Origin: a virus
Taxonomy: Duplodnaviria > Heunggongvirae > Uroviricota > Caudoviricetes
Length of the DNA: 24,401 nucleotides
IMG/VR virus record: IMGVR_UViG_2802429219_000006
Span: 1 to 24,401 of that record
Strand: one strand, 5' to 3'
In this document: positions 1-24,401 of the stretch, piece by piece
Position numbering within the stretch: the first letter of the stretch is position 1
How the letters are laid out: each line of letters opens with the position of its first letter
Notes under the pieces: model-generated
Databases searched by the model: none
Seen by the model: the letters and a program-made list of their open reading frames with translations, nothing else
Told to the model about the DNA's origin: nothing
Translations under genes and position numbers: made by a program

Positions 1-905
1 AGATTCATCAGGTCTTTGGTTGTGGTTCCAGACTTACTCCGCCACTTGAAATATTCGTTTCCATTATCCCCCGCTTCAAACCACAGATATGAATCGGTGT
101 CTGAATCCGAATCATTTTTAAACCCAAGCTTTGCCCAATCTGTATTTCGAATCCACGCAAGGATTGAGTCATTTTCAAACGTCAGCCCACCCGATAATGT
201 ATCACCAGATTTTTTTACATATCGCAGATCAAAATCTGAATAGATATTGCCGGGGTTTATCACACTGAAATAACTTTTCTCGCTATCAAGAAGACAAATT
301 AAGGGAATGCCTTTAATGATATCGTTCGCTACCAGCTCGGACTGGTTCCCCTTATAAAGTGGGAACGAACCAAGAACCCTTCCGCCCAGTGTTAGTTGAA
401 GCGTCGCAGCGTTGGTATTGTTCTGAACGGGGAAAACGATAATCGGGGTTCGTAGCGTCCAGTCCGAGCCTCCATTAACAAAAAACGTCGCGGGAAGTTC
501 CAGCGTCAGTGCGTTTGCAGTACCACCAGCAACACCCGCAATATAATGACCGCTCTGAAGCTGCGCTATCTGTACGAAATAGTTTTCCGATCCACGCGTG
601 GCAAAGTTAGCCACAACGTCATTAAGGGACCAACCTTTCGCGGTTGTTCCTTCCTGCCCACGAATGACTCTCAACACATCACCGCTTACCGATACCAGGT
701 GACAAATCTCAAATGCAGACTCTTTATTATCGGTAAGCGTAATTTTTGCATAGACGCGTTGCTCGTTCGATTTATTTTCAAAATCGGCAGAAAGCAATTT
801 TGCAAATTTAGCCCCTGTACCGGGCATTACCGGAATATCGGTCTGGATCGTGGTGATATCACCAGCCAGTGCTGAAACAACGTTATTGCCGAATCCAAGA
901 ATCAT
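1..905 (-). CDS. Phage tail fibre protein, N-terminal ~300 codons; the 3' end lies beyond the left edge of the window
   Basis: Minus-strand ATG at 905-903 overlaps the stop of the upstream gene (ATGA). My own translation of the reverse complement of 1-905 is open throughout and contains ...GDTLSGGLTFENDSILAWIRNTDWAKLGFKNDSDSDTDSYLWFEAGDNGNEYFKWRS..., which I recognise as the conserved block of P2 gpH-type tail fibres. Absent from the ORF track because there is no stop inside the window. Confidence 0.8.
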   Translation of the reverse strand, partial: MILGFGNNVVSALAGDITTIQTDIPVMPGTGAKFAKLLSADFENKSNEQRVYAKITLTDNKESAFEICHLVSVSGDVLRVIRGQEGTTAKGWSLNDVVANFATRGSENYFVQIAQLQSGHYIAGVAGGTANALTLELPATFFVNGGSDWTLRTPIIVFPVQNNTNAATLQLTLGGRVLGSFPLYKGNQSELVANDIIKGIPLICLLDSEKSYFSVINPGNIYSDFDLRYVKKSGDTLSGGLTFENDSILAWIRNTDWAKLGFKNDSDSDTDSYLWFEAGDNGNEYFKWRSKSGTTTKDLMN

Positions 906-1528
906 TTTTGAATCACTGTTGTTGCATAGGAATAAATAAAAGGGAGTTTTACATATTTCTGGTCAATGGCATCTTTCAGAAAATAGCCTATACCATCGCC
1001 ATACTCTGGTATCTGAATAGAAAAAACACTGTCCGATACAGTCACACTCACATCAAAAGTATGCTGTAACGGCGGGTCTATTCCGTTTTTTCCATGAATA
1101 AACCGCGCCACACGGCGCTTTAACCAGTCAATGCAGAAATGCGAACCGTCAGCCTTATAAAAATTCCACGTTAATATTCGTTTAAAATAATCATCAGGAA
1201 CATACGATGCCTGCCCCGGAACGTAATTCCGCATTGCTGCATACGGGATCGTATTGTATTCAATGGTATCGTATGCGCCGCGTGCAATAGCCTCCTCGGA
1301 AACCTGTAGTAAAGGCCTTTCAACGCCATAAATACCAAGCGCAATCCAGTCCAGCAACTGTCCGGTTATTGACTCCGATGTCCAGCATGGCAACGCCAGT
1401 TTATTGAGTGAATCGAGATATTCCTGAGCGATTTCATTGTATGCATCAAAGAACGCAACAATATTCGGATCATCTCTATACTGTACAAATGGATAAGCAG
1501 GAAGAATTTTCTCAGTCAGATATTGCAT
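902..1528 (-). CDS. Putative baseplate / tail-fibre attachment protein (position equivalent to P2 gpI or Mu gp48)
   Basis: ORF 902-1636 in the track. The first 36 codons overlap the upstream gene, so I place the start at the internal ATG near 1528 (MQYLTEKILPAYP...), which overlaps the upstream stop by 17 nt. Its stop overlaps the tail fibre start. Family assignment is by position and size only. Confidence 0.45.
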   Translation of the reverse strand: MQYLTEKILPAYPFVQYRDDPNIVAFFDAYNEIAQEYLDSLNKLALPCWTSESITGQLLDWIALGIYGVERPLLQVSEEAIARGAYDTIEYNTIPYAAMRNYVPGQASYVPDDYFKRILTWNFYKADGSHFCIDWLKRRVARFIHGKNGIDPPLQHTFDVSVTVSDSVFSIQIPEYGDGIGYFLKDAIDQKYVKLPFIYSYATTVIQK

Positions 1529-2738
1529 ACTTGTTGACCTGAACCTGTGATGCCACCGTCGAAAAATAAGAATAGGTATCGCCATAAACCAGACTCGTAT
1601 CTTTCGCAGGCGAGACAATATGGCCGTTAATACCAATGCTCACACTAATTGTTGAGATCAACGTCGCATCAACCAGCAGCCTGACAGAACTGGTAAAAAT
1701 ATCCTGGATACGCAGAAGATTTATCGGGTGTCCGACTTCAATTGAATTGATGTAATCAGCAACGTTTTGCTGCACAGCCATAGCAATACCCGCCGGGTCA
1801 ACATAATCATCAGACACCGTGTTCCAGGTGATTAGCACCATGACGTTTTGTGATGACGGGATAACGAACGGCACCTGATAAACGTCCGGCGAAACGGTTA
1901 TTGAAACCGTGCGTTTTTCCACTGCCGCACCGGATGGATTGCTTACATCGTTGGTCAGTTTCGAAATATCCGGTACAGATTTGTAAATCGCATAAGCCAC
2001 GTCATACGGATCACCGCCACCAACAACCGCAACCCATTTCCCCAGCGACGACTGCCGGAAAGAAATCAGGTTTTCGCGCACACCGCTTACTGATTTGAGC
2101 ATCGCTTTAAAGCAATCCGGTGTTCCCTGCACACCAAACATGCCGGACTCCATGACTTCGGCGCGGTAAGATGCCCACGTTTGCGCCTCCTGACCTGGCA
2201 TTCCTGCGGTAAGGTTCGTGCATTTTACAGGCTGATCTTTGGGTACCGATGTAATGACCTGAGTTACGGTTCCTTCCGGTACAGCCCATGAGCCTGACGT
2301 TATGGCCACACAGTAGACTGGCTCAGTCTGCCCGCTTTCCGGCACCACAGTATCGCGGGAAACTGCATACTGGTAGTTGCCGTCACCGACAACAAATCCT
2401 TTAGGGATACCAAACCCCGGCAACGCCTCAAACACCACGTATACCGCCGTATTTGTACTTAATCCCTTCTGTGCTCCATAAATGTTTCCGAGTTGCATCA
2501 GTAACGGAATATTCGCGCCATATGGGCTTACGGAGTTAATAAGATCCACCCGCGCCTGGTCTATTAATGCCAGCGCCCCGACAGCCGTGCTGGCAAGGTC
2601 TGTAATAAGTCCCGCCGGAAGGTTGGCTGTATATCCAGGTACTTTTTCAGCAACTCTGGTGATAAGATTCGCGAGCAAGTCATTGGGTGGCGTAGGCTGC
2701 GCACCCGCACTGGTCATAGTAATTGGTATTTCTGACAT
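1512..2738 (-). CDS. Putative baseplate wedge protein (gpJ / Mu gp47-like by position)
   Basis: 412-codon ORF in the track, which begins at a TTG at 2750; I prefer the in-frame ATG at 2738 (MSEIPIT...). It lies between the baseplate genes and the tail fibre. No motif was checked. Confidence 0.5.
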   Translation of the reverse strand: MSEIPITMTSAGAQPTPPNDLLANLITRVAEKVPGYTANLPAGLITDLASTAVGALALIDQARVDLINSVSPYGANIPLLMQLGNIYGAQKGLSTNTAVYVVFEALPGFGIPKGFVVGDGNYQYAVSRDTVVPESGQTEPVYCVAITSGSWAVPEGTVTQVITSVPKDQPVKCTNLTAGMPGQEAQTWASYRAEVMESGMFGVQGTPDCFKAMLKSVSGVRENLISFRQSSLGKWVAVVGGGDPYDVAYAIYKSVPDISKLTNDVSNPSGAAVEKRTVSITVSPDVYQVPFVIPSSQNVMVLITWNTVSDDYVDPAGIAMAVQQNVADYINSIEVGHPINLLRIQDIFTSSVRLLVDATLISTISVSIGINGHIVSPAKDTSLVYGDTYSYFSTVASQVQVNKYAISD

Positions 2739-2759
2739 AATTAATCTCAAGAGGATTTT

Positions 2760-3308
2760 ATGAAATTTAACTCATTAGGGATTTTGATTAGCTCACTGCT
2801 ATTTTCTGGTGTTTCTCATGCAATTGATGTCACAGAGAGAATGAATGACATTCAACAATTTGGTAAATGGTATTATGCTGAGTTTACCATGCCTACCACT
2901 ATGGCTTATCGTATTGGTGTTGAATCCAAATTGCCGCAGGATAAATCAACTTTATTTATTGATATATCACCGTTAACTCAATGTGAGCCCGGTGATGTAA
3001 CTGTCAATCATTTTATTGGATATAAACAAATGGATTTACCACCGTTCCTTCCTGTAAGCTATAAAATCAGTGGACAACAAAAGCAGGACTCTATAACACC
3101 CCCATCTATCAATGAAGGTTACTTGTTCAGTCCTATTAGCTCATTAAAGATTAGTGATTTGTTAAAATCTAAAGGGAAAGGTAGTTTTTCTTTTTGGTAC
3201 ACTCCGCCAACTGAAAGTAAAGAAAAACCACAAAAAATATTCTTCCCATTAGATGGCCTTCCGGAAGCATATAAGGCTGCAATCAATTCCTGTAAAGAAA
3301 ACATGTAA
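2760..3308 (+). CDS. Secreted or periplasmic protein of unknown function (moron gene); predicted Sec signal peptide
   Basis: 182-codon ORF with a strong RBS (AAGAGGA, 8 nt upstream of the ATG). N-terminus MKFNSLGILISSLLFSGVSHA-IDV has a basic n-region, hydrophobic core and SHA cleavage motif; two Cys in the mature part. The DNA is visibly AT-rich against the flanking structural genes, and the gene is on the opposite strand to the tail operon. Confidence 0.7.
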   Translation: MKFNSLGILISSLLFSGVSHAIDVTERMNDIQQFGKWYYAEFTMPTTMAYRIGVESKLPQDKSTLFIDISPLTQCEPGDVTVNHFIGYKQMDLPPFLPVSYKISGQQKQDSITPPSINEGYLFSPISSLKISDLLKSKGKGSFSFWYTPPTESKEKPQKIFFPLDGLPEAYKAAINSCKENM

Positions 3309-3326
3309 AATCAGGCAGTGATATTT

Positions 3327-3815
3327 ATGATGCACGCCTTTCTCGAAGTAGGTAAACGCTTTGCTACTTGGATCACCGAGCGAATCAGCTAGTATGAATT
3401 CGTAGAAAATCAGGACTTTTTGATTATTTCCCAAAATCGGGAAATAATCGATAGAGGCATACCAGCTAAAGACTACCACCTCATCCTGGACCCCGCCAAA
3501 GAACTGGCAATGGTCGAGCGCAACGAAAAAGGCTGCCAGATCCGCCGATACTTCATCGAGTGCGAGAAGAAGCTGCGCGAAGAAACCACCAGCACACAAT
3601 CCCCTCTGAATGTTGACATCATCATGCGCGTCAGAAACGGCTCCGTTACCCACATTGAGCACCACAAATCAGGCTCAGTTATAACCACAGAATGGGCAAT
3701 TCACTTACTACGCAAAAGTGGATGGATTGTCATGCCTCGCGATGAACTTCTTAACACGCCACTGGCCCAACTGATGCCCGAAAGCTTGCCTCAAACCGGA
3801 ACCTGCGTCCGGTAA
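3327..3815 (+). pseudogene. AntA-like antirepressor remnant: 5'-truncated, with an in-frame amber codon at 3390-3392
   Basis: Reading frame ATG(3327) MMHAFLEVGKRFATWITERIS-TAG-YEFVENQDFLIISQNREIIDRGIPAKDYHLILDPAKELAMVERNEKGCQIRRYFIECEKKL... The ORF track only reports the part after the stop (3420-3815, TTG start). The WI..RI..Y.FVENQDF and AKELAMVE...RRYFIECE blocks match my memory of the phage AntA/AntB antirepressor domain; the usual N-terminal part of that domain is missing. Confidence 0.5.
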
Positions 3816-4138
3816 CTGGTTCCGTTAAAAAACACAACATCGATGTTATAGGTGGGGTTCTCTGCCCCATCTACCTTTGAAATGGCCAATGATGCAAAAT
3901 ACCCGGCAAACTGTTGCTGAACCATGTTCACATAGTAGTCCGGGTAAATCTGCTGCACGATGCACTGCTGCGCAGGAATACCGTAATTCGCGTAAAATGG
4001 CGACTCCCCCAATCCCAGCTTTAACGTCTGAATGAGCGTCGTCAGCCAGCCGTAGGAGAAATCACCGTTGGCGTCAGATTCTACTGCAACCCATTTTTTG
4101 TTGCCGTTCGGGTCGGTGACGCGGCCCCATGTTCTCAT
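3791..4138 (-). CDS. Putative small baseplate protein (gpW / Mu gp46 position)
   Basis: 115-codon ORF, 4 nt downstream of the preceding gene, with an RBS-like GAAAGG upstream. Assigned by size and position between the spike and wedge genes; the sequence does not obviously match P2 gpW. Confidence 0.4.
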   Translation of the reverse strand: MRTWGRVTDPNGNKKWVAVESDANGDFSYGWLTTLIQTLKLGLGESPFYANYGIPAQQCIVQQIYPDYYVNMVQQQFAGYFASLAISKVDGAENPTYNIDVVFFNGTSYRTQVPV

Positions 4139-4141
4139 ACG

Positions 4142-4339
4142 TCAACCTTTCAAGTAAATTAAGGTGCCGGTAACCAGAGCGGTGCAAATGATCCACGCTA
4201 CTGGAGTCAGAATATGCCGAATACCCCGACATACTGCGATTATTCTCGCAGCCTTATCAGCCTCTTGTGGGGTTGTCTCAGCCTTAATCATCAAATCGTC
4301 TCCAAATTTATCTTTAGGTGCGCTAGAATTTGGTTGCAT
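4142..4339 (-). CDS. Small protein with a C-terminal transmembrane helix (unknown function)
   Basis: ORF 4142-4357 in the track. I prefer the internal ATG at 4339 (MQPNSSAPKDK...), which has a GGAGA Shine-Dalgarno 6 nt upstream; the first ATG has none. C-terminus ILTPVAWIICTALVTGTLIYL is hydrophobic. Confidence 0.4.
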   Translation of the reverse strand: MQPNSSAPKDKFGDDLMIKAETTPQEADKAARIIAVCRGIRHILTPVAWIICTALVTGTLIYLKG

Positions 4340-4382
4340 GAGTAATCTCCATGCCATTACAAATACTGTTCTGTTGATACAA

Positions 4383-4415
4383 AAAGCCCCGAACTGTTCC
4401 AGCAGCCGGGGCTTT
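4383..4415. terminator. GC-rich hairpin with T-tract, candidate intrinsic terminator (mainly for the minus strand)
   Basis: AAAGCCCCG-aactgttccagcagc-CGGGGCTTT. On the minus strand the stem is followed by TTTTTGT. It lies between the stop of the spike gene (4455) and the next gene. Confidence 0.45.
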
Positions 4416-4454
4416 CGCTTTATGAGATAGAATTTAAAGTGAAATGAACCGGAA

Positions 4455-5168
4455 TTAACCCGGATTTGGTTGCTTCGACGTGATCGTGCTGCCGCCGCTT
4501 TGAACGCCAGTCACATCGTGGCTGTGGCCGCTGGCGCTCACGCCGTTGATAACTGCATCTTTCTCGACCTTAAGAGGGCCAATCAGCGAAGCGGTTGTAT
4601 CCTTCATCTGGGCTTTGTCCTGGACGATCGGTCCGTTGAGGTGAATTTTCCCGTTCAGGAAAATATCTTCGGCCTCAAGGTAAACAGCTTTCGACTTTTG
4701 CCTGATTTCTTCCGGAGCCACCGTTACCGAGCTACTGCTGTCCTCTGTTTTGAGGATCGCGCCATCCGGACCGTACAAAACGATTTTTTGCGGATCTTCG
4801 TCGGACCAGTCCTTGTTTGCCAGTGGCACGAAAAACAGTGGAGTGAGCGACATCGAGTAAGAGAGCGTCGCCATACCGGTTCCCAATCCGGACACACCGC
4901 GCAGTGATACATCAGCGGCAATTGTTACTCCTCGATCGCCCGGCTGTATCGGGTAACGAATATACGGGAATGTGGCGACAGGGATTGTTATCTGCGGAAA
5001 ATTGATCCCCTCCGGCAGCATATCAAACTGAACTGTCACTATCTGCCCACTGACATCGACAACATGGCAGGGCAACTCGCGGCCTTTCATATCCATTCTT
5101 GAGCGAGTGTGCTCATCAATCAATGTTGACAGAAGTCGCGTCATTGAATGTTTTTGAGCATTAGACAT
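4455..5168 (-). CDS. Baseplate spike protein (P2 gpV-like)
   Basis: 237-codon ORF. The C-terminal ...GVSASGHSHDVTGVQSGGSTITS resembles the His-rich apex region I recall in P2 gpV (HTHKHPGDSGGTTG). Position is between the hub and wedge genes. Confidence 0.55.
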   Translation of the reverse strand: MSNAQKHSMTRLLSTLIDEHTRSRMDMKGRELPCHVVDVSGQIVTVQFDMLPEGINFPQITIPVATFPYIRYPIQPGDRGVTIAADVSLRGVSGLGTGMATLSYSMSLTPLFFVPLANKDWSDEDPQKIVLYGPDGAILKTEDSSSSVTVAPEEIRQKSKAVYLEAEDIFLNGKIHLNGPIVQDKAQMKDTTASLIGPLKVEKDAVINGVSASGHSHDVTGVQSGGSTITSKQPNPG

Positions 5169-5182
5169 TCCCGCACCTCCGA

Positions 5183-6190
5183 TCAGTTAAATGCATCAGT
5201 GTTAATTATTGCCGCCGCAGTAAACACTGTAACCCATGCATCGCCATCTGCCGTTAAAAACGAACCGATATGGCGGACTGACGTAATCTGAAATAACCCT
5301 GAAAATGTTACCAATGAATTAGTGAGCGCCGATGACTGTGTGATAGCAGACATCAAAATGGAGGATGTACCAGAAAACATTCTTTCTGGAAGACTGACAA
5401 TATCACCACAGCAAATATCCCCACGCAGCGGACACTTAAAGGTCATTTCCAGAGGCGCCGACCACGTAGGTTGCCCAAGTAGCTCCCATGCCTCTATTTT
5501 TTTTGGTGAGCTGCTTTTTGTGTTATCAAATATACGAATAGTGCCTGACTGAACTGTTATTCTGACTCCGGTGTAACGTTCATCACGAATGATATTTAAT
5601 GACCAACTTCTAATCGCCGCTGCCAGTGATGTGATGTTTTTATATACTATTGGTTCATCTTCTGAAAGGATAAGATTATCACTTATAGTGCATTCTATTT
5701 TTTTATCAGGAAAAGCGTCACACAACACACGAGTAAGCACGTTCCCCAGTGTCTCTCCTTTCTTGCCGTAACCACAAATAGAAATCATTTTCCCATCAAT
5801 TGTGCGCGTTGGAGTTGGATTAATAATAAGATTCAGCGACTGATTAGTTCCAATCCAGTTCCCATAGGCTGCCAGTACTTCTCCATTAATAATTTCTCCC
5901 TGCTGTGACTTATTAGCTAACGGTAAACCATCGGTAAAACCTGCATACAAACTTACGAGACATCCTTTCAGATTAACTGCCTGAGTTAGCATACTCATTG
6001 GCAATCCGTAGAGCGCCAGCATTGTTCCTGATGTTGTGACATCATATCCAACCACAGTAACATCAAACTCAATATGCAAAGCGCATCCTGGTGTTTTACT
6101 GCTATCAAACGGACCAATTTTATTATTGTTCTTGTCCACAGGTGGTTGTTGTGTATCTGGTTTGGTAATAATAAGTTTATAATAACGCAT
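5183..6190 (-). CDS. Putative baseplate hub or tail structural protein
   Basis: 335-codon ORF, tightly packed in the tail operon; its start overlaps the stop of the upstream gene. Function assigned by position only. Confidence 0.45.
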   Translation of the reverse strand: MRYYKLIITKPDTQQPPVDKNNNKIGPFDSSKTPGCALHIEFDVTVVGYDVTTSGTMLALYGLPMSMLTQAVNLKGCLVSLYAGFTDGLPLANKSQQGEIINGEVLAAYGNWIGTNQSLNLIINPTPTRTIDGKMISICGYGKKGETLGNVLTRVLCDAFPDKKIECTISDNLILSEDEPIVYKNITSLAAAIRSWSLNIIRDERYTGVRITVQSGTIRIFDNTKSSSPKKIEAWELLGQPTWSAPLEMTFKCPLRGDICCGDIVSLPERMFSGTSSILMSAITQSSALTNSLVTFSGLFQITSVRHIGSFLTADGDAWVTVFTAAAIINTDAFN

Positions 6191-6456
6191 CAGGAAATCT
6201 CGAACTGGTTAGAACTGGCGCGATAAACTATCTTTCCCGGAGCAAGAGGTAACGCCAGATTAATATCAAAATTATCAGGTGATGGCACCACAGGAACAAA
6301 ACTGATTATATCCCCATTTTCATTCTGTAATTTCAAATAATAACGTTGTGCATAAATATTATATGGCAGAGTTGCCTGAATGTTTACTCCGCCAACTGTT
6401 GCCATGAAACTGAATGGTTCATCCATCCCGGGGGTAAATACAATTCTCTCTTGCAT
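6190..6456 (-). CDS. Small tail structural protein (unknown function)
   Basis: 88-codon ORF between two tail genes, translationally coupled. Confidence 0.45.
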   Translation of the reverse strand: MQERIVFTPGMDEPFSFMATVGGVNIQATLPYNIYAQRYYLKLQNENGDIISFVPVVPSPDNFDINLALPLAPGKIVYRASSNQFEIS

Positions 6457-6466
6457 ATATTCCCTT

Positions 6467-7120
6467 TTAAAATTTTGGTATTGGAGGGATTAAATCGCCA
6501 TTAGCTTTCCATGTCGCTTTCCCCGGTGTTCCTTTTTCAAACTTGCTCATAATATTGTTGAGTGTTTGCGTTACCGATGACGTTGTGATTAGTGGTTGCT
6601 CAAACTCTATTTGCCAGGTGTGCTGAACTTGTTTATTTTGTTCGGAAAGCCCTGATACATCTATAAATGATCGCATCAGGCAGTCTGTATAAATATATGA
6701 AGGAGTTAATACAATATATCTTCCTCCTTTGTCATTATGCATTTCCAGAAAAATTTTCAGTGCTGCAAATGTAATTCCTTTTGTAATGTATCCGCCATCT
6801 TCTGTTGATACCGGACGAACCATTTGCATAACAACACGATTAGGTTTCTTTACTACTGAATTTGCAGCTGTAATCTGGTTGTAAAAATTCAGATTACAAA
6901 TATCCTGCTGAATTAGTGTTGTTCCAGGCATAGGAGTAAATGCAGCCGTCGCTCCATTCAACTTTCCATGCAGCAAGCCATTTACAATACTTAATCCCTC
7001 AGTGAATAAAGCAACAGGAATTATTCCACCCGGTATTTTTTCCGCAATTCCACCTTGCAAAAGGATAGGAGATGTCTGAAACGCAAGTTTAAAAACACTC
7101 CCCACAACCCCCAGCGACAT
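6467..7120 (-). CDS. Tail structural protein directly downstream of the tape measure gene
   Basis: ORF 6467-7126 in the track. I prefer the ATG at 7120, which has a GAGGTG Shine-Dalgarno and sits 2 nt after the tape measure stop. Confidence 0.45.
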   Translation of the reverse strand: MSLGVVGSVFKLAFQTSPILLQGGIAEKIPGGIIPVALFTEGLSIVNGLLHGKLNGATAAFTPMPGTTLIQQDICNLNFYNQITAANSVVKKPNRVVMQMVRPVSTEDGGYITKGITFAALKIFLEMHNDKGGRYIVLTPSYIYTDCLMRSFIDVSGLSEQNKQVQHTWQIEFEQPLITTSSVTQTLNNIMSKFEKGTPGKATWKANGDLIPPIPKF

Positions 7121-7122
7121 AA

Positions 7123-9219
7123 TCACCTCGTCAAAAATTGTTGCTGGCCCACAACCTGGGCATCGAAGTTATCTCCAGGTTTTCTAAGAATCTCAAGCTG
7201 AATAAGGGCGCGCCCGTCAGGATTACTGGCAAGTACCTGCTGGGCATTTAGTAATTTACCTTCAAGCATCGGCCTCTGCTCTCTCATGGCTGGTATCTGT
7301 GCCATGAGCTTAAGGAGATAATCCACTGTTTCACTTTTAAGTCTCAGGGTATTATCTTTACCTACAGCAGCATTGCCTCCATTATACTGGGCCAGAACTT
7401 TTGCAATATCACCACCATAACGCTTCATGCTATCAGTAAGATACCTGGCGGCTGCATGTGTTGACTTTATTGGATCAAAAACATCATTTCCCACCAGCCC
7501 ATAAGCTTTTGCTGTTTCTGGAATAAATTGAAATAAACCTTTTGCACCAGCTTTGCTTATTGCATTTGGATTCCATCCTGATTCTTTTTGGGCTATTGCC
7601 GACATCATATTCTCAGGTAACAATGACGCCCGATTTACCTTTCTTACATATTCCTGCAATCCGTTTGCAGTCGCCACTCCCGGAATATCCATAGCGATTT
7701 CAGGCGTTCCCTGAACGGTATTTTTACGCCCAAGATCGGTATCAATACCTATCCAGCGAAGCGCATCACCAACATTTCTCTTGGTGTAGTCCCATGATGA
7801 ATTTGCCGAGGCAATGATATTCTCGTGATCTTTATACGCATAAGCACCATAAGCCATTGCCGCAGAGATCAACGGATGCCTCATCATCGCAGTTACAACC
7901 GCACTCGCCACGCCAGTGAAAGCCCCACTTCCTCCGGCAATAACCGCTGCCCCAAAAAGCCAGGGATGCTCCGCCGCAAAGCCAACAAACCCGCCAAGTG
8001 CCTTAGTGACCTTTGCAACATTTCCGGCGAAATTATTCAGGTCGTTATAAAAATCCGGGCTATTTACGTACTTACCAAGTTTATCCAGACCCGTTTCAAC
8101 ATCCGTCAGAATCCTTTTAAAGTTCTCACCGTTCATGAAATTCAGGGCAGCATTCGTGATGCCATTAGAAATTCTGATTAAGGGATATGCATTCCCGGCC
8201 AGCGCCCCCTGAAATCCACTGGTAAGCCGATCCCAGTTATTTTCTAAGTTACTGGTAAGATTCTGATACTGACTTGTATGTCCAGATGTGAGCAACGAGT
8301 CATTCTGAGAAGCCCGCAATAAAAACTCTTTATTGAGTTCAGGTATTTTGTCCTGATATTTGACTAACTGGTTAGTAAGACCAAAATTTACCCATCCAAG
8401 CCCCATTCCTCTGAAATTGCTCTGGGTAAGACCAGTTCCCTGATATTCCTTTGCCAGCGCTGCAACCTTTTTCAGGAATACAGGCAGGTTTTCAGTCGCG
8501 TTTTTATCAGGATTAAGCCCCAGATTAAGCAGGCCGACACGGGCAGGATGCGCTATATCATTTTGTGCGGCTGCCAGTGTATTGAGCACATTGCCAACAC
8601 CGGAAAAATAAGGCGAATAGGTACTCTCTGCCGCCTTTAATTCTCCCGGCGTTGCCATCAGCTCATCTGCATTTTTCTGTTTCTCTACAACATTACGAGC
8701 CATCATGCCAAAGCCAAACGGCCCGGCAACGCCCATAACCGCAAGTTTTGTCCCCCACGATACGGTAGTTTTAAACAGGTTGTTTAATCTCGAAGTGGTC
8801 GTCCGTAGCGTAGAATTGATCTGCTTGTAAGTTTTCAGCGTCTGTTTGGCGTTTTTCCCCAGCCCGCTGAGGTACTTATCAAACATCGTTTCGCCGCGAC
8901 CTTTATAGTTGCTCACCAGCGAATCAGGTGTTTTTCCGCTGCCAACAAAGCGCCCTTTTTCATCCCTTAAACGTCCATCAGTGGACGCAGTCGGAACTGG
9001 AGCAGGTGAAGATGGTTTCCTGGGAGCCTGATTGGCTTCTCCGCCTGTAGTTGTCTGCCGGGCGCCACCTCCCTGACCTGTATTTGAAGGTATTTTAAGC
9101 GGTGTCCCGGCAGGGCCAATCATCAACCCGTTGCGATATTTTTCAAATACCGCCTCGAGTCGTTTGAGTTGTTCCTCATTAATGTCCAGCGTAAGAACTG
9201 GCATCTGATTACCAGCCAT
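7123..9219 (-). CDS. Tail tape measure protein with C-terminal lytic transglycosylase (SLT) domain
   Basis: About 698 codons; Gly/Ala-rich hydrophobic segment (GGFVGFAAEHPWLFGAAVIAGGSGAFTGVASAVVTAMM) typical of tape measure proteins. C-terminal ...AIAQKESGWNPNAISKAGAKGLFQFIPETAKAYG is the catalytic ES / GLMQ-type motif of family 1 lytic transglycosylases. Located after the sheath, tube and chaperone genes. Confidence 0.8.
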   Translation of the reverse strand: MAGNQMPVLTLDINEEQLKRLEAVFEKYRNGLMIGPAGTPLKIPSNTGQGGGARQTTTGGEANQAPRKPSSPAPVPTASTDGRLRDEKGRFVGSGKTPDSLVSNYKGRGETMFDKYLSGLGKNAKQTLKTYKQINSTLRTTTSRLNNLFKTTVSWGTKLAVMGVAGPFGFGMMARNVVEKQKNADELMATPGELKAAESTYSPYFSGVGNVLNTLAAAQNDIAHPARVGLLNLGLNPDKNATENLPVFLKKVAALAKEYQGTGLTQSNFRGMGLGWVNFGLTNQLVKYQDKIPELNKEFLLRASQNDSLLTSGHTSQYQNLTSNLENNWDRLTSGFQGALAGNAYPLIRISNGITNAALNFMNGENFKRILTDVETGLDKLGKYVNSPDFYNDLNNFAGNVAKVTKALGGFVGFAAEHPWLFGAAVIAGGSGAFTGVASAVVTAMMRHPLISAAMAYGAYAYKDHENIIASANSSWDYTKRNVGDALRWIGIDTDLGRKNTVQGTPEIAMDIPGVATANGLQEYVRKVNRASLLPENMMSAIAQKESGWNPNAISKAGAKGLFQFIPETAKAYGLVGNDVFDPIKSTHAAARYLTDSMKRYGGDIAKVLAQYNGGNAAVGKDNTLRLKSETVDYLLKLMAQIPAMREQRPMLEGKLLNAQQVLASNPDGRALIQLEILRKPGDNFDAQVVGQQQFLTR

Positions 9220-9512
9220 CACAATACTCCTGCGGGATTTTTAAATTTGAGCAGCTCGCGAAACTGAGCTGCTGTTTTTACATTCAAACCGGAATCTGCA
9301 CAGATGTCTCTGAATCCGGCTCCGGCTGAGTAGTCGAGGATGTCGCTAATGATGTGTTCACCGTCGCGCCAGAACTGGCGGCAGACTTCAATGTCGGCAA
9401 GGAAGCAATCCAGTCCGTAAGATTCAAGGATGAGTATTGAGTGCTCCAGATTCCATTGACCACATCCAGAGTCCCTTTCGCCTGCTCCGGCGAATTTATT
9501 GACGAGACGCAT
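9219..9512 (-). CDS. -1 frame ORF overlapping the 3' part of the chaperone gene; probable frameshift extension (GT-like product)
   Basis: 97-codon ORF whose ATG sits immediately 3' of a U8 run in the mRNA; it ends in a TGATG overlap with the tape measure start. Its translation looks protein-like, while the 0-frame tail of the overlapping ORF is Ser/Thr-rich and low in complexity. Confidence 0.45.
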   Translation of the reverse strand: MRLVNKFAGAGERDSGCGQWNLEHSILILESYGLDCFLADIEVCRQFWRDGEHIISDILDYSAGAGFRDICADSGLNVKTAAQFRELLKFKNPAGVL

Positions 9513-9901
9513 GTAAAAAAAACGAGTTCACCCGCAACATCATCCAGCTCAACGATTTCACGCTCCAGCGCCATATCAAGAGGGATTGTGTCGTAACCTT
9601 TGCCCTCCACCGGATAAACAAGGTTTGCCAGGCGAATTATTTCGTTCACCAGCGTATTACGAACTCCCTTATCATCGTCCCAGATACCGGAATCACGCGA
9701 GATCCGCTCCAGCATCAGAAAAGCAACGCGCGGACCCGCAACGACGCCAAGACCTTCAGAAAAAATGGCAGAAAAGGTTTTACTCAGAATGAAGAAATGC
9801 TCTTTAAACACCTCTTTGCTGATCGGCGTGGCATGGATCCAGCCATTACCCTTTTCTGTCCGGACAGGAATAATCAGATTCAGATTTCGGGAGATTTTCA
9901 T
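9284..9901 (-). CDS. Tail assembly chaperone (G-like, 0-frame product)
   Basis: ORF 9284-9913 in the track. I prefer the ATG at 9901, which overlaps the tube gene stop (ATGA). Position between tube and tape measure. Confidence 0.5.
   Translation of the reverse strand: MKISRNLNLIIPVRTEKGNGWIHATPISKEVFKEHFFILSKTFSAIFSEGLGVVAGPRVAFLMLERISRDSGIWDDDKGVRNTLVNEIIRLANLVYPVEGKGYDTIPLDMALEREIVELDDVAGELVFFTCVSSINSPEQAKGTLDVVNGIWSTQYSSLNLTDWIASLPTLKSAASSGATVNTSLATSSTTQPEPDSETSVQIPV
9512..9523 (-). other. Candidate -1 programmed ribosomal frameshift site (U UUU UUU slippery run)
   Basis: The plus strand has AAAAAAAA at about 9515-9522. On the mRNA the 0-frame reads GUU UUU UUU ACA; a -1 slip continues into UAC AUG CGU..., the 97-codon frame. 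Confidence 0.45.
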
Positions 9902-10341
9902 ACCAGATCCCACATTTCAGAGTTGATGTAATACGTACCGGTAATGGTGATGGCCACACCCGGCTCGCCCCCGGCGAAGGTCATATCCTGCACATTGGTG
10001 ATCGCCGTGTTATAGATATCGAAGTCACCAAACACCGTGCTGTCGCTATACACTTTTGCGTCGCCGATCGTGGCGTTTTTTTCCCATTGCGCCTTGAATT
10101 GTTTTCCCAGCGCCTGGCTACGCAGCAGATGAACACGCGCCTGTAAAATCATGTATGGCTGCGGCGACTGCACGGCTCCCGTCATAGCGGGTAAAAACTC
10201 CGTGATATTGCCCTGAAAGGACAATTCGACGCCTTCTTTTGCCAGAAATGAGGCGGACACATTCAGTTCGGAATGAGAGGTGAATTTAACGCTGGCGCGA
10301 ACCCGGTTAAGGGTGCCAACGGGGATCATTGGATTAGGCAC
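9898..10341 (-). CDS. Tail tube protein (putative)
   Basis: 147-codon ORF immediately after the sheath gene and before the chaperone and tape measure genes; size typical of myovirus tube proteins. Confidence 0.55.
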   Translation of the reverse strand: MPNPMIPVGTLNRVRASVKFTSHSELNVSASFLAKEGVELSFQGNITEFLPAMTGAVQSPQPYMILQARVHLLRSQALGKQFKAQWEKNATIGDAKVYSDSTVFGDFDIYNTAITNVQDMTFAGGEPGVAITITGTYYINSEMWDLV

Positions 10342-10352
10342 GGTTCAGTCCC

Positions 10353-11690
10353 TCACGAAAGCTGCATTGTCACATTGATGTTAAAAATGATTTCGACAAA
10401 TCCACGCATCGGCGTATAGGTGGCCGACAGGCCTGCATAACGCCCGATACCGTAATCATTCGGATTGGTGTTGATATACTGGCGGAAAGACACTGCATCG
10501 ACGACAGGCTGGCCGTTGACCAGGCCGTAAGATACGCCCGTATTGAACACCGCCTGCGCGACCTGCTGCAGACGGTCGATCCCGTCCTGGTTGTAGTAAA
10601 GCGGGTTAATTGGGTTATTGCTGCCGTTGATCACCGTGTTGGCGAGCTGCATATCGACATTAATCTGCACCCAGTCCACGGAATACCAGTACGTCATATC
10701 GTTACCGTCACTGGTAACGCCTTTCACCAGAATCGTGTTGGAAATTCCACCCTCAGCCCCCGTGTCGACATAGTTAATATTCTGCTTCGTCATCGTGGCC
10801 AGAATGGAATTTTTGCCCTTGTGAGCATTTACCGCCTGCAGATAGCGAAATGCCATCGGCGGCACCTTGTTGATTTCTGAAGGTGATGCGGAAACATAGT
10901 TCCACATTACGGCTGCTGCCGCGTTTGTCGCCGGGTACGTATCATCCGCCGTTGCAATAACCGACTTAATACCGGCATAAGGCGAAACGTAATTCGTGTC
11001 GTCCGGCGTTTTCGTCAGCACGAAAAAATACTGCATCGCTTCGTTGGCGGTGTGGAGTTTTGCCAGACTGATAAACTCTGCGTCACCATCCCACGGCTGC
11101 GGCACCAGATACGCATAAAAACGCAGGAGCGGATCTTCCATATAAGCTTTCAGTGCAGCGATTTCCTTACTGACCCCGCCTTTCTGTACTCCCAGCTCCA
11201 GCAGGTAAATCCCAACTGAATTTCCCTGGGCAAAAAACGTGTTTACTGCCGTCACCAGATTTTCACTGCCGACAATGGAAAACTGCCCCAGTGTCACTGG
11301 CGAACCGGAAAGCTGAGAATCAGCAATCGTCCAGGTCAGTGTTTTTTCATCCGTGACGGTAGCAGTATATTCGCCATTCCACGCGTCGGGCGAACACCCG
11401 GAAACAACAATTTTCACCTCAGAACTGTTTTCGCGTCGGATGTTGCTCCCTTCCGGAAGCGTCATCGTAACGGTGACGTTTGCCGCAGATTTTCCTGCGG
11501 CAGCCGCCGACAACGCAGCAATCGGATTTCTTACCAGATCGTTAATATCCTGATTGCTGGTGAGTAATACAGGTTTCCCCGGCTCATGAGTCGTGGAGCC
11601 AAACGAGAGAACCGCAGACATCTGCTGCAAATTCGAGGGAATGGCCCCGATGGTCTGGGACACATTCACCGTGACGATATTAAACCCCAT
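10353..11690 (-). CDS. Tail sheath protein (putative)
   Basis: 445-codon ORF at the sheath position of a contractile-tail module. Not motif-verified. Confidence 0.55.
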   Translation of the reverse strand: MGFNIVTVNVSQTIGAIPSNLQQMSAVLSFGSTTHEPGKPVLLTSNQDINDLVRNPIAALSAAAAGKSAANVTVTMTLPEGSNIRRENSSEVKIVVSGCSPDAWNGEYTATVTDEKTLTWTIADSQLSGSPVTLGQFSIVGSENLVTAVNTFFAQGNSVGIYLLELGVQKGGVSKEIAALKAYMEDPLLRFYAYLVPQPWDGDAEFISLAKLHTANEAMQYFFVLTKTPDDTNYVSPYAGIKSVIATADDTYPATNAAAAVMWNYVSASPSEINKVPPMAFRYLQAVNAHKGKNSILATMTKQNINYVDTGAEGGISNTILVKGVTSDGNDMTYWYSVDWVQINVDMQLANTVINGSNNPINPLYYNQDGIDRLQQVAQAVFNTGVSYGLVNGQPVVDAVSFRQYINTNPNDYGIGRYAGLSATYTPMRGFVEIIFNINVTMQLS

Positions 11691-12634
11691 TATTTAACCT
11701 CATATTTACAAATAACTTTTTCAATCAACTGCCGGGATATTTCCCGGGCGGTGCTCTGGTAGTAATTCACGTCAAAATCGACAATCTTTTTCTTCGCCAG
11801 AGCGTTGATTTCAACCTGTCCCGACTTTGCGTCCTGAACCACCGGAATATTGGTTACACCAAACTTTTCCTCCTCCAGCGCCCTGTTCACCACCGAGTCG
11901 ACAAGATCCAGCGCCATTTTGTTGCTGAATCCGTAAAGCGTCAGGCGAACCGAATCCTGGACGAGCTGGAATCGCTCACCACCGAAAACAACGGGAGCCA
12001 CCTGCAACGGAATACTGTTGCGAACATCCACCGCGATATACGGAGGACGAAGGTTCTGCGGTACCAGGTAAGACGGATACACGGTCGCGGCATCTTTCAT
12101 TTGCAGCCAGATCGGGATGCTGTTGGAGATGATCTGCTCGTCGCTGATATCCTCCTCGCAGTCGATAATCTGAGAGCGCATGGTTGGTAAAATCGCCATA
12201 CCGCGATAATGAAAAATACCCGACTGCTGATAACGGCTCTCCATTCGTGAAAAAGCGAACTGGACGCCGCCGTACTCACCGAGATAGATCGCATCGGGAT
12301 TTTCCACATTAAAATCATCAACCTGCTGAACAGGCGTGAAAATAATGTTGTTCACATCCTTCGAGACAGACTCGTCCTGAATCGCAATAACCTGACGATG
12401 CAGGCTGCCTTTGATTTTCAGACGAGTTGGTGACTCAATATTCAGGCGACACAGTTCATCGCAACTGATGATTTCCGCATTAACCCAATAGACAAAGCCA
12501 TCCAGCGGCAGAACCTGCCGGACATAGAGCCTGAACGTGATTTCCTGGTCTGACGAGATGGTTTCAACTGCGGATTTAAGAACGGACGAGAGCTGCGAAC
12601 TGTGCTGTTCGGCTAATTCCTCAAGACTCGGCAT
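11690..12634 (-). CDS. Structural protein between head and tail modules (unknown function)
   Basis: 314-codon ORF with ATG start; its stop overlaps the sheath gene start (TAATG). Confidence 0.5.
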   Translation of the reverse strand: MPSLEELAEQHSSQLSSVLKSAVETISSDQEITFRLYVRQVLPLDGFVYWVNAEIISCDELCRLNIESPTRLKIKGSLHRQVIAIQDESVSKDVNNIIFTPVQQVDDFNVENPDAIYLGEYGGVQFAFSRMESRYQQSGIFHYRGMAILPTMRSQIIDCEEDISDEQIISNSIPIWLQMKDAATVYPSYLVPQNLRPPYIAVDVRNSIPLQVAPVVFGGERFQLVQDSVRLTLYGFSNKMALDLVDSVVNRALEEEKFGVTNIPVVQDAKSGQVEINALAKKKIVDFDVNYYQSTAREISRQLIEKVICKYEVK

Positions 12635-13061
12635 TATTATCTATCCACGCTATAAAGCTGCCCTTAAACAGGCCGCCGTCTATGAATGACGGACGCCGCT
12701 CTCCGGTATATTTGTCCTTAAGCCTGGAGTTAACGCCCAGTAGCGCGGCCTGAGTTGGCACAGGGTTTCCGTTAATCGTCATCCCGGCCATTTCCTCGGC
12801 TTCCAGAAAACGGTGAAAAATCCCGCGGATATCGCCCATAACCTGCACAGGTGGCAACGGCACTTTATTTTTGAGATGGCGAATGAGCTGGAACGCAACC
12901 ATCTCCCCTGCCTCCTGGATAATCTCGTCCTTATGCATTTCCCAGAAGTGCGTAAAAATTTCGTATCGTTCCTCGAGGTCACAGGCCACGTCGAACGTGG
13001 TTTTTCCCGGTTCGTCGCCGTAGTCATACGGCTGGTCGACAACACCAAAACAAAGTTTCAT
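12621..13061 (-). CDS. Head-tail joining / completion protein (putative)
   Basis: ORF 12621-13076 in the track. I prefer the ATG at 13061 (MKLCFGVVDQ...), which overlaps the upstream stop as ATGA and follows a GGGGG Shine-Dalgarno-like run. Confidence 0.45.
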   Translation of the reverse strand: MKLCFGVVDQPYDYGDEPGKTTFDVACDLEERYEIFTHFWEMHKDEIIQEAGEMVAFQLIRHLKNKVPLPPVQVMGDIRGIFHRFLEAEEMAGMTINGNPVPTQAALLGVNSRLKDKYTGERRPSFIDGGLFKGSFIAWIDNNAES

Positions 13062-13498
13062 GGCGAGTACCCCCATACCGTGCCCATCTGCATCAGCACC
13101 GCAACAACCTGTCGTCCATACGGATCCTGCAACATCTGCAAATCCAGCAAAGACAGATTACTCAGCGCGTCGCTGATGGTGATCGAGCCCGATGTCCCCT
13201 GGTCTGCTGCCGCGCTGACAAGCCCGGTAGCCAGTTTCCCAAGGTTGAGTTTTTTTCTCAGGTCGGCAAACCACGAGCCGGGGGCGAAATTCAGGAGAAA
13301 TGAGGCGGCAGCGTTATAAACCGTTCGCACATAGATGATGGGTAAACGCTCCAGCCCCTGATCGTGAGGGATTAGCTCCATCGCAGACTGAAAGCAACAT
13401 TCCAGCGTCGGATCATCGTCAGCAATAGCATGAACCGGTACTTTCATGTCGTCACGAACAAAGCGAATAAATCCCTCCAGTGACGGACGCAAGGTCAT
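13058..13498 (-). CDS. Head-tail joining / completion protein (putative)
   Basis: 146-codon ORF, translationally coupled to its neighbours. Confidence 0.45.
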   Translation of the reverse strand: MTLRPSLEGFIRFVRDDMKVPVHAIADDDPTLECCFQSAMELIPHDQGLERLPIIYVRTVYNAAASFLLNFAPGSWFADLRKKLNLGKLATGLVSAAADQGTSGSITISDALSNLSLLDLQMLQDPYGRQVVAVLMQMGTVWGYSP

Positions 13499-13968
13499 TA
13501 TTTTTTAACCTTAATATTTCGCTTTGTGCTGGGCGGATTTTCCTGTTCAGTGTTAATCGCTTCCCCGGTGATTTCCATTTCAATACCACCCGGTTGAGGT
13601 TTTTCGCCACTCTGAATCACTGCCTGATCCACTGCGTTATTCAGCGATACGGCGCTGGCTGCGAGAATTTCTTCTGACAGGGATTCCAGATTTTCCGTTT
13701 TCTGCTCCGCGCAATCCTCAATGCGACCGACGCTCACAGGTTTATCGATGGAATAGCAGATACCGGAAAAATTCTTGTCCACCTTGTCACAACGCTGGAA
13801 TCCGTAAGGCTCATGCTGTCGGATGATGTGGTCGATAATATCGGACTGATTTTCGATCATATGCTGACGTCCGGACGGAATTGTCACACCGAACGACTGC
13901 GCTTTTTCGGGGAGTTTATAGTTGAACGTGTGCGGCTGACGTGAGCAGTTAGCGATGTAGAGTTTCAT
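13498..13968 (-). CDS. Hypothetical structural protein downstream of the capsid gene
   Basis: The track ORF begins at a TTG at 13983, inside the terminator T-tract; I prefer the ATG at 13968 (MKLYIANCSRQ...). Confidence 0.45.
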   Translation of the reverse strand: MKLYIANCSRQPHTFNYKLPEKAQSFGVTIPSGRQHMIENQSDIIDHIIRQHEPYGFQRCDKVDKNFSGICYSIDKPVSVGRIEDCAEQKTENLESLSEEILAASAVSLNNAVDQAVIQSGEKPQPGGIEMEITGEAINTEQENPPSTKRNIKVKK

Positions 13969-13981
13969 AAATTTTTCCCAC

Positions 13982-14006
13982 AAAAAAGGGGAGCATTTAG
14001 CTCCCC
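13982..14006 (-). terminator. Intrinsic terminator or attenuator after the major capsid gene
   Basis: Minus-strand GGGGAGC-uaaau-GCUCCCC followed by UUUUUU, about 20 nt after the capsid stop at 14026. Confidence 0.55.
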
Positions 14007-14025
14007 GCGTTATCAGGTTGAACGT

Positions 14026-15054
14026 TTATGCGTATTTGGCAGACAACAGGGTGATCCCCTCCGGGCGGAAGTTCCAGCCCGGCGTCGCGCGCATGGTATA
14101 CAACGTGGTCAGGCCGCCATCCGGCATAGGGGACGGGATTTCCGTCGGCGCTGCCATGTCGCAGAACATCACATTGACGGCCTGCTGGTTCGGGATCAGC
14201 GTGGAGAAAATATTGGTGTTAATGGCGTGACGCGCTTCCGGAACCTCAATCGTCGGGTTCGTAACGATAATCAGGTCATTACCACCAGCGCCTTTACCGA
14301 TCAGCGTGTCATCCTGGCAGAAAATGATGTCATCGCCCGTCGCCTTATCAGCGACGTCTTTAACCACCGTTCCCACCGTTCCGCTACCGCCACCAGGGCG
14401 CTGGTAACTGGTCAGCTCAACAATTCCTGTCCACTCCAGCGCCTTCATGAATCGCTGTGGGCTCAGAATGACGGTCGTTAATGGCTGCCCCAACAGCAAC
14501 ATGCGGGTTTTCTGGTCAGCAATCAGGCCAAGCATAAATTTAGCCATCTCGCCGGAATCCCAGGTGGTATATGAATCATTCCCTTTGCTGTCGTTGCCCA
14601 GATTCAGCGTCACTGCATTCGGGGAGTTGGTGATCCCCTCGTTATTAGCTGCATTCACACCATACAGCAGCATATTACGCAACATTTGAGCGTGTCCCTG
14701 GCGGTTAGCCAGGCGCAGGCCTTCAATCAGAGAATATCCCCAACGATCTGCTGCATCAGTATCGAGATAGCTGTATTGCGAGCGGGAAGAAATTCGGTAA
14801 GTCATCATCCCGTCATAGCCGCCAGAGATACTGGAAGACGGTAACTGGCCTGGCAGAGACTGGCCGACCTGCGCCTGCGAGGTCATGCGCAGATATTTCT
14901 GATAGACCATCAAATCACTGGAACTGATTTTTACCGCTGGAGCACCGCCAGCCAGGACTTCAAACGCACCGGAAGCCATGCTCTGTTGCACGATCATTTC
15001 CGGCAGCACCATTGACGGCGACACAATAGTAGTCGCAGGAGTAAATGCGCTCAT
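14026..15054 (-). CDS. Major capsid protein (putative)
   Basis: 342-codon ORF at the end of the head module, followed by a terminator hairpin. Not similar to lambda gpE as far as I recall. Confidence 0.5.
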   Translation of the reverse strand: MSAFTPATTIVSPSMVLPEMIVQQSMASGAFEVLAGGAPAVKISSSDLMVYQKYLRMTSQAQVGQSLPGQLPSSSISGGYDGMMTYRISSRSQYSYLDTDAADRWGYSLIEGLRLANRQGHAQMLRNMLLYGVNAANNEGITNSPNAVTLNLGNDSKGNDSYTTWDSGEMAKFMLGLIADQKTRMLLLGQPLTTVILSPQRFMKALEWTGIVELTSYQRPGGGSGTVGTVVKDVADKATGDDIIFCQDDTLIGKGAGGNDLIIVTNPTIEVPEARHAINTNIFSTLIPNQQAVNVMFCDMAAPTEIPSPMPDGGLTTLYTMRATPGWNFRPEGITLLSAKYA

Positions 15055-15068
15055 TAATTAATATCCCC

Positions 15069-15686
15069 TTAAATTAAAAACAGGCCGCACGGTTTGCCGT
15101 TTTCCCAGACAACGTTACCGCCATCCTCTTTTTTCACCGTCAGGTTTCCGTCAACTGAAACCATCAGCAGCTTAATATCCACTTTCGGATTAGCTCCGGG
15201 TGATCCCGAATAAACATCAACCATGTTTTTCGTCAGATCCCACACAAAACCACTGGCAGCAACAGTGTTATTGCCATCAGCCAACGCAACAACTTCTGCA
15301 CTGACAGGGAGAGGAATGCGGGCACCTGAGCCAACGCGGTAATAGTGAATAAAGCCACCCGCGAGATATAACGGCACCGGATTATCCGGCGTGGTAATGC
15401 CATGAAATGCCTGATTAAAGACAGTAAAGGCGTTACAGGCGTCCTTCGTGGCTTGCTTAATTACCGCGCCGTTAACGCTGTCTTTCGCGGGAGCAATGCA
15501 CTCCATAACTCCAACGCCACCCCATACCGGTTCAGTGATTTTGCTGTCCAGTCGACCGGAGCAAAGTTGCAGACGAATTGCCGGATCATCCTGCGCATCC
15601 CCCTGCATCAGCCCACGGGATTCGACGTTAAAAAGGCCACCAAACGCCCCACGGTTTTTAAACGGATGAAAGTTAATATCAGCCAT
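15069..15686 (-). CDS. Head protein (decoration or minor capsid, unknown)
   Basis: 205-codon ORF between the scaffold and capsid genes. Confidence 0.45.
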   Translation of the reverse strand: MADINFHPFKNRGAFGGLFNVESRGLMQGDAQDDPAIRLQLCSGRLDSKITEPVWGGVGVMECIAPAKDSVNGAVIKQATKDACNAFTVFNQAFHGITTPDNPVPLYLAGGFIHYYRVGSGARIPLPVSAEVVALADGNNTVAASGFVWDLTKNMVDVYSGSPGANPKVDIKLLMVSVDGNLTVKKEDGGNVVWENGKPCGLFLI

Positions 15687-15963
15687 TGTTCAGGCTCCCT
15701 TGAGTGTTAATTTTTGCCAGACGACGCCCCGGAATTTTGAAGGCACTCAGCCAGACGTTCGGATCGCCCTGATATTCAGTAATGCGACGCCCGGCTTCGT
15801 CGTTGCGGATGCGTTTATGCAGTTGCCCCTGCGTACTCATCATTTCTTTTTCGATGGACTGACGGGCGGCACTGAAAATTGCGTCTTCAAGCACAGCCAG
15901 CGTTGCAGAATCCGCAATCGCGCGAATATTGACGTCCTTATGTGCCGGAGAGTGTTTCTGCAT
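15679..15963 (-). CDS. ORF in the -1 frame of the scaffold gene 3' end; probably the true C-terminal part of the scaffold/protease protein
   Basis: 94-codon ORF with no Shine-Dalgarno. Its frame stays open a further ~40 codons upstream of the ATG with protein-like sequence (...GKNAPAPFSGENALDYRKRALIA-MQKHSPAHK...). Confidence 0.35.
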   Translation of the reverse strand: MQKHSPAHKDVNIRAIADSATLAVLEDAIFSAARQSIEKEMMSTQGQLHKRIRNDEAGRRITEYQGDPNVWLSAFKIPGRRLAKINTQGSLNNG

Positions 15964-17000
15964 AGCGATAAGCGCACGCTTGCGGTAGTCCAGCGCATTT
16001 TCACCAGAAAACGGTGCTGGCGCGTTTTTACCGCAGGCACTGAATGCAGAGTCGGCTTTTCCTGCGCTTCTGCCAAGGCAGAATCATTGCGTTCTTTTTC
16101 TGCCTCCTCGTCGGCCTTACGCTGTTCTTCTGCTTCGGAATCAGCCTTTGCTTTCTCCTCAGCGTCTTTAGCTGCCGCCTCGTCAGCTTTGGCTTTTTCT
16201 TCCGCCTCCTTTGCCGCAGCTTCATCAGCTTTACGCTGTTCCTCTGCGGCTTCATCGGCTTTGGCCTTTTCTTCGGCCTCTTTTTTCGCCTGCTCTTCAG
16301 CATCCGCCCGCGCTTTGTCCCGCTGTTCCAGTGAGTCCATGCGCGTGACTACTCCATCGATTTTCTGATTAATGCCGCTCAGGGCATCGTTCACCACCCC
16401 CTGTAACAGGGCCTGGAGTTCTTCTTTTTCCATCTCAATTTCACCTGTATTTGTCACTTCAACCCCTGCGGGGATCCGGTCTTTATCCCACACGCCCAGC
16501 GAGCCGTGGTCTTTCGTCACCAGGGCGATGTGATCAACAAGGAAAGGAACGCCTTCGATTAAAAAATTGGTGTCACCTTCCTGTACTTCCACATTTCCTG
16601 ATGTGCTGTTGAACACCACCGACGGGCTTGTCGAAACATCCCCCTCGGTGATTTCTTCAACAATGCTCTGGAGGTAAACGCGGCACACCGCCCATACCTC
16701 ATCACCCCGGATATACGGCAGCATGACGCTACCGACGATCCGCGATTTAAAGTCCTCCTCCGTCAGAACTGCGTCGTCAGGATGGTTTGCGATAACCGGA
16801 AGGCCATTGCATCGCCTTAAAAACTCCTCGTTCAGATAGAGCTTTGGATCACGCCAGACGTGCTCTTTCAGCCCGGCGCGATAGGCAAGCCCGGTTCCGG
16901 TTATTCGCAAATTCACCAGCCACATGTTGGAGAATTTCACCGGAGACGGTACGGTTCCGTCCCTGATGCGTTCTGCCACTTCAAGCTCGGTTAAACTCAC
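15840..17000 (-). CDS. Prohead scaffold / protease-like protein with Ala/Glu/Lys coiled-coil repeats; apparent frame break near the 3' end
   Basis: 386-codon ORF with GTG start at 17000 and a GGAGAAGGG Shine-Dalgarno. Contains the repeat AEEKAKADEAA / AEEQRKADEAA. The last ~55 codons (…RQHRFLVKMRWTTASVRLSLCRNTLRHIR…) look like out-of-frame translation. Confidence 0.55.
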   Translation of the reverse strand: MSLTELEVAERIRDGTVPSPVKFSNMWLVNLRITGTGLAYRAGLKEHVWRDPKLYLNEEFLRRCNGLPVIANHPDDAVLTEEDFKSRIVGSVMLPYIRGDEVWAVCRVYLQSIVEEITEGDVSTSPSVVFNSTSGNVEVQEGDTNFLIEGVPFLVDHIALVTKDHGSLGVWDKDRIPAGVEVTNTGEIEMEKEELQALLQGVVNDALSGINQKIDGVVTRMDSLEQRDKARADAEEQAKKEAEEKAKADEAAEEQRKADEAAAKEAEEKAKADEAAAKDAEEKAKADSEAEEQRKADEEAEKERNDSALAEAQEKPTLHSVPAVKTRQHRFLVKMRWTTASVRLSLCRNTLRHIRTSIFARLRILQRWLCLKTQFSVPPVSPSKKK

Positions 17001-17814
17001 GTTTGCCCTTCTCCGTTAAAAATTCGTCGGGTAGTTTCTGAGGGGCGTAGATCGGCAGTGCATCGCAACTGCAATAAACCTCCTCCCCGGCAGCAGTGAT
17101 TTCGTCATAAAAACCATATACGGGCTTAATCAGCCCCTGCTCCAGCGCCCACGAATCGCGGAGGAGATAAATTTTCTCGTCGCGCTCTTTGTGGTCCTGT
17201 CGGTATTTGTAGCCCGGACGCCGCCAGTTAGAATGCCAGCGCAGAGCAATCGCTCCACTCTGAACAGCCAGCAGATACTTAACGTTGCTTGCCAGCTTAT
17301 GCCCCTGGTCAATTGCCACCCGACGACTGATAAAATCCATATCCTTCACGGATTTCTGAAACCCGGACTTCACTTCCCGGCGATCAATTTCGCTCACCCC
17401 GTCAGGCGGAATGGACGTAACCCACCCCTGAAAACGCTGTATGGTTTTCTCGATGGCCTGTTCGCGGTTGAGTTTTATCAGGTTGGCACTGGCGAAAATT
17501 CGCCTGTCGAGTTCCTTGCGAAACTCAGGTTTCAGTTTTTCAACAGTGATTTTTTTTGGGCCGTCAGGAGGCTGATCCCGTAATGCCCCGCCGTCGATGA
17601 CAAGACGGCTGTAGATAGCGGTGAGGTGTTTTCTGGCTACGGTATCATCAGGGGTTTCTCGCTGAGCGGCTACACGGAGTTTCCGGCACCATTCGAGCAA
17701 TGATTTTTCGCTATCCCACCCGCGATTTACGTAGTAGTTAACGGCATCCGTCAGAACCTCATACAGCGTCCTGATCCGTTTCTTCTTCCTCACCGCCCGG
17801 CTGGAAATTGCCAT
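16981..17814 (-). CDS. Head morphogenesis / minor head protein (putative)
   Basis: ORF 16981-17952 in the track. I prefer the ATG at 17814 (MAISSRAVRKKKR...), which has an AGGAGA Shine-Dalgarno and overlaps the acidic portal C-terminus by about 56 nt. Confidence 0.45.
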   Translation of the reverse strand: MAISSRAVRKKKRIRTLYEVLTDAVNYYVNRGWDSEKSLLEWCRKLRVAAQRETPDDTVARKHLTAIYSRLVIDGGALRDQPPDGPKKITVEKLKPEFRKELDRRIFASANLIKLNREQAIEKTIQRFQGWVTSIPPDGVSEIDRREVKSGFQKSVKDMDFISRRVAIDQGHKLASNVKYLLAVQSGAIALRWHSNWRRPGYKYRQDHKERDEKIYLLRDSWALEQGLIKPVYGFYDEITAAGEEVYCSCDALPIYAPQKLPDEFLTEKGKREFNRA

Positions 17815-19195
17815 CAGGCGTCTCCTGCTTCGGTGGTTCATAATTCGCCAGCGCGTCCACATCAATGATGAGTGGAGCTTCGCCATAGGTTTGCGTGGCA
17901 TTAACAAGGCTTGCCAGCCATTCAGCGAGGGCGGCGCGGTTTTCAGGATCAACCTGTGGCGACACGGCAGAGAAAAGTGCTATCGCCTGTTGAATCACTT
18001 TACTGTCGCTTTCCCGGCGTTTGTCCGGCGACTCCTCAACCAGCTCCTGCCACGTCGCGGTAAATTCACGTCGCCACTGGTAAAACGTGGTTTTATAGTC
18101 GTCTGTTATGATGTCCGGGTAATCATTTTTCAGCGACTGATAAAATTCCTCGTTCCAGGCGATGTACTGCACCAGGCGTTCGAAATAATCCATCACAGGT
18201 TCAATCTGCTGGCGTACACCATCGATATACTGGCTGATAGCTTTCGAGTCCTCCTTACCTTCACCGAATCCGTTACTGAACGCTTCTTCCTTGATAATAA
18301 TGGCCGGAACGTCACTCCCGGCGGCAATATCAGCAATGATGTTGTCGCGGGATGTATTCAGCGCCCCGTCGATGTTTTGCAGGTTCAGTGAACTTACGTC
18401 TTCGTCTTTTCCAATACTCAACACGCCTTTATTTTTGGCGGCTTTCACGTTTTCCCTTTTACGCCCCGTGGCAGCAGCCATGATCCCGTCAATTTTCGAA
18501 CCGTTCTGCACAACTTTAGCCACCAGTACGCCTGCCTTCTGGCTGACGAGATCATTCGCCTCCATCGTATTGATATAGGATTTCAGGGAATAAAGAACTC
18601 GCTGAAACACGCTTCGCCCGGTGAATCCGAACGATGAACTCTGAAACTCCAGATAAATCGGTGTGCCGTTGAAGATTTTCAGTGTGCGTGACGGATGCCA
18701 GTCTTTTCCGCCAATCTTCAGTTTTTTATTGGCTTCCTGGAAAAACGGGCTGTTGGGGTTCTGGTCAGTCACCATCGAACCGGAAGCGTTCAACGGGTCC
18801 CACGCGTTGATATACACGTCATCTTCTGTCAGTCCGAACGTCGGAAGCGGTTCACGACATGAAACACTGTCGGTGCCCACGCCGATCGCTGCGGCACCGT
18901 AGCAACGAGACAGAAAAAACAGATTTTTAATCTTCTCGTTAACCTTCATACGTTCCCATACCTCCTGGAAACGCCGCACAACCCGCTCGTCAGGGTCTGT
19001 CTCCACGTTGTACTGGCGCGGCTTACACATCGCCATAAGTATGGGTTTTTCGACAAGTTTCCCGCCCAGCGGGTGGTACTGCCACAGCAGTTTACACAGT
19101 TCATAGCCAATGTCGGTTCCCGGCTGAATTTCTTCAGCCTCAAGAATGCGCATCAGCGAAGAACTGAGATTTACAGAAATCTCGATCTCAGCCAT
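17759..19195 (-). CDS. Portal protein
   Basis: 478-codon ORF immediately downstream of the large terminase gene, with an acidic C-terminal tail (GGEEEETDQDAV). Position and size are typical. Confidence 0.7.
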   Translation of the reverse strand: MAEIEISVNLSSSLMRILEAEEIQPGTDIGYELCKLLWQYHPLGGKLVEKPILMAMCKPRQYNVETDPDERVVRRFQEVWERMKVNEKIKNLFFLSRCYGAAAIGVGTDSVSCREPLPTFGLTEDDVYINAWDPLNASGSMVTDQNPNSPFFQEANKKLKIGGKDWHPSRTLKIFNGTPIYLEFQSSSFGFTGRSVFQRVLYSLKSYINTMEANDLVSQKAGVLVAKVVQNGSKIDGIMAAATGRKRENVKAAKNKGVLSIGKDEDVSSLNLQNIDGALNTSRDNIIADIAAGSDVPAIIIKEEAFSNGFGEGKEDSKAISQYIDGVRQQIEPVMDYFERLVQYIAWNEEFYQSLKNDYPDIITDDYKTTFYQWRREFTATWQELVEESPDKRRESDSKVIQQAIALFSAVSPQVDPENRAALAEWLASLVNATQTYGEAPLIIDVDALANYEPPKQETPDGNFQPGGEEEETDQDAV

Positions 19196-19214
19196 CAGAA
19201 AAAAATCCAGATTT

Positions 19215-20543
19215 TTACAATTCCGCGTAATTACCGTGCGCGATGATCAATCCATAGGTGTAACAATCGAAAAGGTCATCAGCACGTTTATGCGCATCTT
19301 TGTCTGCCAGGTGGAACCCGGCGATTTGTTTTATGAGGTGGTTTGCGGTGGTGCGTTTGAATGAAACGGTCTTGTCGTAAGCCTCCCGGACGATTTTGCA
19401 CATCCCCTGATAGTGGTAGCTGGATGCCATCACCGCCCGTTCGTCTTTGCCCTTGCTGGTTAGTGCCGATTTAATCGGCGTCATATCCCAGCCTTCGGTT
19501 TCCGCCTTCTGGTTGAGAATTGCCCCCATCGCGGCGTCTTCCATAAAAATTCCCTGGCTGCCCAGACGCGGACGGCATAATTTCGCGAGGCGCTCGAGGT
19601 TGTCATAAACGCCGGGGATATATTCAGGAAGCAATGACGCTTTAATTTGCGTCACATCCCAGTCAATAATCGTCAGTTTTGGCTCGTCCGAATACGTTGA
19701 CTCATAAGAGAAATACACCACGCCAGTACCATCATTTTCGGTCCCGCCTTTCAGCGCCGTATCCATCACTGCGAAAATCATGTCGCAGTACAGCGGCATC
19801 TCAATTGGTTGGCCGTCCACCAGCAGCTTATCGACATCGAGTAACGCGTCTTTGGACCAGTCCACGAACTCTGCAAGATATTCCTGCTGCCAGACGCGCG
19901 GATCGGATTTCTTCTCCGTTTCCTCCAGTTCTTCTTTCGGAATATACGGATTCGATGAAGTTGGCGCATGATGCATGACAAATCCCAGGGATTCATCGTG
20001 GCATATCGCGTAGAAAAAATTGCTCTCGTCGATACCGTTTGGTGTGGAAAATACCCACGCACAGCCGCGGTAATCGACAAGCGTCGGGCGTATCGCTCGG
20101 GGCCAGATTTCCTCGAGCATTTCCGGCGATTTAGTGAATGCGGCCTCATCAATCAGCACAGCGTGATATTTACGCCCACGCCCGGCCAGTTTGTTATTGT
20201 CCGTTACCCAAAAGTCGATGCGCCCCCCATTACGGAGAATGATGCGCTTTTCATTTTTTGACTGACTGAGGATCAGCGGTTGCAGAACGGCGCTAATTTC
20301 ATCCCAGATTTCCTGGTACTGGCGGTATTGCGCGGTAAAAATCCCCACCCTACCCGCGATAAGTTGCCCGGTGGTAGGAACGGCAAATTTCCGCGTCGCG
20401 AAACTGGTAGCGATGTTTACCAGCATCACCGTTTTACCCCAGCGACGACCACAGCATACCGCGTGGAAGCGTTCCTCTATTGCCGCCGTCCATGCAGCTA
20501 TTTGCCCCTCATGAGGTTTTGGGAGGTAGATTTCAATCGACAT
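19215..20543 (-). CDS. Terminase large subunit
   Basis: 442-codon ORF with an N-terminal Walker A-like motif (CCGRRWGKT) and a ...VLIDEAAF... Walker B-like segment. Overlaps the small subunit gene end. Confidence 0.85.
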   Translation of the reverse strand: MSIEIYLPKPHEGQIAAWTAAIEERFHAVCCGRRWGKTVMLVNIATSFATRKFAVPTTGQLIAGRVGIFTAQYRQYQEIWDEISAVLQPLILSQSKNEKRIILRNGGRIDFWVTDNNKLAGRGRKYHAVLIDEAAFTKSPEMLEEIWPRAIRPTLVDYRGCAWVFSTPNGIDESNFFYAICHDESLGFVMHHAPTSSNPYIPKEELEETEKKSDPRVWQQEYLAEFVDWSKDALLDVDKLLVDGQPIEMPLYCDMIFAVMDTALKGGTENDGTGVVYFSYESTYSDEPKLTIIDWDVTQIKASLLPEYIPGVYDNLERLAKLCRPRLGSQGIFMEDAAMGAILNQKAETEGWDMTPIKSALTSKGKDERAVMASSYHYQGMCKIVREAYDKTVSFKRTTANHLIKQIAGFHLADKDAHKRADDLFDCYTYGLIIAHGNYAEL

Positions 20544-21672
20544 TATCCACTCCCGGCATCGGCAGAGAGTTGTGGATAATTATTTCGTTATTCTCACCAC
20601 CCACGCCTTTTTTGAGGTTTTCAATCTCAGTGCGCAGCTTTTCGTTGCGAAGCCTCAGTCCTTCAAGCTCCAGATCATTGCGACTGTCAGTTGCACCACC
20701 AGCAGAACTTCCTTTCGTCGCCATTATCAGCTTGATAAGTTCGCGCCGGGCGGCAGCCTTATCCTCCAGCAGGATCTCAACACCAAATTTCCCGAGTTTT
20801 GCCCCTGCATATAATTGTCGCGCATCCCCATCAAGCAGAGTGGTATCAGCCATATAAAGCTGTCCCGTTCCCTCACCGCAGCACTTCGGGCAGTCCGGAT
20901 TGGGTATGGCGTTATCAACAAAGCCAAGGCCTCCATATTCCGGCTCGGGTTTGCCATCTCTGGAGGCCTGTGCCGCTGCCTTATCGAATTCTGCAATATC
21001 ACGCCACTGGTAGAGGTGATTCTCGCCCCAGCAATAACGGCAGTTAACACGGCGAAATTGTGCCAACTGATTGGGGTCGGCCTGGACGATGGCCATCAAC
21101 TGACTCACCAGCAAATCCAGGTCTGCGGTATAGCGTTTCTGGTACTGATTGCGGAAGTAGCTGATAGCGCGAAAAACCTTATCATTTCTTATCAGGCGAC
21201 TGGCATTTGCGTACAACCCCTGACCTAAATCTGAATATCCTGCGTCACGGTAAGCCGTGGCCAGTTTTTTCCCTTGAGCAACCAGCATGGCGAATTTTGC
21301 CTGCTGGTCAGAAATGCCGAATTCATCAGGGGTGAAAGGGATATCAGCATCACTAGGCAACAAGCTGAAGCTGGTATTTTTAGAACCGTTTTTGGATGTC
21401 CGGGCATCGTTACATCCCGAACTTTTTTGCTCTTTTCCTGACTGCGAATTCGCGATTTTTTTGGGGTCTTTTTTTCGCGATTTTTTTCCCGAATTCGCGA
21501 TTTTTCCTCCACTTCCTGAAAGGAGAGCTTTAGCAGCCTTTATCGTGATATGGTTTTTCGCAGTTCCCCATGAATGGCCTTCTCTGTCACTCCACTCTTT
21601 AGGCTTTATTCCCGTCTGTCGCCATTCGTTTGCAAACCGGGATAATTCCTCACCCCAGTTCGTCCTGGCCAT
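20533..21672 (-). CDS. Terminase small subunit with extended N-terminal region
   Basis: 379-codon ORF with an AGGAGG Shine-Dalgarno. Central block ...AYRDAGYSDLGQGLYANASRLIRNDKVFRAI... matches the AGYS...A.RL..N..V..AI pattern I recall for small terminase subunits. It is directly upstream of the large subunit gene. Confidence 0.7.
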   Translation of the reverse strand: MARTNWGEELSRFANEWRQTGIKPKEWSDREGHSWGTAKNHITIKAAKALLSGSGGKIANSGKKSRKKDPKKIANSQSGKEQKSSGCNDARTSKNGSKNTSFSLLPSDADIPFTPDEFGISDQQAKFAMLVAQGKKLATAYRDAGYSDLGQGLYANASRLIRNDKVFRAISYFRNQYQKRYTADLDLLVSQLMAIVQADPNQLAQFRRVNCRYCWGENHLYQWRDIAEFDKAAAQASRDGKPEPEYGGLGFVDNAIPNPDCPKCCGEGTGQLYMADTTLLDGDARQLYAGAKLGKFGVEILLEDKAAARRELIKLIMATKGSSAGGATDSRNDLELEGLRLRNEKLRTEIENLKKGVGGENNEIIIHNSLPMPGVDNVD

Positions 21673-21733
21673 ACGGATTTACCTCCTGGGCTAAAAAGTT
21701 TTTTCATCAACAGAAATCTGTCAAAAGGAAATA

Positions 21734-21789
21734 AAAGCTCGCTATCGGCCAGTGCGCTGGGTGCGCGGCGGGTGCTGATAACGAGCTTT
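21734..21789 (-). terminator. Large imperfect hairpin with U-rich tail upstream of the small terminase gene (terminator-like)
   Basis: AAAGCTCG (21734-21741) pairs with CGAGCTTT (21782-21789), with further inner pairing TATC/GATA. On the minus strand it is followed by TTTTATTTCCTTTT. Confidence 0.35.
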
Positions 21790-21829
21790 GGCATTATCGC
21801 AGCCCCTCACAGAAGAGCTGCTGTAATGC

Positions 21830-22009
21830 CTAACCATCCTGATGTTGTTGTGATTTCGCATTAACTAAGTCAATGAAGTCCAGGCACATTTCAAGACGAT
21901 GACCATGATCATCGACAAAGTTATAACGCCGAAATATATCAATAATTTCATTGGGACTTTTCCCCGCAATATGAGGATATTGTTTTGATTCGTAATTATG
22001 TTTCATCAT
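21830..22009 (-). CDS. Small hypothetical protein (59 aa)
   Basis: ORF 21830-22042 in the track. The internal ATG-ATG at 22009 has a GGAGA Shine-Dalgarno 4-5 nt upstream. Product MMKHNYESKQYPHIAGKSPNEIIDIFRRYNFVDDHGHRLEMCLDFIDLVNAK... looks protein-like. Confidence 0.4.
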   Translation of the reverse strand: MMKHNYESKQYPHIAGKSPNEIIDIFRRYNFVDDHGHRLEMCLDFIDLVNAKSQQHQDG

Positions 22010-22197
22010 CAAATCTCCAGTCAGTTGGGTATGATTCAGCAACTCTCACACTGGAAATAGCCTTTCACAATGGAGGTATCTATCAATACTCTGGTGTTCC
22101 ATCCAGGATCTATCAGGGTCTTATGAATGCCAGTTCAAAAGGCCAGTATTTTCACCAATTCATTAAAAATGTGTATCCATACCGTAAGGTAGGCTAA
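21985..22197 (+). CDS. KTSC-domain small protein
   Basis: 70-codon ORF with a TTG start. ...VSSSNLQSVGYDSATLTLEIAFHNGGIYQYSGVPSRIYQGLMNASSKGQYFHQFIKNVYPY matches the KTSC-domain consensus as I remember it. Confidence 0.6.
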   Translation: MIRNYVSSSNLQSVGYDSATLTLEIAFHNGGIYQYSGVPSRIYQGLMNASSKGQYFHQFIKNVYPYRKVG

Positions 22198-22323
22198 CCT
22201 TCAGTGGGGGAGAAGAGCATCCCCCACATTCATATATCAACCAGATTAGATAACAGAATTTCATGCTTCCTAGACAATGGCGCCCCTTCATTTTTCAGCG
22301 AAATATTCTGCTCTTACGGGCGA

Positions 22324-22506
22324 TCAGTTCTGCAGACACTGCCGGACACTATCAACAATTTCGCAGACCTGAGAAGCTGTATCGAAAAGCTGGCGCGCCT
22401 TATCTAGGCTGACGCACCCCACCAATAAAAAAGGCACCAGTATCGCTACCAGTGCCCATTTTGCCGCCGCTCGCGGCATTCTGTGTGTCCAGTGTTTTCG
22501 GCTCAT
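22324..22506 (-). CDS. Small putative lipoprotein
   Basis: 60-codon ORF. N-terminus has basic residues, a hydrophobic stretch and an LLVGC lipobox; the mature part would be about 29 aa with two further Cys. Its ATG lies 1 nt after the stop of the upstream 37-codon ORF. Confidence 0.45.
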   Translation of the reverse strand: MSRKHWTHRMPRAAAKWALVAILVPFLLVGCVSLDKARQLFDTASQVCEIVDSVRQCLQN

Positions 22507-22507
22507 A

Positions 22508-22621
22508 TCACCACCAACGCACAGCCCAAATCAGAACAGCGACCGCCACAAGGCGAATTGCAAAGGCCGCAGCCCTTGTCAAATCAAGGCTCGCGGGAGT
22601 TTCCACTTCAATACCTTTCAT
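22508..22621 (-). CDS. Small transmembrane peptide (37 aa), not in the ORF track
   Basis: My own translation of the minus strand: ATG at 22621, MKGIEVETPASLDLTRAAAFAIRLVAVAVLIWAVRWW, stop TGA then T then the ATG of the lipoprotein ORF. GAGG Shine-Dalgarno-like element upstream. Confidence 0.35.
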   Translation of the reverse strand: MKGIEVETPASLDLTRAAAFAIRLVAVAVLIWAVRWW

Positions 22622-22712
22622 AATGGACAACCTCAAAAAGAATCTTTTATACTTTCCCACGAGGATTTTCTCCGTACTCACTACTCACAATTTCCTCTTT
22701 GACGTGAAAACT

Positions 22713-22747
22713 AAAAACCCCGGACTGTTCCAGCAGCCGGGGTTTTT
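22713..22747. terminator. Bidirectional intrinsic terminator
   Basis: AAAAACCCCGG-actgttccagcag-CCGGGGTTTTT: an 11-bp stem flanked by an A-tract and a T-tract, so it gives a hairpin plus U-run on both strands. Located just downstream of the endolysin gene. Confidence 0.6.
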
Positions 22748-22840
22748 GCTATCTGATGCTGTACCCCTTACTTTCGCTCATAGTAACCCCAGAAAAGAGC
22801 CTCCGTGAGTTGAGGGTGTTCAGCACTTCAGCGTCAGTTT

Positions 22841-23386
22841 TTAAACTGCTACGCGCTCTTTCATCCAGCCGTAGACAAACGACTCGTTGGCCTCGCGTTT
22901 TTCTGCCAGCTCCAGATAGCGGTCGCCCTGCGTGCAATTCAGCGCCTTCAGCATCACCAGTTCGCCGTCTTTGCCGCGTTTTTGCAGATAAGTCCGTAGT
23001 GCATTAATCGTGCGGGGGCCGATACGCCCGTCTGCGTCCATATCCGGGAACAATTTGCCTTGCAGGTTGAAAACGTTCAGCCAGCGTTGGAGCATTTTCG
23101 ATGCTACGGACGGCCCCATATTCACACCGGTATCACACAACTCTGCAGCAATATCAGAGGATAATGCGGCCACCTGATCAAAGCGTGGTCCGAACCAGTA
23201 ATCCGCCTCAAGGATTTCCAGCGCCTGTTCGCGTGTCAGGTCACGCATATCGCCCTGATATCCGTGAGCGCGGGCGACTTTTTCCGTAATACCCCATTTT
23301 GTCGGTCCGCCTTTATCATCCGGGTGATTGACGTAACCGCCCTCTTTTCCCAGAACTTCGTCAAAAATTTCATCTTTCGACTTCAT
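22841..23386 (-). CDS. Endolysin, GH108-type lysozyme with peptidoglycan-binding C-terminal domain
   Basis: ORF 22841-23407 in the track. I prefer the ATG at 23386 (MKSKDEIFDEVLGKEGGYVNHPDDKGGPTKWGIT...), the typical GH108 N-terminal motif; the downstream ...ADGRIGPRTINAL... resembles a PG-binding domain. The start is 1 nt after the upstream membrane protein's stop. Confidence 0.8.
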   Translation of the reverse strand: MKSKDEIFDEVLGKEGGYVNHPDDKGGPTKWGITEKVARAHGYQGDMRDLTREQALEILEADYWFGPRFDQVAALSSDIAAELCDTGVNMGPSVASKMLQRWLNVFNLQGKLFPDMDADGRIGPRTINALRTYLQKRGKDGELVMLKALNCTQGDRYLELAEKREANESFVYGWMKERVAV

Positions 23387-23387
23387 A

Positions 23388-23681
23388 TCAGCGCCTTCGT
23401 AATACAAAGATTTTTGAAACGTTCCCGCGTGCGCGAATCACCAACACGCAGAACAGCAGATTAAGCCCCACCGCCAGCCAGTTCGCCGCTAACGGGCGAC
23501 CGCACAGATAGCTGAGGGGCGCAAAGGCATAAAGCAGCATCAGCAGCCAGGCCAGCCATGACATCAGCGGTTTATGTCTGGAATCACGGCGACGATAAAA
23601 AAAGAGCGTCAGCACGATAACCGTGCATAACGCCACATTCAGCAATCCGGGAAGGTTACTTAACATTATCGCCTCCTCCAC
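23388..23681 (-). CDS. Membrane protein with about 3 predicted TM helices (holin or antiholin candidate)
   Basis: 97-codon ORF directly upstream of the endolysin. Hydrophobic segments LPGLLNVALCTVIVLTLFFY, LMSWLAWLLMLLYAFAPLSYL and LAANWLAVGLNLLFCVLVI; basic C-terminus. Confidence 0.5.
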   Translation of the reverse strand: MEEAIMLSNLPGLLNVALCTVIVLTLFFYRRRDSRHKPLMSWLAWLLMLLYAFAPLSYLCGRPLAANWLAVGLNLLFCVLVIRARGNVSKIFVLRRR

Positions 23682-24048
23682 TCTTCAGGCGGGAGAGCAG
23701 ACAGGACATCAGTGATATAACGTCCTGCCTGTGCACAAAGGACAGCACTTTTACCGACAATACAGACACCAGCACTGCACACAATGCGTCAACAGGTGCA
23801 CCATCAAACTCTGTATGCTTTACCAGCCAGGATGCCAGAACCTCTGCGCCCAGCACGCCGATAATGAACGACACCAGAAAATGCGCTGCCACACGCCAGG
23901 CTGAAAGCGCCTGCGGAATTGTTGCCACAAATAACGCCCCGGCGAACGCACCAAACACAATCCCGAAATCCGTTCCGGTAAACAGCCCGTACACCGTCGC
24001 CCCGCCGAGCGCCGCAGCCGTACCGGAACCGGATAAGGGTTCAGACAT
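23656..24048 (-). CDS. Membrane protein (holin candidate)
   Basis: 130-codon ORF with an AGGAGA Shine-Dalgarno and several hydrophobic segments (e.g. FGIVFGAFAGALFVATIPQAL, FLVSFIIGVLGAEVLASWLV). First gene of the lysis cluster. Confidence 0.5.
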   Translation of the reverse strand: MSEPLSGSGTAAALGGATVYGLFTGTDFGIVFGAFAGALFVATIPQALSAWRVAAHFLVSFIIGVLGAEVLASWLVKHTEFDGAPVDALCAVLVSVLSVKVLSFVHRQDVISLMSCLLSRLKSGGGDNVK

Positions 24049-24065
24049 ACTTTTTTCTCCTATAA

Positions 24066-24095
24066 ATAAAAAAGGGCCACCAGCGGCCCGTAAAA
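24066..24095 (-). terminator. Short GC hairpin flanked by T-tracts on the minus strand, immediately upstream of the holin-candidate RBS
   Basis: Plus strand AAAAAAGGGCC-accagc-GGCCCGTAAAAAAA. On the minus strand the 5-bp GC stem is followed by TTTTTTATTTATA and then AGGAGA and the ATG. Confidence 0.4.
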
Positions 24096-24141
24096 AAACA
24101 ACACCCCGTCAAAGGCACCCGCAGATGCCTTTTGTGTGATG

Positions 24142-24294
24142 TTATTCAGATTTATGCAGTAAAGGCCGGAGCACAACCAGCGCCATCGCCACCAGCACAC
24201 CATCTGCCAGCACCGACATCAGCCGTCCGGTGAAATCCACCACCACTACCAGAAACAGCAGGATGGCAGCCAGTACAAGGCGCGCACTTTTCAC
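24142..24294 (-). CDS. Possible small hydrophobic peptide (50 aa, GTG start)
   Basis: My own translation: VKSARLVLAAILLFLVVVVDFTGRLMSVLADGVLVAMALVVLRPLLHKSE. Its GTG overlaps the stop of the partial upstream gene. Not in the ORF track. It may instead be untranslated leader. Confidence 0.25.
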   Translation of the reverse strand: MKSARLVLAAILLFLVVVVDFTGRLMSVLADGVLVAMALVVLRPLLHKSE

Positions 24295-24401
24295 AGGTAC
24301 TGCTCCAGCGGTAGCTGAAGCGCCTGAGCAATTTTCTTGAGCTGTGCTTCTTCATCCGGACCAATGCCATCCTGGTCAGCGATATCCAGACACAGGCACA
24401 G
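24291..24401 (-). CDS. 3' end of an unidentified gene entering from the right edge
   Basis: Minus-strand frame open from the window edge: ...LCLCLDIADQDGIGPDEEAQLKKIAQALQLPLEQYL then stop. The start is outside the window and I do not recognise the family. Confidence 0.35.
   Translation of the reverse strand: MCLCLDIADQDGIGPDEEAQLKKIAQALQLPLEQYL

What the first reader, a model, noticed from the sequence alone, without database searches (positions are those of the whole stretch)
4383..4415. First copy of a repeated ~27-nt hairpin element (CCCCGRACTGTTCCAGCAGCCGGGG), shared with 22713-22747
The hairpins at 4383-4415 and 22713-22747 share a near-identical core of about 24 of 27 bases, including an identical 13-nt loop, although they sit about 18 kb apart in different modules (tail genes versus the lysis/packaging junction). 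Independent terminators would not be expected to share loop sequence, so this suggests a duplicated regulatory element, a protein or RNA recognition site, or a module-boundary recombination sequence.
Basis: seen in the sequence. Interest (0 to 1): 0.5.

Follow-up and report, generated by a model that had tools for sequence, protein, structure and literature searches.

The report
Two sar-like antisense-RNA terminator hairpins
The repeated hairpin is real and is a relative of the terminator of phage P22's small antisense RNA "sar"; in this E. coli prophage it sits in front of two small membrane-protein genes, probably ending an antisense RNA that silences them and also marking spots where phages swap genes.

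Summary
There are two copies of a 25-nt core (4387-4411 and 22718-22742), identical at 24 of 25 bases, where none is expected by chance. The window is a Rac-SA53-like E. coli prophage with its late genes on the minus strand.

The element is not a host repeat. It occurs in 4% of complete E. coli genomes, at a median of one copy, always in prophage DNA.

The "13-nt loop" is really a bulge, a 4-bp inner stem and a tetraloop. A-runs and T-runs flank the stem, so it has the shape of a terminator on both strands.

The hairpin is homologous to the terminator of P22 sar RNA:
- 24-26 of 30-31 bases match.
- A covariance model built only from ant-linked sar RNAs ranks the two sites first and second in the window, both on the plus strand (E about 2e-6 and 1e-4).
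- They fall below Rfam's own threshold for sar.

In every relative a small C-terminal-TM protein gene follows the hairpin. A sar-type -10 box (TATACT) lies antisense in that gene's first codons. Flanks on both sides are mosaic, and Rac-SA53 and pPE4 carry the hairpin flipped.

Best reading: a sar-like cis-antisense module that also acts as a two-way terminator and a module-boundary sequence. No transcript has been shown. I class it as a new variant of a known kind.

The parts
4382..4421 (.). Hairpin copy 1 with its A-run and T-rich tail (core 4387-4411). It lies 43 nt after the stop of the baseplate-V-like gene and 29-47 nt before the small gene.
   Evidence: The sar-only covariance model R1 hits 4350-4419 on the plus strand with 35.4 bits, E 1.7e-6.
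22713..22750 (.). Hairpin copy 2 with A5 and T5 tracts (core 22718-22742). It lies 98 nt after the GH108 endolysin stop and 36 nt before the small gene.
   Evidence: R1 hits 22686-22750 on the plus strand with 27.4 bits, E 1.2e-4. Rfam sar gives 23.3 bits, below the gathering score of 43.
22624..22653 (+). Predicted antisense promoter of copy 2: TGGACA, 18 nt, TATACT. The -10 box lies inside the first codons (AAG TAT AAA) of the small gene.
   Evidence: It is the best promoter-like site (10 of 12) in window 12001-24401 on either strand. The same -35 and -10 boxes are kept in diverged classes D1, D1b, D2, D5 and V5. TATACT is also the -10 box of P22/epsilon34 Psar.
22660..22750 (+). Predicted sar-like antisense RNA of about 90 nt. 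It is complementary to two Shine-Dalgarno/GTG start sites of the small gene (GGAG 22673-22670 with GTG 22660-22658; AGAGGA with GTG 22681-22679) and ends at hairpin 2.
   Evidence: Inferred. It folds as a 5' stem-loop plus terminator, like sar: -30.4 kcal/mol, z -4.3. No transcript data exist.
4301..4329 (+). Weaker candidate antisense promoter of copy 1: TCCAAA, 17 nt, TAGAAT.
   Evidence: 8 of 12 matches, below the threshold of the scan. Its position relative to the ATG at 4339 is similar to that of Psar.
4336..4421 (+). Predicted sar-like antisense RNA of copy 1, about 85 nt. It covers the ATG at 4339-4337 and the Shine-Dalgarno GGAG at 4350-4347 of the small gene. The stretch 'tgttgatac' just 5' of the hairpin is shared with ant-type sar RNAs.
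   Evidence: Inferred; no transcript data.
22508..22681 (-). Small gene after copy 2: 57 aa from GTG 22681, 50 aa from GTG 22660, or 37 aa from ATG 22621. It has a single C-terminal transmembrane helix.
   Evidence: It matches PHROGs 4493, 1115 and 3246, all of unknown function. All homologues are 'hypothetical protein', found on more than 1000 E. coli contigs.
4142..4357 (-). Small gene after copy 1: 71 aa, or 65 aa from ATG 4339. It has a C-terminal hydrophobic helix and no detectable homology to the copy-2 protein.
   Evidence: No family match. hhalign probability 0.1 against the copy-2 family.
22841..23407 (-). GH108 endolysin, the gene upstream of copy 2.
   Evidence: Pfam Glyco_hydro_108 plus PG_binding_3.
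4455..5168 (-). Baseplate protein (bppV-like), the gene upstream of copy 1.
   Evidence: Annotation of Rac-SA53 and pPE4. Weak match to TIGR01644 phage_P2_V.
22324..22506 (-). 60-aa lipoprotein-like ORF (lipobox LLVGC) that abuts the copy-2 small gene.
   Evidence: PHROG 7528, unknown function.

Best explanation
Each hairpin is the 3' terminator stem-loop of a sar-type cis-antisense RNA module. The module is the same kind that phage P22 uses to silence its antirepressor gene, but here it is attached to small membrane-protein genes. Proposed mechanism: RNA polymerase starts at a promoter on the plus strand inside the first codons of the small gene (site 2: TGGACA-18-TATACT). It transcribes back across the start codon and ribosome-binding site and stops at the hairpin, giving an RNA of about 85-90 nt. 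This RNA pairs with the late mRNA and blocks translation of the small membrane protein. Unlike in P22, the stem is flanked by an A-run and a T-run, so the same hairpin also has the form of an intrinsic terminator for the late (minus-strand) transcript. It would stop stray read-through in the lysogen and be overridden by the antiterminated late transcription complex. Because this roughly 33-bp element is the only sequence shared between otherwise unrelated neighbours, it also acts as a short homology patch (a 'boundary sequence') at which phages exchange the genes on either side. That is why near-identical copies sit in two different modules. Shown here: the duplication, the structure, homology to the sar terminator, the mosaic joints, and the constant association with a small TM-protein gene. 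Inferred: that the antisense promoter fires, that the RNA represses translation, that termination occurs in either direction, and that recombination uses the element.
For: Homology to sar:
- The best sub-threshold Rfam hit at both sites is sar (RF00262), on the plus strand.
- 24-26 of 30-31 bases are identical to the epsilon34 sar terminator; 0 of 2000 shuffles reach that score.
- Some ant-linked sar copies carry exactly our inner GACTGTTCCAGCAG.
- Covariance model R1, built only from 21 ant-linked sar RNAs, ranks site 1 (35.4 bits, E 1.7e-6) and site 2 (27.4 bits, E 1.2e-4) first and second in the window, both on the plus strand. The next unrelated hit scores 9.4 bits.
- The helix is kept across both groups: 99.3% of cells paired, 5 pairs changed on both sides, 0 of 500 shuffles reach the observed values.

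Same layout as the annotated epsilon34 arc | hairpin | RBS-ant arrangement, with Psar inside ant:
- The hairpin lies 17-70 nt upstream of the small gene.
- GGAGAAAATCCTCGTGGGAAAGTATA in the window compares with GGAGAAAAACCAACATGAATAGTATA in epsilon34.

Promoter:
- The best promoter-like site in 12.4 kb lies exactly there, on the antisense strand.
- The -35 and -10 boxes are kept in diverged gene classes.
- The complement of the -10 box, AGTATA, starts 6 nt from the first base of the ATG in ant (codons AGT ATA) but 7 nt from the first base of the start codon in the small genes (AAG TAT AAA). The reading frame differs, so conservation is at the DNA level.
- An A-run precedes the stem in all unrelated upstream flanks. 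This matters mainly for an antisense-direction terminator.

Other:
- The predicted RNAs fold like sar.
- Mosaic joints are documented.
- CUS-3 annotates the sar region as 'bsq2; boundary sequence'.
Against: - Both sites score well below Rfam's gathering threshold for sar: 23.3 and 17.7 bits against 43. The best relative reaches 27.2.
- Outside the hairpin the similarity is short.
- The site-1 promoter is weak (8 of 12, no extended -10).
- The site-1 base change favours minus-strand folding.
- In Rac-SA53 and pPE4 the hairpin is flipped, so the sar-like fold lies on the late-gene strand. Orientation relative to the small gene is therefore not essential.
- Most gene callers start the site-2 protein at an internal ATG, giving 37 aa. 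The predicted RNA would not cover that start.
- There are no transcript, 3'-end or toxicity data of any kind.
Confidence: 0.6

Rival explanations
1. The hairpins are plain intrinsic terminators or insulators of the late operon, inherited along with inserted accessory genes (moron boundaries). They descend from the sar terminator, but no functional antisense RNA is made here.
For: On the minus strand both copies are textbook terminators: a GC stem followed by UUUUU. Other terminator-like sites lie inside the late operon at 14006-13988 and 24089-24074, so read-through by antitermination is needed anyway. The flipped hairpin in Rac-SA53 and pPE4 works equally well under this view. The site-1 promoter is weak.
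Against: It does not explain several things. The -10/-35 pair is kept inside the small gene across diverged classes and in a different reading frame from ant. An A-run is kept on the upstream side in all flank classes. Every copy is followed at a fixed short distance by a ribosome-binding site arranged like the ant RBS.
Confidence: 0.25
2. The element exists mainly as a recombination linker: a short conserved 'boundary sequence' kept because it promotes exchange of flanking modules between phages. Any terminator activity is incidental.
For: At least five unrelated upstream and at least five downstream sequence classes are joined exactly at the hairpin. L048 combines the site-1 upstream gene with a 5' UTR otherwise seen after endolysins. 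The same is true around sar in P22-like phages. CUS-3 annotates that region as a boundary sequence. The model of recombination at boundary sequences is described in PMC3233612.
Against: About 33 bp is short for efficient homologous exchange. A linker needs no stem, yet the helix is maintained by compensatory changes and by a variant with a different inner stem. Selection for 'evolvability' alone is a weak force. This is better seen as a consequence of a conserved functional element than as its purpose.
Confidence: 0.1
3. The hairpin is a binding site for a protein or a structured DNA site, for example for packaging, replication or an antiterminator. It would be recognised through its loop sequence.
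For: Only the near-identity of the two window copies, loop included.
Against: Loop positions vary freely in the family. The hairpin is inverted in close relatives. It is absent from site 2 of Rac-SA53 and pPE4, which are otherwise 94% identical.
Confidence: 0.03

Closest known systems
sar RNA of Salmonella phage P22 / epsilon34 (Rfam RF00262; a 68-69-nt antisense repressor of ant translation; Liao et al. 1987 and Wu et al. 1987 as cited in PMC2629481 and PMC12197685)
   Same: The terminator stem-loop is homologous: a 14-bp helix with a U-N-C-N tetraloop and an inner GACUGUU.C.GCAG that is identical in some copies. It sits in the gap just upstream of the target gene's ribosome-binding site, on the opposite strand. 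A TATACT -10 box lies in the first codons of the target. The predicted RNA has two hairpins. It lies at a mosaic joint inside a late operon.
   Different: The targets are small single-pass membrane proteins, not the antirepressor, and there is no arc/mnt. The outer stem is all Watson-Crick and is flanked by A5 and U5 runs, so it is terminator-shaped on both strands, whereas the P22 version is one-way. The predicted RNAs are longer (85-90 nt). There are two copies per genome. The host phage is a Rac-SA53-like lambdoid myovirus, not P22-like. The score is below Rfam's gathering threshold.
Conserved 'boundary sequences' of lambdoid phages (bsq features of HK620 and CUS-3; Clark et al. 2001 from my own knowledge; the model is summarised in PMC3233612)
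   Same: A short conserved intergenic sequence flanked by non-homologous modules in different phages. The CUS-3 feature bsq2 covers the sar region itself.
   Different: Here the boundary element can be given a concrete molecular identity (an antisense-RNA terminator) and a defined structure. Recombination at it has not been demonstrated.
Type I toxin-antitoxin loci (hok/sok, ldr/rdl, ibs/sib, shoB/ohsC)
   Same: A small hydrophobic membrane peptide whose ribosome-binding region is overlapped by a short cis-antisense RNA ending in an intrinsic terminator. There are in-frame alternative upstream starts, reminiscent of mok/hok.
   Different: There is no sequence or Rfam match to any known type I family. 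The toxin gene has no promoter of its own downstream of the hairpin and depends on late-operon read-through. Toxicity is untested.
Lambda oop RNA and moron-flanking terminators of HK97/HK022 (my own knowledge)
   Same: A short phage antisense RNA that ends at a hairpin next to a gene end, and terminators that delimit accessory genes inserted into late operons.
   Different: oop overlaps the 3' end of cII, not a ribosome-binding site. Moron terminators normally lie downstream of the accessory gene, whereas this one lies upstream.

Membership tests
sar RNA (Rfam RF00262) | Score at or above Rfam's gathering threshold (43 bits) | tested here: not met
   23.3 bits at site 2 and 17.7 bits at site 1. 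The best relative (L093) reaches 27.2 bits.
sar RNA (Rfam RF00262) | 3' terminator stem-loop with the family's sequence and structure | tested here: met
   Model R1, built from ant-linked sar RNAs only, gives E 1.7e-6 and 1.2e-4 on the plus strand. 24-26 of 30-31 bases are identical. The helix is 99.3% paired with 5 compensatory pairs.
sar RNA (Rfam RF00262) | Lies antisense to the intercistronic region and ribosome-binding site of the gene immediately downstream (in the late direction) | tested here: met
   The hairpin lies 29-47 nt (site 1) and 36-57 nt (site 2) before Shine-Dalgarno-preceded starts. The layout matches the epsilon34 annotation.
sar RNA (Rfam RF00262) | Antisense promoter (Psar, -10 TATACT) inside the first codons of the target gene | tested here: inconclusive
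   Site 2 has TGGACA-18-TATACT, 10 of 12, the best site in 12.4 kb, and it is conserved in relatives. Site 1 has only TCCAAA-17-TAGAAT, 8 of 12. These are consensus matches, not activity.
sar RNA (Rfam RF00262) | Target is the antirepressor gene ant within an immI region (mnt, arc, ant) | tested here: not met
   The downstream genes are small TM proteins of 45-71 aa. The only ant-like sequence is a remnant on the opposite strand at 3420-3815.
sar RNA (Rfam RF00262) | A small RNA is made and represses translation of the target | not testable with these tools
   Needs Northern or dRNA-seq data and reporter fusions.
Intrinsic (Rho-independent) terminator, two-way | GC-rich hairpin followed by a U-run on each strand | tested here: met
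   Minus strand: UUUUUAG at site 2 and CUUUUUG at site 1. Plus strand: UUUUUGC at site 2 and the weaker CUUUCGCUUU at site 1. Free energies are -20 to -25 kcal/mol.
Intrinsic (Rho-independent) terminator, two-way | Transcript 3' ends map to the U-runs | not testable with these tools
   Needs Term-seq.
Lambdoid boundary sequence | A short conserved intergenic sequence with non-homologous modules on either side in different phages | tested here: met
   For example, L004 is unrelated upstream and 100% identical downstream; L009 is 90% identical upstream and unrelated downstream; L048 against site 1 is 92% identical upstream and unrelated downstream.
Type I toxin-antitoxin | A small hydrophobic toxin plus a cis-antisense RNA, matching a known family or with shown toxicity | tested here: inconclusive
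   The small TM proteins are present. There is no match in Rfam, Pfam, NCBIfam or PADLOC. Toxicity is not testable here.
Host interspersed repeat (REP/BIME/ERIC-like) | Many copies scattered over the chromosome of most strains | tested here: not met
   219 of 5426 E. coli genomes carry it, with a median of 1 copy and a maximum of 6. The copies examined lie in prophages. There is 1 hit among 185,579 species-representative genomes.

The most novel reading that the evidence does not exclude
The hairpin marks a portable 'antisense-gated small membrane peptide' cassette. A sar-derived antisense RNA would keep a potentially membrane-active peptide (toxin-like, lysis-timing or exclusion protein) untranslated until late transcription swamps it. 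This would be, in effect, a previously unrecognised phage-borne type-I-toxin-antitoxin-like family. It is present in over a thousand E. coli assemblies, sits at two different places in the late operon, and its invertible two-way terminator doubles as the recombination joint through which different peptide genes are swapped in.
Probability: 0.3. Interest if true: 0.65.

Novelty: new variant of a known kind. Interest (0 to 1): 0.45.

Why it matters
Since 1987 sar has been treated as a one-off regulator of the P22 antirepressor, and a 2025 review still lists it that way. If the modules found here are active, the sar design is a reusable part. The design is a promoter inside the target's first codons, an anti-RBS segment and a terminator. 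Enterobacterial phages would be attaching it to other genes, here unannotated small membrane proteins in the lysis cassette and the baseplate operon. It would also give one of the long-debated 'boundary sequences' of mosaic phage genomes a concrete function. That would explain why such a short sequence is conserved where everything around it is exchanged. For annotation, it flags two small genes and two small RNAs that pipelines miss or call inconsistently.

Tried and rejected
- Rfam at gathering thresholds over the whole window found nothing.
- Host repeat: rejected. The element is in 4% of genomes, at a median of one copy, in prophage contexts. A scan of one genome per species gave a single hit, in a metagenome-assembled contig.
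- The hairpin as part of a duplicated gene: rejected. The two downstream proteins show no homology, and DNA similarity between the two sites ends at the hairpin.
- Function of the small proteins: PHROGs gives only 'unknown function'. Pfam, NCBIfam and PADLOC give nothing, and database homologues are all 'hypothetical'.
- Link to the LT-II toxin insertion of Rac-SA53: the 2012 LT-II flanking-sequence paper does not mention a hairpin or terminator. Rac-SA53 and pPE4 lack the site-2 copy altogether.
- A weak resemblance of the hairpin plus the flank 'UUUUUGCUAUCUGAUG' to the rimP leader (28.7 bits against 47), and to ohsC, F6 and His leader, was judged to be terminator-driven noise.
- Loop-specific recognition: rejected on loop variability and the flipped allele.
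- The primary structure paper on sar (PMC1369469) is not held. The statements about how sar acts on ant rest on secondary citations and my own knowledge.

Full report
**Observation.** The 25-nt core CCCCGRACTGTTCCAGCAGCCGGGG is present exactly twice, at 4387-4411 (one mismatch) and 22718-22742. No match is expected by chance, even allowing three mismatches. Including the flanking A and T runs, about 29 of 33 positions are identical. Both copies fold strongly on both strands, at -20.3 to -24.7 kcal/mol with z-scores of -3.2 to -5.0. On the plus strand it is a bulge, a 4-bp inner stem (CUGU/GCAG) and a UCCA tetraloop. On the minus strand it is a 3-bp inner stem and a hexaloop.

**Context.** The window is 94-95% identical to Escherichia phage Rac-SA53 and to 'Actinobacillus phage' pPE4. 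By their annotation and by ORF content, all late genes run on the minus strand.

In the direction of late transcription:
- Copy 2 lies 98 nt after the GH108 endolysin (23407..22841; Pfam). It lies 36 nt before a small ORF (22681..22508).
- Copy 1 lies 43 nt after the baseplate-V-like gene (5168..4455). It lies 29-47 nt before another small ORF (4357..4142).

On the minus strand each hairpin is followed by UUUUU. On the plus strand, copy 2 is followed by UUUUUG and copy 1 by CUUUCGCUUU. The element therefore has terminator shape in both directions.

**Not a host repeat.** A 51-nt query around copy 2 finds matches in only 219 of 5426 complete E. coli genomes, with a median of one place per genome and a maximum of six. 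The places inspected are prophage lysis or baseplate regions. Among deposited phages, only phiSTEC1575-Stx2k carries the copy-2 form. One genome per species across 185,579 species gives a single hit, in a metagenome-assembled contig. IMG/VR holds 54 exact copies.

**A mosaic joint.** When the 54 viral copies are put in one orientation, at least five unrelated upstream sequences and at least five unrelated downstream sequences are seen. They are combined in different ways, and homology breaks at the edges of the hairpin with its A and T runs. Examples relative to the window:
- L004: unrelated upstream, 100% identical downstream.
- L009: 90% identical upstream, unrelated downstream.
- L048 against site 1: 92% identical upstream, unrelated downstream.

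L048 joins the baseplate-gene flank of site 1 to a 5' UTR that otherwise follows endolysins.

**What follows the hairpin.** In every class the next gene encodes a protein of 45-71 aa with one C-terminal hydrophobic helix. These proteins fall into PHROGs of unknown function (4493/1115/3246, 6632 and 12997). They have no Pfam, NCBIfam or PADLOC match. Database relatives of the copy-2 protein are all 'hypothetical'. They are mostly called as a 37-aa form and occur on more than 1000 E. coli contigs. The two proteins in the window are not detectably related to each other. What is duplicated is therefore the hairpin module, not a gene.

**Identity of the hairpin.**
- With relaxed thresholds, the best Rfam hit at both sites is sar RNA (RF00262), on the plus strand. 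The scores are 23.3 and 17.7 bits against a gathering score of 43.
- The annotated sar of phage epsilon34 lies between arc and ant, with its promoter Psar inside the start of ant.
- Its terminator matches ours at 24-26 of 30-31 positions. None of 2000 shuffles reach that score.
- A scan of IMG/VR for GACTGTTNCNGCAGNNGGGG returned about 90 ant-type sar modules. Some have exactly our inner sequence GACTGTTCCAGCAG. It also returned small-TM-type modules with the loop variants seen in P22.
- I built a covariance model from 21 ant-linked sar RNAs only. In the window with filters off, its two best hits are site 1 (4350-4419 plus strand, 35.4 bits, E 1.7e-6) and site 2 (22686-22750 plus strand, 27.4 bits, E 1.2e-4). 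The opposite strands score 24.5 and 8.5 bits. The best unrelated hit scores 9.4 bits.
- Across ant-type and small-TM-type sequences the 14-bp helix is 99.3% paired, with five pairs changed on both sides. No shuffle reaches these values, and the slid controls fall to 35-55% paired. That alignment is fitted to the model, which favours it.

I conclude that the hairpin is a homologue of the sar terminator. It does not pass Rfam's own membership threshold.

**Evidence for an antisense promoter.** The best sigma-70-like site in window 12001-24401 on either strand is TGGACA-18-TATACT at 22624-22653 on the plus strand. It points at hairpin 2 from inside the small gene. TATACT is also the -10 box of Psar.

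The same -35/-10 pair is kept in the diverged classes D1, D1b, D2, D5 and V5. Its predicted start lies 37-91 nt from the hairpin. The rac58-type gene has TGcTAAAAT at the equivalent place. Class D3 has TATACT further in. Site 1 of the window has only TCCAAA-17-TAGAAT.

The complement of the -10 box, AGTATA, begins 6 nt from the first base of the ATG in ant (codons AGT ATA). It begins 7 nt from the first base of the start codon in the small genes (AAG TAT AAA, or TTTG ATTTTA). It is therefore read in a different frame, which argues for conservation at the DNA level.

The stretch from the ribosome-binding site to the -10 box also lines up. The window has GGAGAAAATCCTCGTGGGAAAGTATA and epsilon34 has GGAGAAAAACCAACATGAATAGTATA. 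At site 1 the nine bases tgttgatac just before the hairpin are shared with ant-type sar RNAs.

The predicted RNAs (22660-22750 and 4336-4421, plus strand) fold into a 5' stem-loop plus terminator, like sar. All of this is inference from sequence. No transcript has been seen.

**Variation of the hairpin.**
- The two free tetraloop positions vary in ant-type and small-TM-type copies.
- 31 loci have a CTGGGGGAA loop variant.
- L134-L139 have a different inner stem and loop (CCCCGTTTGTTGGCAGCAAGCGGGG) but keep the outer stem and the A and T runs.
- In Rac-SA53 and pPE4 the site-1 hairpin is the reverse complement of the window's, with two substitutions, between the same flanks. The sar model accordingly prefers the late-gene strand there, at 35.4-35.6 against 26.6 bits.

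Loop sequence and orientation are therefore not what is selected. The helix with its two flanking runs is.

**Mechanism proposed.** By analogy with sar, a short plus-strand RNA starts in the first codons of the small gene and ends at the hairpin. It pairs with the ribosome-binding region and represses translation. The sar mechanism is taken from Liao et al. 1987 and Wu et al. 1987, as cited in PMC2629481 and PMC12197685.

The added A and U runs make the hairpin a terminator for minus-strand transcription too. Inside a roughly 20-kb late operon that contains other terminator-like sites (14006-13988 and 24089-24074), such a terminator must be read through. In lambdoid phages that is the job of Q-type antitermination (established knowledge; Q itself lies outside the window).

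As the only conserved island between exchangeable neighbours, the element would also act as a boundary sequence for recombination. The model is described in PMC3233612, and the CUS-3 annotation 'bsq2' covers the sar region.

My confidence in the whole package is 0.6. Confidence is high for homology and the mosaic joint, moderate for an active antisense RNA at site 2, and lower for site 1.

**Rivals.**
- A plain inherited terminator with no active antisense RNA (0.25). This fits the flipped allele and the weak site-1 promoter. It does not explain the conserved antisense promoter and the upstream A-run.
- A recombination linker as the primary purpose (0.1). The joints are real, but a linker would not need a helix maintained by compensatory change.
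- A loop-specific protein or DNA site (0.03). This is contradicted by the loop variation and the inversion.

**Comparison and novelty.** The element works like P22 sar and shares its terminator by descent, but it fails two membership criteria (the Rfam threshold, and ant as the target). It differs in being two-way, in its targets, in copy number and in host phage type. It resembles type I toxin-antitoxin loci in layout only. A 2025 review of phage small RNAs lists sar solely as the P22 ant regulator, and I found no report of sar-like modules on other genes. I class it as a new variant of a known kind.

The interest is moderate. It is a neat, testable extension of a classical system, and it gives a concrete identity to a 'boundary sequence'. 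It is unproven at the RNA level.

Noticed in passing
L001 6433-6459 (Rac-SA53) and L002 5620-5646 (pPE4), equivalent to window 4387-4411: The site-1 hairpin is present as the reverse complement of the window's version (2 substitutions) between identical flanks. This is a small inversion confined to the palindrome. One of the substitutions restores an A-U pair.
   Followed up: partly
window 22324-22506 (-), with a hairpin plus T-run at 22457-22432: A 60-aa ORF with a lipoprotein signal (LLVGC) directly abuts the small TM gene. A strong terminator-like hairpin lies inside it. No Rz/Rz1-type spanin gene is evident between the endolysin and the small terminase, so this pair might be an unusual lysis accessory.
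   Followed up: partly
window 2482-3815 (+): An island of plus-strand ORFs converges on the baseplate genes. It includes an AntA/AntB antirepressor remnant (3420-3815; Pfam 25.1 bits, just under the cutoff). The first terminator-shaped site downstream on that strand is hairpin 1, about 570 nt away, so these transcripts may run antisense over 3791-4357.
   Followed up: partly
window 21700-22840 compared with L001 23440-24755 and L002 22935-24216: The slot between the endolysin and the small terminase holds different cargo in close relatives. The window has the hairpin, the small TM gene and a lipoprotein ORF. Rac-SA53 has the LT-IIa enterotoxin genes. pPE4 has a KilA-N gene. It is a hot spot for accessory genes.
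   Followed up: partly
whole window compared with PP818812.1 and NZ_CM135829.1 (L057): 'Actinobacillus phage vB_Apl-pPE4' is about 95% identical to this E. coli prophage. The same prophage type sits in an assembly labelled E. coli DH5alpha (4.83 Mb). The stated Actinobacillus host looks doubtful.
   Followed up: no
window 24089-24074 (-) and 14006-13988 (-): There are strong terminator-like hairpins just upstream of the two holin genes and just after the 342-aa ORF 15054..14026. This is consistent with a late operon that depends on processive antitermination.
   Followed up: no
L155 around 365-384 (IMG/VR metagenome contig); the same core also in L176 and L192: The same hairpin core (AGCCTCGACTGTTGCAGCAGTCGGGGC plus T7) occurs in L155 behind a good promoter (TTGACG-17-TATGGT) in an unrelated viral contig. 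L176 and L192 carry related core variants, without that promoter or T7 run shown. This suggests a wider family of small-RNA terminators sharing this core.
   Followed up: no
window 22743-22758 (+) and L009 674-766: The flank after hairpin 2 (UUUUUGCUAUCUGAUG) gives a sub-threshold resemblance to the Rfam rimP leader (28.7 bits against 47 in L009). It is probably chance.
   Followed up: no
window 22508-22681 (-): The small gene has three in-frame starts, each with its own Shine-Dalgarno-like sequence (57, 50 and 37 aa). Pipelines mostly call the 37-aa form, but synonymous differences between diverged relatives suggest the upstream part is translated. The arrangement is reminiscent of mok/hok.
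   Followed up: partly

What the first reader, a model, noticed from the sequence alone, without database searches (positions are those of the whole stretch)
9510..9530. U8 slippery run at the overlap of the two chaperone ORFs upstream of the tape measure gene
The mRNA reads C GUU UUU UUU ACA UGC in the 0-frame. A -1 slip on U UUU UUU leads straight into the 97-codon ORF (…VFF then YMRLVNKFAG…), which ends in a TGATG overlap with the tape measure start. This is the conserved G/GT-type programmed frameshift arrangement of tailed phages. One unusual feature is that the 0-frame stays open about 76 codons past the slip site, with a Ser/Thr-rich tail.
Basis: partly seen in the sequence, partly recalled or inferred. 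Interest (0 to 1): 0.5.

Follow-up and report, generated by a model that had tools for sequence, protein, structure and literature searches.

The report
Conserved frameshift in phage tail chaperone
A run of eight U's in a prophage tail-assembly gene is very probably a real, evolutionarily conserved ribosome slip site that makes a second, fused protein; this is a well-known phage trick, here found in an unannotated gene family and placed unusually far from the end of the gene.

Summary
All genes lie on the minus strand. A T8 run (9522-9515) gives an in-phase U_UUU_UUU heptamer in a 205-codon ORF (9901-9284) that sits between the sheath and tube genes and a 698-aa tape-measure gene with a lytic transglycosylase domain. 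A -1 slip gives ...VFF-YMRLV... and a 98-codon extension. Its TGA overlaps the tape-measure ATG.

Comparative evidence strongly supports a programmed -1 frameshift:
- The heptamer sits in the same phase in 63 of 65 close relatives and in most sampled distant relatives down to 28% identity. Four of these are isolated phages.
- Phe and preceding codons are fixed as T-rich far beyond codon-usage expectation.
- The -1 frame opens at the slip and encodes a conserved domain.
- Several distant lineages have no start codon there.

No database annotates the frameshift.

The long 0-frame continuation is a family trait (median 59 codons, against 5 in lambda and 6 in P2). It is real protein. AlphaFold places the slip inside a helix of the folded domain, and about 20 codons are conserved in both frames. 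No conserved stimulatory RNA structure was found.

Verdict: a new variant of a known kind, of moderate interest. There is no experimental proof.

The parts
9284..9901 (-). 0-frame chaperone ORF ('G', TAC-N-like), 205 aa. Its ATG overlaps the tube gene stop (ATGA).
   Evidence: ORF list and sequence. phrog_11810, function unknown. No Pfam or NCBIfam hit. The family has 696 representatives at 50% clustering, typically 185-200 aa. AF2 model pLDDT 87.
9515..9522 (-). T8 run holding the in-phase slippery heptamer U_UUU_UUU (9521-9515). The P- and A-site Phe codons are 9520-9518 and 9517-9515.
   Evidence: Sequence. T8 is present in 63 of 65 related loci. It is conserved in phase in distant relatives as T8, T7 or U_UUU_UUC. 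39 of 40 slip-site Phe codons are TTT, against 48% TTT elsewhere in these genes.
9528..9530 (-). TGA stop that closes the -1 frame two codons (6 nt) upstream of the heptamer, three codons upstream of its two TTT codons.
   Evidence: Sequence. In the 16-lineage alignment, most lineages show -1-frame stops within 10 codons upstream of the slip and none shows one in the 56 codons after it.
9219..9515 (-). -1 frame segment translated after the slip ('T' part): Y-MRLVNKF...AGVL, 98 codons plus TGA. The predicted fusion GT is 227 aa.
   Evidence: phrog_14324. Only 17 gene-called clusters exist in the 5.8-billion-protein database. In the T-only part, diversity peaks at -1-frame third positions. A natural T9 variant, L058, encodes the 227-aa fusion directly.
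9222..9434 (-). Conserved core of the T domain (ILESYGLDCFLADIE...FWRDGEH...LDYSAGAGF...AAQFRELLKFK).
   Evidence: Alignment A2. The same motif series, LxLYGxxxFxADxE...LDWAAGxGF...[FY]RQRYLL, appears in the -1 frame of relatives down to 28% identity. It always starts 32 codons after the slip.
9392..9514 (-). G-specific structured segment (residues 130-170 of the 0-frame protein). It holds the end of helix 119-135, helix 138-152, strand 155-157 and helix 161-167, and is absent from GT.
   Evidence: The AF2 model has pLDDT of about 94 or more up to residue 170. The segment is conserved family-wide (LW..TSL..TE..SL.TS). The 0-frame third-position diversity pattern persists to about nt 510 of the gene.
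9287..9391 (-). Disordered Ser/Thr-rich C-terminal tail of the 0-frame protein (residues 171-205), ending QIPV.
   Evidence: pLDDT is 48-58 over this stretch. 14 of the last 35 residues are S or T. Here the -1 frame dominates the substitution pattern. 42% of family members end in S-[IVL]-P-x.
9361..9421 (-). Core of the truly dual-coding stretch, where both frames are under constraint.
   Evidence: Nucleotide diversity is 0.097 here against 0.18 in G-only sequence. Both frames score as conserved at codons +29 to +44 after the slip across 16 lineages.
7123..9219 (-). Tape-measure-like protein, 698 aa from the ATG, with a C-terminal SLT lytic transglycosylase domain. Its start is coupled to the T stop (TGATG), with GGAG at 9230-9227.
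   Evidence: Pfam SLT 2.8e-26. phrog_7694, phrog_2276 and other tape-measure or lytic tail families. Sequence.
9898..10341 (-). Presumed tail tube gene, 147 aa.
   Evidence: It lies directly after the sheath gene and is about 147 aa in all relatives. phrog_6566 has no assigned function. The identity is inferred from synteny only.
10353..11690 (-). Tail sheath gene, 445 aa.
   Evidence: phrog_205 tail sheath, E 7.6e-55.

Best explanation

Most ribosomes read the 0-frame and make a 205-aa protein, here called G. A minority slip when the two tRNA-Phe occupy UUU UUU in the P and A sites. Both tRNAs re-pair one base back on U_UUU_UUU and translation continues in the -1 frame. The product is a 227-aa fusion, GT: G residues 1-129, then Tyr, then a 97-residue T segment. 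The T frame terminates on the start codon of the tape-measure gene.

By analogy with lambda G/GT and P2 E/E+E', the shared N-terminal part would coat the tape-measure protein and the T domain would recruit the tube protein. The frameshift efficiency would fix the G:GT ratio.

The slip lies inside the folded domain, 76 codons before the 0-frame stop. GT is therefore not simply G plus an extension. The two products carry alternative C-terminal modules, encoded by about 230 nt read in two frames.

Shown: the sequence anatomy, its conservation, the dual coding, the absence of alternative starts in some distant relatives, and the synteny.
Inferred: that the slip happens, that it is ribosomal, its efficiency, and the chaperone roles.
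For: 1. Anatomy matches the finding exactly.

2. Synteny is sheath (phrog_205, 7.6e-55), then a 147-aa gene, then this ORF, then an SLT-bearing tape-measure gene. The same order holds in metagenomic and isolate relatives. P2 has the same order, with its annotated -1 site on T_TTT_TTG.

3. The slippery site is conserved.
- T8 is present in 63 of 65 loci at 50-100% identity, while the flanking codons vary synonymously.
- T8, T7 or U_UUU_UUC sits in the same phase in most sampled distant lineages at 28-45% identity. These include Klebsiella phage Chronis, Yersinia vB_YenM_21.09, Pantoea PdC23 and Shewanella QDWS.
- FF is present in 141 of 150 family representatives.

4. The constraint acts at nucleotide level. 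39 of 40 slip-site Phe codons are TTT, against 51 TTT to 56 TTC elsewhere in the same genes. The preceding codon ends in T in 20 of 21 lineages, against a 20% background.

5. The -1 frame is closed shortly upstream and open for 97-115 codons downstream. It encodes a domain conserved to 28% identity, always 32 codons after the slip.

6. Four distant lineages have no ATG, GTG or TTG between the slip and the T core. The window's own ATG has no Shine-Dalgarno sequence.

7. The residue after FF is T, I or M in 134 of 150 representatives and never L or V. This keeps the -1 codon as UAY, Tyr.

8. Substitution patterns hand over from 0-frame third positions to -1-frame third positions across the overlap. 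Diversity drops where both frames are conserved.

9. It is the only shared in-phase X_XXY_YYZ in the productive window. It is also the only in-gene homopolymer in the window that leads into a long -1 ORF.

10. U_UU.U_UU.Y belongs to the most efficient -1 motif class in E. coli, and U7 is under-represented in E. coli genes (PMC4066793).
Against: - There is no experimental evidence for the fusion protein.
- No conserved or unusually stable RNA structure lies downstream (z-scores -1.2 to +2.1) or upstream. There is no Rfam match. Any stimulator is therefore unidentified.
- About 4% of family representatives have only a U_UUU tetramer at the site: VYF[TI] and SFI variants.
- In the window and its close relatives an ATG sits one codon after the slip, so independent initiation cannot be excluded from this sequence alone.
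- A U8 run could also support transcriptional slippage, which would give the same protein.
Confidence: 0.8

Rival explanations
1. Transcriptional slippage. RNA polymerase stutters on the A8 template run and adds one U to a fraction of transcripts. A U9 mRNA encodes the same G-T fusion through standard translation.
For: - The run is usually T8, one longer than the ribosomal heptamer needs.
- A U9 message would give exactly the VFF-YMRLV junction, as the natural T9 variant L058 shows (227-aa ORF).
- U7 runs are thought to be avoided in E. coli genes partly because of transcriptional slippage (PMC4066793).
- A weak hairpin abuts the run in the window.
Against: - Lineages with only T7 (L070, L075) or T7 followed by C (L079) keep the exact ribosomal phase X_XXY_YYZ.
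- The 3' end of the in-phase heptamer always falls on a codon boundary. A polymerase would not require this.
- Variants with only a U_UUU tetramer keep an intact T ORF.
- The upstream hairpin is weak, with 5 pairs of which 2 are G-U. It is not conserved.
- From general knowledge, efficient slippage in bacteria usually needs runs of 9 or more.
Confidence: 0.1
2. There is no recoding. The 97-codon ORF is an independent small gene translated from its own ATG (9512). The U-run is conserved only because Val-Phe-Phe is structurally required in the 0-frame protein.
For: - The window and its close relatives have ATG one codon after the run.
- PHROGs and a few gene callers treat it as a separate 97-aa protein.
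- FF lies in a confidently modelled helix, so there is protein-level constraint on it.
Against: - No Shine-Dalgarno sequence precedes that ATG.
- Distant relatives have no ATG there, and four have no ATG, GTG or TTG anywhere before the conserved T core.
- Protein constraint on FF does not explain the exclusive use of TTT over TTC, or the fixed T at the preceding wobble position.
- The -1 frame opens at the run, not at a start codon.
Confidence: 0.04
3. The run is a mutational on/off switch, or a pseudogene scar. Homopolymer indels at T8 toggle between G-only and GT-only genomes, and no slippage occurs during expression.
For: T9 occurs in L058, and T9 together with a T7 at a second run occurs in L065.
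Against: - 63 of 65 loci have exactly T8.
- Both frames downstream are under purifying selection in the same genomes. That requires both products from one genotype.
- L065 carries indels at two homopolymers, which looks like sequencing error.
Confidence: 0.03

Closest known systems
Phage lambda gpG / gpGT (-1 frameshift on G_GGA_AAG)
   Same: Two overlapping ORFs lie between the major tail or tube gene and the tape-measure gene. A -1 slip on an in-phase heptamer produces a minor fusion whose extra domain is encoded in the -1 frame. The -1 ORF ends at the tape-measure start (PMC5009743).
   Different: - Lambda's slip is 5 codons before the G stop. Here it is 76 codons before, and inside the folded domain.
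- The heptamer is different.
- There is no detectable sequence similarity.
- Lambda is a siphovirus. This is a contractile-tail module.
Phage P2 gpE / gpE+E' (-1 frameshift on T_TTT_TTG)
   Same: The gene order is the same: sheath (FI), tube (FII), E/E+E', tape measure (T). The slippery site is U-rich with the same U6 core. E+E' ends overlapping the tape-measure start.
   Different: - P2 E is 91 aa, with 6 codons left after the slip. Here G is 205 aa, with 76 codons left.
- There is no sequence similarity by Pfam.
Pakpunavirus / Andersonviridae myophage chaperone locus (TAC-N / TAC-NC, conserved GTTTTT motif)
   Same: This is an unannotated downstream 'hypothetical' ORF in myophages, argued from comparative genomics to be the -1 extension of the chaperone. 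The slip motif is poly-T (PMC12846349).
   Different: There the motif lies near the 3' end of TAC-N. Here it lies two-thirds of the way along the ORF, followed by a long conserved dual-coding stretch.
E. coli dnaX (tau/gamma) and IS3-family orfA/orfAB frameshifts
   Same: A -1 slip on a homopolymeric heptamer gives two products that share an N-terminal part and differ at the C-terminus. U_UU.U_UU.C is used by some IS elements (PMC4066793).
   Different: Those systems use defined stimulators, an upstream SD-like element and a downstream hairpin or pseudoknot. No conserved structure was found here. The function is unrelated.

Membership tests
Frameshifted tail assembly chaperone pair (lambda G/GT, P2 E/E+E' type) | Located between the tail tube (major tail) gene and the tape-measure gene, on the same strand | tested here: met
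   Sheath 10353-11690 (phrog_205), a 147-aa gene, this ORF, then the SLT tape-measure gene. The same order holds in relatives and in P2. The tube identity is inferred from synteny only.
Frameshifted tail assembly chaperone pair (lambda G/GT, P2 E/E+E' type) | In-phase slippery heptamer X_XXY_YYZ in the overlap, conserved among relatives | tested here: met
   U_UUU_UUU at 9521-9515. It is conserved in 63 of 65 close relatives and in most sampled distant lineages. It is the only shared in-phase motif. About 4% of the family keeps only the tetramer U_UUU.
Frameshifted tail assembly chaperone pair (lambda G/GT, P2 E/E+E' type) | Downstream -1 ORF without its own translation start, conserved as protein, open from the slip site | tested here: met
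   Four distant lineages have no ATG, GTG or TTG before the conserved core. The window's ATG lacks an SD. The -1 frame has stops just upstream of the slip.
Frameshifted tail assembly chaperone pair (lambda G/GT, P2 E/E+E' type) | [quoted passage not shown] | tested here: not met
   76 codons remain here, and the family median is 59. Lambda has 5 and P2 has 6. The slip falls within helix 119-135 of the AF2 model, so GT lacks about 40 structured residues of G.
Frameshifted tail assembly chaperone pair (lambda G/GT, P2 E/E+E' type) | Fusion protein made at a low, fixed ratio and required for tail assembly; neither protein present in virions | not testable with these tools
   Needs mass spectrometry, reporter assays and genetics.
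Frameshifted tail assembly chaperone pair (lambda G/GT, P2 E/E+E' type) | The shared part binds the tape-measure protein; the T part binds the tube protein | not testable with these tools
   Inferred by analogy only (PMC5009743).
Curated chaperone sequence families (Pfam Phage_TAC and related families, NCBIfam) | Significant profile match | tested here: not met
   There are no Pfam or NCBIfam hits for either ORF at E of 0.01 or better. The PHROGs families 11810 and 14324 have no assigned function.
Tail assembly chaperone fold | Structural similarity to known or annotated chaperones | tested here: inconclusive
Programmed transcriptional slippage site | Long A/T run (usually 9 or more), independent of reading phase, sometimes with an adjacent nascent-RNA hairpin | tested here: inconclusive
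   The run is 8 nt, or 7 in three lineages. Its phase is strictly conserved. There is no conserved upstream hairpin. Slippage by the polymerase is not excluded for U8.

The most novel reading that the evidence does not exclude
The frameshift works as a module swap inside a folded domain rather than as a C-terminal extension.

G and GT share only residues 1-129. G then completes its fold with two helices, a strand and a disordered Ser/Thr tail that often ends in S-[IVL]-P-x. GT replaces all of this with a 32-residue linker and the T domain.

The two alternatives are encoded by about 60-80 codons read in both frames. About 20 of those codons are under purifying selection in both frames across a family that has diverged to 28% identity, with not a single indel over the 32 codons after the slip. 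If this is correct, the family is an unusually long and ancient dual-coding region in a phage. It would also imply that the short and long chaperones have partly different partners or oligomeric states.
Probability: 0.45. Interest if true: 0.5.

Novelty: new variant of a known kind. Interest (0 to 1): 0.4.

Why it matters
- **Annotation.** The family is large: 696 clusters at 50% identity. It occurs as prophages in 92 of 5,426 complete E. coli genomes and in isolated Klebsiella, Yersinia, Pantoea and Shewanella phages. In every record inspected the chaperone is 'hypothetical protein' and the -1 product is missing. A 100-230 nt 'intergenic gap' before the tape-measure gene is in fact coding.
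- **Mechanism.** The site gives a clean natural series for testing how much frameshifting a bare U-run supports in enterobacteria. The series runs U8, U7, U_UUU_UUC and the U_UUU tetramer, with no evident RNA stimulator.
- **Chaperone biology.** It is a counter-example to the rule that the slip lies at the 3' end of the short chaperone gene. Frameshift finders that only inspect short overlaps between called genes will miss it.
- **Tail assembly.** If the two products really have alternative C-terminal modules, the lambda model of 'G plus a T extension' does not transfer unchanged to these contractile tails.

Tried and rejected
- **Downstream stimulatory structure.** I folded 80-130 nt after the slip in the window and in 19 relatives. 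No hairpin was shared, and z-scores ran from -1.2 to +2.1.
- **Upstream hairpin or terminator-like element.** The scan flagged a 5-pair stem (9535-9522) abutting the U-run. It is weak and absent in relatives, so I rejected it.
- **Known RNA families.** There is no Rfam match in 9150-9700 at E of 1 or better.
- **Structure of the T ORF alone.** With 10 close homologues the model reached only pLDDT 45 and was unusable, so I ran no fold search on it.
- **Loci search with the diverse alignment A1.** The AFDB50 library was not available.
- **Natural in-frame G-T fusions or stand-alone T genes.** A search with the T ORF found only 17 clusters, all close relatives or mis-assembled fragments. None was a genuine fusion.
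- **Other slip sites in the overlap.** Extra in-phase heptamers appear in only two lineages and are not shared.
- **An SD-like GG element about 9-10 nt upstream of the heptamer.** It comes from the conserved Gly codon of the E-G-E-L-V-F-F motif. I noted it but did not test it, because it cannot be separated from the protein constraint.
- **Literature.** I found no description of a frameshift in this family in the papers that mention Chronis, PdC23, the Yersinia phages or the Roth phages.

Full report
**Observation**

All genes of this 24.4-kb window lie on the minus strand and form a phage morphogenesis module. Its genes are:
- small and large terminase, portal, head morphogenesis, protease-like and major head proteins;
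- a tail sheath (phrog_205, E 7.6e-55), 10353-11690;
- a 147-aa gene in the tube position, 9898-10341;
- the ORF of interest, 9284-9901;
- a 698-aa tape-measure-like protein with a C-terminal SLT lytic transglycosylase domain, 7123-9219;
- baseplate hub and wedge genes.

The minus strand reads ...GAA CTC GTT TTT TTT ACA TGC..., with the T8 run at 9522-9515.
- The 0-frame codons match those given.
- A -1 slip gives VFF followed by YMRLVNKFAG.
- The -1 frame is closed by TGA at 9530-9528 and then stays open for 98 codons.
- Its TGA (9221-9219) shares the A with the tape-measure ATG (9219-9217), nine bases after a GGAG.
- The 0-frame runs 76 codons past the heptamer.
- 14 of its last 35 residues are Ser or Thr.

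A U7+ run is not improbable in itself: there are 16 in the window against 11.8 expected. However, of nine such runs inside genes on the coding strand, only this one leads into a long -1 ORF.

**Conservation of the site**

The region is a prophage found in 92 of 5,426 complete E. coli genomes. It is about 93-95% identical in DNA to Escherichia phage Rac-SA53 and to a record named Actinobacillus phage vB_Apl-pPE4.

In 65 related loci (50-100% protein identity), 63 carry exactly T8 followed by ACATG. The codons around the run vary synonymously: GAACTC, GAGCTC, CAGCTT, GAGCTG, and GTT or ATT.

The 0-frame protein belongs to a large unannotated family:
- 696 representatives at 50% clustering, of which 542 have E of 1e-10 or better;
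- typical length 185-200 aa;
- alignment to query residues 1 to about 182.

I recovered DNA for distant members at 28-45% identity. These were metagenomic contigs L066, L068-L071, L077-L079 and L083, plus four isolates: Klebsiella phage vB_Kpn_Chronis, Yersinia phage vB_YenM_21.09, Pantoea phage PdC23 and Shewanella phage vB_Sb_QDWS. All but two carry U_UUU_UUU (T8 or T7) or U_UUU_UUC at the same codons and in the same phase. The two exceptions are L077 (GTG TCT TTT ATT) and L083 (GTA TAT TTT ACG). They keep only the tetramer U_UUU but still have an intact -1 ORF.

Of 150 family representatives, 141 have Phe-Phe at this position.

The constraint acts on nucleotides, not only on amino acids.
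- 39 of 40 slip-site Phe codons are TTT. Elsewhere in the same genes the split is 51 TTT to 56 TTC.
- The wobble base of the preceding codon is T in 20 of 21 lineages, against a 20% background.
- The residue after Phe-Phe is Thr, Ile or Met in 134 of 150 and never Leu or Val. This keeps the first -1 codon as UAY, Tyr.

**The -1 ORF**

In every lineage where the contig reaches that far, the -1 frame stays open for 97-115 codons after the slip. Most lineages have -1-frame stops within 10 codons upstream of it. The -1 ORF ends at or overlapping the tape-measure start.

It encodes a conserved domain: LxLYGxxxFxADxE ... LDWAAGxGF ... [FY]RQRYLL. This domain begins exactly 32 codons after the slip in all lineages.

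Four distant lineages have no ATG, GTG or TTG at all between the slip and this domain. The ATG present in the window has no Shine-Dalgarno sequence. The conserved heptamer is the only in-phase X_XXY_YYZ shared across lineages in the productive window.

Gene callers almost never call this ORF: it has 17 clusters, against hundreds for the 0-frame protein. In PGAP and in the phage records inspected, both the chaperone and the region are 'hypothetical' or unannotated.

**The unusual feature**

The long 0-frame continuation is a family trait. The median is 59 codons, with a 5-95% range of 54-83. In lambda, 5 codons follow G_GGA_AAG. In P2, 6 codons follow T_TTT_TTG.

The continuation is not filler. 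An AlphaFold2 model built on 42 family members (mean pLDDT 87) shows one confident domain spanning residues 8-170. The two Phe codons fall inside helix 119-135. After them come helix 138-152, a short strand and helix 161-167. Only residues 171-205 are disordered. This post-slip segment is conserved across the family as LW..TSL..TE..SL.TS.

Among 46 distinct close relatives, nucleotide diversity behaves as follows:
- It peaks at 0-frame third positions in the G-only part (0.38).
- The 0-frame pattern persists to about nt 510 of the gene.
- Diversity is low overall at nt 480-540 (0.097).
- The peak then switches to -1-frame third positions through the end of the T ORF.

Across 16 divergent lineages, both frames score as conserved at codons +29 to +44. 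So about 20 codons are genuinely dual-coding. The predicted fusion lacks about 40 structured residues of the short protein and does not simply extend it.

**Mechanism**

The best-supported mechanism is tandem -1 re-pairing of the two tRNA-Phe on U_UUU_UUU. In E. coli, H_HH.U_UU.Y heptamers are among the most efficient -1 motifs, U_UU.U and U_UU.C are among the most shift-prone tetramers, and U7 is under-represented in genes (PMC4066793). This matches the set of variants tolerated in this family.

I found no conserved stimulator.
- Downstream folds are not shared and are not more stable than shuffles.
- The upstream stem flagged by the terminator scan is weak and not conserved.
- There is no Rfam match.
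- A GG-containing element lies 9-10 nt upstream. It derives from a conserved Gly codon and cannot be separated from the protein constraint.

Transcriptional slippage on U8 would yield the same protein and cannot be excluded. The strict phase conservation and the U7, U6C and tetramer variants argue for the ribosome.

The chaperone roles are inferred from lambda and P2 (PMC5009743) and from synteny. By this analogy the shared part would bind the tape measure and T would recruit the tube protein. Sequence searches find no link to curated chaperone families. Fold searches are negative for solved structures and only weakly suggestive for predicted viral chaperones.

**Comparison and novelty**

This works like the lambda G/GT and P2 E/E+E' systems, and like the poly-T site recently argued for Pakpunavirus chaperones (PMC12846349). 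It meets the criteria of position, heptamer and start-less -1 ORF. It fails the usual criterion of a slip near the 3' end, and it fails sequence-family membership.

I found no description of a frameshift for this family in the papers that mention its isolates. The library does not cover subscription journals.

I rate it a new variant of a known kind. The phenomenon is classical. The family, the mid-domain position and the long conserved dual-coding stretch are not documented in what I could search.

**Limits**

- Nothing here demonstrates the fusion protein.
- Efficiency is unknown.
- The structural statement rests on a predicted model.
- The T domain could not be modelled (pLDDT 45), and the fusion could not be submitted.
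- The codon-usage probabilities ignore shared ancestry, although the lineages compared are saturated at synonymous sites.

Noticed in passing
window 21456-21487 (minus strand), inside the small-terminase-like ORF 20533-21672: Three A7 runs fall within 32 nt: GGGAAAAAAATCGCGAAAAAAAGACCCCAAAAAAATCGCG. The unit AAAAAAATCGCG occurs twice. Phased A-tracts inside a terS gene could be bent DNA or a packaging (pac-like) site.
   Followed up: no
window 9250-9273 (minus strand), in the T-only coding part about 30-50 nt upstream of the tape-measure start: There is a perfect 8-10 bp inverted repeat, AGCAGCTC-N6/8-GAGCTGCT, with a fold energy of about -15 kcal/mol as RNA. It is kept in 44 of 46 distinct close relatives. 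The changes seen preserve wobble pairing, but there are no compensatory double changes. It may be a by-product of the conserved AAQFRELL peptide or a hairpin that affects tape-measure translation.
   Followed up: partly
L058 (IMGVR_UViG_2896595138_000001) and L065 (IMGVR_UViG_2675903388_000005), at the slip site: L058 has T9 instead of T8, which fuses G and T into one 227-aa ORF. L065 has T9 at the slip site plus T7 at a second run (nt 136), which truncates G. These are either homopolymer sequencing errors or evidence that the run is a mutational hot spot.
   Followed up: partly
C-terminus of the 0-frame protein, window 9287-9298, and family representatives P0121-P0270: After a low-complexity Ser/Thr/Ala/Pro tail, 60 of 144 full-length family members end in S-[IVL]-P-x, and 79 of 144 end in [IVLP]-P-x. 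The window protein ends QIPV. This could be a docking motif of the short chaperone or a by-product of the overlapping T frame.
   Followed up: partly
window 9419-9514 and all relatives: The distance from the slip to the first conserved T-domain motif (LYG) is exactly 32 codons in every lineage examined down to 28% identity. No indel has been tolerated there, presumably because the stretch is also the folded C-terminal part of the 0-frame protein.
   Followed up: yes
PP818812.1 and NZ_CP026085.1: A record named Actinobacillus phage vB_Apl-pPE4 is 94.6% identical over this E. coli-type prophage region. A genome labelled E. coli DH5alpha (4.83 Mb) carries the prophage at the same 86.1% identity as E. 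coli W. The host and strain labels of both records look doubtful.
   Followed up: no
relatives L066, L068, L071, L073-L076: Gene callers leave a 100-230 nt 'intergenic gap' between the chaperone gene and the tape-measure gene in all distant relatives. The gap is filled by the uncalled -1 ORF. In some relatives the tape-measure protein carries a Phage_lysozyme2 domain instead of SLT.
   Followed up: partly

What the first reader, a model, noticed from the sequence alone, without database searches (positions are those of the whole stretch)
15679..16090. Apparent frame break in the scaffold/protease gene, possibly at an A5 run
The 386-codon frame ends in about 55 residues of implausible sequence, while the -1 frame is open and protein-like from about 16083 down to 15679 but has no start codon or Shine-Dalgarno of its own. 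The simplest reading is one gene whose frame switches in the overlap. A candidate slip site is GUA AAA ACG (plus strand TTTTT at about 16025-16029), which would join ...SVPAVK to NAPAPFSGENAL.... It could be a programmed frameshift, a genuine inactivating mutation, or a homopolymer sequencing error.
Basis: partly seen in the sequence, partly recalled or inferred. Interest (0 to 1): 0.45.

Follow-up and report, generated by a model that had tools for sequence, protein, structure and literature searches.

The report
One-base deletion breaks prophage scaffold gene
A prophage head-assembly (scaffold/protease-like) gene in this Escherichia isolate is split into two reading frames by the loss of one C that every relative still has. 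It is an ordinary strain-specific frameshift mutation, or less likely a sequencing error, and not a programmed frameshift.

Summary
The window is the whole contig PTSA01000041.1 of Escherichia sp. MOD1-EC6163 and carries a Rac-SA53-like prophage head and tail module on the minus strand.

- **Site of the break.** Relatives read CAGGCAAAAG where the window reads CAGG^AAAAG. One C is missing between window 16061 and 16060. The proposed A5 run (16025-16029) is identical in all relatives.
- **Relatives are intact.** Two phage records and every E. coli complete genome inspected encode one uninterrupted 430 or 440 aa DUF2213 protein. It ends in the same stop/start overlap with the next gene.
- **Repair test.** Re-inserting the C gives a 440-aa protein identical to one recorded on 61 contigs.
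- **Age.** All six window-private substitutions are synonymous in the restored frame, four of them downstream of the break. The deletion is therefore recent or artefactual.
- **Rarity.** The 386-aa product is on record only for this strain, in the NCBI and Logan assemblies.
- **No frameshift signal.** There is no canonical slippery heptamer, no unusual RNA structure and no conservation of the two-frame layout.
- **Effect.** Residues 314-386 are out-of-frame junk, and the conserved 126-residue C-terminal domain is lost.

Interest is low.

The parts
15679..17000 (-). The whole disrupted gene. It encodes a DUF2213 (PF09979, Pa193 gp24-like) putative head scaffolding / protease-like protein. It is 1322 nt here and 1323 nt (440 codons plus stop) in intact relatives.
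   Evidence: Pfam DUF2213 scores 27-28 bits against a cut-off of 22. PHROG 6216 matches at E = 3e-206.
16060..16061 (-). Site of the one-base deletion. The minus strand reads CAGG^AAAAG and relatives read CAGGCAAAAG. Codon 314 changes from GCA (Ala) to GAA (Glu), and the frame is lost from there.
   Evidence: Alignment A1 and coordinates. All 60 listed E. coli matches span 82 bases for the 81 query bases.
15840..16061 (-). Out-of-frame tail of the 386-aa product: residues 314-386 (EKPTLHSVPAVKTRQHRF...SPSKKK) plus the TGA stop at 15842-15840.
   Evidence: No homologue carries this tail: the other two members of its 90% cluster do not have it.
15679..16059 (-). Displaced -1 frame segment encoding the conserved C-terminal domain. 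It corresponds to residues 315-440 of the intact protein (KADSAFSACGKNAPAPFSGENALDYRKRAL...QGSLNNG) plus the stop.
   Evidence: There are 25 invariant columns across 20 homologues, starting at ADSA immediately after the deletion.
16025..16029 (-). It is not the junction.
   Evidence: It is identical in the window and in all three aligned relatives, which are in frame across it.
16084..16086 (-). TGA stop in the -1 frame. It bounds the upstream end of the open -1 frame.
15961..15963 (-). First start codon (ATG) in the -1 frame, the start of the mechanical 94-aa ORF. The sequence just upstream shows no Shine-Dalgarno-like motif.
15679..15686 (-). ATGGCTGA overlap. The restored-frame stop (TGA, 15681-15679) overlaps the ATG (15686) of the next head gene (205 aa). 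Relatives have the same layout.
   Evidence: CDS 1551-2873 and 2866-3483 in L001.
16140..16232 (-). Degenerate 42-nt tandem repeat inside the Ala/Glu/Lys-rich central segment. Relatives differ in length in this central segment (430 or 440 aa).

Best explanation
This is one gene, broken by the loss of a single C between window 16061 and 16060 on the minus strand. The gene encodes the DUF2213 (Pa193 gp24-like) head scaffolding / protease-like protein of a Rac-SA53-like prophage in Escherichia sp. MOD1-EC6163.

Translation starts normally at the GTG at 17000 and reads the DUF2213 domain and the Ala/Glu/Lys-rich central segment correctly up to residue 313. It then runs out of frame for 73 codons and stops at 15840. 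The conserved 126-residue C-terminal domain (15679-16059) is left untranslated in the -1 frame.

I take the deletion to be a real, very recent, strain-specific mutation. It probably makes the prophage defective in head assembly. That last step is an inference from the putative scaffolding role of Pa193 gp24, not something shown here.

It is not a programmed frameshift, and the A5 run plays no part.
For: - **Position of the break.** A DNA alignment with two phage records and one E. coli chromosome shows a single one-base gap at CAGG^AAAAG. The A5 run is unchanged.
- **Relatives are intact.** They annotate one CDS of 1323 nt (or 1293 nt) from the same start to the same stop overlap.
- **Complete genomes.** All 60 listed E. 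coli complete genomes that hold the 81-nt stretch span 82 bases. This includes all 48 matches above 95% identity.
- **Repair test.** Inserting the C gives a 440-aa protein identical in every residue to P0004, which is recorded on 61 contigs.
- **Substitution pattern.** Against 13 relatives (8 distinct DNAs) the window has six private substitutions. All are synonymous in the restored frame, and four lie downstream of the break. Three relatives that were not chosen for protein identity show 7-8 synonymous and 0-1 non-synonymous differences downstream.
- **One profile spans both halves.** PHROG 6216 covers both parts of the protein.
- **Assembly quality.** Every other STEC308 protein that finds a match in the window aligns as a single piece with no frame change, in all but one case over its full length. 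Only this gene splits into two frames.
- **Support for a real deletion rather than an assembler artefact.** The exact 386-aa product is recorded from both the NCBI assembly and Logan. Logan holds a second contig of this strain under run SRR3988017. The missing base is not in a homopolymer.
Against: - No reads could be inspected, so an error in the read set itself cannot be excluded.
- The two assemblies most likely derive from the same sequencing run, so they are not independent samples of the DNA.
- The allele is a singleton. It has no related match in 185,579 species-representative genomes, IMG/VR or JGI metagenomes. That fits a recent mutation and an artefact equally well.
- The functional consequence is inferred, not shown. 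No solved structure or known fold could be assigned to the lost domain.
Confidence: 0.7

Rival explanations
1. Sequencing or assembly artefact. The strain's DNA actually reads CAGGCAAAAG, the gene is intact, and the missing C exists only in the deposited consensus.
For: - The allele is a singleton among all collections searched.
- The repaired protein is identical to a common allele.
- All window-private substitutions are synonymous in the restored frame, which is exactly what an intact gene would show.
- Other assemblies also yield C-terminal fragments of this gene with frame breaks at other positions (P0019, P0020, P0023). Some of these look like assembly noise.
Against: - The missing base is a lone C, not part of a homopolymer.
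- Every other STEC308 protein that matches the window aligns without a frame change, so the assembly is otherwise clean.
- The same truncated product is recorded from a second assembly source, Logan.
Confidence: 0.25
2. Translational compensation, a 'saviour' -1 frameshift. The deletion happens to create CAG_GAA_AAG. On this, tRNA-Lys could slip from AAG back onto AAA and continue in the -1 frame. The result would be a full-length protein differing only by Ala314Glu.
For: - The sequence shows directly that a -1 slip on A_AAG at 16060-16057 would read ...AEAQEKADSAFSACGK....
- A_AA.G is the most shift-prone tetramer in E. coli (PMC4066793, read).
Against: - In the same study, tetramers without a stimulator were barely above background (0.147% against 0.112%). 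They reached 0.26-5.6% only with a strong downstream pseudoknot.
- The downstream 102 nt here fold no better than shuffles (z = -0.27).
- G_GAA_AAG is not a canonical X_XXY_YYZ heptamer.
- Relatives need no frameshift, so nothing at this site has been selected for slippage.
Confidence: 0.03
3. Two genuine, separately expressed genes: a 386-aa DUF2213 protein and a small C-terminal-domain protein. This would resemble the split arrangement found in the satellite-like islands.
For: Free-standing 194-aa homologues of the C-terminal domain (58-65% identity) and separate 200-223 aa DUF2213-only genes exist. They occur even in the same strain.
Against: - Those free-standing genes have their own about 70-residue N-terminal region and their own start, and they sit in a different element in the opposite order.
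- Here the -1 frame has no start before 15963, which would remove 32 conserved residues, and that ATG has no ribosome-binding site.
- The 73-residue 0-frame tail has no homologue.
- All same-module relatives are fused.
Confidence: 0.02

Closest known systems
Intact allele of the same gene: the 440-aa DUF2213 protein P0004 (e.g. EAC1206386.1), WP_000059664.1 in E. coli OkiPb01675, ALP46870.1 of phage Rac-SA53 and XBA92474.1 of vB_Apl-pPE4 (both labelled 'TolA protein')
   Same: - Same start, same stop/start overlap with the next gene, and same head module (portal, head-morphogenesis, this gene, 205-aa gene, major capsid).
- 96-98.6% nucleotide identity.
- The repaired window protein is 100% identical to P0004.
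   Different: The window lacks one C at 16060/16061 and so encodes 313 correct residues plus 73 out-of-frame residues. Rac-SA53 and STEC308 carry a 30-nt shorter central segment (430 aa).
Pseudomonas phage Pa193 gp24, a putative scaffolding protein.
   Same: - The Pfam DUF2213 domain is present above the gathering score.
- The gene sits directly upstream of a small head gene and the major capsid gene, matching the Pa193 order gp24-gp25-gp26.
- Similar size (440 against 478 residues).
   Different: - There is no detectable sequence match to any PDB chain.
- The capsid-binding helix-turn-helix of gp24 (residues 286-326) could not be mapped onto this protein.
- Weak PHROG matches to 'head maturation protease' families (E = 4e-7 and 7e-5) suggest that the N-terminal domain may be a protease, but no catalytic residues were examined.
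Programmed -1 ribosomal frameshift sites of E. coli (dnaX, IS1/IS3 family: A_AAA_AAG with stimulators)
   Same: Two overlapping frames, with the downstream one in -1. An A_AAG tetramer lies exactly at the junction.
   Different: There is no canonical heptamer and no stimulatory structure. Relatives do not conserve the two-frame layout and are all in frame.
Protease-scaffold gene arrangements of other tailed phages: lambda C/Nu3, P2 gpO, herpesvirus UL26/UL26.5 (from my own knowledge, not tested here)
   Same: An N-terminal protease-like domain is followed by a helical linker and a C-terminal part, which in those systems contacts the capsid protein. The C-terminal part can also exist as its own protein, as the 194-aa family does here.
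   Different: No nested internal start was demonstrated here, and no homology to those proteins was found.

Membership tests
Frameshift-disrupted gene (pseudogene by single-base indel) | Close relatives carry one uninterrupted ORF across the break | tested here: met
   Relatives annotate a single CDS of 1323 or 1293 nt. tblastn with the STEC308 protein gives two pieces in different frames only for this gene.
Frameshift-disrupted gene (pseudogene by single-base indel) | A defined indel, not a multiple of three, accounts for the frame change, and reverting it restores the full ORF | tested here: met
   There is a one-base gap at 16060/16061. Re-inserting the C gives 440 aa identical to P0004.
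Frameshift-disrupted gene (pseudogene by single-base indel) | The indel is present in the organism's DNA rather than only in the assembly | not testable with these tools
The only indirect support is that the same product is recorded in the NCBI and Logan assemblies.
Programmed -1 ribosomal frameshift | Slippery heptamer X_XXY_YYZ, or a shift-prone tetramer, at the frame junction | tested here: inconclusive
There is no canonical heptamer. An A_AAG tetramer (GAA_AAG) sits at the true junction, but the deletion itself created it.
Programmed -1 ribosomal frameshift | The two-frame arrangement is conserved in related genomes | tested here: not met
   All relatives examined are in frame. The truncated product is found in this strain only.
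Programmed -1 ribosomal frameshift | Stimulatory element: a downstream hairpin or pseudoknot, or a suitably spaced upstream SD-like sequence | tested here: not met
   The 102 nt from the junction fold at -32.2 kcal/mol against a shuffle mean of -31.3 (z = -0.27). The only SD-like AGGA overlaps the site itself.
DUF2213 / Pa193 gp24-like head scaffolding proteins (PF09979) | Match to the Pfam DUF2213 model above the gathering score | tested here: met
   The window's 386-aa product scores 27.0 bits and the intact homologue 28.2 bits, against a cut-off of 22.
DUF2213 / Pa193 gp24-like head scaffolding proteins (PF09979) | Position in the head module, between the portal / head-morphogenesis genes and the major capsid gene | tested here: met
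   Portal (PF06381, phrog_146), phrog_324 head morphogenesis, this gene, a 205-aa gene, then a 342-aa protein that hits major head protein phrog_264. The Pa193 gene order is taken from PMC11456595.
DUF2213 / Pa193 gp24-like head scaffolding proteins (PF09979) | Helix-turn-helix that binds the capsid interior | not testable with these tools
   There is no sequence match to PDB chains. The AlphaFold model of the C-terminal domain (pLDDT 73) has no significant Foldseek match (best E = 0.31).

The most novel reading that the evidence does not exclude
The deletion-created CAG_GAA_AAG site allows enough spontaneous -1 slippage of tRNA-Lys to make a full-length Ala314Glu scaffold protein. Alternatively, the 194-aa C-terminal-domain homologue from the co-resident satellite-like island supplies the missing function in trans. 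Either way the prophage would still form heads despite the indel.
Probability: 0.03. Interest if true: 0.3.

Novelty: already known. Interest (0 to 1): 0.08.

Why it matters
It matters mainly for annotation hygiene.

- **RefSeq record.** WP_236942181.1 is listed as an ordinary 386-aa 'DUF2213 domain-containing protein', although its last 73 residues are out-of-frame sequence. Called-gene tables place a spurious 54-aa gene on part of the displaced frame. The locus should be flagged as a frameshifted pseudogene or re-sequenced.
- **Biology.** If the deletion is real, this otherwise intact-looking head and tail module has probably just lost head assembly. That would be a snapshot of the first step of prophage decay.
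- **Domain boundary.** The conserved C-terminal domain begins exactly at AQAKADSA, which is useful for anyone studying Pa193 gp24-like scaffolding proteins.

Tried and rejected
- **A5 run as the slip site.** Rejected. It is identical in relatives that are in frame.
- **Homopolymer error.** Rejected as stated, because the missing base is a single C.
- **Stimulatory RNA structure downstream of the junction.** None found (z = -0.27). There are no promoter-like or terminator-like sites in 15500-17200.
- **Gene conversion from the paralogous satellite copy in the same strain.** I looked at this as a possible source of the local cluster of differences. Rejected, because that copy's DNA differs at the same positions.
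- **Other carriers of the deletion.**
  - None among the listed E. coli complete genomes.
  - None in the 90% protein cluster.
  - An exact 23-mer scan gave 0 hits in species-representative genomes and 0 in IMG/VR.
  - The scan gave one metagenome hit (L021), which blastn showed to be unrelated DNA.
- **Function of the lost domain.**
  - No Pfam hit.
  - No PDB sequence hit.
  - The AlphaFold model has moderate confidence (pLDDT 73) and no significant Foldseek match in the PDB (best E = 0.31, TM <= 0.22).
- **Literature.** Searches for DUF2213 and Rac-SA53 gave nothing on this gene's function. Only the Pa193 paper was informative.
- **Satellite 175-aa gene.** Comparing it with the phage's 205-aa head gene showed no similarity.
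- **A caution on one comparison.** The ten loci L007-L016 were chosen because they encode the repaired protein exactly, so their all-synonymous differences hold by construction. Only the window-private analysis and the comparisons with L001, L003 and L005 are independent.
Full report
**What the window is.** The exact 386-aa product of the ORF at 15840-17000 is recorded on a 24,401-base contig, PTSA01000041.1 of assembly GCA_002965785.1. It is named as a DUF2213 protein of Escherichia sp. MOD1-EC6163. The window is therefore that whole contig.

It carries the lysis, packaging, head and tail genes of a prophage, all on the minus strand. The prophage resembles Escherichia phage Rac-SA53 and the record called Actinobacillus phage vB_Apl-pPE4, and about 80 E. 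coli complete genomes hold the same gene. Around the finding the gene order is:
- portal (PF06381, phrog_146);
- a head-morphogenesis protein (phrog_324);
- the gene in question (Pfam DUF2213);
- a 205-aa gene;
- a 342-aa protein that hits a major-head-protein PHROG.

**Checking the observation.**
- There is a GTG-started 386-codon ORF.
- The -1 frame is open from 16083 to the stop at 15679-15681.
- That frame has no start codon before the ATG at 15963, and nothing resembling a ribosome-binding site precedes that ATG.
- The A5 run is at 16025-16029.

**Where the frame really breaks.** I aligned the last 730 nt of the gene with an E. coli chromosome and the two phage records.
- The only difference that changes the frame is a one-base gap in the window. 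Relatives read GCGCAGGCAAAAGCCGAC and the window reads GCGCAGG-AAAAGCCGAC.
- On the minus strand the missing C lies between 16061 and 16060.
- The A5 run, 31 nt further on, is identical in all four sequences, and the relatives read straight through it in frame.
- The correct junction is ...SALAEAQ|(A)KADSAFSACGKNAPAPF....
- The out-of-frame tail is 73 residues (314-386), not about 55.

**It is one gene.**
- Relatives annotate a single CDS of 1323 nt (440 aa). Rac-SA53 and strain STEC308 have 1293 nt, with a 30-nt shorter Ala/Glu/Lys-rich central segment.
- That CDS runs from the same GTG to a TGA that overlaps the ATG of the next gene, ATGGCTGA.
- An 81-nt query across the break found 80 E. 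coli complete genomes. All 60 listed matches span 82 bases, including all 48 above 95% identity. None reaches 99% identity.
- Re-inserting the C yields a 440-aa protein identical, residue for residue, to a protein recorded on 61 contigs.
- A single PHROG profile (6216) covers both halves. The displaced -1 frame segment alone matches its last 119 positions at E = 7e-57.
- No homologue carries the 0-frame tail.

**How old is the break, and is it real?** Against 13 relatives (8 distinct DNAs) the window has six private substitutions in this gene. All six are synonymous in the restored frame, and four lie downstream of the deletion.

Three relatives that were not selected for protein identity show 7-8 synonymous and 0-1 non-synonymous differences downstream. 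The downstream segment therefore shows no decay as a pseudogene. The deletion is either very recent or not really in the DNA.

Points that favour a real deletion:
- the missing base is not in a homopolymer;
- every other STEC308 protein that matches the window aligns as a single piece with no frame change, in all but one case over its full length, so the assembly is otherwise clean;
- the exact truncated product is on record from both the NCBI assembly and Logan, and Logan holds another contig of the same strain under run SRR3988017.

Points that keep an artefact possible:
- both assemblies probably derive from one read set;
- the allele is a singleton. The 23-mer spanning the deletion has no hit in 185,579 species-representative genomes or in IMG/VR. 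Its single metagenome hit is unrelated DNA.

I put a real mutation at about 0.7 and an artefact at about 0.25.

**Programmed or compensating frameshift.** Nothing supports a programmed event.
- Relatives do not conserve the two-frame layout.
- There is no canonical heptamer.
- The 102 nt from the junction fold no better than shuffled sequence (z = -0.27).

One curiosity follows directly from the sequence. The deletion creates CAG_GAA_AAG, and a -1 slip of tRNA-Lys from AAG onto AAA would restore the frame with only an Ala314Glu change.

A_AA.G is the most shift-prone tetramer in E. coli. Even so, without a stimulator such tetramers were barely above background in the systematic study (0.147% against 0.112%), and they reached percent levels only with a strong pseudoknot (PMC4066793). 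Any rescue would therefore be trace level. I give this 0.03.

**What is lost.**
- *Pa193 gp24.* It is a 478-residue protein proposed as a scaffolding protein. A helix-turn-helix (residues 286-326) is seen bound inside the capsid vertices.
- *Gene order.* The gp24 gene lies close to those of the decoration protein gp25 and the capsid protein gp26, the same layout as here (PMC11456595).
- *Possible protease domain.* Weak PHROG hits to head-maturation-protease families suggest the N-terminal domain may be proteolytic. This was not tested.
- *The conserved domain.* An alignment of 20 homologues shows that the conserved C-terminal domain begins at AQAKADSA. This is exactly where the frame is lost, so the whole domain is removed.
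- *Fold.* An AlphaFold model of the domain is moderately confident (pLDDT 73). It shows three main helices, a beta-hairpin and a short helix. It has no significant match in the PDB.
- *Consequence.* That its loss abolishes head assembly is an inference by analogy with scaffolding proteins.
- *Next gene.* Ribosomes now stop 154 nt before the next gene instead of overlapping its start. This may lower its expression, although an AGGGAG lies 8 nt upstream of its ATG.

**Split homologues elsewhere.** The search with the C-terminal domain returned mostly free-standing 194-aa proteins (58-65% identical, labelled 'NUDIX hydrolase'), each followed by a separate 200-223 aa DUF2213-only gene. They lie in islands laid out as follows:
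- integrase, AlpA, AntA;
- a 470-aa AAA_25 protein;
- ProQ, PerC;
- the 194-aa gene, the DUF2213 gene and a 175-aa gene;
- variable cargo.

To me this layout resembles a phage-inducible chromosomal island. That reading rests on my own knowledge and was not tested. The same strain carries one such island on contig PTSA01000055.1.

This does not rescue a two-gene reading for the window:
- the free-standing genes have their own N-terminal region and their own start;
- they are in the opposite order and in a different element;
- their DNA does not match the window around the break.

**Verdict.** This is an ordinary, strain-specific one-base deletion, or less likely a consensus error, in a prophage head gene. 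Interest is low. The practical value is in correcting the annotation of WP_236942181.1.

Noticed in passing
L017 1770-3021 (contig PTSA01000055.1 of the same strain); L019 and L020 about 500-12400: About 12-kb islands carry split, order-swapped homologues of this phage's scaffold/protease gene. Their layout is int, AlpA, AntA, a 470-aa AAA_25 protein, ProQ, PerC, then variable cargo such as TIR/SEFIR or DUF4747. The homologues are a 194-aa copy of the C-terminal domain (58% identity) followed by a 200-223 aa DUF2213-only gene (60% identity to residues 1-186). The layout looks like a phage satellite (PICI-like), which would suggest capsid-assembly interference with Rac-SA53-like helpers. One such island sits in the same strain as the broken prophage gene.
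   Followed up: partly
P0019, P0020, P0023; P0003: Other E. coli assemblies yield C-terminal fragments of the same gene whose N-termini are in the wrong frame, meaning frame breaks at other positions. One Logan contig encodes a 528-aa fusion (…AEAQAKA|ELKGREL…) to an unrelated protein. Its junction lies within a few nucleotides of this window's deletion.
   Followed up: no
window 17759-19195 (-): RefSeq labels the relatives of this 478-aa protein 'anti-CBASS protein Acb1 family protein'. Here it matches Phage_portal_3 (PF06381, E = 3e-14) and portal PHROG 146 (E = 4e-75), and it sits in the portal position. The Acb1 name looks like an annotation carry-over.
   Followed up: partly
window 15679-17000 (-) and its homologues: Phage records name this gene 'TolA protein' (with a 'nudix' note in Rac-SA53), and the free-standing C-terminal homologues are named 'NUDIX hydrolase'. 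No Pfam NUDIX or TolA match was found. The names probably come from the Ala/Glu/Lys-rich low-complexity segment and have since been propagated.
   Followed up: partly
PP818812.1 (L003; hits H1, H108): A record deposited as 'Actinobacillus phage vB_Apl-pPE4' (host A. pleuropneumoniae) is 94.7% identical to this Escherichia prophage over 83% of the window, and 97.6% identical across this gene. Its closest relatives are E. coli prophages, so the host assignment looks doubtful.
   Followed up: no
window 16140-16291 (-); alignment A1 columns 140-169: The central Ala/Glu/Lys-rich segment contains degenerate tandem repeats (period 42, 2.2 copies). Relatives differ in length there: a 30-nt in-frame gap gives 430-aa alleles in Rac-SA53 and STEC308, against 440 aa elsewhere.
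   Followed up: partly
window 22300-24400 compared with L004 23190-25300: The lysis region is mosaic. The STEC308 M15 metallopeptidase endolysin has no counterpart in the window, and the holins are only 88-92% identical, whereas the head and tail genes are 97-100% identical.
   Followed up: no

Follow-up and report, generated by a model that had tools for sequence, protein, structure and literature searches.

Of all the steps of phage lysis, outer-membrane disruption is the least understood. To our knowledge, the only established outer-membrane disruptors are the spanins, which may be two-component or unimolecular, and one cationic peptide, the disruptin. The disruptin, gp28 of phage phiKT, is reportedly a single small amphipathic peptide that disrupts the outer membrane in a phage devoid of spanins, and is said to be cationic, non-lipidated and antimicrobial-peptide-like. 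The colicin lysis or bacteriocin release proteins are very small lipoproteins (about 28-35 residues when mature) whose expression alone permeabilises the envelope.

In a census of spanins, i- and o-spanin genes are embedded, overlapped or close together, and 91 of 677 phages (13%) have no identified spanin (Kongari et al. 2018, BMC Bioinformatics 19:326). One of its computational listings is a gene of phage phiP27 (NC_003356, 20706-20861), the only member of its family, which is classed as an o-spanin of separated architecture with 30 periplasmic residues and 83% predicted helix; its assigned partner is a 64-aa ORF starting at TTG (20348-20542), and the two together constitute the shortest catalogued spanin, at 62 periplasmic residues (Kongari et al. 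2018). The single product T1 gp11 has a C-terminal inner-membrane TM anchor and a beta-rich periplasmic domain (PMC6139136), and Lcc6 of LambdaSo (65 aa) is a very small TM protein, encoded in or near the lysis cassette, that is required for lysis and acts at the holin step (bioRxiv 10.1101/2024.01.23.576932).

The locus described here lies in a viral sequence of 24,401 nucleotides, the whole of which we refer to as the window. Its lysis cassette is encoded on the minus strand and comprises, in the direction of reading:

23656..24048, minus strand: holin-family protein, Phage_holin_8 (Pfam E 7.9e-22)
23388..23681, minus strand: holin-family protein with three TM segments, Phage_holin_3_7 (Pfam E 3.5e-21)
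22841..23407, minus strand: endolysin, GH108 plus PG_binding_3 (E 1.8e-26 and 1.3e-25), given as the longest ORF
22707..22742, minus strand: intrinsic-terminator-like hairpin with U-tract in the interval between endolysin and peptide (-24.7 kcal/mol, z = -3.7)
22622..22654, minus strand: leader of the peptide gene, nearly invariant and non-coding, with the Shine-Dalgarno motif GAGG; AAGTATAAAAGATTCTTTTTGAGGTTGTCCATT
22508..22621, minus strand: 37-aa membrane peptide ("pre-spanin" peptide), ATG at 22621 and stop at 22508 (phrog_4493, E 7e-16); MKGIEVETPASLDLTRAAAFAIRLVAVAVLIWAVRWW
22423..22457, minus strand: terminator-like hairpin within the lipoprotein's signal-peptide coding region, with an 11-bp stem, a GCGA loop and U6AUU (-21.4 kcal/mol, z -3.4)
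22324..22506, minus strand: lipoprotein precursor of 60 aa (phrog_7528, E 2.7e-37, function unknown), a member of the family of the phiP27 "o-spanin"

The preliminary description of this DNA had recognized an endolysin with two membrane proteins, a terminator behind the endolysin, and then a 37-aa peptide ending in its TM helix and joined TGA-T-ATG to a 60-aa lipoprotein with an LLVGC lipobox and a Cys-containing, proline-free 29-aa tail. This layout stands in every part: Pfam assigns the endolysin to GH108 and both membrane proteins to holin families, and the post-endolysin terminator has the form CCCCGG...CCGGGG followed by U5AGU4. In the E. coli A41 prophage, which is 98.5% identical, PGAP starts the identical endolysin gene at MKSKDEI, giving 181 aa. 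The same description had found no recognizable spanin, and indeed there is no Rz/Rz1-type gene within the window; the homologue in phiP27, however, had already been catalogued as an o-spanin. The two lipoproteins are 92% identical over 60 aa and alike in lipobox and Cys pattern.

The lipoprotein gene encodes a signal peptide (codons 1-30), a Cys31 that is predicted to be lipidated, and a 29-residue tail predicted to be an amphipathic helix. By a rule-based call (not SignalP), the n-region holds five Lys/Arg residues, the h-region WALVAILVPFL has a mean Kyte-Doolittle value of 2.56, and the lipobox is LLVG/C31; it is the sole lipobox ORF found in a six-frame scan of the 24.4-kb window. Sorting to the outer membrane is predicted because the +2 residue is Val and not Asp. 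The mature part, 30 aa including Cys31, contains no Pro but has Cys48 and Cys57; there is no second hydrophobic segment after Cys31, and the C-terminal end reads VRQCLQN. AlphaFold2 models the protein as one long helix at low confidence (pLDDT 68; about 60-67 in the mature part), and this model together with hydrophobic-moment analysis indicates that the mature helix is amphipathic. Its net charge ranges from -4 to +3 across the family.

Searches of Pfam (E <= 0.1), NCBIfam and PADLOC gave no match to the lipoprotein. In Pfam and PHROGs it matches neither the Rz1 spanin families nor the Bor or Cor families, its only PHROG match being phrog_7528, and there is no match to Pfam Lysis_col at E <= 0.1. 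A PDB profile search returned nothing meaningful, and an exhaustive profile search of 1.84 billion representatives yielded only 23 matches, all of them similar small lipoproteins or fragments. PGAP frequently leaves the ORF uncalled, and database names in both the lipoprotein and the peptide family are limited to "hypothetical", "lipoprotein" or "putative transmembrane protein".

Both ORFs are real coding genes: pN/pS is 0.24 in the lipoprotein gene and 0.10 in the peptide gene, whereas other frames score about 1 or more (0.97 and 1.88 in the other two frames of the lipoprotein gene). In the peptide gene, 27 of the 41 variable sites are third codon positions. The lipobox is invariant in three family alignments (A1, A3 and A4), and Cys31, Cys48 and Cys57 are invariant across all lipoprotein subfamilies; the lipobox and the C-x16-C-x8-C pattern are kept in relatives in which both the signal peptide and the mature part have diverged. 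The preliminary description would have been refuted by a canonical spanin elsewhere in the phage together with ORFs that are not conserved or not translated; in the A41 prophage, the annotation from int to gpJ includes no Rz/Rz1, and both ORFs are under purifying selection.

A reading in which the conserved element is the RNA hairpin and the lipoprotein ORF is incidental would fit the hairpin block being the most conserved stretch of nucleotides in the gene, as well as the ORF's frequent omission by PGAP, but its probability is close to nil: outside the hairpin, the mature part shows a pN/pS of 0.20, ORF length and Cys pattern persist at 45-60% identity, and the relatives P0163 and P0173 retain the lipobox despite a different signal-peptide sequence.

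The hairpin is nevertheless a distinct feature of this gene. It is near-invariant in 32 distinct alleles, its synonymous sites are constrained (20 of 90 changed, versus 33 of 48 in the mature part), and it is also kept in distant relatives. An intragenic terminator-like hairpin of this kind might hold lipoprotein expression very low. Its position over the signal-peptide codons represents compact dual coding, and could account for the insulation of a potentially toxic late gene in the lysogen.

We next consider the i-spanin that the census assigns to this family. Among about 314 loci, the 64-aa ORF occurs in phiP27 alone, and it has no counterpart in the window; in phiP27 it runs antisense to a 90-aa ORF whose protein sequence is conserved in another locus of the collection (L050). 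Neither of the two genes listed in the census is annotated correctly in the GenBank record of phiP27. The 64-aa partner of the census o-spanin is, in our view, doubtful. More generally, no i-spanin-like ORF (an N-terminal TM segment followed by a periplasmic coiled coil) was found in the window, in 86 related loci, in distant relatives or between int and gpJ of the A41 prophage. The preliminary description had considered the lipoprotein too small for an o-spanin; this objection falls away, as a 60-aa precursor fits and the mature part of lambda Rz1 is 40 aa (PMC6139136). The lipoprotein has the lipobox Cys, the outer-membrane sorting signal and the periplasmic cysteines expected of an o-spanin, but its gene neither embeds in, overlaps nor adjoins that of a cognate i-spanin.

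The loci were gathered by searching for the lipoprotein and the peptide, with flanks of 2.5-4 kb on each side. Counted per locus, with repeat copies of the same contigs included, 260 carry the lipoprotein without Rz/Rz1, 45 carry the peptide with Rz/Rz1 but lack the lipoprotein, and nine, all of the GER2 lineage, have Rz/Rz1 together with a lipoprotein copy interrupted by three in-frame stops. An intact lipoprotein gene was never found together with Rz/Rz1; the single lineage with both carries the pseudogene, in which the hairpin is still present. The co-occurrence of pseudogene and Rz represents one evolutionary event. The lipoprotein gene is found behind three unrelated types of endolysin (M15, GH108 and CHAP-like) and is always accompanied by holin-family membrane proteins. 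From this distribution, the lipoprotein occupies the slot that Rz/Rz1 has in other lambdoid phages. We infer that it may also fill the function of Rz/Rz1, although the lack of Rz/Rz1 does not in itself prove such a replacement, because 13% of the phages in the census are likewise without a spanin.

The family is widespread in E. coli: the window's locus has matches in 341 of 5,426 complete genomes, and the family includes Stx2e and Stx2k phages. A scan of a genome-contig collection gave only three loci, because that collection is limited to a single genome for each species. Among 279 Stx phages surveyed elsewhere, Rz was reported in 277 and an endolysin of the M15 metallopeptidase family in two (PMC8136144); the two phages without Rz and the two with M15 are presumably the same.

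The peptide upstream of the lipoprotein has a different distribution. Its first 17 residues are hydrophilic, its TM helix contains an invariant internal Arg, and it ends in RWW; the best 17-residue Kyte-Doolittle window covers residues 18-34 (2.45), which brings the helix almost to the C-terminus. In the window, the junction with the lipoprotein gene reads TGG TGG TGA T ATG, with one base between stop and start, and a TGA-[T/C]-ATG junction follows the peptide in 68 of 68 distinct contexts. In every locus examined, this UGA-N-AUG arrangement links the peptide to one of two lysis genes, Rz or the lipoprotein. In other prophages the peptide stands before full-length lambda-type Rz/Rz1, with the same kind of junction, the same leader and an upstream hairpin; the hairpin at the post-endolysin position of these Rz-type loci differs in sequence. 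The leader itself is near-identical between lipoprotein-type and Rz-type loci, while the adjacent coding sequence differs at most third positions (alignment A6). The peptide is found on more than a thousand contigs and is a conserved lysis-cassette gene under strong purifying selection, but only about 31 of 84 lipoprotein loci carry it. The proposal that peptide and lipoprotein form a pair in the spanin slot thus survives in part: the position is exact and the lipoprotein is a conserved member of the cassette, but the pair is not obligate, and the peptide is a separate, optional module. No match to the peptide was obtained in PADLOC, Pfam or NCBIfam, and literature searches found neither a paper on its accession nor experimental work on phiP27-type lysis.

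A longer, 57-aa form of the peptide starting at GTG was also considered, and the PHROG profiles do extend over such a form; diverged paralogues of the peptide share a KYK..LRL motif. We reject the longer form because a coding signature is missing from its 20 upstream codons (pN/pS 0.60, versus 0.85-1.0 in control frames), a 5-nt indel between lineages interrupts the longer ORF upstream of the leader, and the last 33 nt before the ATG are invariant in the manner of a leader. A candidate sigma-70 promoter of the peptide's own (TATAAA, 27 nt upstream of the ATG) was likewise discarded, there being no conserved -35 element in either lineage; a promoter scan on the peptide's strand found nothing.

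The explanation that we favor, and to which we would give about an even chance, is that the 60-aa lipoprotein is an outer-membrane lysis protein that works without an i-spanin and forms the end of the phiP27-type cassette, with the peptide as a separate accessory. What the analysis establishes is that the genes are real, to which families they belong, where they lie, with what they co-occur, and that the RNA hairpins exist; the localization, the disulfides, the lytic role and the role of the peptide are inferred. On this reading, the lipoprotein would be made solely from Q-antiterminated late transcripts; it would receive its lipid at Cys31, and the Lol pathway would carry it to the inner leaflet of the outer membrane. 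After the endolysin has cleared away the peptidoglycan, the lipoprotein's amphipathic helix of 29 residues, probably linked by disulfides at Cys48 and Cys57, would destabilize the outer membrane. The protein would be spanin-like in position and role yet unable to span the periplasm. The mechanism would have to differ from the membrane fusion of spanins, because a tail of 29 residues, about 4 nm long when helical, falls short of the inner membrane. The peptide would be a small protein of the inner membrane. Termination-reinitiation at UGA-N-AUG would couple its translation to that of Rz/Rz1 or the lipoprotein, and as an accessory factor it might modulate the last lysis step or the expression of the downstream gene.

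The lipoprotein could alternatively be one half of a two-component spanin whose non-Rz-like partner has escaped recognition, such as a holin-family protein of the cassette, a host envelope protein, or the product of a gene beyond the flanks. The classification of the phiP27 homologue points in this direction, as does the constant company of holin-family proteins, and the two conserved cysteines toward the C-terminus are reminiscent of the Cys pair that is essential in T4 PseT.2 (PMC6139136). We nonetheless consider this unlikely: the holins that accompany the lipoprotein come in at least three different sets (130+97 aa, 132+95 aa, and a single protein of 117 aa), the only i-spanin so far proposed is not conserved, and within 2.5-4 kb none of the loci has an ORF that combines an N-terminal TM segment with a periplasmic domain, whereas the i- and o-spanin genes of the census lie embedded, overlapped or close together.

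It is likewise unlikely that the lipoprotein is an envelope moron, resembling Bor, Cor or T5 Llp and acting in conversion or superinfection exclusion, in phages that lyse with no outer-membrane disruptor. Spanin-less phages do exist in the census, the lipoprotein neighborhood is a hot spot of inserted accessory genes, and a small outer-membrane lipoprotein with conserved cysteines would suit such a role. The Bor/Cor-like possibility raised in the preliminary description is disfavored, however, by the arrangement of the gene, which in 47 of 86 loci shares the strand of the endolysin gene and begins 7-18 nt behind it, so that no space is left for a promoter of its own; nor was a sigma-70-like promoter found upstream in the window. 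The gene does not look like an autonomous transcription unit of the kind expected of a moron, and the terminator-like hairpin in its 5' coding region would block transcripts that are not antiterminated. Moreover, the lipoprotein gene has decayed precisely in the lineage that carries Rz/Rz1, and Bor and Cor profiles do not detect the protein.

A miniature two-component spanin, with the peptide as degenerate i-spanin and the lipoprotein as o-spanin, is very improbable and largely refuted by distribution. An inner-membrane protein followed by an outer-membrane lipoprotein does mimic Rz/Rz1, and both in the window and in 46 distinct contexts the two genes stand next to each other with coupled translation. 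But the peptide is not an i-spanin, because it is missing from about 63% of lipoprotein loci and elsewhere precedes a complete, canonical Rz/Rz1 (at least 19 distinct contexts), which also disposes of the earlier suggestion that it is a degenerate one. Its topology is wrong as well, with the TM helix at the C-terminus, three residues before the stop, and only RWW beyond it; the tail of 29 residues and at most 17 from the peptide add up to 46 periplasmic residues, compared to 62 in the shortest spanin of the census.

A membrane-active toxin/modulator pair or addiction-type module outside lysis, also suggested earlier, has an even slighter chance: small hydrophobic peptides are common among type I toxins and two terminator-like hairpins flank the peptide, but neither an antisense RNA nor a promoter signature turned up, PADLOC, Pfam and NCBIfam gave no match, and in every locus examined the peptide is joined to a lysis gene.

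If the lipoprotein acts alone, it would be a minimal and easily testable outer-membrane disruptor, and the only published classification of its family, as the shortest two-component spanin, would have to be corrected. A more far-reaching version of the favored explanation is possible, but we hold it only tentatively: in P27-type lambdoid phages, a lone amphipathic helix of 30 residues, lipid-anchored and disulfide-bonded, would breach the outer membrane with no inner-membrane partner, constituting a third class beside spanins and disruptin; its gene would be silenced outside Q-antitermination by the terminator in its own signal-peptide codons, and the peptide would be an unrecognized component common to both types of cassette in thousands of enterobacterial prophages.

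Among the systems described, the lipoprotein resembles lambda Rz1 and other o-spanins in having a precursor of about 60 aa, a place at the end of the cassette, conserved periplasmic cysteine(s) and the same coupled peptide upstream, and in related cassettes it is mutually exclusive with Rz/Rz1. It differs from them in having no i-spanin gene, in being free of Pro and predicted to be helical instead of disordered, and in being unable to span the periplasm. Like T1 gp11, which acts at the last step of lysis, it is a single product with an N-terminal lipoprotein signal, but it ends in a soluble QN and lacks the C-terminal second anchor of a unimolecular spanin. The 37-aa peptide and Lcc6 are both small single-TM proteins with no sequence relationship to each other, and the gene of the peptide is coupled to that in the spanin slot. 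In contrast to disruptin, the lipoprotein family is predicted to be lipid-anchored, and its mature charge of -4 to +3 indicates that it is not a cationic membrane-active peptide of that kind. Finally, although bacteriocin release proteins have no Cys pair and no sequence similarity to the lipoprotein, they share with it the type of lipobox, the size and the predicted lipidation.

The lysis-region genes of the window all lie on the minus strand, and the preliminary description of the peptide-lipoprotein locus was accurate: the ORFs, their junction, the terminator and the lipobox are all present.

Features of the lysis region
23656-24048 (-), Phage_holin_8 protein, first in transcription order
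23388-23681 (-), Phage_holin_3_7 protein, second in transcription order
22841-23407 (-), endolysin with GH108/PG_binding_3 domain matches
22707-22742 (-), strong hairpin and U-tract (-24.7 kcal/mol, z -3.7), between endolysin and peptide leader
33 nt directly 5' of the peptide ORF (-), leader with GAGG
22621-22508 (-), peptide ORF, 37 aa, 3' of the leader
22506-22324 (-), lipoprotein ORF, 60 aa, one base from the peptide ORF
22423-22457 (-), terminator-like hairpin within the lipoprotein signal-peptide codons (11-bp stem, GCGA loop, U6AUU)

The first 17 residues of the peptide are hydrophilic; its TM segment is AAFAIRLVAVAVLIWAV, and RWW stands at the C-terminal end. The lipoprotein has a signal peptide with a long basic n-region, the h-region WALVAILVPFL and a lipobox of LLVG followed by Cys, with Val at +2; no other ORF with a lipobox occurs in the 24.4 kb scanned, whatever the frame. 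Its mature tail comprises 29 residues, without proline but with Cys48 and Cys57, and is predicted to form an amphipathic helix. Upstream of the holins, a 50-aa ORF (24142-24294, -) with two hydrophobic segments recurs in 20 related loci. A terminator-like site, GGGCCGCTGGTGGCCC plus a T-run (24074-24089, -), lies 3' of this ORF and just ahead of the first holin gene, and may be a late-operon terminator overridden by Q.

On the other side, 3' of the lipoprotein gene, are an opposite-strand KTSC-domain gene, a 70-aa ORF and the genes for the small and large terminase subunits. The KTSC-domain gene (21985-22197, +; PF13619, E 5e-28) runs antisense within the late operon, in the stretch that separates the lysis cassette from terS, and resembles a moron in reverse orientation; a GC-rich hairpin (GTGGGGGA...TCCCCCAC, 22203-22230) follows it. 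The 5' end of the 70-aa ORF (21830-22042, -), which matches phrog_18255 (E 3e-38) of unknown function, extends into the start of the KTSC gene on the opposite strand. The terS gene (20533-21672, -) encodes an unusually long small terminase subunit of 379 aa; the motif GAATTCGCGATTTTT / CGCGATTTTTTT, repeated at ~21440-21510, encodes a Lys-rich low-complexity stretch in its N-terminal third.

We compared the position of the lipoprotein gene across 80 IMG/VR loci, together with loci from phages and genomes. Of 86 loci, 47 place it 7-18 nt 3' of the endolysin gene; the others have a gap of 250-975 nt that holds assorted insertions, among them the module of terminator and peptide, a 93-aa ORF, HNH-like and Ant-like genes and, in phage phiP27, a reverse-oriented two-gene unit. 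The gap is a hot spot for insertions (in the related loci L001, L019, L036, L050, L055, L056, L084 and others) with contents that vary by locus, such as the 93-aa ORF, the HNH-like gene (163 aa), the Ant/KilA-like gene (186 aa) and, in some loci, additional small TM peptides that are paralogues (44 and 67 aa). One further locus (L236) carries an IS3-family element within the lysozyme gene. Distant lipoprotein relatives (58-68% identity) occupy the same cassette position, downstream of an M15, GH108 or CHAP-like endolysin and with three different holin sets.

An ORF combining an N-terminal TM domain with a periplasmic coiled coil was found in none of the loci examined, and no Rz/Rz1 is annotated from int to gpJ in the 98.5%-identical prophage of E. 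coli A41, which bears out the preliminary description on the lack of a recognisable Rz/Rz1-type spanin. A survey of 279 Stx phages reported Rz in 277 and an endolysin of the M15 metallopeptidase family in two (PMC8136144); the two phages without Rz are presumably the two with the M15 family.

The lipoprotein family is already known, having been catalogued computationally as an o-spanin. The window locus is 90-94% identical over parts to phages phiP27 and phiSTEC1575-Stx2k, and phiP27 was entered as a "separated" two-component spanin by Kongari et al. 2018 (PMC6139136), with a 51-aa o-spanin at 20706-20861 (30 residues in the periplasm, 83% helix) and a 64-aa i-spanin at 20348-20542 (32 residues in the periplasm). 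Each is a singleton family in that census, and the pair is quoted as the shortest known spanin system, with 62 periplasmic residues together (PMC6139136). The census o-spanin is a Met-12 start of the phiP27 homologue of the lipoprotein, across which the GenBank record (NC_003356) annotates a wrong-frame 51-aa ORF (L32). The census i-spanin is a TTG-start ORF, which we consider spurious because it occurs in phiP27 alone among ~314 loci and lies (phiP27 locus, 3171-3365, +) antisense to a 90-aa ORF (3155-3427, -) that is conserved as a protein in locus L050 (46% identity). The spanin census yielded a homologue listed as an o-spanin, and not the i-spanin partner that defines one. Such a listing would suit a lipoprotein with an unrecognised inner-membrane partner, a reading that we regard as unlikely.

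The lipoprotein and Rz/Rz1 largely exclude each other. Counting all loci collected, with the same contigs sometimes counted repeatedly, 260 have the lipoprotein and lack Rz/Rz1, 45 have the peptide and Rz/Rz1 and lack the lipoprotein, and nine, all of one lineage resembling phage GER2, have Rz/Rz1 and a lipoprotein copy. In all nine (GER2 itself, L313 4297-4482, and L235, L240, L245, L251, L253, L255, L264 and L286) this copy is interrupted by three in-frame stops, identical in every case, and its start is disrupted as well; it lies ~1.2 kb downstream of the canonical Rz/Rz1 and peptide and retains a remnant of the ...GGTGATATG junction. Decay beside Rz/Rz1 is the pattern that functional redundancy would predict, here as a single evolutionary event in a sample driven by two query proteins. 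The interpretation in the preliminary description is partly supported: its spanin slot is correct, its Bor/Cor-type moron is not supported, and we judge an envelope moron rather improbable. Word-indexed and exhaustive profile searches turned up nothing beyond a small family confined to enterobacteria (Escherichia, Salmonella, Citrobacter, Cronobacter, Yersinia, Lelliottia); the exhaustive search, run over 1.84 billion cluster representatives, gave 23 matches at E <= 1e-3. Every full-length member is the precursor of a small lipoprotein, in most cases of 54-71 aa, and three cysteines are invariant: that of the lipobox, one 16 residues on and one a further 8-9 residues on; the remaining mature sequence falls to <50% identity and ranges in net charge from -4 to +3.

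The peptide is present in ~31 of 84 lipoprotein loci. In loci gathered by peptide search, its stop is always followed by an ATG through a TGA-[T/C] junction, and this ATG starts a P27-type lipoprotein in 46 distinct contexts and a full-length lambda-type Rz with embedded Rz1 in at least 19 (e.g. phage GER2). The upstream hairpin and leader move together with the peptide. Since Rz and the lipoprotein follow it alike, the peptide appears to be a "pre-spanin" module, translationally coupled to whichever gene fills the spanin slot, and its coupling therefore marks the lipoprotein as a slot occupant. The adjoining ORFs had suggested a spanin pair, but the peptide is missing from most lipoprotein loci and also precedes complete Rz/Rz1, and a two-ORF mini-spanin is accordingly very improbable; a toxin/modulator pair is more doubtful still.

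Both ORFs are genes. Among 72 distinct lipoprotein-gene alleles from related loci, pN/pS comes to 0.24 overall and 0.20 for the mature part, vs 0.97 and 1.88 in the remaining two frames; among 16 peptide-gene alleles it is 0.10, and third codon positions account for 27 of 41 variable sites. The ORFs are thus conserved under purifying selection, and an ORF merely incidental around a terminator is scarcely credible. The 20 codons 5' of the peptide ATG carry no coding signal (pN/pS 0.60 vs 0.85-1.0), and lipoprotein-type and Rz-type loci align there with a 5-nt indel followed by a nearly invariant 33-nt stretch up to the ATG, indicating that the product is the 37-aa form and the stretch a leader with a ribosome-binding site. 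Neither protein matched Pfam, NCBIfam or PADLOC; PHROG assigns the peptide to phrog_4493 and the lipoprotein to phrog_7528, both of unknown function, and the names given in databases are throughout "hypothetical", "lipoprotein" or "putative transmembrane protein". In the A41 genome (NZ_CP028735, L003/L312), PGAP calls the peptide and not the 100%-identical lipoprotein.

The hairpin in the signal-peptide codons (-21.4 kcal/mol, z -3.4) is nearly invariant across 32 distinct alleles, with pairing kept by most stem changes; distant relatives retain it, as does the GER2 pseudogene. Where six distant relatives have an identical amino acid, the codon differs at only 20 of 90 positions in the hairpin block, vs 33 of 48 in the mature part; close alleles have a pS of 0.10 in the block vs 0.20-0.24 elsewhere. 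Such conserved codon usage makes nucleotide-level selection, or repeated recombination, likely. The hairpin could plausibly ensure that the lipoprotein and the packaging genes downstream of it are expressed only under Q antitermination, and insulate them from upstream accessory-gene transcription in the lysogen.

With roughly even confidence, we favor an outer-membrane lysis factor that acts without an i-spanin, accompanied by an independent pre-spanin peptide. The analysis itself demonstrates that both ORFs are genes, as well as the lipoprotein features, the position, distribution and exclusivity, and the hairpins; the functional steps are inferred from these. Such a lipoprotein would be expressed late, sorted to the outer membrane by Lol and oxidised by the Dsb system, and would act on the outer membrane once the peptidoglycan is degraded. 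O-spanins are defined by their i-spanin partner, whereas none was found for this lipoprotein, although its family is catalogued among them. Spanins fuse membranes across the periplasm; a 29-residue tail (~4 nm as a helix) falls short of the inner membrane, which excludes periplasm-spanning fusion of the spanin type for this lipoprotein and would leave local destabilisation of the outer membrane or recruitment of a host factor.

Follow-up and report, generated by a model that had tools for sequence, protein, structure and literature searches.

In phage P22 and in epsilon34, the gap between the arc and ant cistrons is filled by the sar RNA, which is transcribed from a promoter located inside ant. 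The P22 promoter has its -10 hexamer, TATACT, just upstream of the sar start and a few bases before the complement of the ant ATG, and the epsilon34 record labels the corresponding stretch Psar. The RNA is 68–69 nt long, and the P22 hairpin has no U-run on the sense strand and folds better on the sar strand (-22 kcal/mol) than on the sense strand (-16 kcal/mol). A literature search found no paper on sar-like RNAs outside the control of ant.

Type I toxin-antitoxin modules, including hok/sok, tisB/istR and shoB/ohsC, form a second group of described systems with which this locus may be compared. Boundary sequences of lambdoid phages were reportedly treated by Clark and colleagues in 2001, in connection with HK620. 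Two are annotated in phage CUS-3, as bsq1 and bsq2, and the concept is cited in a passage of PMC3029335. Morons of lambdoid phages are credited, in a passage of PMC2629481, to Juhala et al. (2000) and Hendrix et al. (2000).

The element described here is a hairpin located downstream of the endolysin gene in a window of 24,401 nt (the whole stretch of DNA analysed, positions 1 to 24,401 of IMG/VR record IMGVR_UViG_2802429219_000006). It is best read as a bidirectional Rho-independent terminator that is kin to sar and whose plus-strand role would be to end a sar-like antisense RNA lying over the ribosome-binding site of a small ORF, a reading to which a probability of roughly 0.55 is assigned. 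The window corresponds to a phiP27/Rac-SA53-like prophage of E. coli type with its late genes all on the minus strand. In the direction of transcription the order is two holins, a GH108 endolysin, 93 nt, the hairpin, a small ORF and a lipoprotein gene; beyond these are a plus-strand KTSC gene, the small and large terminase subunits, the portal, and the head and tail genes (Table 1). The hairpin adjoins the endolysin gene on its downstream side, as had been proposed from the sequence alone. Among the minus-strand baseplate genes are two plus-strand ORFs of 93 and 182 aa (2482–3308; the 182-aa product belongs to PHROG 31333) that look like an oppositely oriented insert.

Table 1. Coordinates of the two hairpin copies, their neighbouring genes and the predicted antisense transcripts.
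Feature	Coordinates	Strand	Description
Small membrane-protein ORF (copy 1)	4142..4339	-	65 aa; C-terminal hydrophobic segment; no family matches
-10-like hexamer (copy 1)	4324..4329	+	TAGAAT; 7 nt before complement of the small ORF's ATG; weak -35
Predicted antisense RNA (copy 1)	4336..4420	+	~80–85 nt; would cover ATG 4339–4337 and Shine-Dalgarno 4350–4347 of the small ORF
Hairpin copy 1	4381..4415	same orientation as copy 2	AAAAAG, core 4387–4411, CTTT
Baseplate protein (bppV in Rac-SA53)	4455..5168	-	gene upstream of copy 1
Lipoprotein gene	22324..22506	-	60 aa; lipobox LLVGC; PHROG 7528; start overlaps the small ORF's stop
Small membrane-protein ORF (copy 2)	22508..22660	-	C-terminal hydrophobic segment; PHROG 4493/1115
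Promoter-like site for predicted antisense RNA	22624..22653	+	-35 TGGACA 22624–22629, 18-nt spacer, -10 TATACT 22648–22653
Predicted sar-like cis-antisense RNA (copy 2)	22660..22750	+	~88–91 nt; predicted ends
Hairpin copy 2	22713..22747	terminator-like on both strands	A5, 25-nt core 22718–22742, T5
GH108-type endolysin	22841..23386	-	upstream of copy 2 on the transcribed strand; stop codon 93 nt before the hairpin

The small ORFs following the hairpin family fall into six types, all of which (6/6) encode a C-terminal hydrophobic segment. Pfam, NCBIfam, PHROGs and PADLOC returned no function for the small ORFs, the lipoprotein or the 93-aa gene that precedes the hairpin in some contexts. The copy 2 ORF has two start options, GTG 22660 (50 aa; Shine-Dalgarno GGAG at 22673–22670) and ATG 22621 (37 aa), and RefSeq annotates its homologue from the internal ATG (37-aa form). 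The 13-codon extension is basic (GKYKRFFLRLSI), both starts are preceded by a Shine-Dalgarno sequence, and the GAGG ahead of the internal ATG is invariant across the ORF family; production of two isoforms is possible.

The copy 2 hairpin has the sequence AAAAA CCCCGGACTGTTCCAGCAGCCGGGG TTTTT. Its plus-strand RNA forms six G-C pairs, a bulged A and four further pairs (one of them G-U) closed by a 4-nt loop, and its minus-strand RNA forms six G-C pairs, a bulged U and three further pairs with a 6-nt loop; on either strand the flanking A5 and T5 can add up to five A-U pairs. Folded in 61-nt windows, the two strands give -23.8 (plus) and -24.7 (minus) kcal/mol with z-scores of -4.34 and -5.00 respectively, and an equally good fold was obtained in at most 1 of 200 shuffles. 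A T-run lies immediately 3′ of the stem on both strands (TTTTTGCTATCT on the plus and TTTTTAGTTTTC on the minus strand). The sequence-only reading had described this as a bidirectional intrinsic terminator with an 11-bp stem, and the anatomy is borne out, with a G+C-rich stem-loop and a U-run on each strand. The arm is indeed 11 nt long, but a bulge interrupts it and leaves 9–10 actual pairs, including six consecutive G-C pairs; because of this bulge, a simple terminator scan recovers only fragments of the hairpin. The G+C-rich stem, the A-run and T-run, and the resulting capacity to end transcripts with a U-run in both directions are shared with bidirectional terminators located between convergent genes. 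Unlike in those, the flanking protein genes are co-directional, and the sole convergent transcript would be the predicted short antisense RNA.

The 25-nt core CCCCGRACTGTTCCAGCAGCCGGGG is found exactly twice in the window and in the same orientation, at 22718–22742 and, with one mismatch (24/25 bases identical), at 4387–4411; it was absent from 100 shuffles with up to three mismatches allowed. The previously noted kinship with a hairpin at 4383–4415 is therefore confirmed. Copy 1 (AAAGCCCCGAACTGTTCCAGCAGCCGGGGCTTTCGCTTTAT) is situated between the baseplate gene and the copy 1 small ORF, and its plus-strand U-run (CTTTCGCTTT) is weaker than that of copy 2. As direct repeats, the two cores surround 18.3 kb containing the packaging, head and most of the tail genes, and both copies are present in other contigs of the phage lineage (e.g. 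L016 and L029, from one contig).

Variants of the hairpin were folded one by one instead of from a single MAFFT alignment, which set bulged and unbulged hairpins in different registers. The E. coli-type hairpins fold roughly symmetrically between strands, and some variants fold better on the sense strand. The antisense-side T-run is kept in every E. coli-type context, and the sense-side T-run is lost in some, e.g. in the LT-II prophage. Variation within the hairpin preserves pairing (CTG/CAG replaced by TTG/CAA or GCG/CGC) and the loops are variable. At one site with identical flanks, the inner hairpin is inverted between the window (4386–4412; GCCCCGAACTGTTCCAGCAGCCGGGGC) and Rac-SA53 (L140, 3113–3139; GCCCCGACTGCTGCAACAGTTCGGGGC), and a second pair of close relatives (L283 and L328) differs in the same way; these look like recurrent stem-mediated loop inversions. 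The symmetric fold and the flipped loops show either that the hairpin in the sense direction matters too, or that structure alone matters; the flips in particular speak for a structural role that is symmetric, which counts against the antisense-RNA reading.

The hairpin is a recurrent joint between otherwise unrelated sequences. An exact-pattern scan of viral contigs returned 54 hairpin loci, among which left flanks of at least seven unrelated kinds reassort with at least six kinds of right flank (combinations A1, A2, A3, A4, B1, C5, F5, D6 and E4), with the break falling within a few bases of the stem; a wider pattern returned 62 non-redundant contexts. The hairpin unit is present in 151 of 5,426 complete E. 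coli genomes (~3%), ETEC and STEC strains included, and most matches to these genomes break where the T-run ends (window position 22746). Two of the strains, E. coli 602354 (NZ_CP025847) and CH4793, are 100% identical to the window over 22600–22760. In ETEC prophages encoding LT-II, the space between the endolysin gene and the hairpin is occupied by a 69-aa ORF and the genes for enterotoxin A and B. A conserved hairpin with non-conserved flanks marks this as a site where related prophages exchange or acquire neighbouring genes, the LT-II genes included. The paper describing the LT-II locus does not mention the hairpin. In E. coli Ceylon31 (L002) the LT-II insert occupies 2964–4590, equivalent to window 22747–22841, and the sense-side T-run is replaced by GGGACG. 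Three further loci (L009, L039 and L046) differ in a C-run of 6 to 8 C in the right flank (the endolysin 3′ untranslated region), ~20 nt from the hairpin, and are otherwise identical in sequence.

A short conserved sequence exactly at the join of unrelated modules is also what defines the likeness to boundary sequences, and the 482-nt 'bsq2 boundary sequence' of the CUS-3 record contains a homologous sar-type hairpin. The conserved part here differs from bsq2 in being 35–45 nt, compared with 482 nt, and in carrying structure-preserving changes. That the element is kept primarily for homologous module swaps between co-resident prophages, with any transcriptional role secondary, is improbable: the reassortment of left and right flanks and the breaks at the end of the T-run fit such a function, but 25–35 nt is very short for efficient homologous exchange, and pairing-preserving changes with variable loops point to selection on RNA or DNA structure and not on sequence identity. 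A boundary function is in any case compatible with the preferred reading, a terminator ending an antisense RNA, and is not an alternative to it.

Related lysis-site loci were also gathered independently of the hairpin, through the lipoprotein gene. Among the 80 loci obtained, 43 carry no hairpin and no small ORF, the lipoprotein gene coming immediately after an M15 endolysin gene, and 27 have a hairpin of the same family together with a small ORF. The baseplate site is similar in that, in distant relatives, the stop of the bppV-type gene abuts the next baseplate gene (a homologue of 3791–4138) without hairpin or small ORF, and the E. coli group has the hairpin and one or more small ORFs there. 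In two loci (L119 and L122) the lysis site has a variant hairpin followed by an ORF of the copy 1 type, and phiP27 lacks the hairpin. Because many relatives are without both at the lysis and baseplate sites alike, the hairpin and small ORF constitute one inserted cassette. Each small ORF has a stop that overlaps or abuts the next late gene and no terminator behind it, so the hairpin does not serve its cassette as a 3′ terminator. It forms the upstream end of the insert and is followed by a short leader with a ribosome-binding site and then the small membrane-protein gene. This position does not agree with the proposal that the hairpin separates the lysis cassette from a moron/packaging region: it lies between the endolysin gene on one side and the small membrane-protein ORF and lipoprotein gene on the other, and in the 43 loci noted above the lipoprotein gene directly follows the endolysin gene, with no hairpin. 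The sequence-only reading had missed membership of an inserted cassette, as it had the recurrent mosaic joint and the kinship with the sar terminator.

As extra genes between late genes that are adjacent in related phages (endolysin and lipoprotein at one site, the baseplate pair at the other), and with LT-II genes beside the hairpin in ETEC prophages, the cassettes resemble morons. In a classical moron the inserted gene has a promoter of its own ahead of it and a terminator behind it. In the cassettes the hairpin precedes the small ORF, the 30–60 nt leader has no room for a sense promoter (a leader scan called none on the sense strand), and the ORF runs into the next late gene.

Two further explanations of the conserved stem can be weighed against these contexts. 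The hairpin could be an mRNA processing or stability element, either shielding the endolysin message at its 3′ end or being cut by RNase III, so that upstream and downstream expression are uncoupled. A stable stem near the ends of several upstream genes would suit such a role (in the M15-endolysin and 93-aa-gene contexts the stop codon precedes it by 9–10 nt), but the stem is short for RNase III and the T-runs on both sides are needed by terminators and not by a stabiliser; this explanation is very improbable. Recognition by a recombinase or transposase, as for an integron attC site or an IS200/IS605 end, is extremely improbable. No recombinase or transposase gene lies beside the cassette in the contexts examined, the hairpin is at one end only, and neither target duplication nor a conserved cleavage motif was seen; the observations that such a mobile element would explain are a bulged hairpin travelling with a small ORF to at least two late-operon sites and a loop that inverts between relatives.

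No Rfam family matched anywhere in the window at the gathering threshold. The best sub-threshold match to both copies, on the plus strand, was sar (RF00262), with 23.3 bits (E 0.012) for copy 2 and 17.7 bits for copy 1 relative to a gathering score of 43, and sub-threshold matches to RF00262 also occur on other cassette types. Other terminator-bearing families score similarly below threshold; the matches to the rimP leader, the His leader, ohsC and others were rejected as noise that reflects only a generic CCCCG...CGGGG stem and U-run. When counted by eye, 25–26 of 33 aligned positions are common to copy 1 and the CUS-3/P22-type sar terminators; the 13-nt ACTGTTCCAGCAG of the inner hairpin is identical in one sar-type variant, and the 3′ tail of copy 1 (CTTTCGCTTTAT) is similar to the P22 sar tail (CTTCAACTTTAC). 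The layout is also common to P22 and the window. In both, the hairpin separates the stop of one gene from the ribosome-binding site and start codon of the gene that follows; the two hairpins are nearly the same in inner stem and loop and have similar 3′ tails, a -10 (TATACT) is present on the opposite strand just within the downstream gene at the same spacing, and the predicted RNA has two stem-loops with an anti-Shine-Dalgarno sequence in the first. Judged by these sequences, the terminator appears homologous to that of sar.

Similar hairpins occur in unrelated phyla, and part of the sar resemblance could therefore be convergent. A degenerate-pattern scan of genome contigs was uninformative on the E. 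coli-type element, returning mostly look-alikes in unrelated phyla (Hymenobacter, Lachnospiraceae, a haloarchaeal coding sequence) and a few P22-type sites in Xenorhabdus, Pectobacterium and Entomohabitans. Near-identical stems and loops (CCCCGRCTG-CNGNAA-CAGTCRGGG) are present as apparent terminators in Hymenobacter, Lachnospiraceae, Oscillospiraceae, Janthinobacterium and others (L141–L170), and these look-alikes are probably convergent.

There are several differences from P22 sar. The candidate target is a small membrane-protein ORF and not the antirepressor Ant, and there are no arc, mnt or ant genes at either hairpin copy; the 'ant' of Rac-SA53, considered as a possible antirepressor link near copy 1, is another gene, on the plus strand, and does not occur in the window. 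The RNA predicted in the window is ~88 nt, compared with 68–69 nt for sar. Finally, with its bulge and its A- and T-runs, the E. coli-type hairpin is built as a terminator in the sense direction too, unlike that of P22. Two statements about the 22713–22747 hairpin are well supported: it belongs to the sar-terminator family as an intrinsic terminator built for both directions, and it is a joint at which recombination has recurred.

The putative antisense promoter of copy 2 is ~60 nt upstream of the hairpin. Its two hexamers match at 10 of 12 positions and make it the joint best site in the scanned region (4500–24401), a region in which promoter-like matches are no commoner than in shuffles. The last base of TATACT is 7 nt short of 22660, the position complementary to the GTG; in silico this is the arrangement of a sar-type antisense promoter, whose -10 is just within the gene it targets and whose start site coincides with the start codon. 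Across 26 unique sequences of the A/B/E/G ORF family, the proteins of which are only 40–60% identical, the block TTTATACTT does not vary; conservation of TATACT in the A/B family could stem partly from a conserved peptide, K-Y-K. The copy 1 hexamer was not called by the promoter scan, and the homologous cassette in L119/L122 has an extended -10, TGTTAGGCT, at its position.

An antisense-strand TAnnnT is present 7–16 nt within the downstream ORF in five of the six unrelated gene families that follow the hairpin family, compared with a background of 11% among 1,123 phage gene starts. The ant genes have six hexamer variants that keep T1, A2 and T6, with TGn; the A/B/E/G family has TATACT, the F and L283 types TAAAAT (F also with TGn), the C type TAGAAT and the C-type ORF of L119/L122 the extended form given above. 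TAGGCT is another of the variants seen, and several include an extended -10 TGn. The exception is type D, in which TATACT is 33 nt into the ORF and not at its start. The reading frame in which the hexamer falls is not the same in ant as in the small A/B ORFs.

The RNA predicted for copy 2 has a minimum free energy of -30.4 (z -4.3) and two stem-loops. The 5′ one (GAGGA...UCCUC) carries an anti-Shine-Dalgarno CUCC (22670–22673) in the region of its loop, and the second is the terminator hairpin. The corresponding copy 1 RNA has a minimum free energy of -25.8 (z -3.3). In the proposed mechanism, a sigma-70 promoter in the first codons of the small ORF would start a plus-strand RNA at ~22660. This RNA would be fully complementary to the Shine-Dalgarno sequence and GTG of the ORF, would have its 3′ end at the hairpin U-run and, at ~85–90 nt, would block translation of the membrane protein in a sar-like manner; if the internal ATG 22621 were the true start, the RNA would not cover the ribosome-binding site. 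On the minus strand, the hairpin and U-run would stop polymerase that arrives from the endolysin gene without having been modified by the late antiterminator, and antiterminated late transcription would pass through into the small ORF, the lipoprotein gene and the packaging genes. That lytic read-through needs antitermination was already part of the sequence-only reading and is kept here as what we infer, the Q region being outside the window.

The plainest alternative is a bidirectional terminator that insulates the endolysin gene and stops stray transcription both ways, with no antisense RNA and with -10-like hexamers that are coincidental or driven by coding. Such an element would need nothing beyond a good hairpin with T-runs on both strands, and it agrees with the symmetric fold, with loop flips tolerated between relatives and with promoter-like matches that do not exceed those of shuffles. 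It leaves unexplained the TAnnnT at the same place in five of six unrelated families, the constant place of the hairpin upstream of a small ORF that lacks a terminator, and the sar match of both the inner sequence and the 3′ tail, and is considered rather unlikely. Termination of a sar-like antisense RNA that controls the downstream small membrane protein is given roughly even odds from these sequence patterns.

The small ORFs and their predicted antisense RNAs may also be compared with type I toxin-antitoxin modules, in that a hydrophobic protein of 37–65 aa would have its ribosome-binding site covered by a predicted short cis-encoded RNA. They differ in being located inside a phage late operon and not standing alone, and the small ORFs have no match among known defence and toxin-antitoxin models, ohsC reaching just 18 bits (E 5.5). 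A broader proposal, in which the hairpin, the antisense promoter and a tail-anchored membrane-protein gene form a portable sar-type cassette that is like a type I toxin-antitoxin module, inserted at no fewer than two late-operon sites (after the endolysin gene and after a baseplate gene) and acting as a docking point for LT-II-like virulence morons, is tentative and somewhat doubtful. Should the antisense RNA exist, antirepressor control in P22-like phages would not be the only use of the P22 sar mechanism: a reusable regulatory module would act on several unrelated small membrane proteins in E. coli prophage late operons, and a conserved boundary sequence with a known molecular function would be present at the exact spot of the LT-II genes. 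Should it not exist, the element is an ordinary, well-conserved bidirectional terminator.

The likelier plus-strand client of the hairpin, to judge from the sequence, is the short antisense RNA from the 22624–22653 promoter-like site. The idea that the hairpin stops plus-strand moron transcripts is not supported, as transcripts of the KTSC gene (21985–22197) would first meet a hairpin at 22204–22227 and two more at 22432–22478, making this gene an unlikely client. The first of these is an inverted repeat (GTGGGGGA...TCCCCCAC) directly after the KTSC stop codon and is probably that gene's own terminator. At 22432–22457 a strong terminator-like hairpin on the minus strand (GGGCACTGGTAGCGATACTGGTGCCT then TTTTTATT) is located within the part of the lipoprotein gene coding for the signal peptide, and a further hairpin is present on the plus strand at 22462–22478. 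The lysis and baseplate regions of the window are 91–96% identical to those of PP818812.1, named Actinobacillus phage vB_Apl-pPE4, which is unexpected for a Pasteurellaceae host.
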